From positions 11,646,722-11,710,721 of the forward strand of contig OZ037766.1 of the NCBI GenBank assembly GCA_964035545.1: 64,000 nucleotides of DNA, given 5' to 3'. Position 1 is the first letter of the stretch. Each line of letters begins with the position of its first letter. The position numbers and the translations under genes were made by a program. Source of the stretch: Bugula neritina. Taxonomy: Eukaryota > Animalia > Bryozoa. The notes beneath the pieces were generated by a model. The model ran no database searches. It worked only from the letters and a program-made list of their open reading frames with translations, and had not been told where the DNA came from. Positions 1 to 64,000 of this stretch are shown here, piece by piece.

Positions 1-119
1 TACCACAACTGTTGTCAAAAATTGGCAATATTCTTGTGCCAGCCATTCACACGAGTTTACAGTATTTTTTCCCTAGATTCACATGAAAATACAACTTGAA
101 ACACTGACTGTAAACTCAC

Positions 120-1314
120 CTCCTTCACCAGATGTAACATTGCCGTAGAGGCCTGGCCCCCGGAGAAGGCTACTAGCACTTTCTCACCATCTCTAATAAT
201 CTTTGACTTGCCAAAAGCAGATCTAAACTTGTGCGTGCAGTACATAAGGAAACACTCTCTGCATAATGAAGAATGTTCAGTTAAAAATTAATCAAGAAAC
301 ACTTTTTGGCTCTGTAGTTTATAACCAGACTATGCAAAGCAATAAATTCATTGAAAGGTGAATTACTAGCTATCAGATAGTACCTCATAAAAATTCATGC
401 AAGTTTGTGGTCACTATCCCTGTGAGAACCCCTGATGAAAAGGGTTTTTGTTAAATCAAGCTAAGGACTTATTCGGATGGGGCACAAGAGCAATTATGAC
501 TGGATGCTCTTCCTAACATCACCAATGGCCTTTGTCGGGTTTGAGCCGATGACTTCGTGCTTACTAGGCAAACGCTCTAACAACTAGACCACAGCTACTC
601 ATGGCCTTGGATTTTATAATAGATTTTTATGTTCTTAAAACAGATTAACTGCAAACTATATGGTCTTCTTGAAAATATTTCATAAAACTAGAAATTTTCA
701 TATAAAATCATTGATTGATGACAGCAACAAATGTTTTGGTAAAATAAACAAATAACAAATAAAAGGTCATGACAAAACTATCAACACATTCTAGGAGTTG
801 CATGCCCTAACTAAAAAGTAAATCAGCCTCAACTGTAAAAAATATATATTCCATTTGCATTAAATGGTGCTACGTTTCTTTTCTTAAAATCAATGTTAAA
901 TTTGCTTATATATTTCAGTGAGTTCAGTATAAAAAGTGTCCTACAATAAAAATACGAGAAAACTTACCTGCAAAACGCATCATTAACTCGTATCACAACT
1001 TGCGGGCTCTTGACTTTGCATTTCATACAGATAGTTGCCTTATAACTGCAGAAAAAAAGTTTCCCATTGTTGTTCCTCTTTAAATATAGCATTTGATATA
1101 ATTATAGAATAAAACTAAGTAGCAGGCTTGTCTAACATCTTGAAATGCGAGCAAATGTTTTGTTGTCTATTATTATTGAGAAGACGACTCCAGAACCTAG
1201 GCTAAAAACTATTATCGTGAATGAGAAAATTTTTTATTCAAGTTCTGTATTAGCTTACCTTTCATTATTAATCTTTAAATAAGATAAACCTCCATCTTCA
1301 AGAGACGTGCACAT
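120..1314 (-). CDS. CTU2: Cytoplasmic tRNA 2-thiolation protein 2, 5' part (exons 1314-1259, 1045-968, 258-120; continues off the left edge)
   Basis: Three exons joined by GT-AG introns read in frame: MCTSLEDGG...ICMKCKVKSPQVVIRVNDAFCRECFLMYCTHKFRSAFGKSKIIRDGEKVLVAFSGGQASTAMLHLVKE. This matches the CTU2 N-terminus (CxKC...DAFCxxCF...HKFR...EKVLxAxSGG). Confidence 0.9.
402..596 (-). mobile_element. tRNA-derived SINE copy (in a CTU2 intron)
   Basis: Minus strand starts with a tRNA-like head (A-box TGGTCTAGTTG, degenerate B-box GGCTCAAACCC). A homologous dispersed copy lies at ~51598-51791. Confidence 0.7.
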
Positions 1315-4300
1315 GCTTATAAAATGTCTGAGAATATCTAAAAACACAAATAAAACTATATTAATAATTATAACAAAAAAACTGCTTCTAAAATATAAAT
1401 CAAATTTGAATTGCAAAAAATAATAGCAGTAGACTGTTGGAAGTTATAGGAGTAGTAGACCTAGATTTTCAGTTATACTAATCAAACTGAAAACAAATAC
1501 TTGTTTTGGGTACATTGAAAATTGATAGTAGTAATATTGGCTTTGCACAATTTCAACTAGACTTTTTTTCACATTGTCATAGTTGGCACATTCCTAGACA
1601 ACAGTATTGATAAATACGAATAGACAATGACAGGTGAGTGGATTCCTTCTACAAACACAATTTCATGTTGAATCCATGTTGGTAAGTCAATAAACATTAT
1701 GAAAACATGGCCATGTTTGCCTATAAAATACATAACATTGTAAATCATCATATATGTATACTGCTGTAGAACATAGTCAAGTGTCAAACATCTAACTGTT
1801 TTATTTTTAGAAATATCACAGCTTTTACCAAGATTAAAAAGCGAATATTGTCAAAGAAGTTGCATGGTGACATTTTGTGCCAATGACCAAAAAGAATTGC
1901 CAATATTTGCATAAACATTGAGCCATGAGACTATTACTATCTCAAGTTCTTTTTATACCAATGCTGAAATATCTCAAACACGCAGACAATCTGATAATCA
2001 ATATGCCTCGCAATAATCAATATGCATGGCCCCTTAATAGTCAAATTTCACACTGTTAATAATACCTGTGATGAGAAATAAATAAGAAAACTATTAATAC
2101 ATGAAGCTAAGAACCTGGTGCTAAACATTAGAACAGAGTCATGCTACGGTATTCCATAAAAGATGTAACAGCAATGCCATCAATTTTCTTTATTTCAGAT
2201 CCCACTTATAATGCAGAATATATCATTGTAATTGTTATATATATATTGGCTAGAAAATAATATAACTTACTACAAACTTCAAGCAGCACAGAAACAAATG
2301 CTGACTGCAGAAACAAGGAATGCAGTATGAGATCAGAGCGACCAAAATTTGAGTTTATACATATACTCATAGCTTAAAGTTATTCAACTAACTCAAAAGA
2401 AATTTATTCAAACTACCATTATAATTATTGTTGAAACTTATATTTACAGTTATTGTAAGCCAAACTATATTTTTATATTGTTTTCTTTTTTAGTTTTACA
2501 ATGATAATTACAACCATCATTCTTATGACTGTAAATACAAGTATTTCGTCATTAGACTTAGTATAAGTAATTATATAACATAAATTTTATAATAATAATG
2601 ACTATAAGTATACTAACTACGAAAGTAACAGTATGAATGCAAAATTAGCATAACTATTAGCTGTAAGACTGAGTGTAACCACTATGCATATGGGTATCAA
2701 TATAACTATGAGTATGACTATCTGTATAAAACCCAATGCGAGTGCCAGGACTGTCAGCATGGGCATTATCATAGCTATCAGTTACTGTTATGACCATCGG
2801 TACCGCTATCACTATGACTATCACTACGACTATTACTATGATTATGAGTAGCTGCACGTTGATACTATGATACTTAATCTCAAGTATTGATAAAATTAAA
2901 AATGCTACTACTACTATTAGTATAAGTTTTATGACATCAGTATTGTATGAGCATGACTGTATGAGTATCATGATCAGTCACTGTCAGGGAGAAAATAGAA
3001 GTAGTCAACTACTAGTAGTACTACTAGTACTACTACTACTATATTTAGTTTTACTGCATTGAAATTAGCAGCTACACTTACTCTGGCTTACAGTGATACA
3101 ACTTAACTTTGATGAATAATATTTGAATAAAACATAAACTTGAAGTTGATGAAATAATGATTATGGTGAATAAGATAAACTGGTGAAGTCATGAACAAAA
3201 TGGTGAATGAGTCAAACTCAATGACAATCTCAAGCTGAGTCCCTGATGGCTGATACTGATAGTCAATGTCAGTGATCAGACATCATCATTATGATTAGTA
3301 CGAGTATCAGTATGACTGATGACTTACCCTTAGACTATTACTTTTACTATAACATTACTATAAGTATATAACTATGGATATGAGTAAATTACTATTAGTA
3401 TTAGTATAAGACTTAGAGTTAGTTGAAAAGCAGAAATTTAAATGGAAGTTAGAAGTAGAAGTAGAAGTAAACTGTAAGTGTAAAGGCTAAAAGTAAAAGT
3501 AAAAATAAAGCTTAGGCCAAAAGCGCATAGTGATATTCATCTCATCTCATCTAATTAATCTCACTCGGAGCGCTTTGGCTCCTTTATCGAGATGCAGTGG
3601 TGTATGAACACTAATCTAATACTAATAGTAAATGTAATACTGATACTAATAGTCATTATCATTATGATTAAGTCAATGCAATTGTCATATTCATATTGAT
3701 ATTGAATAGATGCTTGAAGTTGAAGGTGATAGTAAATGTAATACTAATAGTAATACTGACTTGAATAAATGTAATGCACTTACACTTACAGTAACACTAC
3801 TACTAATAGTAATACTAATAGTAATAATAAATGTAATACACTAAATCTAATTTACTGCTAATAGTAATAGTAATACTAGATTCAGATTGAGATGAATTCT
3901 TGAAAATAAAATTAAATCAAAATGACCCTAGGCCTAGGGTTAGACTTAGTAACTACTATTTTGTGTTATTGTTATAATATCAATTGTATTTGTGACAAAT
4001 AGTCATATTGCAATTATTAAAGTATGGTGGACATTATGATTATTATCTTTTATGATAATGCTATAAACTCATAATGATAATGGTAAAGGTAACAAATGGC
4101 AATGCAAAATTACAGCAGTTGCACCACGATGACGACTACAGGAAACTTGTTAAAAATGATATGAACTTGAAACCGACAAAACTGTGAAATATCGCTTGAA
4201 GCAGCATCACATTGAGGCGACGGAGTACAGCATTCGCATGTTATTGCCGTTCGAACTCAAAATTCCGAAATCCAAACTGGGGAGCCCCAAACCACCGCAC

Positions 4301-4522
4301 TCAGCGACCACCAATATTTAATAGTACTAATTAGTCTAGAAGTAACTTCCCAAAAAGTGCTCAAAAAATTGGCTTATTACACTTTACTAGGTGGCCACTT
4401 AAAAAAAATTGTTTCTAGATCAGAATTTTGTGCTGATTCTGAATCTACAAACTCTAGAATTTTATCTCTACCCAAACTCAAGTAATGGCAAAAAACAAAT
4501 CGACATCTTGGATGGGTGATAA

Positions 4523-4828
4523 TGTGGTGGTTCGTGGAACTACCAGCAGCACAACATGTAGGGTCGCGTAATTGACCCGGAACAATGGATAGCCAATTAG
4601 CGTAGTTGATAGTTAGCAGCAATTGTAGTTTCCCGCTGCTAACTCAGTCGAAGCTAGAGTGTGAAATAGATTAGATGTGTAACTTGTTAGAAATAATGTA
4701 TCGTGTTTTTATAATGTATAGTTGTGTATAAAATATACTCGTTCACTCGACTTAGCCTGGTGCAGTTCTATACTAGATAAATAGACTCTCTGGATAGCAT
4801 ATCAACCCTAAATCTGAAAATCTTAACA
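4523..4828 (+). repeat. 5' LTR of Gypsy element
   Basis: TGTGGTGG...TTAACA, direct repeat of 11723-12028; TATAAAA-like motif near 4727. Confidence 0.97.
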
Positions 4829-4829
4829 G

Positions 4830-4847
4830 TGGTGGCAGCGGTGGGAT
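4830..4847 (+). promoter_or_regulatory. Primer binding site complementary to the tRNA-Leu (AAG/TAG-type) 3' end
   Basis: TGGTGGCAGCGGTGGGAT is the reverse complement of ...ATCCCACCGCTGCCA-CCA and lies 1 nt after the LTR. Confidence 0.85.
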
Positions 4848-4859
4848 AGTGCATCCAAG

Positions 4860-5813
4860 ATGGAGACTGAAAATGCTGGAACTCAACCACCGGCAATCGA
4901 AGGTGAGCGTAGAGACAATGCTGTAGAGACAATGCCTGTTAACCATGTAGTAGAAGAGCGAAGGGTTCCGCGAGAACTAGCTGAAGACCGCTACAGGTTA
5001 AAGGCGCCCACCTTCACGGGTGAAGAGGAGGTGGAACAATTTATCCAAGAGTTTAGCGACGTAATGGACGTCGCTCAGTGGCCCCCTAGGGTGGCCTTGC
5101 TGAAGCTTAGAATGGCATTGATGGACAAAGCCAAGCCCTACGGGCTGGGTGTAGACATTGATAATATCTTTGCTTCTCTGCGGGCCCGCTTTGGCCTCTC
5201 TGCTACAGATGCCAGGGCCCGATTGCAGAGGTTGCGGCGTGATCCCCGCACCCCGCTGCGGGAGCATGCCGCCGCGGTCATGAAGCTGGCACAGATCGCG
5301 TACAGCGACTTGCCCCCAGTCAACCGCGAGAGGTACACCCTCGACGCTTTCATAGCATCTGTCGACGATCTGGGTCTCCACCACCAGTTTCTAGCTAGGG
5401 GAGTCACCACCGTTGAAGATGCTCTGACTGAGGGGGAAGCTTACCTCCTAGCTAATCAAATGCATAAAAGTCGCGGAAGCTCCCGCCAAGTGGAGATAGA
5501 CCGCGCAGACACGGCCGCGGGACAAGGGGAGGAAACCCCCGCCGCGGCTGCCGTGTCCCAGTTGGCGACGGCATCAAAAGTCACTCAACTGACGGACATG
5601 CTAGCCAAGCTGATAGCAACACTGACACCACAAAACCCAGTGAGTACCGCCCCTGAGCCCATGCGGCCATCGGCGCCGCCACAGGGAGAAACAGTCAGTT
5701 TTTGCTGGGAGTGCGGAAATCAAGGACATTTCCGCCGATATTGTCCCTTCCTAAATCAGGGGTTAAACTACCGCGGCCCGCAGATGTTCCCACCTTCCGC
5801 GGGCCGACGATGA
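4860..5813 (+). CDS. gag: Gag (capsid plus CCHC nucleocapsid knuckle)
   Basis: 317-aa ORF directly after the PBS; zinc knuckle CWECGNQGHFRRYC. Confidence 0.92.
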   Translation: METENAGTQPPAIEGERRDNAVETMPVNHVVEERRVPRELAEDRYRLKAPTFTGEEEVEQFIQEFSDVMDVAQWPPRVALLKLRMALMDKAKPYGLGVDIDNIFASLRARFGLSATDARARLQRLRRDPRTPLREHAAAVMKLAQIAYSDLPPVNRERYTLDAFIASVDDLGLHHQFLARGVTTVEDALTEGEAYLLANQMHKSRGSSRQVEIDRADTAAGQGEETPAAAAVSQLATASKVTQLTDMLAKLIATLTPQNPVSTAPEPMRPSAPPQGETVSFCWECGNQGHFRRYCPFLNQGLNYRGPQMFPPSAGRR

Positions 5814-8800
5814 AACCTCCAGGGAAGAAGAAACGCAGGTCACCCAGACGGGTACCGCGTACTGGCAACCAACAGTGGCAACAGCCACGACGGACCAGCA
5901 AGGGGCTTCGCCCCACAGCTGCCTTTTCTATGCCCCTTCACAACAGATTCACAGGGCTACAAGTCCAAGAATCTGGATGGGAGCCCACAAAGGTAGCTGA
6001 GAATCTAGCCTCGGCACCCCCGAGGCCTACCTATCACCGCCCCAAGAGACCTCCTTCGCGACCCAAAGCGAGGGAGGTACTCCCTGCGAGAGTAAGGCCT
6101 GAAGGGAGAGTTCAGGTGCAGCCCCATGGGAACAGCTATTTCTTGCCCGGTAAACTGGAAGGCAAAGCTGTTACTTTTCTCATTGATTCGGGCTGTACCA
6201 CAAACCTCTTAAGCCGCCAACTCTTCGACACCCTCAGTGCTAGGGTCAGGGGCGAGATGGAAGCATACGAAGGGGAATACGGCACCCTAGCTGACGGGTC
6301 GTGCCTTCCCTTCTATGGTATAATTGAGCTGACGGGACGAGTCCGCGATCAAACGATCCAAGAGACGTTCATCGTCAGTCAGCTCAAGGAGGATGCTATC
6401 CTCGGGATGCCGTTCCTTAAACGGCACGGATGTCACATAGATTTTAGCAGATCTGCAATGATGATGTCCGGGCGGGAACTCGCCTGCGTCGACAAGTTCG
6501 GCCGCCCTTTAGTGGGAGGTGTGCAAGTGGTACGCAACCGTACCATACCAGGCCGCTCCCGGGCTACCATTCACTGCAGGGTGAATAGTAGCCGGATCTC
6601 TGGACTCGGGGTGGTTGAAGGCGCGCACGAAAAGATCCAACTTGCCAGCAGTCTGAATCAGCTGACTGAGCAAGGGGAGATCTTAGTGCAGTGCATCAAC
6701 CCCTTCACCGAGCCTATCAAGCTCCCGGCTGGGTCGATGCTGGGCCGTTTTCACTCTGTTCAGGAGGGAGACGTAGGCCCGTCGCTGGATGATGCGACAG
6801 AGGCACCCCCTCAACACCCTATTCAGGGACGAGGGGCAGTCCCAACACATCTCCGAGAGTTATATGAAACAGCCAGTGGCGGCTGCGCGAGTAACAGGGA
6901 ACGCCAAGCTATGGCTAAGTTACTACGCGACTACGGTGATGTGTTCAGCAGCGGAGAGCATGACGTGGGACTGACTGGAATTGTCAGACACGAAATACCG
7001 CTGACTGCAGGGACAGTCCCTGTCCGGCAGCCCACGCGCAGGCTGGGGCCGGAGAAAGAGAAGGAGGTTAGCCGACAAGTACGGGATCTTCTGGACCGGG
7101 GACTGATAGAGCCCGCCCATAGTGCGTGGAGCTCGCCAGTCGTACTGGTCCGGAAGAAAGACGGCAGTTGGCGGTTCTGTGTGGACTACCGCAAACTCAA
7201 TAGCGTAACCATACAGGACGCCTACCCTCTACCTCGTATTGACGAGTCATTGGACGCCCTAGCCGGCAGCAAGTACTTCAGTACGTTAGACTTGCTAAGC
7301 GGCTATTGGCAAGTTCCTCTGAGTCCCGACGCCCAGGAGAAAGCGGCGTTTATCACACGGGACGGTTTGTGGAAGTGGAAGGTGCTGCCCTTCGGGTTAA
7401 CCTCCGCCCCAGCCACCTTCCAGAGGCTGATGGAACAAGTCCTTAGCGGACTCCATTGGAAGACACTGCTGGTCTACCTCGATGATGTCATCGTAATCTC
7501 TCCAGACTTCGAGACACATGTCAGTCGTCTGCAGGAGGTTTTCGAGAGACTCCGAGGTGCCGGTCTTAAGCTCAAACCTTCCAAGTGCGCTCTATTGCAG
7601 CCGGAGGTCAAGTACCTGGGGCACGTTGTCGGTCGAAACGGCGTGGCAACGGATCCCGAAAAGGTACGGGCAGTAGAAGACTGGGTCACCCCCCCAAGAC
7701 TTGACCGGACTCCGGGCTTTCTTGGGGCTGGTAGAGTATTACAGGCAATACATACCAGACTTTGCGGGCATAGCCCAGCCGTTAAACCGGCTCACCGCAA
7801 AGGGAGTGACGTGGCAGTGGACTCCAGTCGAACAAGAAGCGTTCGACCGCCTCAAGGGCTGCCTACTAACGGCGCCCATCTTGGCCTACCCAGACCCCAC
7901 TCTGGAGTACATCCTTGACACGGACGCCAGTGACCAGAATGTTGGCGCTGTGCTGTCACAAGTGCAGGAAGGCCGAGAGGTAGTAGTAGCCTACTACAGC
8001 AAGTCTCTCTCACCCGCTGAACGAAATTACTGCACTACCCGCAAGGAGCTGCTGGCAGTAATCAAGTCAGTGAAGCACTTCAGACCATACCTATATGGCA
8101 GGAAGTTCCGGCTGCGTACGGATCATGCCTCGCTGATCTGGTTGTGCAGGAGAGCAGAGCCCTCTAGTCAGGTCGCCCGGTGGCTCGAAATCCTAGCTGA
8201 ATTCTCATACCGGATCGAACATCGACCGGGCAAGAGACACAGCAATGCGGATGGGTTGAGTCGCCGACCTGACGGAGGTTGCAAACAGTGTCTCAACATC
8301 GAGAGGAGGGATGGAGGTCCCCCACGATGCGAGTTGGAGACGCTGGCTCATCACGGAGCATCATTTGACTGGGATCAAGGTCAACTCAGGCAGAGAGTTG
8401 ATGAGTCCCCGGAGGATGTACAAAACCTCCGCGCCAACCCTGTACTGGCCGGTAATGTTCGAGAGCTGAAGAAGCTCCAAGAAGAGCTGCCTGGAGTCGT
8501 GGCAGACATATACCGGGCCAAAAAGCAAGGGCGACGACCCAGCGAGGAACGCATACGACAGGGATGCGCCGAGTTCCGGCTATACTGTCAGCGTTGGGAC
8601 TCGCTGCGGATCGGGCAGGATGGGTTGCTAACCATCTCTCTAGCTGCCAGCGGCAGACACCCGGAAAGGAAGAGGGTAGTCTGCCCCACAGCCATCCGCC
8701 GTGAGTTGATTTGGGATACTCACAAGCAGGCCCACGCAGGGGTCAAGCGAGTGATATCCAAATTACGACTCCGGTGGTATTGGCCGCAGATGGAGCGTGA

Positions 8801-10334
8801 CGTCCGGCTCAGAGTCAAACAGTGTGAGATCTGCCAGGCCAGTAAGCATAGCCGCCCCCCTGGTGAAGCAGGACGGCGGAGGCTATATGCTGGTAGGCCC
8901 TGGCAAGTAGTCGCTGTAGACCTGGTCGGACCCATGCCCATGACCCCCAGAGGCAATAATTGGATCCTAGTACTAACCGACCACTTTACTAGGTGGGCGG
9001 ATGCTCTGGCGATCCCAGATGCATCAGCCCCAACAGTGGCCAGGGCACTAGACCAACATGTATTCTGTTATTTTGGGCTTCCCAAACAGATACACTCTGA
9101 TCAAGGCGCTCAATTCCAGTCCCAACTGATGAGCGACCTTTGCCACCTCTGGGGAGTAAATCAGAGCAGGACCACCCCCTACCACCCTCAAGGTAACGGG
9201 GTGGTGGAGCGCAACAACCGGATGCTAGGTGATGCACTCCGGAGTCTCCTCCTTGGACGAGGTCAAGAGGAATGGGATACGGTGTTGCCGCAAGTCATGC
9301 GTGCATACCGTAGCACCCCACACACCAGTACTGGTGAGACCCCAAACCTCTTGATGCTCGGGAGGGAGACTCGTGTCCCTGACCATCTCACCTATCACGT
9401 TCCAGAGCAGGATAACTCAGTCCATGAGTATGCCAGTGAACTAGTGGAACGGATGAAGGCCGCACACGAGATACTGCGTCAACAGCAGTGGAAGGTGCGG
9501 CACGAGGATTCCGATGAACCCCCTCTCTACCAAAGGGGAGATAAGGTGTGGATGGTCAATTACCGTAGGCGCCGCGGACAGGCTGATAAGCTGAAGCCTA
9601 AGTTCGTAGGCCCCTACGTGGTCGTCGAGGCTATGCCCAATCATACGTACAAGATCGAGCGCTCAGGACAGGTATCTATCCAGAATGAGTCTCGCTTGAA
9701 ACCGTATTGGGCTAGCCCCGGCGGAGTGGGAGAAGCCCCCCCGTTGTTAGAGCCCAGAAGGCAGACAACAACGCGCGGGCGACGGCGGCATGGACCTGAA
9801 TACGAAGTGGTCATACCGCGGGAAGAAAACTTGGTGAGAGAGGAGCGGCAGCTTCTACCAACAGAAGCGTATCCGCCACCGCCAAGTCTAATTCCATCAC
9901 TTCCAGAAACCGAGCCGGTTCCGGAAGTGCAAACCCCCACGGAGGGAGGGGCTCCATCCGGAGAACAAGAAAAGGTGACTGCTGACGGTGAAGTAGAGAC
10001 GCCATTAGAGGCCCCTACTAACGAACCGGCAAGCGTGTCACCCCCCCTAGAAAGGGGACAGCGTACGAGGCAACCCCCCGCATACTTAAAGGACTTCGTA
10101 TGTGACTGCGTTAAAAGCAGCACACATGAAAGTCTAGGGGAAAACCGTACGAGAAAAGAATCGAGCAAATGTGGGAGTTGTCAACACTACGGAAATATCA
10201 ACTTTTGTATCGGCGGAAATAGAAACAAAATTCATCCGCCGGGTGCACAAAGTCTTAATCACGCACCCCAACCACGTTGCTCGATCTTTTCATACGCTGA
10301 TGCAGTCAAGAGTAGACGTGTTTCTAAGCAGTAG
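5702..10334 (+). CDS. pol: Pol (protease, RT, RNase H, integrase with GPY/F), split by a single extra C at 7689-7695
   Basis: LIDSGC protease; YLDD RT; DTDASD RNase H; HHCC and D,D35E integrase (DLVGP, SDQG, ERNN); GPY motif. ORFs 5702-7918 and 7701-10334 join as WVTPQDLTGLRAFLG if C7 is read as C6. Confidence 0.93.
5762..5826 (+). promoter_or_regulatory. Predicted -1 ribosomal frameshift signal (G UUA AAC plus stem-loop/pseudoknot)
   Basis: GTTAAAC at 5762-5768 is phased with gag codons (TTA AAC), and pol is in the -1 frame. 5-nt spacer, then an 8-bp GC stem CGGCCCGC (5774-5781) / GCGGGCCG (5799-5806). Loop TTCCC could pair with GGGAA at 5822-5826. Confidence 0.7.
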
Positions 10335-10358
10335 TTCAAACCATTTCACATATTCAGT

Positions 10359-11435
10359 ATGTCTTACGACAACAGATCGTGGGGTGAGTTAACTATATCT
10401 TAATACGAAACTAGATTGCATCGTTCAGCTCTGACTCACTGAGTCAATCGAGCTGGAGATAGGTTAGTGAAATACCGTAGTAAGAACTCAGTTTGACTTA
10501 GAGATTTTTATAATCTCATTGCAATACGGTTCTATCTGACTATTCACTATCGTTAATCTCTACGAGGTAACTGAATTGGGAGTTGCCAAGCTGTCTAAGC
10601 TGACAACACAGCAGTGTACTGTACTAACACTGTTGAAACTTTTTCAGATTACACTCGACCCACTACAACCAGGGTACGGGATAGAACACTTCCCGCTCCG
10701 TATCCGGAAGACTATGCTAGTGGTGACCGGCCTGAGCCACTACGCCGCCGTTGGCGGTGGGTGTCTCCACAAACCGAGGAAGAAATAGAAACAGCCTGGG
10801 GGTCCAGAGGACGGACGAGATGCCAGATATGTGGTGAAGATTGCGCCTCTCACCGCTCCCTTAAACTACACGTCAATGCTCATCTCCTACTGACCTTCTG
10901 CCCCTGCGGGTACAATGATGTGTATCCCTACCCCGTCACCAGACACAGAGCGGCGGGCTGTTTCCCTGGAGAAAACTATGTGGTCGACGCTAAGCTGTAC
11001 CCGGAGTTCCTCACACATATACGACCTCTGGTAAAGAAGGCCATGCTATTAGCCGTTCTATCCTCGGGGTTCCAACGTGTGTTAGACAACGCCCGCCAAC
11101 AATCCCCGTTGGTGTCTGACCGCCCTCAGATTACATACACCCCCGAGGAAACTACATATCCAGAAGAAGGAGAGATCTCCCCTACCCCGGCGAAGAGACG
11201 GACCAGGTCCCCCAGTCCACCCTTACGCCGCAGACGGACACCGTCCCCCGACCCGGTACGACTAGCCACAGTAGAAGAACGCCTCCTACGATTACAAGAA
11301 GAGTTCACCCAGCCGGCACCAGACCTACTTAACACTACAACAGGACTCTTCCAGCTCAAGGGATCCGTATGCCGTATGAAACGGAAACTGCGTACATGCC
11401 AAGCCAAGCACCGGCGTGCCCAACAAGGACTCTAG
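10359..11435 (+). CDS. Gypsy ORF3: spliced zinc-finger / basic-SP / coiled-coil accessory protein (predicted exons 10359-10383 and 10648-11435, ~270 aa)
   Basis: Open frame 10614-11435 has no ATG ahead of the zinc fingers. It has a TACTAAC branch point (10622-10628) and a TTTTCAG acceptor (10647). The upstream ATG...TGG G|GTGAGT donor is in the matching phase 1. Motifs: C-x2-C-x12-H-x3-H and C-x-C-x12-H-x4-C. Confidence 0.7.
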
Positions 11436-11710
11436 TTAGACTACTCGGAGTACTCCAACTCTGCCTCTCGGGAGAAGCCCAGATGTCGTGTAAATGTTTG
11501 ACTGCTTAACAGGTTATCCCCTGTCTAACACCACAGCTAGCTAGTATTCCTCGTCTATCTACAGCTGGCCAATTGTATGCAACGGATCGTTATAATGACT
11601 CTGTCTATTATTATGTCTCTTCCTGTATATCATGTATTATTTTGTCCACTGATGTATGCAAGTACTATTGAATGTTTTTTTATATATATATCAGAAAGAT
11701 GGCTTTCTGC

Positions 11711-11722
11711 TGGTGGGGGCGG
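11711..11722 (+). promoter_or_regulatory. Polypurine tract of Gypsy element
   Basis: G-rich TGGTGGGGGCGG immediately before the 3' LTR. Confidence 0.65.
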
Positions 11723-12028
11723 TGTGGTGGTTCGTGGAACTACCAGCAGCACAACATGTAGGGTCGCGTAATTGACCCGGAACAATGGATAGCCAATTAG
11801 CGTAGTTGATAGTTAGCAGCGATTGTAGTTTCCCGCTGCTAACTCAGTCGAAGCTAGAGTGTGAAATAGATTAGATGTGTAACTTGTTAGAAATAATGTA
11901 TCGTGTTTTTATAATGTATAGTTGTGTATAAAATATACTCGTTCACTCGACTTAGCCTGGTGCAGTTCTATACTAGATAAATAGACTCTCTGGATAGCAT
12001 ATCAACCCTAAATCTGAAAATCTTAACA
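11723..12028 (+). repeat. 3' LTR of Gypsy element
   Basis: Direct repeat of 4523-4828 at an offset of exactly 7200; followed by TSD ATAA. Confidence 0.97.
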
Positions 12029-12599
12029 ATAAAAAGAAATGTGGATTGTGCAAAATAGTATCCAATTTTATCAAGCTATCTTGAAGAAAAAATATTTGCT
12101 GAAATACCAAAAATAATTGCCTCTTACTTAGAATTCTATGCTGATACAGAATTTAAAGACTGCAAGACGGTATTTCAAATTAAAACCAAGTTGTTTATAT
12201 AAACATATATGTTTGTTATGAATCGACATATTGCATGCAGCATAAGCATGCAGAATAATTGTATGACCAAGCTATTTATACAAAAATAAAAACAAAGTCA
12301 TGCTGATGTGCGAAAAAACTATATTTATAAAATCATAGCACAAAATAAATGTTAAAATGAATAAATATTGAAATCTTTTGAGCACAGTCCAAGTGAATCA
12401 TTTGCTAGTCTGTCAGTAGCCAGTAAACATCTGCAAAAATCAACAAGATTCTGTAAAATTATTTAGAGAAACAGAAGCATAAGAGATGATCAAAATCAAA
12501 TTGGTTGCAGCAAAATATATAGCAAATGTCTAAAAATAGTGCTTTATTATGAAAAAGTATTCTCGTCACCATTGTCACTGCCATCAGTCTCATCAGCTT

Positions 12600-14160
12600 C
12601 TTCCCCAATGTAGAGCTTCTTCTCAGACAATCCTTACATTGACAAACATCAGTGTATGCACTGCATTTGAGACTTCTGACATCCACATCTTGATATGTTG
12701 CAGCTGGTCTTACAGAAGCAGTTTAAACTTTGCAATATACATGTTCAGGTTCGAAAGCTTGAATCATCCACTTTACATTTATGCTACCATGATTCTCAAC
12801 AATCTTTTCATGGTGTTATGGAGATGGTGCATCAATATAGGCTGTTGTCACCCTTCTCCAATAGGCTGCCTGATTATTTGCTCTTTTTACGTGCAAATTT
12901 AATTCATTTTTTGTTGGAGGCAAACTGTATTAAGTTATTTTAGACGGTGAACAAAATACAGTGTATCGGACATCATCTATATTTGAATTTCCTGCTCTAT
13001 AAAGTTTATAGACAAATTGTTCTACTTCAGTCGCTGTAATGGCTTACAGCTTGAAATACTTCCCAAGGTGTTCAAAGCTTCTCATACATTATGGATATTT
13101 TCTCAAAAGAGAGTAGGCTGTGCGCTATCCTTTTCCATAAAAATCACTATAGTCGAATCACAACCTATTAAAACATGAAATCTAGTAAGTGCTGCACACA
13201 ACTTCGGTCTGGATTTATTTGCTGCAATGTTGACATCCAAACACCTAATATGATTATGGTTTCCTCCCAGATAGACGCTATTTTCATTTTGTTACCATAT
13301 ATATTAATATTACCTATATAACTGTTGTATTGATTGCTAAACAGCTAATATGCTAATAGCTATAGTAGCTAACATGAATTATCTAGAATAATATTTTCTT
13401 ATTTTTACGAATTTTTGTGGGACAAAAAGTAGTAATACATTAATAATAGACACTATCTTTGAATGATACTTATTAACAATATAATATTTTTCCAAACAAC
13501 AGGCAAGAGGTATGAAATATACAAAATTAAAAAGTTAATGCAGATCAAAGGAATTTATTTATGTGCTAAATAACAAGCAATTGATCCAAGTTTATTTAAA
13601 TATACATATATTTCAATAATATTAAAATAAGTTGCACATTGAAATACATTTTACCAAAATAAATCACTATAATAGCGGCTAAGTAGGAAATTTAATCTAG
13701 CTTCTATCTGGCATGACACCATGATTACCACACCCGTGAAAAAATATAATTGGTAAGAAGGTAATGTTGTGCAAATAGCGAGACTTAAGATGAAAACATC
13801 AGTGTCTTGAAATTTGATTATTACACGTGGGCTTATGATGTTCATAAGATATTTTGCATGTAACAAAGTTTGTGTATCTGCTTCCTCGTGATCTAATTGT
13901 AAACATTTGAGTTTTGCTTTCTTAGGAATTCCACCATGTTTGAAAAATTCTAGCTGAATGCAATTTTTTTTGGTATGCAACAACAATAATAACAATATCG
14001 TTCTCTAAAATATTTTTACTCCATGTTTCACACAAAAATGCATCAGTCTCAAACTCAGCTTGTTTTATTTGCTGATAAGAAATTATTATTTTTGTGACAA
14101 ATGGCACACATGAAAAAAGTACATGTCGATGATCTTTGAATAAGGCATTCAGCCCAAGAT
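12600..14160 (-). pseudogene. Decayed Academ protein C-terminal region: XPG/FEN1-like PIN nuclease plus Cys-rich finger
   Basis: Minus-strand motifs in the expected order: LDHEEADTQTLLHA...DTDVFIL (~13790-13900), ALTRFHVLIGCDS (~13150-13195, H3TH-like), LPPTKNELNLHVKRANNQAAYWR (~12855-12925), CSAYTDVCQCKDC (~12625-12665). Frameshifts and stops lie between them. Confidence 0.75.
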
Positions 14161-14619
14161 CATTTTTCTAATGGGTGGCTTAGATATAACCATATATATT
14201 TTAAATTATAGGGAAGCTTTAGGGTATTTCTTTGTAACTATAACTGAGCTAAATTGACTCTAGAGTCATTATATTAAGATAGTATATAAATATGCATTTT
14301 AACCAGGGCATTGTTCTAGAAAACAAATTGCTTATTTATATATAGTTCAGCCTAAATTTATTGGCAAAGCTCAATTGTACACATTTTAAATATTATCTTC
14401 CGGAGTCCAGATCAACCTGCTCATGCTTCTCATTACCTTTTTGTAAAAGCAGTTATTATAATAAAAATCATGAAGAAAATCATTATCAGACACAGATTTA
14501 CTTATAATTTGGCTTTTTTATAGCTGATCAATAATAATGTTTGCCTTATAACTAAACAATCCATTCCTTTGCTTGTTTTCATCTATATAGTCTACTTTTT
14601 TTCAGATGTTTTCACAAGA

Positions 14620-15025
14620 AAATCACTAGAGTTAAACTCAGAGAAGTGAAAAACACATCTATGATTATCTGCAAAAGCTTTTGCTTGTATATATAATAAA
14701 CTAGCTTCAATAATTTCAAGATCATATTTGATAGATTTGGACAAAGTTGTGGGGAAACAACTCCTGTAAAATTTTAAAGAGCTTTTGTGACTAACTGGGT
14801 GGACAGAAAAACTTAGAGTCTTTATAACAGAAAATTGGGAAAAATATCTATAATTATCAGCAAAATTATTTTGCTTATATAAAATAAATTAGCTTTAATA
14901 ATTCCAAGATATTTAGCCGAGTTACAAAAACGTTAAGAAAAGACAACTCCTGATTAATTTTAAAAGTTTGAAGCGCTTTTGTGGCTAACTGGGTGCACAG
15001 AACAGTCTAGAGTTGTCAGATCAGA
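14620..15025. repeat. Two diverged ~190-bp tandem copies inside the Academ element
   Basis: Repeated blocks such as ACAACTCCTG...CTTTTGTG(A/G)CTAACTGGGTG(G/C)ACAGAA at ~14757-14807 and ~14943-15002. Confidence 0.6.
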
Positions 15026-15699
15026 AAATGCATAGTGTTTTGTGTTTTTGCAGAGTAGATACTGTACAATAATGTAATACATTTACAGAGAATAATATGC
15101 TGGTAGTGATTATAGTTTAGTCAACAATTTGAGTAGGCTATGAGTGGTAAACAATTTACCAAGTAAATGTAACCTGATATAGTGGTGGTAAACTATAATT
15201 TAGTTCCTAGAAAGTCAGTTCTTGGAAAATATGCTATTCTTGAAACAGTAAATAATTGTAGATGTATGGGGCTTTCTTCCTTTTTTTTATATGCTTAACT
15301 CTTACTTCTGTATTCCACAAGTTATACCTTTAAGATATTCCAACTTACTGAATTATGGTTGCCGTTGGTGCTGAGGCTTGCCTGCTTCCTTGAAACTTTC
15401 AGTGAGATGACTGCTGTGACAGGTTGAAGTAACTATAAATTATTATATCTATTCCGTCACGGTATGTAGACTACACTGTATATCTACAAAATTCAAGAAA
15501 GAATGTGGAATACATATTCTGAAAGCAATGGACTTGAAACTTGAGTACAGCTGAAATTGAAATATGCAAATGAGCTAAGCGTCATGACACTACATGGAAA
15601 TTGCTTCAAACATTAATATACTAAACGTATGATTTACAGCGCTTTGAATAATGCAGATATAGTATGTTTAGTAATATGGTATTATACAAGTAGTTGTGG

Positions 15700-15981
15700 T
15701 ATAGGGACAATTTCATATACATGTTTTGTTCACGTGTTGGGATTTGTAAAATTTTAACCCCGTCTTACATGAACATTAATTGGTAAACAAACATGAATAA
15801 AACCGGGACGTATATGATTATTCAATCATATTAACATATAGATGACATTTAACGTTTATTATATACTTGATGAATTATACAAATTTGATTTAACCTGGTG
15901 TTTTACTTCACTTGTAGAATCTAATAACTACAAAATCAACACGTGAACAACTAATACGTATTAATATATTTTCTTGCTATA
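15700..15981. mobile_element. Small inverted-repeat element (MITE-like)
   Basis: TTGTTCACGTGTTG..TTTGTA near 15725-15750 is the inverted counterpart of TACAAAATCAACACGTGAACAA near 15929-15950. Confidence 0.5.
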
Positions 15982-18525
15982 AAACATATATTTTAGGCTA
16001 TGAGTTATGGCAGAAATAATGCTGGTATAACTTATTAGTCTTAGAGATCCTGATATGGTCAATACCGGGATGGTGTCACCAACAATTCCTCATGTAGCAG
16101 TTAGCACATTGTTGGACTTGAACCTGCGGACCAACCAGCAACTTACCTGGTTAGACTCATCGCCCAAACCTCAGAAATCCAAAACAACCCGACTATAAAA
16201 GGCAGCTCAGAAGCCGCAATAGATTATCGACGATAAGAAGAGCAATTAATAATCAGAAGAGCCATAGTATATTTTTGTGCGAAATTATTTAGAAATTCAA
16301 TTACATTTAAACCTAATCAATTTTTGGACTGAGAAGTTTCATTGTAAGTAACTTGATTTATTTTCTTGTGATGTACTAATTTTATCTATTGTTTGTTTTA
16401 TTACTATATAACTTGTACTTGTGAATTGAAAATCTACTTTGAAGTTGCATAAATTACACTTGAAGGAATATTTTTAAATTAAGAATTTGATTGAGTTACG
16501 TAGGTTGTTTGAGGAACTGTCTTAGAATTGTTTGATCTATTAAGTTACGCCAAATTTATGTTTAACAGGCTTATCAATTTTTGTTGCCAGTATATTATAC
16601 ACAGTGAGATTTCAAAGGGTCGCTAGGATATACATATATATTTGTTTCATTTCTTTTGGGTTTGGTTATTATAATAATTTTTCTTGTCTTATAATTTTGT
16701 TTCCATATTATTATCAAATAGATATTTTAAAACGCATGCAAAATCCATAGTTTTGTTCATTTCCGGAGAGGCAGGTCCTAAATTTGTCTCACGAAATTTA
16801 TAACCTGAGTGCTACCATTACACAATAACACATAGAACCACATATATTGTTTATACATAAATAATATTGCCAAACCAAACCATTAATAAACATTTGTCGA
16901 GCGGAGATAACTTTATATTTTTATTCTGCAGTTATTGGATTGCAGACACTAATTTCAAAGCAAAATTATTCAAGTAATATCTAATTGTTAATTGTCTCCC
17001 CTTGAATCAACCATCTAGTGAAAGGTTATTTGCATTCAAGTAATAAATAAATATACACATATTCCAACAAGTTTATAAATTATCAAATATTATTAAAGCT
17101 ATTGTTATAAAGGTATTATAAAGTTATTGTAAATAACAGTAATTATATATTATTTTATTTTATTTTATTTTCGTTCGACAGAGTTTTCACAGATTAATTA
17201 GGACTCTTCAAACTCTCCATTTCTAAAAAAAATGCGTGGCCACCCCTCGAAGTGTAATGAGTGAAAGATAATTGGAGGTTACTTCTAGACTAAATAGCTT
17301 AATGTTATTATTACCACATATTTACCAGCATTATTAGTATTACGGCATTGAAAATATCATAATAATATTGCATTGTTTAATTTTATATTTAGACACTTGT
17401 ATTTTTGTATTGTCATTGCGCAGTAAATTAAAGTAAACAAACAAAGCTATCAACTTTAAGCTTTAATTTCCGAAGAAAAAATGCTATCAAAATATAGTCT
17501 TCATGCAAATATCTACAATAAAAACTAATATTTGACTAGAGTCTAGAGTCTAGACTCTAGACGATAGATTATATTTGGTGACGTAATGAAACAACTTTAA
17601 AAAGTTTCGCTCGCTACCTTTATTTGCGACTTCTCCAAGCTAAGAGGAAGTTTTAGTTTGAGGGCCGATCGCTTTGACCATAATTATAATACTTATAGTT
17701 ATACTATTACTATTAGTATTAGACTTAGTATTACTAAGTCTACTAGTATTACTATTACAGTACTGAAAGTAAGTCTAATACTAATAGTAATACCTATACT
17801 GAGTCTAAAGCCATAGACATAGTGATAGTAAATGTAATAGTGTGAGTCTGGTAGTGAAACTCATACTGATACTCATACTGATAGCAACTAAATTTCATCA
17901 GAAAGTCATCTCCTGATCATGGTGATATTCATATTTATATTGGTATTCATATAATCATAATGATAGTGCAAACTCATTCAATGATATTGATAAATAATAA
18001 ATATAATCATACTCATACTGATAGTGATACTGACCGATATGTCGGTAAAGCTTGAGCTAAGGCAACACTAGTATAAGTTTCACCATCAGTATAATTATAT
18101 AAATTCAAAATAGGTGAAAAATTGTGTTTGTGGCTGTCAGAAACCTTTGGTAGTAGACTTTTTTTCGGCTGCTATGAAAGTTTGTTTTTGAGCTGCTTTA
18201 GTTGCTGCAGTGTTGTCTTTGTCTCGCACCAATCAATTATCAGTTATGCCGCCAAGATAGTGCTAGTGCGTAGTAGGTATTCACTATTCAGTTATTAGTG
18301 CTTTTGGTTACATCATATAGTCTCAAAGTATGCCCAGTTTCTTCTGGTGTTGAAAAGTTATATTGCAATCGTCATTATCAATATCTATACCTTTAAATTA
18401 TAGCCTGCCCAGCTGGTTGATGCAACATTTTAAAATTGTAGTCTAATATCGTTTCTTTTAAGGTTTCTTTTTAATACATCTCCAAACCTTAGACCTCAAA
18501 AATGTGATTCCCTGTTCTTGAATTC

Positions 18526-21500
18526 TGTTTTGTGTTGTTTTGTGTTATTGTTTCAGCTATCGTGAAAAAGAGAGAACGTGCTCAAGTGAGTTGATTAACG
18601 GAAGAGGCCGAAGCCGTGATTTATTACCACAATATATAATACAAGATAATACTGAAATTATTACAAAATAAGTGAGACAATTGATTATTATGATTATGCA
18701 CAAAAATAGTAAATTAATAAAATAACATAACAAATAAATGTTTACATAAATACCGAACATCTCCCACAGAATAGAAAGAGGCTAGTTAGGTACGAATGTT
18801 TTAAGAGGGCACATAGTCTGCCATCCAACTAGGGGGCTTCCGTTCTCTGGTTGAACGCCGTGGGTTGTCGCTATGATTGGCGCTCTCGGTGGTTTCAACC
18901 TGGGTGCTACTAGTATTTTGCTTAAGATCCTTTGGTGTCTCAGGACTCGCTGGTTCCGTGACAAGCGGTCTGATATCTCGCCGGTTTCTCCGAAAGAGAT
19001 TGTTGTTGAGCTGTACGGCATAGGCTCTGCTAGTCAATTGTTTGTTAATTTGTGCCTCCTGCTATTTTCTCCGGTGCTGACTCCAGTCCCGAACCAAAAC
19101 TGGTTGCCCTTTTTTCAGCACTGCCAAATCTCTAGCAGCGTCATTACATCTCTGCTGTAGTTTTTCATTGTGGCTCTGCTTTTCCCACCAACCTTGGTTG
19201 TCCTCTGTTTTTGGCTTGACTTGTGGTAGAACTGACCTGGTGGGCCTTCCAATAAGTTGCTGAATTGGGCTGGCCGTCAGGCCTTTTTTGGTGGTATTGA
19301 GATGTTCCAGCAAAGCAAGTTCGGGCTCTTCACATCTGCGGAGTATGCGCTTGACTATCTTCACAGCAGACTCTGCCTTCCCATTAGATTGAGGATGATA
19401 TGGAGAGCTGGTGGTGTGTCTGAAATTCCATGATTAGCTAAAAGTAGAAAACTGGTGTGAAGTAAACTGTGGTCCGTTGTCAGTGTGAACCTGTCTGGGT
19501 ATTCCCAGGCGTCCAAAACAGTGTTTTATAGAGTTGATTACAGTCTCTGCTGTTTGGTTGCCCAGTCGGTCGTATTTAAGGTAGTCAGTCGTATAGCCAA
19601 CAATAGTAATGTAATGAGTGTGGTTGTATTCAAACAGGTCGATTCCTACTTTTGTCCAGGGTTGTTGGGGAACTGTGTGGAGTAAAAGTGTTTCCTTCTG
19701 TTGCCGGGGAGCATCCAGTTGACATTGTCGACAGCTAGCAATATTGTTTTTAATGTCATTGGTGATGCCAAGCCAAAACACTCTGTGGCAGGCACGTCTT
19801 AGTGTGGAGTTAATTTCATTATGGCCAGTGTGAAGTAGTTGGAGAAACTTTCTCTGGAGTGCCTTTGGAATAATGGCTCTTAGCCCTTTGTAAACAATGC
19901 CATTGTCAATAGATAGTTCATCCTGAAAGTGTTCAAACTTGTCATGAGTTGTGCAGTTGGCAATGTTCCAGTCATGTTTAATAAGGTTTGTCAGTGTCAT
20001 AAGTTCATTATCCTGTGCAGTAGCAGTCCTGATGTTGTTAATTAAGCGTCACAAACAGGAGCATCATTATTTTGAGAGTCAACATGAAAAATATGTTCTG
20101 GTAGTTGTTGATAGTTGAGAGAGTCAAAGTATGAGTCTCTTGAAAGTAAGTCAGCCGTGATTTGTTCAGCACTCTTTTGCCAAGTTACCTTAATGTTTGG
20201 GTATTTTTGTAAGTGAAGAAGCATAGCCTGCAACCTCCGAGATGCCTTATGAATGGATTTCCTGAAAATAGATATCAGGGGTTTGTGGTCAGTTTGGATA
20301 GTGACAGCATGGTGACCAAAGATATGCTGGTCAAAGCGTTCAGTGCCAAACACTATGGCAAGGCACTCAAGCTCTAGTGGTACATAGTTCTGTTCCGATT
20401 TTGTTCAACTGCGAGATGCGTATGCTACAGGCTTGCCTCCTTGCATGAGTGTTGCACCCACACCAGCATTTGAAGCGTCAGTTTGTATAGTTACTGGTTT
20501 GTTGCAGTCAAAGTATTGTAGAGTTTCCAAGTCAGTAAAGTCTTCAGTCTATTAAAAGCGTTCATTTGGTCGTCAATCCAGTGAAAGTCGAGCATTGTCT
20601 TGTGTCAGTAAACGTCGTAATGGTTCAGATTCCGATGCTAGATTGCTAATAAATTTTGACATGTAGGTGATGTGACCAAGGAACCGTTTTACTCCTTGTG
20701 GAGATGAAGGAGGTTTCATCATAAGAATGGCATTTACTTTGTTAGGATCTGGTTTAAGTCCATTAGTTGTCAGTATGTGTCCAATGTAAGGTAGTTCGTC
20801 CTGAAGGAAACGGGATTTTTTCTTGTTCGGTCTCAGTCCTGTCTGTCGAGCACGTTTGAAGAGCGCTTCAAGGTTGCTATCATGCTCTTTCCTTGTCCTT
20901 CCAAAAATTGGGATGTCATCTGCAACTATGGTGATGCCATCAAGACCAGCAAGATTTTCCGTGAGCCTTCTCTGAAACTCCTCCGGCGCTGATGCAATTC
21001 CGAAGAGTAGCCTTAGGTACTTGTATTTCCCTATGGGAGTCCAGAAAGTTGTCAAGTCTGTCGATTCTTCAGCTAGAGGAATTTGATAAAAACCTTCTTT
21101 TGCGTCACACAAGGAGAAAAACTTGGCGCCGTTTAGTTATGGCAAAACATCTTCCAATGTTGGCATGACGGCGTGGTTTCGTTTAATTGCTTGATTAAGA
21201 TTTTGCGGATCTATCCAAATGCGTATTTTTCCATTAGGCTTGCGTACTGGCTGTAGATGGCTTATCCAGTCTGTAGGTGCTTCTACCTTGGTGATAATTT
21301 GGCGTTGTTCTAGTTCAAGAATAGTCTTGATGAGATCTGATTTCATCGACAAGGACACCTTCTGCGGTCGGACTTGCACTGGTACAGCTTCAGGTCTCAG
21401 CTCTATCCTATATTCCTGTTCAAATTTTCCAAGTCCAGTAAATATGTCATCAAAGTCAGTCGGTAAAGTCTGAAGGTCTGGGTCAGTAGTGGCAAAGTTT

Positions 21501-23014
21501 ACATTCTCGCTTTTGGTGCTGGGCATTTGTAATAAATCCAGGTGCAAACATGATTTCCATGACAGCAAGCTGTGTTGGGTGGTTTCCACAACTAGGGATT
21601 TTAATGTAGTGTAACGTCCTTGCTTGTTTAGTATCCGTATACGTGTCCACCCTAATGGTGCACACTTGCTCTGGTCGTATAAAGTTAGTACAGTATCAGT
21701 CGTTGTAAGTTTCGGTCTACCTAGTCAACAGTATTCAAAGTATTGCATGATGCACCAGTGTCAAGTTGGAATTCAATGTCATAAATAGTATCAGCCTGCT
21801 TAGCAGTGAGCGTCGCTAATAGTTCACGATCCCGTATTGTAGTGGGGATAGTACTTACATTTTGAGAGTCACTGAAGAGTAATTCCAGGTGACTTTATTG
21901 GCTGTTTCGGTTGAGTCGCGATAATGATGCATGCGTGACCTGCAGTACTTGGCAAAGTGGTTAAACTTCTTGCAATGATTGCACTGTTTCCCATATGCTG
22001 GGCATGCTCGAGGTGGGTGGTTGCCGCCACAGTTTCCACACCTAGAAGCACCAACTGGTTTTCTGACGTTGGGCTGAAAGCGAGTGTGTGAAAGCTGTCC
22101 TCTGTGTTTATCAGTGTTACGAGTGTCATCAGAGTGATATTGATGAGTCGGAGGTCTATGTTTTACCAAGTTCACTTGTTTGAGTCCACAAGTGTTATCA
22201 TTAGTCATAGTCTTGTAGTCAATAGCTGATGCTTCTTCCTGTCTACAGAGCTCAATTGCTTTGTCAAAGTCAGAGTCAGTCAAGTCAAACAGTTTCTATC
22301 TAATCTTGTCACTTTCAATCCCCAGTATCAGTGCTTGTAGTATCAGTCGTTTGTATATATCTTTTAAGTCACATAGTCCTGCAATGGTATGTAGTTCAGT
22401 CAAAAATTCGTCAATAGTTCTATTCTCATGCTTACAAGTCAGTAGTGAGTGAGTCTTAGCCACTAAGTTTCTTCTTGGTTTGCAGTAGTCATCAAATTGT
22501 GTCACAACTTTGTCGTAGTCCGTCTTGTCATCGTTGTCAGTCCAGTTGAAAGATTCGTATATTTGGTTGCCTCGGCGACCGATAGTTCTAAATAGGTATG
22601 CAGTTTTCACTTTGCCTTCGGCTGTATCTTTCGATGTGGCAGTTAAAAAAAGTTCGAAGTCACGTTTAAAAATCGTCCACTCCTCAAGTAGATTCGGTCC
22701 TTCTACTAATGGTTTTGGCGCTAGTAATTGCTCCATGTTGTTTCAGTGTAATAATAATAACGATTAGACTCGGGGCACTATGTTTTGTGTTGTTTTGTGT
22801 TATTGTTTCAGCTATCATGAAAAAGAAAGAACATGCTCAAGTTAGTTGATTAACGGAAGAGGCCGAAGCCGTGATTTATTACTACAATATATAATACAAG
22901 ATAATACTGAAATTATTACAAAATAAGTGAGACAATTGATTATTATGATTATGCACAAAAATAGTAAATTAATAAAATAACATTGCAAATAAATGTTTAC
23001 ATAAATACCGAAAA
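18526..23014 (-). mobile_element. Decayed Ty3/Gypsy (Mag-like) LTR retrotransposon
   Basis: 234-bp LTRs at 18526-18759 and 22781-23014 with about 8 mismatches. Approximate 5-bp TSD AATTC. Degenerate PBS TAGTGCCCCG. Double knuckle CGNCGGNH..CPAYGKQCNHCKKFNHFAKYC, RT VADD, RNase H QTDAS/TDHKPL, integrase TDNGPQF. Many stops and frameshifts. Confidence 0.92.
18801..22736 (-). pseudogene. Disrupted gag-pol of the Mag-like element
   Basis: Fragmented ORFs: 22296-22736 and 21855-22283 (gag), 21137-21589 and 20573-21112 (RT), 20042-20353 (RNase H), 19434-20000, 19062-19364 and 18801-19037 (integrase and tail RSTRERKPPSWMADYV). Confidence 0.9.
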
Positions 23015-23717
23015 AAATTCATTTTGAAATTTAGAAGCTGTCTAAAAAGTATATTTGATTAGCATGTCCAGTCCATCTCAAATTATGTTCATTGAGTTTA
23101 TCGTGCTAGCAATGCTAATCTGAAAATAACTGCAACACAGAACTAAAACTACCAAACTACTGACTGACTCTGCACTAGTGTACAGTGATGATTTTCTATT
23201 TGGGGAACATTAATAATATAAAGAAGAAACTTCCCTTTTTAATTGATAGGCTTTTTTATTTCTAGCTGAAAAGATGTATATTTTGTATTAATGCTTATCA
23301 TTAGGTATATGGCATTTATATCCTCTTGATTATATGTTATTAATAGCTATACTTGTGTGTTCTCAGTGCTCTAACTTGTGTTGACTTTATTATGAAACTC
23401 AATTGTGACAATAATATGGCATGTTTAAAATTTGTATCAGTAAAAATTGATCTTGGTTTAGAAAAAAATGGTGAATTAATATTTTTCAGTTGTATTCTTC
23501 AAGCTACCAGATCAATTGTTAGGAAAATTTTCAACTAGTCATAATTTTTCGGTCAGATCTAAGCTCACATCACTGCGTTAATGAGCATTTATCCATATTC
23601 AATATTCAATTAGTTTTAATTTTTTTTAAAAAGTACAAGACTGCACTAAATAAAATGCGTTTGCAGATCTGTGTCTATTTCATCAGGTGAAATGTGATGA
23701 CAAACTAAGCATCAGTA

Positions 23718-26700
23718 ATGTCAGGCGAATCTCCCCAGAAAGCTTCTAAGCAGAGCACAAGTTTTATTAGAAAATTGACTAAAATATTCATCGACCCTGC
23801 CAAGCAAGTTGGTAAGTCACATTTAGGAGCAGTAGTGGGGAAATTGAGATCATAGCTTAAGTTCTTTAATTTTCTTATTAAGTTTTGGGTTGGGATTTGA
23901 GTTGAAATTCTTGAGAGAACATAACTTCTTTTGCTAGAATTCTAATTTAGAACACAGGCTTTTCTCAAATTATTCATTGCTGCACATACCTCGTAAGTCA
24001 GACAACTTGACTGTGAGTTTTTGTTGGAAAAGATAATACTACCATAACACTACTTCTCTAATTCTATTCTTTTATGGCTCTGGTAAATCTCAACCTACAG
24101 CCTTGAGTTATAGTAATGATTTGTTGGTAGAGGCTGATGGTGTTATCTTAGTAATCTTACTTCTAATTTTACAATCCCAGCCTTTCTAAAACTTTTTTTT
24201 AATACATTGGCCTTTATTGTTTAGTTTTGGGTTCATTATTACTATTAATAGAGCACTAGATGTTGACTAAGCAGCATGTAAAAAAAAGTAAATGCTAGTA
24301 AATATGGGGTGCTAATAAGTTAATAAACAGTCAACATAATGATGGAGGACACATATATACATGTTTTATGAGAAAACTGTGCTACAGAGCTAGGCTATAA
24401 TAGTCTAGGGAATTATATTTGTACATTTCATTATCACAAATCATTTTATTTTTACAAAAATACATTTTCATTGTATGAAATTGTGAAGCCAGCCAATAAA
24501 ATGGTTGCATACTCAACCACTGACTTTGTTATTGCATTTTCTTCAAACCTTATCTTTCAGGAGTTAAAGATATTAGAGCCAAAGAAACTGTACTTCACCA
24601 AGGATGGCTGAGAAAGAAGAATACAAGTATGGTGGGAAAAGCAATGGATACAATGAACATGAAATGTGAGTTTAGTTTCTGTTAGCATAAGACACAATAT
24701 ATACTCATATGTAACACTATTTAAAAAAACAATTTGCCAGCACTGTTGCAAGAAGTTTGTTGTGTATAGAAAACAGTAACTGTAGTTTAGACCTTATACT
24801 ATTTACAATAGCCACATATAGCTTGTTATTTCTTCAGTAAAAAGATAGCTTAGTAACTTTTTTGCTGTATTTTAAAAGAGTAATGTTAATGAATTGAGAC
24901 AGAAGTCTATTTGCTGACCTTTTGCAGGGAATATGTTCTATGTGCTGGTAACAGAAAAGAGCATTTACTATTTTAAAAATGAAACTGCTTCATCTTTTGT
25001 TGGCAAGTTTTCTCTCTTTGGATATAATGTGTAAGTAATTTTTATACTCTAAAGTTACTAATGTCTATAACCAATGTTTAGATTTAATGTTGATTATCAA
25101 GTAACATGGCTTATAAAATATTAGTCTACCTCTCATACATATACTTATCTAATTGAAGAATTGCTTATAATCTTAAAGTGAACGGAGCTAATAGTTCTCA
25201 AATAACCTTAATATATTTACTTTGTATGAGGAAGTTTCTGCAAGGTGATAAGTAAGGCATGTTCTGTTGGCAGCATAACATATAAATTAAGTTATGGTGT
25301 ATGTGATGTAATATTGAGCTATTATACATGTGTCAGTGCCTCATATGTACTATAACTACATGTCAGGGTAAAAAGAGTTCCCATAGACGTTAATTCCAAC
25401 AACTCTGCCAAATGGCCAGAACAATCGATAATGATTGAACATGCTAGCGGTGACCCCAGTCAATACAAAACCTATTACTTTGCCTGTGCTCACTGTGACG
25501 AGTGGACGGTTAGTTTCACTTCAGTTATTGTTTTTGTATGGGATTCTAGTCATGGACTCACGGTTTTGTGATTTGTTGAATTGATGTTTGATGTAGCTTT
25601 AAAATATTTCAATCTTGTGTTTTAGTAAATCAGTTTGTACTGAGTTCATATTCGCCAGTTTCCCATATTTAGCTCTCAGTTTGACTGCAATCATGTTAAT
25701 TAAAGAATTTCGTTTAGTATGATTGAGTTTTCTATATCAGTTCAATATTTCATAACATTGTCTTCTCGTGTGTATATATAAGTTAAGAATTTTGGATTTA
25801 GCTAATCGTGGTTTGAACCTGGTTCTAGCTAAGATTTAACTCTGACTGTTTCCATGCGTGAAACTGGCTGCTGTGAGGATATGGGGGGAGGGGTAGACTT
25901 ATTTCACTGGTTTGATAAATATTTGCCATGAAATGTGGACTGTATAGTCACAGTATTGGGTTTGTACATTGCAGAATTTCCTAACCTGGTTATTAATAAT
26001 TACAGCTGCCCTCTGGTAATATATAAACTGTATATATTTGTGTGTTTTATGTGACCAAAGTATTATGTGTTTTGGGGTTTTCAGGCATCCTTTATGGTAT
26101 TGTTTATGCATGTTTCCTGTGGCTATATTTGTTGTTGTCTGTAGTGCTTTATATTTTACCCAGACTTGGATGCAAAGCATTAGGAAAGCTCTTATTAAAG
26201 CCAATGACAGCTTGTTTTCCAATAAACCCAGGTAGGGAGTGAAACTTGTACTCTACAAGTATAGTTTCAATAACGCAGGCTGATAAGCGTCTTCTATTTT
26301 GTATTCTTATGCTACGGATAAATCTAGCTTAAATTTTAATTTTAAGCATTTTAAGTATATAAATTCATTTGATGTTTGGGGGGGGTTGAATGTAGCTTCC
26401 TTATTGATACTTGACAACAAGACTCTAAGGATTTTGCTACTTTGCAACCAGTTGCCTGCTACTAAAAATTATCTAATCAAATGTTTAACAGCTTTAAGAA
26501 GTAATATTTTTATCTGTATACATTTGCATGTATATCAGGGTAATCATTTTAGCACAAATCTAATTGTTATACAGTGTAATATGAATGATGTATTTGTGGC
26601 ATCATGTGGTCAGTAAATTCCCTAACTCTTAGAATATAATAATACTGGAATAGCTGTAGCTCATTGAATAAAGTTAGGTTAAACTGTGCAATCAGCAAGG

Positions 26701-29700
26701 TCAATTCTTATAGTGGAATTTGGTATTCAGGTATAATTGTTACATGATGTAGCAGTGCACAGCTTTTCTTTCTTTATTGTACTCCCTGCATAATCTGTTA
26801 CTACCCACATGCTGTATTACTACTCACATGTTGTATTACTACTCACATGCTGTATTATGCCCATAACACACTACAGTCGAAACGCGACTGTGGCGGCCAT
26901 TTTGGAGCTGCTTGCGCATGCCTTCAACGTCACGTCCTACTTTTTACTGGTCACACTACAGTTCACTACGAACGATGAAAGCTAACTGTCTCTAGTCTCG
27001 CAGTAAACTTTTAAACCAATAGGAATGCCATAAACCAGTTTCTGCAGTATCCACAGTAACCAACAATTAATCTTAGCGCAATTTTTTGAGATTTACTAGC
27101 ATAATTTAATAAGATTTTCTAGTTATTTTTATTCTAATTTACTAGCTTCAATTATTCAAAATTACTAGCTTTATTTAATGATATTACTTAGCTTTATTCA
27201 AGCTCATTCACTAGCCTAAAGAACTAGTTATAGTACGCTAATAAAATTCAACCAAATTAGAAAAACTAAATATGCAGATAAAATTTAGCAAAATTTATCT
27301 AATGAATACTTATTTTCATGATTTATTGAAACTTTCATACATAACTTCATCATAATTATTTTAAAAGTAAATTAATATAATTTTCGAAGAACCAAATCAA
27401 ATAATAATGCTCGCTAGTAGCACGTGGAAAAAGTAAAAGCACTTAACCAATCAGGGTTTACCTGGCCAGTCAGTGATTGGCCGATCGCTCAACTTCAGCG
27501 ATGACAGTTGAACATGTTGAACTTTCATCGCATCGTTCAAGATGGCCGTTTTGACTGTAGTGTGGCAGCCCCATTACTACCCGCATGCTATATTACTACT
27601 CACATGTTGCATTACTACCCACATGTTGTGTTACTACCCACATGTTGTGTTACTACTCACATGTTGTATTACTACCCACATGCTGTATTACTACCCACAT
27701 GTTGTATTACTACTCACATGTTGTATTACTACTCACATGTTGTATTACTACCCACATGTTGTATTACTACCCACATGTTGTATTACTACTCACATGTTGT
27801 ATTACTACCCACATGTTGTATTAATACCCATATGCAGTATTACTACCCACATGTTGTATTACTACTCACATGTTGTATTACTACCCACATGTTGTATTAA
27901 TACCCACATGTTGTATTAATACCCATATGCAGTATTACTACCCACATGTCATGTTACTACTCACATGCTATATTTTTAGGATAGATCTAGGGTCCCCAGT
28001 GGATAAGTTAGAACATCCAATTTATCCTGCAACTGATTTCCTGGCTCACCAAAAGAGTAAAGCTGCTGCAGATAATGAGAATGTGGAGAGTAAGTATTTA
28101 GACTCTAACTTCTTCCAACTATTTCTTAGTTGAAGTGCCATTCTCTAATCCCCTTCCATCCACTCCCTGATCACATTCTCTAATCCCCCTTCCATCCACT
28201 CCCTGATCACATTCTCTAATCCCCCTTCCATCCACTCCCTGATCACATTCTCTAATCCCCCTTCCACCCACTCCCTGATCACATTCTCTAATCCCCTTCC
28301 ATCCACTCCCTAATCACATTCTCTAATCCCCCTTCTATCCACTCCCTGATCACATTCTCTAATCCCCCTTCCATCCACTCCCTGATCACATTCTCTAATC
28401 TCCCTTCCATCCACTCCCTGATCACATTCTCTAATCTCCCTTCCATCCACTCCCTGATCATATTCTCTAATCTCCCTTCCATCCACTCCCTGATCACATC
28501 CACTCTTCTAAACTACTCACTCATTTTTCTTCATCTTGCTGTAATTTTCGTTACTCTTACTCCATTCTGTTACTAATGTAGGAAAAAATCATGTGCTACC
28601 AGTGACGTTGGTATATATGTTGTGGTATTGAGACATGAAAATCGAAAAGTTTCAACAGAATGTCACCGATAGAATAAACCCTGACAGTAATAGGCTATAC
28701 ATGTACAATCTCAGACTATACATGTACAATCTAAGACTATACATGTAAAATCTAAGACTATACATGTACAATCTAAGACTATACATGAACACTCTCAAAC
28801 TATACATATACAATCTAAGACTATACATATACACTCTCAAACTATACATATACAATCTAAGACTATACATATACAATCTCATACTATGCATGTACAATCT
28901 CAAAATTCAGTGTAAATATAACCTGGGTAGACAAATCTTAAGCACATATCACTACTGCTGGTGTATGATTTTTTTATTATTGTTGAAATGATATCTCTCT
29001 AAAGTTAAGGTCTTTCTCATCCTCTTCTACCTCAAGTACTACACATTCTAACTTTTATCATGTCACTCGTCCACAGCATGGTGTGTACTTGTAGCTGTTT
29101 GAGTTAAGCATTAGATGTGTTTACTTCTTGGCTATATTTACTCTGTATTAGGAGGGTGTGCATCTCTAATATATAAAGGTCTAGTTTTGGTGTGTTTTCG
29201 GCATTGACATACTGTATATATACTGTATATATACTGTATATATAATTTACCGGGTTTGCCCTGACTTTGTGAAGGAAAGTTGTTTAAATAACTTTAGAAT
29301 TACATTGCAATTTGAATGCATCTCATTGGTTGCTTTTTCTGAAGCCAAATTGAATTTCTGACTGAAAATTTTAAAGATGTAAACAAAACTTTAGGGCGTA
29401 GTTAAAAACTGTGTCAACTATAATTATAGAATTTTTCTGTTGCTAGGTGATGACGAAGACTACGAGGTGATTAAAGATGATTTTTCAGGTAAACTGTTCT
29501 GGTAGAAATAAACAACTTAGTCCTGTCCTGTACATTGATACTGCTTTATATTTGTTTTCACTTCACTCATTCTGATGTGATTTTATTTATTAAAACCAAG
29601 TCACAACAGCTCTGAATTGCATATTTTTGTAATTTATAAAAAAATCTTTAAATTCAAGACTTGTTTGCGAAAAGTTTAGTATAAAACAACATTTCATCAG

Positions 29701-32700
29701 CATACAACTCTCAAAAAGTCAGTAGATGATAGCTAAGATATATACGGATATTTTGATAAGTACTGCTTAAATGAAGCGTGTCAGAGATTCTTTAACTGAG
29801 TGCCAAAGTTTCATTTGTCTCCACCTGCAAATGATAAATATAACTAAGCATATATGTTTTATTAGAGCCATGCATGCTAACTTGAAAAGTAGCAAGAATA
29901 AATCCAGTAGCTGTGTTTAGTCTGTAAAACATGGTATTTTTTTAGATTATTTTAGATTATCTCCTATTACTGAGAAATTAGTTTATCAGAGAAAAATGTG
30001 TGATATTTAGAATGTGTCATAGTGCCAGTTGTTACAGCTGATCAGATGGATACACCACAGCCACCTCCTCGGCCTAAAAAGCAAATCAGCCACACCTCTT
30101 CCAATCTGTCAGGAAGCTATATGGAGTTTGATGAGTCATCATCTGAAAAAAAAGGATTCCGGAAAACTCCATCACTTCCTTCACCGGGCAGTGAGGAAAG
30201 TTATCAGGATCATTCAGCCAACAAAACTGGTCTTCGTTCTCCAACCACCAACAATCTTCCCAAATATCTTCATGTCGAAAGGTAGGCTTTAGAAACATTA
30301 CTTCGTTTTGAAATAAACTGTGTGCTACATCATTACAAACCTAATGTATAACATGCACTTATGTTATGCTTATTTTTAGTTGTTATAACTAGAGATCTCT
30401 AGCTGGTAATATCATCTTCCCATGCTTTATCCGCAAAGTTTTAAATTGAGCCAATGGTGGTAGCAAATGCACTGTATATACTCACGGCTCTTCTGTGCAC
30501 TCTAAAAGTTTTAGGGTCTTATGCATGCAGACTCATGATAATTGGTGAAGGTGTTTTTAATCTAGTTTTAGTTTATTTGGGTATTTTCAATATTTGGTAT
30601 GCAGCTCTGTAGTTTCACTGAGGACCCTAATTAGTCATTATGAGCTGAGGAACTTACTAATTTAGCTTCATAATTCGGAAAATAATTGCTACCGTGATAC
30701 CAATTTGTTTTAAATGCTTTGCAATGTAAAAGCTGTTTTTTTCTAAAAAGGGCTGATCTTGTTAACAATATTTTCATTTTTAAAGTGTTTTTTTAATTGC
30801 AGAGGCTTGAAAGTTGTGCAAAAGTTTTATAAACTTCACTTCTTTTTCTTTAAAAGGATTTTTAAAACTGCAAAGCAATTGAGGAAAACACTTGTTGAAG
30901 GATCTTTGAATGTTTTTAATGGAAAGGCATAAATTGTTCATATTTTAGTTATTTTCTTTACTAATAATTTGCAGTGGCTTCTGCAATAAACATTCTCTAT
31001 GGGACCAAAAATATTTGCGTGTCATTGGAATTAGTGTAGAGATGTGTTTTGTCACATGTTTGTGTGAAAAAGCCTTTTTGTAAAAAAATTTCTTTTAATT
31101 TATGCCATCGTGAAAAATTTTGAACGTTTCCATTTCAAGCTACTTCAGTATTTCTGGCCAATCACCGCCATCTCTCGTGACTGTTGTCTGTAAATAGCAC
31201 AAGATTTGTATGAGTTTGCAAGTGTTTGGCATAAATGGTTGCTTAATAGACTGTATATTCCTCTATATAGCTAATTACCTTAGTCTGTGTTACAAATTAC
31301 CTGTACTATTTGAATTCACACAGGTGACAGTTATTGAGATGCTGATTTCTATAGAATTGCTTCAATACTATTGTTTACAACTACTCAATTTTGTGATTTT
31401 GCACTGGACTTTAAGCTTAGTATCATCTTTTTGCTCCTATTTCTAAGTATTGCTAGTGCTTATATTTGGTTATATGTTGCTATTATTATATGTGTAATAT
31501 TTGTGGTATGTATTTCAGTTCTCCTGCCATGGATGTCCTCGCTGATCTCAAAGAGAAGCAGAGACAGCTAAGAGACACTTGTGTACCCGCATCAATGCCG
31601 AGAAACCCTGCCCCGGGTAAACCTGTACCGCCGGCAAACAAGCCTCCACCATCAGCAAACAAACCTCCCCTGCTGGCAAGCAAACCCATCCTGCCGGTTA
31701 AACCCAGAATGTTGGAGAAAATATATTGGAATGGCTCCAAGGAGGATGCGACCAGGTTGGTTTCATGTCATACTTTCTATCAGTATGTTTCTATTGTGTC
31801 ACTCAACCAATAGGAACACAGTGTTGGTCATATGATTGTTAGTCTGTGCTAGTTCCAATGATGAACCCTCATGTTTCTATTGGTTATTTCTTTCAAGTTT
31901 CAGTGTTCTATAAATGGCACTTCTAATAGACCAGACCTTTAACTTATTTTCAAATATATGTAATGGGTGTTTCCATTTGAAGCATAAACAAGCACTACGG
32001 ATTTAGATTAAACCTGTAGTATAGTTGTCTCCCCACGATTACCAATATTTCCTAAGTCATTCAATTGTTAGAGTTATCTGTTCCCATCAGCAGTGTAAAC
32101 AGCCTTTCTATTCATAGCCAACTCTACCACTGACTCTACCACCAGTTTCAGCTAATTAGGGTGTCATTTGAATGGAACTGCTCCTATGATTAATATCTGT
32201 GTTATTTAATGTTTAGGGTTATCAGAGAATCAAATAAAGGAACCTTTCTGATTCGTTGGGGAAGCACAGGTAATCAAAAGGTAAGCTAGCTTACATGGAC
32301 TGTTTTTCAACAATCGACCTTTTTTACATGTTCTTTACTTTGATTTGAATTTGATATTGCAAGAGCTATGGCCACGTGACTTGCCTGGGGAAAGAAAGCA
32401 ATATAAGCTATGTAAGAGCTATTAAGGTTGTTTCTGTAGTTACGTAATGGTGAAACAGGTTCGACTTGGTTAACAACTGGTCTTGATAGCACTTGTATTC
32501 ATTGAACTATAACCATGTTGAACTATATAGTTTCAGTTCAGTGCTTGTATTGTCGTTGTTTGCTTTCTATAAAGATGAGAAGAGTGATAACATATTGACA
32601 AGCAATAGAATATCTTTATAGACAAGTACGAAGGTACCACTTAAGGGCTACTGAACATGATAGTACTTTACTTTCCTAAAGTTGTTATGGTATAATTGAT

Positions 32701-33879
32701 TTTCCAAAATACATGAGCATCAATGGTTTCACAGTATTGCTTGGCATTTCTAATTGAAGTGTTGTATTGCTAGAGCATAAATTATGTGTATTGCTTTGAG
32801 TTTTATGAAATCATGATTGAAATGTCTTTTTTTAGGTGTTGGTTGTGTCTGATGGTAGGGGAGAATCTCATTCGTTAAAGATTAACGAGTTTTCTAACGT
32901 AAGTTGTATTATCTGTATGTATACTATATTATACTATAAATTAGCATCCATTGGGGTGCAAATGTAAAAGAGCAGATTTTAGCTGTATTTAAATGAAATT
33001 GCTGACAAGCTTTGATTTCTTGAAACTCTAGCAAGGTAGATACCCCTAGTATGGAATTTAATTCTGGCCAGCAAGTTTTTAATGCGTATTTACCTGTGTG
33101 TTTTCTAGAAATTGTGTTAATGTGTCTGAACTGTCTATAAAATGATCATATATTTACTCCAGTAATAAGTTGTTAGTTGCTTGTGCTTATTATTATTTCA
33201 AAAATAATCATTCACCATCAGTAAATTAAATTTCAGGTATTCAAATAGAAATTTCATAACTATTCTGGCAATTTGCCAACAAAGTAATACATTTAAATTT
33301 ATGTACAAGACACCTTTTTTATTCAAACTTTAAGGCAGCTTCTGTTGCTTTTAGAATTTTAAAGCATGTTTGAAAAAAGTTGAAATTATTTTGTTGAAAT
33401 TATAGTGCTGTCATTGTGTTTTAATATTTATGTTACTGAAAACTAGGGATTTGGTAGTACCAGTTTATTTAAGTATAGCTAGTCAACATTATAACTTTTA
33501 CCCAAAAACTATATCTTCAAAGTTTTATCTAAGCAATGATTGTATCGGTGTACTCTACATAACTGGTAGAGATCAAGCGTAGGCTAGTAAAACTGGAGTT
33601 ATCTTATTCGAGCACTTGTAAATATTATACTCTCAGCTTTATATATTCCTTATTATGTTGGCAGCATACATGATAAATGCATGTATTGTAATGGGTTTTT
33701 ATTACTTTTAGGGGCAAATGGGTCTTAAAAATGAAGCTTTGTCTTCAGATTTAGAGAAGTTCAGCTCAGTAGATGCACTGGTGAAGTTCTACAAAGAAAC
33801 CCCCATCAACTTGCGTAGTGGTGCAATTGAGATTAAGCTCAAGACTCCACATCCACTCTGTGCTCAAACCTTAGATTAG
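23718..33879 (+). CDS. SH3BP2: SH3 domain-binding protein 2 (3BP2)-like adaptor: PH - proline-rich - SH2, ~488 aa. Exons 23718-23811, 24561-24665, 24928-25030, 25367-25508, 26164-26231, 27980-28089, 29447-29488, 30011-30281, 31519-31755, 32217-32280, 32836-32898, 33712-33879
   Basis: All junctions are GT-AG with consistent phases. PH domain: VLHQGWLRKK...WNMFYVLVTEKSIYYFKNETASSFVGKFSLFGYN...WMQSIRKAL, which resembles 3BP2 ([22 protein letters not shown]). Also EDYEV and PPPRPKK motifs. SH2: GTFLIR...KVLVVSD...FSSVDALVKFYK. Confidence 0.82.
26790..27968. repeat. 19-bp minisatellite (CACATGTTGTATTACTACC) interrupted by a MITE
   Basis: About 3 copies at 26790-26858 and about 20 copies at 27573-27968. 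Confidence 0.9.
26859..27572. mobile_element. Non-autonomous DNA transposon (PIF/Harbinger-like MITE) inserted in the minisatellite
   Basis: TIR CACACTACAGTCGAAACG (26867-26884) versus CGTTTTGACTGTAGTGTG (27547-27564); it splits the 19-bp array. Confidence 0.65.
28139..28500. repeat. 36-bp pyrimidine-rich minisatellite (~10 copies)
   Basis: Tandem unit CATTCTCTAATCCCCCTTCCATCCACTCCCTGATCA. Confidence 0.92.
28695..28902. repeat. 21-bp minisatellite (~10 copies)
   Basis: Unit CTATACATGTACAATCTAAGA and variants. Confidence 0.9.
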
Positions 33880-34908
33880 AAACTCTTGTTCAGGAGTGAA
33901 GACTTCATATTTATTCATATACAAACCATGTATTTAAACCAATGCATTTAAATTCCTCTGTATCGTGATAACAGAGAGGGTGTGTTGGTGGAGCCCTTCC
34001 TGACAATTTGCTCAGAGGCTTTTTAGTTTTGATACCTTTTCTCATGAATATGGCCTAAGCTGGTTCTGTATGACACACCAGCTGTGGACTCGAATTTGCA
34101 GTCGTCTGGACAAATAAATGGTTTGGGTTATTGATAACATGTCTGAGGTGTGGTAAGACAGTATTTTATTAAAATTAGCTAGTGGTGTCTTCAGCCCATA
34201 GTATTATTTCAACTATATATTTTGGTATGCAGTAATAAATTTATACTCTTTTTGTCACTTATGTTTCTAGCAAACATTCTATGCAGCTTTGAAAGTTCTT
34301 GACAATCAAATAAATCAAATCATGTTCTTTTCTAATAGTTTTTAATCATCAGCACACAAATTTATCTTGTACTGCCTTTTAATTTTTGTTACTTTTTATA
34401 AAATATTCCTTTTTGGTACTTTATTTTACTGACTGTATATTTTATTTAAAGTTATAAAATTCAAATACAGGGTATAGATGTACTATAAAATAATTTTGTA
34501 AACTGTTTCGTCTCAATATTCCATAAGCTTTTAGTGGCTGTCATAATAGCTCAAAAAATGGGACTTGTAGAGTTTTATTTATATATGATGGATATGTTTG
34601 TGTTGACATGTAAAGTCTCAGAAGGATGAAAGAAAATTTGCTTGTATTGAAACTAAAATGAAACTATAAGCAAATCTTTTACCATTTTCGTTGAAAAATT
34701 AACAACAGATCTGGAAAAATTTCAAACTAGCTAATTTTAGTTGCTCAAAAAGTGCTAGTCTTTGCTTAATCAACTTGAATTGTAATATTGCTTGACAGCT
34801 AAATCAAACACTCCAAAACCTCTAGGTAATAATAGAGCATTATTTGTGTGAGTAGGCATGTAGGAGCTCACATTTGTATCTGTATGCTATTAAATTGCTT
34901 TACTTTGC

Positions 34909-35093
34909 TTGAAGTATGGGTTGAGGATAAGGATTCTGAAAATCTTAAGGTTGGAACAAATTTTTTTACATAAAGAGATGCATTAACTCTCATGGAAGGT
35001 TGGCTTACTAGAAACAGAATGTATCTTTTTATGTAAAAACTTTTGTCCTCTTCTTGTGATTTTCAGAATCCTTATCTTCAACCCATTCTTCAA
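34909..35093. mobile_element. ~185-bp palindromic (hairpin) MITE-like element; paralogous copy at ~43808-43988
   Basis: Outer arms TTGAAGTATGGGTTGAGGATAAGGATTCTGAAAATC and GATTTTCAGAATCCTTATCTTCAACCCATTCTTCAA; inner arms TTTTTACATAAAGAGAT and ATCTTTTTATGTAAAAA. Confidence 0.7.
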
Positions 35094-36000
35094 ACCAAGA
35101 GACATAACTCCGACACAAGAAATACAGCTATGCATAATTTTACATTAATGAAACAGAGTAATGAATACATGTGACTTTTAAGCCAAGATTTTGTATTCAT
35201 CACTTCAACTAAGTAGCATATTTTAAATTTATTGTGCAACATATGAGTATTTCAATCATGCGTAAACTTGATTCATGTGACTGAAACAACCTAATTCTAT
35301 GATTAATTACATCAATTATCCTGTCATAAATATATGAGGAAGTAAATGTTAAGGGGAAAAGTTTTATTTTACTTAGGTACATTGAAATACTATACTTAGA
35401 TTACGCCTATGTGCTAGGGTGACACTTTTTCCTCTATAAACTATACTAATCAGTAGTAAAAGCATGTTTTATACTTGCACATTATTTATATAAAATATCT
35501 CATTTATCTACCTACATATTGGCACTTGGCTAACCAATTCTTGAAAATATGCAAATATTGTCAGGAAATGATATTTTTGTCTGGGTTGAGTAAATCAGAT
35601 TTTTTGTTGAATACTTGAAGGCTAGTCATATTCCGACACTAGCTGCAGTTGATAACTAAAACTAAACTTTGTCTTCATGGTGAAGATGAAATTGTTGTTC
35701 CTCGTCTTAACCTGGCAACAGCTTAAAACATGGAAGTTAATCAACAAAACGGGCACACTAATAAGCAAAATTATATAAAACTATTTTGTAGTTTAATCGC
35801 CAGTGATTCCTACAACTTCATAAAAAGCAAGAAAATATTTTTCTAAGTTGAGAAATAATATTACACAACTTGAACGTTACTATGTCAGCATCTTCATAAT
35901 AACATGATTGTACAATGGGAGATACCAGTACCAGTTGTTATGAATAATTGTAGGAAACCGAATGGAAAGGTTTCTTGTTGCAATACATAAATGAATAGAA

Positions 36001-36012
36001 GGGAATTTTTCC
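36001..36012. promoter_or_regulatory. Rel/NF-kB-like site upstream of IFITM-like gene 1 (conserved at 44936-44947 upstream of gene 3)
   Basis: GGGAATTTTTCC about 100 bp upstream of the ATG in both paralogs. Confidence 0.35.
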
Positions 36013-36108
36013 ACTACTGGTTGATTCAATATAAAAAAGTGAAGTGATTCTTTGTTCTTCATTTTGAGGTGTGACGCCGAATCTATCAGACAACGAACTT
36101 CACACAGG

Positions 36109-37338
<1,230 letters not shown>

Positions 37339-37511
37339 TGTTATTTTGTTTATAGTAATTGCTCTATAAGGTATAGTTTTTATACAATAAGTTTAGCTAT
37401 GACAAAATTGTTAATATTTCCATTGAGCTGTGATGCCTTTCTAATTTTTTAACTTGCACTATTATACTGCTATATTTATATCCTATCTCATATATTATAT
37501 ATATATATATA

Positions 37512-37574
<63 letters not shown>

Positions 37575-40147
37575 ATCCAATCAATTGTATTTTATGATCA
37601 AACAGGTTCTTTTGCTTTAGGATTTTTTCCTTGAACAACAATTTTCTGCCACTACTCACTTGCAAAACAAGTTGCAAAATAAATTATGAAAACAATTTTA
37701 TATGATGATCATTTAAGTTTACTTTATTTGTAACAAGGTTACAATCATTCTAGCGAACTTTTCAGTGATTTTTAATTTTATATAGCAATATTTAATTACA
37801 TACACAGTTTACAAATACCGCACACCCACAGTCAGAAATATTCGGTTTATATATACGTGGACAATTTATAGAAAATTAGGGCTTTATTCTGAAGAAATGT
37901 GATAATCACCAGTTTGCATGGAGGGAATAGAATGAGCAAGAAGAATATCAACACAATTAAACTGTGTTATGACCTATTATAATATTTCTAAGCACTATAA
38001 GATGTGTACAAGCAGTACACCTACCCTCTCTATGCTACAACAAATATCAGCTCTGCATTGCTGACAGACAACGAAATACACAATCTAGAAATTGATGATT
38101 CAGCTGTATTCTTTCAAAAAGATCACTTTACTAAGCTGTTTCCCCTCCTTCCACAGGTCACTTACTTTCAGCAATACTGAAAAAATAGCTAAATTGAAAT
38201 ATATAGTATTACATCAATGGACAATACACAACAAACAGCTGACTATGAAATAAGTAAGCCTCTCCACAACAGAATACTTGCTCATTAGCAACAAACGGAA
38301 TAAAGTATTAAATACTGTTATATCTGACTAGTGGAGCAGTTTTTCTGCCCGGGCAGACAACTCTATTTTGTCAGGTGTTCGTCTGCATGCATTGCTAATC
38401 TAACCCAGTGTTTCTACTGTGCTACAGCTCCAGTGGTGCACAATCAGCAGTTGGATCTTATATGCATTATTAACAAACAGTAATGAACAATGAAAACCAA
38501 CAAAGCAGGAATAACTATATAAAATCATCACATATATGACAAAAACTAACAAATGACATTTGAAAAACAATTATAAACGCACTGCCAGTATTCAATAACA
38601 ACACAAACTAAATTCACTGTAGCAGCTAGTGTACTCCTCTGTACTTATACTCACATGTGTTGCTATTGTCCACTGCAGTTGTTACTTTTCTGTGTATACT
38701 GTCTCTGGATGTGCTGCTATTTGGCTTCTCTCTGTTGCTATACTTTATATCTCCCTCCATTACTGCTATAATACATACTACTGTTATACATACATACTGT
38801 TTCCACTTTATATAGATTATATAAAGTAGAAACAGAGTGATCTCCCTTCACTGCTATACATACTACTTGTTATGAGTTCCACTTTGTTTTTGAAGCAAAC
38901 TTGTCTCCCCAGTAATCTGCCACAGCTTTATAAACATATAAATAGTACAGCTTCACACTTCCTCCACATTATTGACAACAGGTTATGTAGCTTATATGTG
39001 TCTCAACTTACTGAAGAAGAGTTGATATACATTTGCAAACAGGCTTAGTTAACTATATCTCTTATATATTGACCTAAAATATATCCTTAAAGGTGTTGTT
39101 TATTCCTAAAAACATTCAACTTATAGATCTACAATTAAGACAAAAATATTTTTGTTAGACAAAGTATAGTACATGCATGTAGCTGTGGCGTCGGTGTTAT
39201 GTGGGTTAGTAGTATTTTATTAGTCTCCACTGATACCATACATGAAAGCTATGTTGGTAAAAAGACATGTGTAAAAAAATAGAATATGTTGTAAAGTTAC
39301 TTTAAAAACAGCTATAATAATATATTATAATGAAATGCAGATGTTCAAAATTAAACTGTAGAGCCAGCAATAAAATTCTACAAAGAATAATATGTATTGC
39401 TTGATTGGCTCTACATATATATGTATACACTGTATATATAACCACTGTGCTAGGTACTGGCTCCAACAACCTACCACAGCTAGGCCAAATCTCTAACAAA
39501 TGACTTAATATTCAGCTTACAAGCACGTATACTTGGCTAAAACACTGTTTACAAAGTGCATATATATTTTATAACATACACTTGTAACTCAACACAAACT
39601 CAAAGCCAAACAAAGGTAAAAGATTAATGCTAATATAAAATATTACAAAATATTTGTTTAATGACTTGTAAATTACACATAGCTTGCTAACAACATTTCT
39701 AGTCTGCTCTGAACTCTAAATTATAAACTAATAATATTTATTGCCAACTTTCATTGCATGCTATAATTAGCTGCTGCAACATACAACTCAACAACTGAGC
39801 TAGGCTTTAAAGTTTAACATTTGAATTGGAAACATTATCAGCAGGCAATCATGCAAATCAATTAAAGACTTGTTTATACAAAATTCATCATAAAACAAAA
39901 TTGTTTGTACCTGCAATCCTCAAACAGTCTGTAGATAATATCTAAGATATATAATATATATTTAATATGACGTAAATGAAGTGTGTCGAGGAAATTTTCA
40001 AATAATTTAGTATGAGTGATATCTAAATACTTTATATGGCTAGTGAACTGGTTAAGTGAGATAAACAAGGTAAGTGCTAACATGTTGAAGTACTTATAAG
40101 GTGTGGTAATTATACGTCTGCATTAACTGTATTAACCTTCTCTTAGC

Positions 40148-41606
40148 ATGGAATCAGCTCAATCGCCTGAATCAGAAGCTCACAAGAAAGGTAAGAAGGC
40201 AGTAGACCAGACCAATTCTAAGTGCTAGTTTTATAGAAAACTAAAACCAGCTCTGTATCTAAACCAGCTGGCTCATGTGATTTTTTTCATATTTTTTAGC
40301 AACAGAGCTTTCACAATATCATGGAGTAGGCTATCCTAGTGGGTATAGTGGAGCTCTTCCATCAGTATCACATGCAGAAGCAGGATATGCAGGCTATTCA
40401 CCCCATGCTATGCCTCCCCAGGTTCAAGCACCTCAGCCACTTTCTGATCCACCCAACAGCTATTTGGTATTCTCCATAATTAATACTGTATTCTGCTGTT
40501 TTATCCTCGGGGCGGTGGCTATCACTAAATCTGTGCAGTCTCGAGCTTCATCCAGACATGGCAAGCTTCTAGAATATTCCCTCATAAGCTAGAATATCTA
40601 TTAAAGGCCAAACAGTTAGCAGACAGCAGTTTCCCCTTCAAGGCTTTAAAACCCTTCTGCATAAATTCTAGAAGACATTACAGTATAACATTTGACTATT
40701 TTTATTTTGCTTCGTGATTGAGGAAAAAAGAGTTAAAACAGCAAGATGCACTTTTCTAGTGCACTATTTGTTTTATTAACAAAGAAAAAATATATTGCAA
40801 GCTTCAAAGATCTCAAAACTGTACCATAAATGTTCATTTATTTGAAAAACTCTGACGACTTACAAACCATTTGATTTTATTTAACGATAACTGTCTAACC
40901 TCATGAGTTTGTTGCCAATAAGTAGATAATAATTGGCCCATAAACCAATGTTGTTGCAAAAATAATATCAAAGTCTTCATTCTGTGTGTCTAGTACTTTT
41001 TGCACCATTTTTGAGTCTTTATCAACATGCTATTCTATATATACTCTTTCTCTGCAAAAAATAATACTTTATTTTGCAATATCTATAAAACAGTAAAAAA
41101 TATCAAAAACTTGTTTTTCAAATATATAATTTTGTTCGATGCTTTTGTCAAACCCCTTTGCTCTTTTATAAAATTGAATTTTTTTACTATGTCTATACTA
41201 ATTGGAACTCTGTTCAGGCTGAAGTTTTTAAAGTATAATATCATATTTTTGTAAAAAAGTGAACTGAAGTAAATTGCTTTTTATGCACATCAGTTGGTGT
41301 TAGCTTAAAAAACTGCTTTTACATTTTAAAAAAGAAATAGTATTTAATTCATATATCTCATCTCGTATTAGATATAATATAAAACTACGAATGCAATTAG
41401 GCACTTTTATTTGTTATTTATAAACTATTGAACACAAGTATAAAATATGAATTAATAACAAATTAATGTTTTTTGTAGGTAATTCTTTTAATGCAACAAA
41501 GTTTTTTCACACCGCACTAAAATTAAACCTAGCAGCTTTAGGTTTAGGCTTTGTTCTTAACATAGGTACCATTGTCTATTTTGTAATTTTTCATTATGTG
41601 AGATAA
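40148..41606 (+). CDS. IFITM/dispanin family protein 2, 143 aa (exons 40148-40190, 40300-40560, 41479-41606; GC donor at 40561)
   Basis: Paralog of gene 4; SYLVFSIINTVFCCFILGAVAITKS; intron 2 begins GCAAGC. Confidence 0.75.
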
Positions 41607-42057
41607 TTTTCATTATTTGGTTTATTAACTTGTTTATAGCGTTTATTTTGGCTACCAATTGTTCAAGCAACAAATTTTAGTTATATGTGTTTTGCAAGAT
41701 TAACAATATTTTTCATCAATAATTTATCATGTATGCATACAATATTATATTATATTATATTATATATATATATAAAATGGTGTATAGTTAACCACTAAAA
41801 AGAGCTCAATGCAGAGCAGAGCAAGGTGAATAAAAGTAATGAACGATAAAATTTGATTTAGAACACTATTACTAATAGTTTCATGTGCATTGTATATACA
41901 CAATCTTCAGATAAAATGTTAAGATGTGTTATAACTTGTTACAGATTTCATTCCAACTGTTTATATTATTAGCAAATAGTTTTATATATTAACAATATCA
42001 TAAGTACATATATTACCTGAGAAAGAAGTTTTATTTAACAACAATTTGTACTTGTAG

Positions 42058-42149
42058 GTAACTCTGTTGGTGCAGCACAGTCTCCCAGATCAGCCCTCAA
42101 TTTAAACATAGCAGCCACAGTTTTAGGCATATTGATTATAACATATTGA
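42058..42149 (+). pseudogene. Orphan, truncated IFITM-like terminal exon (gene-1 type)
   Basis: Intact acceptor CTTGTAG, then GNSVGAAQSPRSALNLNIAATVLGILIITY*; cut by the duplication breakpoint at ~42150. Confidence 0.75.
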
Positions 42150-42620
42150 ATAATATTTTCTATCAATATGTTTCTATTGTGTCACTCAACCAATAGGAAC
42201 ACAGTGTTGTTTAAATAATTGTTAGTCTGTGCTATAGTTCCAATGATGAACCCTCGGTTTTTTTCTATTGGTTATTTCTTTCAAGTTTCAGTCTACTATA
42301 AATGGCCCTTCTAATAGACCAGACCTTTGACTTATCTTCAAATATATGTAATGGGTGTTTCCATTTGAAGCGTAAACAAGCACTACGGATTTAGATTGAA
42401 CCTGTAGTATAATTGTCTCCCCACGATTACTAATCCTTCCTCAAACACTCAATTGCAGTTAGGGTTATCTGTTCCCATCAGCAGTGCAAACAGCCTTTCT
42501 ACTCACAGCCAACTCTACCACTGACTCTACCACCAACTCTACCATCATTTCAAGCTAATTAGGGTGTCATTTGAATTAAAGTGTTCATATGATTTATAAT
42601 CTGTGTTGTTTAATTTTTAG

Positions 42621-43232
42621 GATTATCAGAGAATCAAATAAAGGAACCTTTCTGATTCGTTAGGGAGGCACTGGTAATCAAAAGGTAAGCTAGCTTACAT
42701 AGACTGTTTTTAAACAACCGATCTTTTTTTAATGCTTTTTACCTTGATTTGAATTTGATATTGCAAGAGCTAAGGTCATTTGACTTGACTAGGGAAAAAA
42801 AGCAATATAAGCTATGTGAGAGCTGTTAAGATTATTTCTATAGTTACGTAATGGTGAAGCAGATGCGACTTGATTAAAAACTGGTCTTGTGTAGCACTTG
42901 TATTGTCATTTTTGTTTTCTATAAAGGTGAGAAGAGTTATAAAATATTGACCGGCAATAGAATATTTTTATAGACAAGTATGAAGGTACCACTTAAGAGC
43001 CACTGAACATTATAGTACTGTACTTTCTTAAAGATTTTATCGTATAATTGATTTTCCAAAATACAAGAACATCAATGGTTTCATGGTATTGCTTGGCATT
43101 TCTACTTAAAGTATTGTATTGCCAGAGCATCAATTATGTGTATAATTGCATTGAGTTTCATTAAATGTACGCTGCTGTCTTGTTTTAGGTGTTGGTTGTG
43201 TCTGATGGTGGGGAGAATCTCATTCGTTGAAA
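42621..43232 (+). pseudogene. Duplicated SH3BP2 SH2 pseudo-exons
   Basis: 42621-42684 copies exon 10 with TGG>TAG. 43189-43232 copies exon 11 with a 1-nt deletion, then jumps to sequence equivalent to ~34359, deleting the last exon. Confidence 0.88.
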
Positions 43233-45043
43233 ATTTATCTTTTACTGCCTTTTAATTTTTGTTACCTTTTATAAAATATTCCTTTTTGATACTTTATTTT
43301 ATACTGAAGTCCTGTATATTTTATTTAAAGTTATAAGATAGGGTATTATAATACAGGGTATTACAGGGTTATTACAGGGTATTACAGATGTACTATAAAA
43401 TAATTTTATAAACTGTTGTATCTCAATATTTCATAAGTTTCTAGTGACTGTTATAATAGCTTTAAAAATGAGACTTTTAGAGTTTTATTTATATATGATG
43501 GATATGTTTGTGTTGACATGTCTCAAAAGGATGAAAAGAAATTTGCTTGTATTAGAGCTAAAGCAAAACTATAAGCAAATCGTTTACCATTTTTGTTAAA
43601 AAATTAACGTAAAATTTTTAAACTAGCTATTTTTAGTCGCTTAAAAAGTTCCTGATTTTGCTTCATTAACTTAATATGACTTGAGAACTAAATTAAACAC
43701 TTCAAAATCTCTGAGTATATAATAATAGAGCATTATCTGTGTGAGTAGGCATGTACATGGGAGCTCACAAAAGTGTATTTGTATGCTATTAGATTGCTTT
43801 ACTTTGCTTGAAGTATAGGTTGAAAATAAAGATTCTGAAAATCTTAAGGTGGGGCAAAAGGTTTTACATAAAGAGGTGCATTCTCTCATGAAATTTTTGC
43901 TTACTAGAAACAGAATGTATCTCTTTATGTAAAAACTTTTGTTCAATATTGTGATTTTCAAAATCCTTATCTTCACCCCATTCTTCAAATCAAGAGGCAT
44001 AACTCCAACACAAGAAATAAAGCTATACATAATTTACATTAATGAAAAAGAGTAATGAATGTAATTTTTAAGCCAAAATTTTGTATTCAGCGCTTCAACT
44101 ATATAAGTAACATATTTTGAATTTGTTTTGCAACATACAACATATGAGTATTTCAATTATGCGTAAACTTAATTCATGCAACTGGAGCAACTTCTATGAT
44201 AAATTACATCAATTATCCTGTCATAAATGTAATATGAGGAAGTAAATGTTAAGGGAAAAGGTTGTATTTTACTTAGGTGCACTGAAATACTATAATAATA
44301 TGTTGATTGCACCTATGTGCTATGGTACGTTACACTTTTTCCTCTATATAATTATTATAGTCTATATTAATCAATAGTAACAGGCATGTTTTATAGTTAT
44401 ACATTATATATATAAATTATCTCAAATCTAATCACCTACATATTGGTATTTGGCTAAAAAATTCTTGAAAATATATATGCAAATATTGTTAGGAAATGAT
44501 ATTCTTGTTTGGGTTGAGGGAATCAGATTTTTTATAGAATACTCTGATGCTATATAGTCATACTCTGAGGCCAGTTGTAGTTGATAACTAAAACTAAACA
44601 ATGTCTTCATGGTGAAGATGAAATTGTTGTGCTTAGTCCCAACCTGATAAGAGCTCAAAACTTGGAAATTAATCAACAAAACAGGCGCACTGATACACAA
44701 AATTATTTAAAGCTATTTTGTAGTTTGATTACCAGTGATTCTTATAATTACACGGTTGAAGTAACAAAACAATATTTCTGGGTTGGGAAACAATATTACA
44801 CAACTTGAATTTTACTATGTCAGCATCTCCATAATAACATGATTGTACAATGGGAGATACCAGTACCAGTTGTTATGAATAATTGTAGGAAACAGAGTGG
44901 AAAAGTTTCTTTTCGCCAAACATAAATGAATAGAAGGGAATTTTTCCATTACTGGTTGATTCAATATAAAAAGGTGAAGTGATCTTTTGTTCTTCATTTT
45001 GAGGTGTGACGCCAAATCTATCAGACAACAAACTTCACACAGG

Positions 45044-46828
<1,785 letters not shown>

Positions 46829-47371
46829 CATTGACATTGTTTTGTTTATGCTAATTGCTCTAGGTATAGTTTTTATACAATAAGTTTAGCTATGACAAAA
46901 TTGTTAATATTTCCATTGTGCTGCGATACCCACAGGCAAAAGTTTATATATAATGTATATGTGTGGAATTGATAGCATTAGGGTTTTGCTGTGAAGAAAT
47001 GTAATAATCACCAATTTATATGGGAAAGTAGATTAAGCAAGAGGTTCATATCAACACAATTTACATGTTTTATAACTCATTATAGTATTTCTAAACACTA
47101 TAAGATGTGTACAAGCAGTATACCTACCTTATCTATGCTGCACCGTATATCAGATTCGTGCTGCTGACAGACAACGAAATACACAATCTAGAAATTGATG
47201 ATTCAGCTGTATTCCATCAAAAAGATCACTTTTACTAAGCTGTTTCCCCTTCTTCCACACCACAAGTCACCTACTTTCAGCAAAACTGTAAAAATAGCTA
47301 ATTTGAAATGTATAATATTACATCAATAAGCAAAACACAACAAACAGCAGACTATTAAACAAGCAAGCGTA

Positions 47372-47810
47372 TGGCCACACGACAAGATTACACGTGCGGG
47401 CAACATGCAGGGAATCCGGTTTAGCCTGAAAATGGGCTGTTTCGTGTGGGTTTTCATGCGGGTAACAAGCTGAGCGGGAAGTGCAGAAAGCTTTTGCGGG
47501 TTTGATCTAATTGACTAATTATCATTTAGCAGCACACTATTTTACTTTCAAGTCACATTTTAATTTTTAGCAAACTGAATTAAAACAGTTTCATATAGTT
47601 TGCATCTCCCTTTTTATAATATTTAAAGTCACTTTGCCGATTACGTAGATTTAAAAACCAACGTCTGTAGATGAGCAGTACAGCTAAATCCAAGATCATT
47701 AGCTAATAAATTTCCGCACACACAACCCAGGCATTGTGTGTGGCAGGTCGTTCCCAGGGCGGTTTTCAAAAATTTGGACCCGCATGAGGAAAACCCGCGT
47801 CGTGTGGCCC
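47372..47810. mobile_element. MITE (Harbinger-like termini) specific to duplication unit B
   Basis: TIR GGCCACACGAC / GTCGTGTGGCC flanked by TA; empty site in unit A near 38260. Confidence 0.7.
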
Positions 47811-49720
47811 TACACTTCTCTTCAGAACAGAAAACTGCTCATTAGCAACAAATGGAATTAAGTACCTATTAAAGTTGTGAGCTAATGTACTGTTATAGCT
47901 TATTAGTGCAGCAGACAACTCTACTTTGTCAGGTGTTTGTCCGCATGCATTGCTAATCTAATCCGATGTTTCTACTGTGCTATAGCTCCAGTGGTGCACA
48001 TTTAGCAGTTGGATCTTATATGCATTATTAACAAACAGTAATGAACAATGAAAACCAATAAAACAAGGAATAACTATATAAAATCATCGCACATATATGA
48101 CACAGACTAGCAAATGACATTTGAAAAACAATTGTAAATGCACTGCCAGTATTCAATAACAACACAAACTAAATTCACTGTGGCAGCTAGTTTACTGCTC
48201 TGTACTTATACTCACATGTGTTGCTATTGTCCACTGCAGTTGTTACTTTTCTGTGTACTGTCTCTGCATGTGCTGCTATTTCGCTTCTCTCTGTTGCTAC
48301 TTTATATCTCCCTTCACTACTGCTATAATACATACTACTGCTATACATACATACTGTTTCTACTTTATATAGATATAAAGTAGAAACAGAGTGATCTCCC
48401 TTCACTGCTATACATACTAGTTACTACTTGTTATGAGTTCCACTTTGTTTTTGAAGCAAACTTGTCTCCCCAGTAATCTGCCACAGCTTCATAAACATAT
48501 AAATAGTACAGCTTCACACTTCCTCCACATTATTGACAACAGGTTATGTAGCTTATATGTTTCTCAACTTACTGAAGGAGAGTTGATATACATTTGCAAA
48601 CAGGCTTAGTTAACTATCTCTTATATATTGACCTAAAATATATCCTTGAAGGTGTTGTTGATTATTCCTAAAAACATTCAACTTATAGATCTACAATTAA
48701 GACAAAGATATTTTTGTTAGACAAAGTATAGTACATGCATGTAGCTGTGGCGGCGGTGTTATGTGGGTTAGTAGTATTTTATTAGTCTCCACTGATACCA
48801 TACTTGAAAGCTATGTTGGTAAAAAGACATGTGTAAAAAAATAGAATATGTTGTAAAGTTACTTTAAAAACAGTTATAATAATATTATATTATAACGAAA
48901 TGCAGATGTTCAAAATTAAACTGTAGAGCCAGTAATAAAATTCTACAAAGAATAATATATATTGCTTGATTTGCTCTACATATATATGTATACACTGTAT
49001 ATAACCACTGTGCTAAGTAACAACAACCAACCACAACAACCTACCACAGCTAGGCCAAATCTCTAACAAGTAACTTAATATTCAGCTTACAAGCACGAAT
49101 ACTTGGCTAAAACACCGTTTACAAAGTGCATATATATATTTTATAACGCACACTCGTAACTCAACCGAAACTCAAAGCCAAACAAAGGTAAAAGATTAAT
49201 GCTAATATAAAATATTACAAAATATTTGTTTAATGACTTGTAAATTACACATAGCTTGCTAACAACATTTCTAGTCTGCTCTGAACTCTAAATTATAAAA
49301 CTAATAATAATTATTGCCAACTTTCATTGCATGCTATAATTAGCTGCTGCAACATACAACTCAATAACTGAGCTAGGCTTTAAAGTTAAACATTTGAATT
49401 GGAAACATTATCAGCAGGCAATCATGCAAATCAATTCAAGACTTTTTTATACAAATTTCATCATAAAACAAAATTGTTTGTACCTGCAATCCTCAAACAG
49501 TCTGTAGATAATATCTAAGATATATAATATATATTTAATATGACGTAAATGAAGTGTGTCGAGGAATTTTTCAAAAAATTTAGTATGAGTGATATCTAAA
49601 TACTTTATATGGCTAGTGAACTGGTTAAGTGAGATAAACAAGGTAAGTGCTAGCATGTTGAAGTACTTATAAGGTGTGGTAATTATACGTCTGCATTAAC
49701 TGTATTAACCTTCTCTTAGC

Positions 49721-51190
49721 ATGGAATCAGCTCAATCGCCTGAATTAGAAGCTCACAAGAAAGGTAAGAAGCCATTAGACCAGACCAGTTCTAAGTGCTA
49801 ATTTTATAGAAAACTAAAACCAGCTCTGTATCTAAACCAGCTGGCTCACGTGATTTTTTTTCATATTCTTTAGCAAATGAGCTTCCAGAATATCATGGAG
49901 TAGGCTATCTTAGTGGGTATAGTGGAGCTCTTCCATCAGTATCACATGCAGGAGCAGGATATGCAGGCTATTCACCTCATGCTATGCCTCTCCAAGTTAT
50001 AATTCAAGCACCTCAGCCACTTTCTGATCCACCCAACAGCTATTTGGTATGGTCCATATTAAATACTATATGCTGCTGTTTTATCCTCGGGGCGGTGGCT
50101 ATCACTATATCTGTGCAGTCTCGAGCTTCGGCCAGACATGGTAAGCTTCTAGAATATTCCCTCATAAGGTAGAATATCTATTAAAGACCAAACAATTAGC
50201 AGACAGCAGTTTCCCTTCAAGGCTTTAAAACCCTTTTGCATAAATTCTAGAAGACATTACAGTATACTATTTGACTATTTTTATTTTGCTTTGTGATTAA
50301 GAAAAAAAGAGCTGGAACAGCAGAATGCACTTTCCTAGCGCACTATATTTGTTTTATTAACAAGTATAAAACAATATATTGTAAACTTCAAAAATGTCAA
50401 AAATGTACTATAGATGTTCATTTGCTTGAAAAACTCTGGTGACTTGCAAGACATTTGATTTTTTGCTGATAACTGTCTAACTTCATGAGCTTGTTGCCAA
50501 TAAATAGATAACAATGGGCCTATAACCTGACCTTTTTGCAAAGACAATCTTAAAGCCTTCAGTCTATGTTTTTTTAGCACTTTTTGCACCATAAAGTTTT
50601 AGTCTCTATCAACATACTGTTTTATTCTCTTTTTCTGCAAAAATAATATTTTGTTTCAACGTCTGTAAGACAGTAAGAATATCCAAAAAGTTTTTTTAAA
50701 TATGTAATTTTGCTCAATGTCCGTCAAACCCTTTTGCTCTTTCATAAAATCAAGTTTTTTTATCATGTTTATACTAACTAGATTCTTTCAATCCTAATTA
50801 AGTTTTTAAAATGTTATATTTTTACAAAAAGTGAGCTGAAGGAGATTGCTTTTTATGACAGGTTTGCTTATAATTTGCATAGTTGGTGTTCGATTACCAA
50901 ACTGATTTTACATTTTAAAAAAGAAATAATGTTTAATTATTTTATCTCATATTATATATAACATAAAATTACTAATGCAATTAGGCACTTTCATTTGTTA
51001 TTTATAAACTATTGAACACAAGTATAAAATATGAATTAATAATTATGTAACGTTTCTTGTAGGTAATTCCTTTGATGCAAAAAAGTCTTCTCACACCGCA
51101 CTAAAATTAAACCTAGCAGCTTCAAGTTTAGGCTTCCTTCTTAACATAGGTGCCATTGTCTATTTTGTATTTTTTCATTATGTGACATAA
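49721..51190 (+). CDS. IFITM/dispanin family protein 4, 145 aa (exons 49721-49763, 49874-50140, 51063-51190)
   Basis: SYLVWSILNTICCCFILGAVAITIS; GNSFDAKKSSHTALKLN followed by a TM helix; all introns GT-AG. Confidence 0.87.
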
Positions 51191-51597
51191 TTTTCATTAT
51201 TTCATTCATTACTGCGTTTATATAGTGTTATTTTGGCTAACATATTGTTTAAGCAACAATTTTTAGTTATATCATGTGTTTTGCAAGATTGACAATATTT
51301 TATATCAATGATGTATAAAGTATCATGCGTACAATATTACCTTCTAATTTCAAAATATTGTAGTTATATCTATGGTAAATATGGTAAAAAGTTAACATTA
51401 ATATAATATAATAATAATAATAATATAATAATATAATAATAATAACATATAATATATAACAATGATTTTAATAACCTATGCATGTGATTGTTACATATAT
51501 AACTAATCAGTATTCGTATAACTTCTTACATTCAGAATGTATTTTATTCTCTTTAGTTCTATTTTTCAAAACACTTCTATATAAAAAAAACTCACGC

Positions 51598-51791
51598 CAG
51601 TTTATAGTCGCTATCCCTGTGAGAAACCCCTAATGGAATGGGTTTTTGTTCGAACGGGCTAAGGACTTGTTCATATGAGGCACAGGAGCAATTATGACTG
51701 GATGCTCTTCCTAACATCACCAATGACCTTTGTCGGGATTCGAACCCATGACTTCGTGTTCACAAAGCTAACACTCTAACCCCTAGACCAC
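51598..51791 (-). mobile_element. tRNA-derived SINE copy
   Basis: Minus-strand A-box TGGTCTAGGGG and perfect B-box GGTTCGAATCC; homologous to 402-596. Confidence 0.75.
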
Positions 51792-53899
51792 TTCTATATA
51801 CTAATAATAAACTACTAACAGCATTATTATATATAAGAGCCACATATTTTTTTTTCCTAGAAAACCTTGCTAGCTGTTCTATTTTGCAAGTGATGGACTT
51901 CATGTTGTACTTTCAATTATATTATATAGTTGATACAAAAGTGCTTTTGCATGCAGAAGTATTTTTACACTCAAAATGGGGGCGAGGAGAGGCAGGTAGT
52001 TACACACCCCTGAGTGTTAGGGGTTGCACCCACTTGTCATCACTTGACATATTAGCATGATGTATGCTGTGACTATAATTTTATTCTTTATCATAAAGAG
52101 TGGCCAAAAGCATTGCACAACACTATGTTATAAACAGAATAATAATAATAATAATATATTGCATTTTAAACAAACACCATGGAAACATTCTTTGCTTTAC
52201 GACACTATGTCGTACAGTTAGAGACTGTACACCATTCAACCATGACCTTCAAGTACATGGCTCAAATACTTATTGGTAATAAAGTATGTTCTTTCATCTT
52301 GTCATTTTTCACATCATTAACTTGTCCAAAACTAACTAATGATCATAATGTACATAGTGTTGGAGACCTTACTGTGTGCCAATTTGCCATTATTCAATTT
52401 GATGTGCCACTTTGGGCTGTCTCTTTTAATTTGTGGCAAATAAATAATGTAATATGTGCACATGCATGCGTACTCGAGTGTTTGTGTAGTAATATTTTGG
52501 GGTTGTCTACTCAAAAACAAAAAGATGAACTTGTGTCTTTCTCGTTCTAATATCATTTATATTTTATGTCATTTATACAACTCTGTCCGTGCAGCTCAAA
52601 TACATGTAAATGATTGCAATAGATAAACATACTGTTTATCAATACTATAAGAGAACCATCGATTGATTTATTTACATATTATCAATGATAACGAAGACTT
52701 TCCACAAACTCAAAACTTTTTAAATATATATGCTGATAAACTCTTCAACATTAGCATAGTTACACATGATAATATATTAATCAATAAGTTACAACATGTA
52801 AATGTAATAAAGCAATGCAGGTAGGTGTTCAATAAAATTTTAATATATTATTTAAATTAATTTGTAAATAAGGATAAATAAGCCAAATGATTACTAAAAA
52901 AGCTCTTCCTTAAGTTTTGCTAGTTTTACAAATTGTATATTTGGCAACATGAACTTATAGCTTGCAGAGAGTAGAACTAGTTGCATGTGTATTGTATGTA
53001 AGGGAAATTGTATAGAGTTTGTGCATGCAGTCAAATTAATATACTGAAATACAGCACATATCAGATATAAACTGATTTTTAATGTATTTAAAGCCTGGAA
53101 AGGGTTCTAAAATCAAACTTCCAGTCCTGTGCATAAATACTGCAGGTACTGATTACAGCCACACTTTAGCAGTTTTAATCAATATTATTTTGTTTCTAGA
53201 ATGATTAATGAAACCATCAATAATGGAAAAATGCTTTATTAGCTATACAGCTGTATATATAAAGGCTAGATTAATCGATTCCAATACTTCTTTTGTCTCT
53301 GATTATTGATGCAGTCTTCAGAATTTCAAATGCTGCCGAACATAATAGTTGCTGTCCCACCCAGTGCTGAGGTGCAGTTCATTCCAGACTCAGTATAACT
53401 AATTGTGTGGGTACTCTCACGGAGCATGCTTTGTGTTAGCTGGCATCTCTAAATATGTGTAAGTAAAACATAATATTATATAAACATAAATATAAATAAA
53501 ATATGCTATATAAACATAAACAAAAGTACAAAATATTATACGGACATAAATTTAAGTACAATATATTATGTAAACTATCACAAAGGAAATCTTGTCTATA
53601 TACTTATTTACTCAACAAATGAAGTGGTGCTTATGATTTTTAATCAATCTTAATATTGGGTAGTCCATCATTAGTTTGTAATAGTATTATACATAAAATA
53701 CATTGTTTGAGGTTTATTTAGGTTTACAAGTTGAGTAGTTTTATTTGTACGCCATAAGAAAGGGCTTGGGGAGAATCCTTCGTTGCACTGAGCTCAAGCT
53801 ATAACAAAATGCACACAATATGCATACTCTTAGATTATGTTGTGTTATGAAAATTCAATAGACTTGTTCTGTTCAGTTTTAATAGACTCTTGTGGCGGA

Positions 53900-56800
53900 A
53901 TGGCAAAGGATTGCAGGGCTGTATTCTCTTTCTTTTGGCTGCTGACTCTGCTGCTGTTGATGCACATTTCTTTGACAGGTAAAAGTCTCTAAAAATATCC
54001 AGTTTGATACTGCAACTATTCACTTATATGCACTCAGAAAAGCTTAGGTATTATAAAAAGGTTTGCTGAGTATAGGCATGCCCAATTATATTTCAAAGCA
54101 TGTTTACTGATAGTATTGAGTCATGTGAACCATGCATAAGCTCAAATAATTTTGATTCAAACTATTTTAAATTTGGTCCAGTTTATAATTATTTTTATAC
54201 TACTAATGACAATGTTAAGACCACGCCTAAACAGAGGTATTGTTGAAAAGTTTTGGAATATGTTTCTAGTGGAAGTAACTATTGGCTATGCAGACTGCAC
54301 TTGATTCTCTCTGTGAACCAATTATCTATTATAGCTAATCAATGAGCTGTAGTCTTCAGTCTTTATGGATCCATGACTCAGTATTGTGTCATCACATTTT
54401 ATAGTATCAACTAGCAATTATTATTGATATGCTCCATAAGATGCCAACTAAAATATTGTGGGCTTTTCATATAGTGAAAAGAAACCAGTACTATAATTAT
54501 TGATTAACCTTGGCATTTCAAGCATCATGAGGTAACACAATCAATAGGTATGTGATTATATAACCTACAAACCTAGATTAAAACAACTAAATATTTTTCC
54601 TAACTCTTCCATGATGAAAAGTAGTGATTTGTATATTAGACCTAAAACAAACACATTTAGACTAATAAAATTCAAGCACTCTGTAAGTTTAACAAAAAAC
54701 TTAATTGAGCAAATATTTTCTCAAAAGCAGCCTTCTTTTCAACTATTTTAAAAACTTTGACCAGTTGTTTGAAAAAAGCTGTCACAATTTATCTGAAATT
54801 TGCTTATAGCCGAGTAAAACTAAAGATTGAAGCTACAAACAGAAATGTTAAAAGAGTAACAGGTTGGGCTTGGCTTGGCTTGGCTTGTTTATTATTGATA
54901 TTAGCAAGTAGCAAGTATCACACATTCTTCATAAAACAGTTGTAAGAGTTCGCACTAAAAGAGCTGCACATTAGACATATCATATCAGTCAAATAGTAGA
55001 CTTACAGACTTCTTAAAACAATAATTATGACAATTCAACTAAGCAGTATTTTCAAAATAAACAGTTTACAATGGAAAGGCAAGTTAAATCTATTCTAGCT
55101 TTTCTCTAAAATAATATGCAGTTAGTTGCATTGCTATTGATAATTATACTAATAGGCCTAGCCTCTCTTTACAATGTCGCAGGCAAAATAAAACACATGC
55201 AGTACTCAACACTTTTGTTTAACTTTAAAGATAGGCTTTCTAGAAGCAAAGATCCATCAAAATTCATGGCATGGCAATTTATGGCAATAAAACTTACTGA
55301 TGGAAAAATTAAAATAAATACACATTTTTATATAATTCAAGTGTTTGTGTTGTGTCTTTTGTTACCTGATTTAGTAGTACAAGCCTTCCAACTCTGAGAA
55401 AAATAATGAAACATGTTATGTGTTGTGACTTTGAAGAATTTTAATTGAAAATGTTTTTATTAGAGCAAACTAATAGGAAAATTATTTGTATTGCAAATTA
55501 TATAATGTAAACTGAGGGCTTTAAGCTGGGTGTTTCTTTCAACAATCACAAGGTATGTTACCTTTTACAGCCATGTCCTGATCATGTGTCAGGTAAACAA
55601 TCACAAGGTATACAATGTATACTATGAATACTCGGCATACACAATTTGTTTTAGAAATTCATATTCATGGAGGTAGCTATGCAAAAACATTTCTATAACA
55701 TCAACTATAATTTATACACAATCCACATAGAGAACATTACTCCATTATATACATTTATACTGACTCTAAACAAAAGCCTTATTGGACATCACAAATGGAG
55801 TGTTGCATATTACATTCGTATTACATGCATATATTCTTGCGCAGTATTGCTAATAATAATAAGAGTATGTGCACAACTATTGTTACGGCTAGTTTGTATA
55901 TCAATCTAAGCAGTAATAGTCAAACCATGTATTGCAGCAGCACTGTATTGTATTCCATCAGAGATCTATAAATATTTAAATGTTAACCATTCAACATCTA
56001 CAATATGTAACTACATTGCACAACTACATTATATAACTACATTCTGCAACTACATTATGTAACTACATTATACAACTACATTATGTAACTACATTATACA
56101 ACTACATTATGTAACTACATTATACAACTACATTATGTAACTACATTCTACAACTACATTATGTAACTACATTATGTAACTACATTCTACAGCTACATTA
56201 TATAACTACATTGCACAACAGTGACATCTCTTGTTGCTCTAGCACATTCTCTGCTACCAATTACCCTGTTAATGTAAACTGAAAAGTAATGCAACAGTAA
56301 AGCCGCATGTCTCATACCGCGTCTTTGTTTAGATGCCAACTCGGACAACTTGGGAAGGGAGTTTGCGGTGGTCTTCATGAGAAATAAAGTTGAAAAAGTC
56401 ACAGAAACTCCTGTTGAACTGTTTATAACTACCCCCAGTACTATCCCTGTGCAGGTAGGTGCAGCTACCCCCAGTACTATCCCTGTGCAGGTAGGTGCAG
56501 CTACCCCCAGTACTATCCCTGTGCAGGTAGGTGTAGCTACTCCCAGTACTATCCCTGTGCAGGTAGGTGCAGCTACTCCTAGTACTATACCTGTACAGGT
56601 AGGTGTAGCTACCCCTAGTACTATACCTGTACAGGTAGGTGTAGCTACCCCTAGTACTATACCTGTACAGGTAGGTGTAGCTACCCCCAGTACTATCCCT
56701 ATGCAGGTAGGTGCAGCTACCCCCAGTACTATCCCTCTGCAGGTAGGTGTAGCTACTCCCAGTAATATCCCTGTGCAGGTAGGTAGGTGTAGCTACTTCC

Positions 56801-59800
56801 AGTACAATCCCTGTGCAGGTAGGTGCAGTTACTCCCAGTACTATCCCTCTGAAGGTAGGTGCAGCACAGTTAGCTGGTAATGTGGTCAGTGGTCAGTGGT
56901 CAATAAGGTTGGTGCTAAATGTTGATTATGCTGGCTACATTAACTGCATTCTATAATTTCAGTGATGTTTTACCAATTTATGTAGCATGCAGCCTTATAT
57001 TTAATTGTATTTTTGCTAAGATAAACTATTGTCTAATTTTCATGCTTTAAATTTATCTGACATTTGCATTGTGAAATGCAACATCATTTCTAGATTAGTC
57101 AAAGTCTTCTATACTATTATATATCATAACATATAAAAGCTTACAGTTGAGGCAATAGTTATATGTATAGGCCACAGGGGGATAAAATCGGATTTGTATA
57201 ATTGTTTTTTCAACTACAATTTTAATATAAGCAATGGTTTATCATTAGAAAAATGTAGTTTTGTCTCCAACTTAATCAAAAATCATACATCTACGCTATA
57301 TTTATAAATATATTAAACTTATATTGATTCTTTTTCTTAACATTAGCAGCAATGATAAAATTAGTGATGGAGTTAGTTTTAAAACTGAATACTGTACTGC
57401 TAGTGTGATACTTGTGAACTTATGATGACAATATAATAGATGTACAGGCAGCAGTGGCAGCAGCAGTAGCTGAAGCAAGTAGTAACCCATATTTAATAAC
57501 AGAGAAAGCATTCAACTTATTTTGCTTATCTAATAAACTACATAAACCTTCATTATTGATTTTTATTAGCAAATCCGCTAGGTTTTGCTGATTTTAATAT
57601 CAAATTTTATATAACTACTCTGACTCTCTACTACTATAGATTAGTCATTAGTTGCTAGAATATATAATATAGGCCTACAATATTATAATGAGTATAATGT
57701 GTATGGAACTCAACAGGTGAGAGTGACAACTCCAAAGTTCACAGATCAGGGAATAGACATCACAAGAACTGTAGTGTCTGGACAAGTAGAGAAAATAGAG
57801 CTGACTCATTTGATCCGTCTCACCTGGACAGGTATAGAACAGAAGGTTGTGATGATTACAGCTGACAGTGACATAGTTGTCTATGGTCTCAACAAGCAAC
57901 CATATTCTACTGATGGATTCTTGGCGTATCCAACTGATTCTATTGGCTATCATTATTACACTGTGTCATACTCGCCAACTAATTCCAACACGGAGTTCGC
58001 CATTGCAGCATTCATTGATGATACAGTTGTAAGTATGAAGTTTCCAAAGAGACAACTCGGGATCCCTATTAGAGTTGAGTATAAAGGCAAGAGGTACACG
58101 GATGGAGATTGGCTGAACATTACTTTACAAGCGTATGAGTCATTCCAGTGTGTGTCGTATGACAAAGCTGATCTAACAGCCACTTATGTTACCTCCAGCA
58201 AACCAGTTGCAGTCTTTTCTGGAAACATCCGCACATGGGTTGGTGAAAGCGAGAGTAGAGATCATTTAGCAATTCAACTTCCGCCTGTTGAGGCCTTTGG
58301 CAAACAGTTTCCAATAGTACCTGTACCAGGTCGCACCACGGGTGATGTTATCCGAATAATCGCACCTGAACCCATTACAAACATTCGAATTGAAAACTCT
58401 GGAGTCGAATATATTGAGGGAGGGTTAGTAGACAATTACCGAGAAGTTGTCATTCCTAGTGATATTCACACAACAATCACAGCCGATCACCCCATTCTAG
58501 TAGTACAAATCTCACAGAGCCAGCAAGATGACACTGAACCTGGTGACCCAACTATGCTTGTTGTCACAGCAACTCCCCAGTTTGCATCTGATTATGTATT
58601 CAGTACTCCTCAGTACTCTTTAGGCGGTGAGTCAATTTTATTGGTGCTTCCTTAAACTGATTGTGCAGTAACCATTTCAGAGTCCACAAGTTTTAGTAAG
58701 TTTTTACTTAGGCTGTATCTGTGCCATGTTGTTAGGTTCTTACACAAACTACTTGATGTGTGTTATCAAGTCAACCGAAATCGATGGACTGATGTTTGAT
58801 GGAAGGCAATTTGCAGTTATGAATCCGGAATGGAAAAGCTTACCTGGTAAGTAAACATAAGTAGAGTATATGCAGTTTGGTTTGAATAATATACAATGCT
58901 AATACTTGTTATAGCATCTTCTACAGCTTATTATGTCTTACACCAGAACTAATATGTCTTGTGAAACTCTCAACATAATAATACTCTAACATTAGTGTTC
59001 TTTTAAGCAGTTTTTGTAAAACATTAATGTCTGCTTTCTTTTAAACTTTTTTTCTTTATAATTAGAATTACTTCTTGACCTTTATATACTCTATTAGGCA
59101 CGGATTTAGTTGGCACATCTGTTAGCATAGAAGAAGGAGCACACGCAATGAGGCACAGCTCTCCAGTGGCTCAATTCGGTGGCTATATTTATGGCACGGC
59201 TAACAAAGAAAGCTACTCTTTCCAAATAGGCACAAGGCTAGCTCAAATTAACCAGGTTAGCAAACTAGTATAACCTAATTTGAGTCATAAAAATATTTTG
59301 TTATTTTGTTAAAGTTTCATTATAGGCATATTATTTTTGAGTTTAAAGTTAAAAGTTTTAAATTTAAAGCAAATACTGAAAAAAGAACTGTTGTGGTTTA
59401 ATTTGAATTTATCGAAAGTATGCAACCCAGTTGGTAAGTAGGTAATTTTTAAATACCTGGAAATGCTAAAAAAAATTTAATGACACATATTGAAGTAGGT
59501 ATTTAAATGTTTCTTTAAATTTTCAAATATAACTCTGCATGTGTTTGTGTGTTCATTATGATAGCCGTGCATTGAGACACCAACAGTGTTTGGTGACGGG
59601 GTTGACAATGACTGTGACGGACTGATTGACGAGGAGCTGTGTACAGGAGCCAACAGAGACACGGACACAGACGGTGATGAGCTTCTGGACGAGGATTGTG
59701 CTCTCATCAGAGAAATTGCTGATGGTGAGCATAAAGATGACTACCCTCTTCTGTTCATAGCACTAAAAAACTTTGGATGAAAAAACTGTTGCACATTGTA

Positions 59801-62800
59801 TTGCTTTTGCTCATAGTTTGATAGCTAAGAGAAAGTTGGACATATCATTTTGAAAATTAAAATTCCTTTTTAGCTAAAGCTAAAAACTTTAGCATCATGA
59901 TAACCAACTGTTGCTACCTCTTTGCATGATGAACTTTTAAAATATGTTGATAGATGATGCTGAAAAATGCATTTTGTCGAGTGACCTGTAGGCCTATATC
60001 TTTTCTTAATTGCTGATAAGAAGTATAAGAAAATTAAACAAGCTACTTTTTTAAAAACAAAAATTAGAGCCCAACTCCTTCAACAAGAACCAAAATATAT
60101 TACAACTTTTATAATAAACAAACTTTTATTTCTTGCCAATCACCAGGTGCTCCTGACAGTGGGGGGAGACAATTCCTCATATATTTCATGGAGAATACAG
60201 TTGAGGCACCGAGATACTTGCCTCTGGAGGTCTATGTTACACCTGTAAGAGCCGCTTCAGCTTCTGTGAGAATTGAAAGTCCATTATGGTTTGAACCAGC
60301 AATTTGGGAAGAAACTAAGGTAAAACTGGTACATTAATCGCAACAGCTATCCTCTCTTTATATAACTAGCACATGTATGTATATAGATTGCGAGGCATAT
60401 AAGTGTATTTGTGACTATATTTCAGATATCATTGGGATCAGTAAAGAAGTTTAATATACCTTACACAATGAGAGAAAAAGGGACCACCCTTTCCAGTAAA
60501 ACATTGTTTATAACCTCTGATGCAGATGTGGTAGTGTATGGTGTAAACAAGGAGGTGTATTCAGCAGACGCTTTTCTAGCGTTGCCACTTGATGTCCTGG
60601 GAAGGAAATATTATGCAGGTAACATCTCAGTTACCTATTACATATGAATTTACAAAGCTTTACTAAAACCATTATATGAATTTTTAACAGAGCCATTCAT
60701 TATATGTTAAGCAGGGGTGGGGAAGGGGGACTGAAGTAAAGTCTTAACAGTTCATGAGTATCAGATATTTTTACGAATTATATATTTTTATGCATACTAA
60801 CTTAATGCAATAATTTAGTAAATATATAGTTTATAGCAGGGTTGGGGTCAATTACATGTAAATGTAATTAATTACAATTACAATTACATGAAGATTTGTC
60901 AATTACAATTACAATTATAATTACAGTTAAAAGGTAATGTAATTAATTACAATTACAATTACATGGTAATGTAATTAATTACAATTACAATTACTTTTGT
61001 TCTCACAAGGGATAACTAGAAGTTATACAATGTCACTTCTAGGGTCCAACTACCAGGGGCAATGTTGACAGTGGTGAACCTCCTTTGCTCCCAATAGTGA
61101 CACTATAGGGTCAATCCATGCCAAATCAACTAAATTTTAAGGGGTCCCACGCCTTTGCTTCTCAGATTTTGCTTATATTTACACGTGTCCAGTGTACTAT
61201 TCGTGAATATTTCTGACATGACACAAAAACTTTTTGAGAAATGACTACATTTGTGGACAAAGGTTAAAAAAACTTTTGAGGAAAATTTGCGATTTCTACT
61301 TTTAGACCAACTTATACATGTCTATATCTCAACCATTTTTTTAAACTGAGCTTTAAAAATTGATGTGGGGGATATTTAGAAATTTTTCAAAATTTACAAA
61401 AATTTGCCCATATTCGATGGTTTAGCATATATGCACACAAATTATTCTGTAATATGTGTTGCTACTAGTGCAAGTTGATAGGTATAATCAAACCGCACAG
61501 CAAATTTTAAGACTTAGTCTAAAAAAATGGTTGAGATATAGACATTTATAAATTGCTCTAAAGGTAGAAATCACCAATTTTCCTTAAAGTTTTTCCCAAC
61601 CTTTGTCCACAAATGTAGTCATTTCTCAAAAAATTTTCTGCCAGGCCAAAAATATTTAAAAAGAGTACTCAGAACATATGTAGGCCTATTTGGTGTAAAT
61701 ATGAACAAACTCTGAGACACAAAGGCACCGGCCATGTGGTGAGTTAGCATGGAATGACCCTATACTATATTGACTTAATCTGAACTTGTTATTTAACAGT
61801 AGAGATGGTAGGAAAATAATGATTTTTCAAGATTTAAAAGTTTGAAGTAATTGACATGTAACTATAAAGTAATTGTAAAATTCAATTACATTAGCAATGT
61901 AATTAATTACAATTACAATTACAATTACATTTTTATACATCAATTACAAATTACATTCAATTACTTGAAAAAATGTAATTAATTACAACCAATTACAATT
62001 ACAAATTACAATTACCCCAACCCTGGTTTATAGTGCATAACTCCTATAGTTATAAGTTGCTTGAAGTCTGTGCAAATATCTTAGATTAGAATGCTTAGTT
62101 TAAAAATCACACTACTGCCTGGCTTGGAAAATTCAGATTCAAATACTTCAATTCAAATAACTGCTGAGGAATAACTAAATAAAAGTACAAGATAATACAT
62201 AGCTTTCACGAAATTATTGGTATTGTCCACTGATTGGCTGGATAAAAACAATTATCCAATCATAGTAAGACATGGAAAACTCATGAATATATGATTCATT
62301 GTTGAAACATAGAAATATTTTGCTTACCTGGCTGTAAATTTCTGATAACACAACAATTTTCTAGCGTTCATTTTTCTGTCACAGATTAAATTTTACATAA
62401 ATAAATAAACAAATAATGTTGGAATAATTGCAGTGACTCACTGGCCTAATTCCGACTCCTCGCTCTGTCAGATTGGCGTGATAGGAGTGTATGATGGAAC
62501 TAAAGTAGACATCACATTTCCACGTAACTCCCAAAGAGGAATCATATCAGTTGAATATGATGGGAAGACATACACACATGGAGACACTCTCACTGTTGCT
62601 TTGAACAGATTCTCTAATCTGCAGTTACAATCTCGAGGTATTCGGAATTTCCAGCATTTTGGCTTGATAGACTAGTCACAGCACATAAACATTAATTTGT
62701 AATAAAAAGTATGCTCAACTTCCAAGTAAGATACACTCCCTTTATAACTAATAATAAGTTGTACTATCTTGTCCAAAGGCATATTTGATACTGATGTCAT

Positions 62801-63659
62801 AAAAGAGCTATGTTAGCTGCCATTAATTTCACTTTTGGCCAAATCATCTAATATTGGAACATTTCAACCATGCACTGTAGGTAAAATGCGATGCAGCTTT
62901 TTCTAATAAGCTTTCATTGCACTTGTGTACGCAAATAAAAAGTGTAGTTTGATTAGATTATTAATTTTTTACTGTATGTCATTAGGAGACTTGACGGGGA
63001 CATTGATAGAATCAACACAGAGAGTTGGAGTCTTGAGTGGAAACATCCGTACCTCCGTTGGTTCAGGAAGCTCCAGAGATCATCTGGTTGCAATGTTACC
63101 AACTGTAGAGTCTTGGGGGAAACTCTACTGCACTGTCCCAATACCAGGTAAAAACTTTGCATGCTATACCGTGAAGACCGAACAGTTCTCTGTAAGGATG
63201 TTTACTTCCGAGAGAATTACGAGTGCTATCATTGTTGTAGCTTTCGAAATTTTTCAACATATTCAGTCTAAATGTCGAATCACTGCTCACAAGCATGATA
63301 TTGATGTCAAATTGCTAATGGAGCATATATAGAATACATGAAGAAGCATAGAACATAGAACATAGAAGCATAATATAAAATACTTTTTATTCCTCTATAC
63401 TTTATAGCTTATATTATCAGCACTGCTAGTATACTATTACTATAACATCTATTAACTGTGTAACATATTAAAAGTGTCTGCTTGTACAGGCCGAACTATT
63501 GGAGACTACTTCTATGTCATGGCGTCAGAAAACAACACATTAGTGACGCTCACAAATCGGGAAAATATTGTTCTAAATGCTGGAGAGGCTGAGATGCTTA
63601 CTATCTTCTCAGATGAATACGTTGTAATAAGTTCCAACAAGTCAATCCTAGTGACCCAA
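53900..63659 (+). CDS. Secreted IgGFc-binding protein N-terminal-domain repeat protein, partial. Exons 53900-53978, 56333-56454, 57717-58626, 58736-58846, 59098-59255, 59565-59724, 60147-60319, 60426-60618, 62434-62637, 62986-63147, 63490-63659; continues off the window
   Basis: Signal peptide MAKDCRAVFSFFWLLTLLLLMHISLT. Two FCGBP-N-type domains (GREFAVVFMRN...STDGFLAYP...DLTATYVTSSKPVAVFSGN...RDHL...GDP and GRQFLIYFMEN...SADAFLALP...DLTGTLIES...LSGN..RDHL), separated by GDGVDNDCDGLIDEE. Exon phases are consistent. Confidence 0.85.
56008..56213. repeat. 13-bp minisatellite (AACTACATTATGT / AACTACATTATAC)
   Basis: About 15 tandem copies in the intron upstream of exon 2. Confidence 0.88.
56428..56864 (+). 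repeat. 36-bp tandem repeat spanning the exon-2 end and its 5' splice site (12 copies)
   Basis: Unit CTACCCCCAGTACTATCCCTGTGCAG|GTAGGTGCAG, encoding TPSTIPVQVGAA. Confidence 0.92.
60837..62025. mobile_element. hAT-type non-autonomous element with (CAATTA)n subterminal repeats
   Basis: TIR CAGGGTTGGGGT / ACCCCAACCCTG; perfect 8-bp TSD GTTTATAG (60829-60836 and 62026-62033). Confidence 0.88.
61108..61760. mobile_element. Long-TIR (foldback-like) element nested in the hAT element
   Basis: Termini GGGTCAATCCATGC / GCATGGAATGACCC flanked by TATA. Internal inverted arms TGAGAAATGACTACATTTGTGGACAAAGGTT / AACCTTTGTCCACAAATGTAGTCATTTCTCA and TGTCTATATCTCAACCATTTTT / AAAAATGGTTGAGATATAGACA. Confidence 0.8.
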
Positions 63660-64000
63660 GTGAGTAGCAAAGTCACCAGTTCAAGTTTGTGTTTTTGATG
63701 CAGATATATTTCAATAATCATTTGTATTTTCTTAATTAAGCATTTAGAAAATATTAGCTTAAGTTTAAACATGGTGCAATGGACTGTGGATGACAAATTT
63801 TTCACAAAAAATTCGTAGACTGAATAGTTGAGATGGTTTTTAAATTTTTATAAATCAGGTAGGTGGTATTTTTATTTCACCAGTTCAGTACATTATTGAT
63901 AGCTCCACACCAGTTTAAACATTTTTGCATGTGGCCAAAGAGCTATCTATTTCGGTGTTTGCAATATCTATAAGTTAATTTCGTTTAATTGAAATTTTCA

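Follow-up and report, generated by a model that had tools for sequence, protein, structure and literature searches.

Rex and Tas/Bel1 are regulators that enveloped retroviruses produce from spliced RNAs, and they control the fate or amount of the full-length RNA. Rev is also made from a spliced RNA and controls the fate of the full-length RNA (PMC10309623). The closest described system in the Ty3/Gypsy group is CERV of the Caenorhabditis elegans element Cer1, a protein of 517 amino acids that is encoded by five exons, carries H, M (with a C4 loop) and G-protein-like domains and, according to its description, has no homologues outside nematodes (PMC10309623). CERV is a spliced product with the N-terminus of Gag, and it is needed for the export of unspliced genomic RNA (PMC10309623).

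There are also descriptions of additional frames at the place where an env gene would be expected. [quoted passage not shown] As far as the passages available describe them, these frames are fusogen-like, GDSL esterase, DEDDy exonuclease, transmembrane or antisense, unlike the ORF3 discussed here (PMC5408684, PMC7264820). The word 'zinc' is absent from the main text of the rotifer paper (PMC5408684), and the passages available from two other papers contain no such gene (PMC8556966, PMC2774666). Our full-text literature search found no Gypsy ORF3 with the finger pair described below; an entry in Repbase, Dfam or GyDB is possible. The ORF3 protein family did not appear in that search; the design of a regulator spliced from gag is known from Cer1.

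The window analysed here, a stretch of 64,000 nucleotides from the bryozoan Bugula neritina, contains a complete Gypsy element (Table 1). Its two LTRs are identical at 305 of 306 positions and are flanked by an ATAA target-site duplication, which agrees with the near-identity remarked on when the sequence was read by itself. The insertion is young. Other characteristics of Ty3/Gypsy elements are present, including the paired TG...CA termini, a polypurine tract and a primer-binding site, which we take to be of the tRNA-Leu type. The primer-binding motif recurs, with one variable base, in two distant loci (L001 and L002). The gene order is gag followed by protease, RT, RNase H, then integrase, as in Ty3/Gypsy, with pol frameshifted here into two frames (5657-7918 and 7677-10334) that break between RT and RNase H. 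Because pol is split in this way, the window copy is probably not autonomous. The gag stop codon overlaps an ATG of the pol frame (ATGA, 5810-5813), and pol is in the -1 frame relative to gag. Expression of pol from this overlap would involve either a frameshift or a stop-restart mechanism.

Table 1. Coordinates of the Gypsy element and of its predicted third gene within the window
Feature	Position	Strand	Remarks
5' LTR	4523..4828	+	306 bp, TG...CA, ATAA target-site duplication directly 5'
Primer-binding site	4830..4847	+	
gag	4860..5813	+	317 codons; CCHC knuckle at the C-terminus, matched weakly by Pfam
Predicted ORF3 coding exon 1	4860..4902	+	first 14 gag codons and one further base, phase 1
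Predicted splice donor AG|GTGAGC	4901..4908	+	
Predicted intron	4903..10647	+	5745 nt; includes the whole of pol and almost the whole of gag
pol	5657..10334	+	protease, RT, RNase H, integrase
Predicted branch point TACTAAC and acceptor TTTTCAG	10622..10647	+	phase 1 with ORF3
ORF3 coding exon 2	10648..11435	+	predicted spliced product of 276 aa
Conserved 133-residue domain	10719..11117	+	W-x-S-x-x-T helix, C2H2 finger, C2HC finger, V-D strand, helices
Basic SP-rich tract	11193..11249	+	subfamily-specific
C-terminal long helix	11250..11432	+	coiled-coil-like, basic end
Polypurine tract	11711..11722	+	
3' LTR	11723..12028	+	1 mismatch versus 5' LTR, ATAA directly 3'

Several other features are present in the window. 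On the minus strand (18526-23012) lies another Gypsy element, decayed and different in kind, with terminal repeats that are 97% identical and with gag-like, RT and integrase fragments that contain stops. Repeat units spaced about 4-5 kb apart and 84-97% alike, with 8-nt microsatellite blocks, extend from 32190 to 51233 and include a 170-nt inverted repeat (45721-46165). Host exons of a gene with an IgGFc-binding domain are found on the plus strand at 57645-58655 (Pfam E 5e-46) and 62910-63332, and together with the AT-rich background they indicate that the DNA is from an animal.

Located between pol and the 3' LTR, the ORF3 frame extends from stop to stop over 278 codons (10599-11435). When the interval 10335-11722 was base-shuffled 2000 times, a frame of this length never arose (mean longest 106, maximum 231). 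The long uninterrupted frame that the sequence-only reading noticed in the env position stands. Its proposed gene start at 10359 does not, because this is the ATG of a separate 14-codon frame that ends in a stop. The sole in-frame ATGs are at 11043 and 11376, both located 3' of the fingers, and thus no ATG precedes the fingers, as had been pointed out. The G+C content steps from 38% to 56% at the putative splice acceptor. The first finger is found where it had been placed (10821-10883), but by the Pfam model it is not canonical, as it scores 13.5 bits against a cut-off of 25.2. The second finger, C-x-C-x12-H-x4-C, is present at 10899-10961, and the heptad-like helix near the C-terminus was likewise correctly located (11256-11390). 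The basic SP-rich tract also lies where it was reported, but it is conserved in only 3 of 63 close relatives. Hydropathy gives no indication of a signal peptide or membrane segment, in keeping with the earlier view that the product is not an envelope. By this hydropathy measure, the peak 19-residue value is 1.16 for ORF3 and the mean for Gag residues 1-14 is -0.89, while the 19-residue value reaches at least 1.9 in 2 and at least 1.6 in 6 of the 63 relatives.

The motifs of the putative branch point (10622-10628) and of the acceptor ending at 10647 were both read correctly from the sequence. TACTAAC by itself is common, with 4 copies on the plus strand of the element and 12 in the window on both strands; the combination of TACTAAC and TTTYAG spaced by 8-30 nt is unique within the window. 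TTTTCAG occurs only once on the plus strand of the element, and so does the donor motif AGGTRAG, which places the predicted exon end at 4902. Both donor and acceptor are in phase 1, and therefore joining the first 14 residues of Gag to ORF3 would preserve the frame and yield a product of 276 residues. The codons at the donor read E-G-E, a motif kept in 47 of the 62 Gag relatives that have an intact N-terminus among 120 listed matches of 130. At the other end of the predicted intron, similarity among ORF3 relatives starts at the acceptor. There are 22 relatives (of 63) that read through this site as [FL]-[SL]-[DG], with Ser in 19 and Leu in 3, and the other 41 start further down. We infer that the read-through residues are always compatible with YAG.

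A natural representative of the Gag14-ORF3 join exists in a sister family, wherein protein P0026 changes from Gag to ORF3 at the predicted residue. Its first 14 residues match the Gag N-terminus of P0118 at 14 of 14 positions, and the next is the first residue of the ORF3 exon. Agreement with this start at 11 or more of 14 positions is seen in 22 of the 120 Gag matches listed. P0026 is the only protein with the join among 188 screened members of the ORF3 family, the next best match being 50%. The contig that encodes P0026 is 5320 bp long, which is less than the 5745-nt intron, and therefore the join is contiguous in that record; it would represent either a transcript or a re-inserted spliced copy. 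Because spliced RNA would keep the primer site, the polypurine tract and the LTR ends, it could give rise to a 1761-bp mini-element. No run recorded as RNA is among those listed for 10300-11700. Contigs from one run of unrecorded kind, which contains about half the words of this interval, cover 30 of 30 bins of 4400-12200; the predicted joint is absent among the 15 joints listed (there are 43 more), and this is evidence neither way. The in-phase donor, which the sequence-only reading did not name, and the joined protein P0026 strengthen the original proposal that ORF3 is expressed through the 10647 acceptor. Thus, ORF3 is in all probability translated from an RNA in which gag codon 14 is spliced to this site.

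There are 63 close relatives of ORF3 at 44-99% identity among 1085 candidates from a protein search, and none carries a source name. We aligned 42 of these and dropped the two nearest for counting purposes, leaving 40 rows. Each of the eight zinc ligands is kept in 35-40 of these rows. The C-terminal helix is the most conserved part, with 72% identity to the window, compared with 19-30% in the linkers. Median pairwise identity to the window is 60% for the domain plus helix versus 24% for the linkers, and this difference is supported by Fisher tests (p<0.001) in 38 of 40 pairs, which are not independent of each other due to shared ancestry. The basic end of the C-terminal helix is present in 41 of 63 close relatives, and a basic tract is found in 6 of 18 distant tails. 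For the window copy, 33 of the 40 differences listed (159 more exist) are coding, and ORF3 holds two synonymous and one non-synonymous change, too few for dN/dS. Pattern scans for ORF3 in metagenome and viral contigs gave 597 and 95 matches, respectively, with no confirmed locus, and an integrase scan of the viral contigs found none. The number of relatives, the near-invariant ligands and the free linkers uphold the idea of a conserved non-env third gene, and judging from these sequence patterns ORF3 is almost certainly a gene under selection.

A profile search of 1.84 billion representatives recovered 116 clusters at E <=0.001, including 62 at <=1e-10. The distant members share a core of residues about 45-170 that consists, in order, of the W-x-S-x-x-T helix, C-x2-C-x12-H-x3-H, F-C-x-C-G, the third His, a final ligand that is Cys or His, the V-D strand and helices. 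Counted over 92 aligned rows, the successive ligands are retained 86, 88, 89, 87, 92, 91, 86 and 74 times. The Pfam zf-C2H2 cut-off is reached by none of 41 distant relatives, and that of zf-C2H2_4 is passed by one. The structural check suggested by the sequence-only reading was productive for this region, since AlphaFold2 with the family alignment models residues 41-173 as one compact domain of 133 residues (pLDDT 94.7, pTM 0.87). The full-length model is poor (pLDDT 47.5), and the domain model was used for fold searches. Foldseek returned no match at E 0.001 from PDB or BFVD, and VIA gave no match at Z >=5 among 48161 chains. The best VIA match is Kaiso (Z 3.7, rmsd 3.0, 57 residues aligned), which covers the finger part only, and ESM Atlas yields unnamed clusters and generic C2H2 clusters. 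Thus, the domain model has no clear match of any kind. Such blanks do not prove a new fold. We regard the domain as uncatalogued in the sense that, by sequence comparison, it appears to lack a curated family in Pfam terms.

The first finger resembles those of Kruppel-type arrays such as SALL and ZBTB in its C-x2-C-x12-H-x3-H spacing, although the match is weak (best E 9e-6 over 23 profile positions). Unlike these arrays, the second finger has the form C-x-C-x12-H-x3-5-C, the linker between the fingers is hydrophobic rather than TGEKP, and in the model both fingers are packed with flanking helices. With helix positions numbered in what we presume to be the usual manner, finger 1 has Arg or Lys at position 2 in 75 of 92 rows and at position 5 in 77, and Leu, Val or Ile at position 6 in 73. 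The basic positions 2 and 5, the hydrophobic position 6 and the lack of TGEKP fit binding to a nucleic acid backbone or to RNA better than the reading of bases. Neither the Pfam zf-C2H2 cut-off nor the TGEKP linker, two marks of a classical DNA-binding C2H2 array, is found. These sequence features weaken the view that the two fingers form a classical DNA-reading array.

The likeness to CERV lies in the overall design. In a Gypsy element, ORF3 would be an accessory protein that is not an envelope, arises from spliced RNA (here predicted) and has the N-terminus of Gag, a cysteine-rich module and a helical segment for oligomerisation (PMC10309623). Unlike CERV, as far as its published description in the passages available allows comparison, ORF3 is predicted to have 276 aa from two exons, is located behind pol and carries a C2H2 + C2HC domain (PMC10309623). 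Its cysteine ligands are therefore of the C2H2/C2HC type and do not form the C4 loop of CERV. The predicted origin from spliced RNA is shared with Rev, Rex and Tas/Bel1, but the element has no envelope. Candidates for a Rev-like basic motif are the SP-rich tract, the basic helix end and the conserved basic face of finger 1, and the first two have the limited distributions given above. According to the sequence-only reading, this Gypsy element would be 'complex', its third gene being a non-env regulator expressed by splicing. The gene itself is supported, and CERV of Cer1 is a precedent for the idea (PMC10309623).

An integrase scan found seven loci. In two of them (L001 and L002) the domain occupies its own frame behind pol, with domain scores of 46 and 41 bits and with integrases 54-55% identical to that of the window. 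Four of the other five end inside the integrase or within about 430 nt of it, and the fifth (L006) has no domain match in about 1.3 kb behind a decayed integrase. ORF3 is broken in both L001 and L002, and the pol of L002 is also broken. In L001 (1-1353 and 7336-7400), 55 common bases behind pol are followed by two diverging paths. One leads to a zinc-finger ORF3 with an N-terminus rich in Arg, Ser and His, and the other is missing about 1.25 kb including ORF3, while its gag and pol frames, which lie between two LTRs, are open. This tandem layout may be an assembly artefact.

The domain also occurs in other protein contexts. P0307 is a single frame of 1460 residues comprising RNase H, an integrase that is 50% identical to that of the window over 727 columns, a low-complexity linker of 380 residues, the ORF3 domain and the terminal helix. 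A search for long fusions (971-2770 aa) was blank, which carries no weight because P0307 exists. In addition, four of 20 distant proteins looked up belong to clusters that contain named bryozoan gene models. These clusters (P0200, P0247, P0296 and P0306) hold uncharacterised models from Watersipora subatra and Bugula neritina, each carrying one or two domain copies (XP_067940964.1, XP_067944745.1, KAF6040922.1 and KAF6040923.1), and the two Bugula neritina genes have adjacent locus tags. In an unrooted tree of 77 domain rows (136 columns, with near-duplicates and most close relatives excluded), the six bryozoan domains are spread over three positions, requiring three changes, and they form one clade in none of 200 bootstrap trees. 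This scatter argues against one recent capture, and the unrooted tree does not give its direction.

ORF3 is a real accessory gene that, from its sequence, is very likely spliced and that encodes an uncatalogued domain, and its product is probably a nuclear regulator of the element. The leading possibility, to which we assign slightly less than an even chance by analogy with CERV and Rev, is that the protein exports or protects the unspliced RNA of the element. Strong splice sites would make a 1.5-kb spliced RNA the default product, and with such sites around gag and pol the retroelement would face the problem that its unspliced RNA must leave the nucleus. Perhaps the zinc-finger domain binds intron-containing RNA through the basic helix face while the C-terminal helix drives oligomerisation. 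Once enough ORF3 protein is present, the full-length RNA used for Gag, Pol and packaging would exit the nucleus. The basic face of finger 1 and the hydrophobic linker are consistent with this function, as is the layout shared with CERV, a spliced product with the N-terminus of Gag that is needed for genomic RNA export (PMC10309623). However, the joined form comes from one record at the protein level, the cysteine pattern is unlike the C4 loop, and there is no conserved arginine-rich tract, given the rarity of basic tracts among close relatives and distant tails. An L001 path with open gag and pol but no ORF3 also counts against an export function.

Another difficulty for RNA export is that the nearest sequence and structure matches, all weak, are DNA-binding C2H2 transcription factors. 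The same spliced gene might thus encode a transactivator or anti-silencing factor that binds DNA or chromatin, forms dimers by means of its C-terminal helix and has the LTR as its target, for which Tas/Bel1 and VANC provide models. C2H2-type fingers, a long amphipathic helix whose end is basic, best matches to DNA-bound SALL, ZBTB33 and ZBTB24 fingers, and bryozoan gene models with one or two domain copies all speak for this alternative. Yet there are two fingers only, they lack both TGEKP and a position 6 suited to base reading, and tandem finger arrays go unmatched over the length of the model by Foldseek (TM-score at most about 0.3) and VIA. We consider this function possible but doubtful. 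The fusion in P0307 points to an integration role instead. Just as a chromodomain ends chromovirus integrases, the ORF3 protein might assist the integration complex by guiding it to chromatin or tethering it there, while being a separate spliced protein in most families. The gene always lies directly behind integrase where its context is known (the window, L001 and L002), but pol stops before ORF3 in the same three cases, the single fusion could reflect a lost stop codon, and the short Gag leader offers no obvious route into the particle. An integration role therefore seems improbable. Even more so is a passenger, either a captured host zinc-finger gene or a chance open frame, with no role in transposition, which we think very unlikely. 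The named host models in two bryozoans, the L001 path without ORF3 and the broken ORF3s in L001 and L002 would fit a passenger, although L002 also has a broken pol. Against a passenger, the conservation is patterned on ligands, all 63 close matches are without a source name, the same slot is occupied in elements with 50-55% integrase identity, and the bryozoan domains are dispersed in the tree.

A reading of 10335-10647 as a response element was set aside. Its fold has a z of -3.4, but across the element a z of -2.5 or lower is seen in 23 of 62 windows. The predicted intron region (5003-10702) contains 22 of these 23 and folds better than shuffled sequence along almost its whole length, as judged against shuffles that ignore codon structure. 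The strongest folding is at 5843-6022 (z -5.5), just behind the gag/pol junction, and such folding is not seen in the LTRs or in most of the ORF3 exon. A hairpin predicted at 10605-10637 has the branch point partly in its loop and partly in its stem, and this could temper splicing. An inverted repeat, TGACTCA-C-TGAGTCA, is located about 190 nt upstream of this hairpin.

A broader scenario, which we regard as rather unlikely as a whole, is that an invertebrate Gypsy lineage without env became 'complex' in the manner of retroviruses. Its own two-finger domain would switch, in the manner of Rev, from spliced to genomic RNA and back, independent of CERV and Rev. Spliced RNA that keeps the primer site, the polypurine tract and both LTR ends would be re-copied into the genome, and the resulting 1.76-kb mini-element would spread the regulator (P0026). 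Hosts, bryozoans among them, would have recruited the domain more than once. For very few LTR retrotransposons without env is there an answer to how intron-containing RNA leaves the nucleus or escapes germ-line silencing, and in the papers we found Cer1 alone has a dedicated protein for this. The defined junction, the modelled domain, the more than 100 clusters, the integrase fusion and the host gene models permit a direct test in a second, unrelated system. By this finding, elements of this type are mis-annotated as plain gag-pol.
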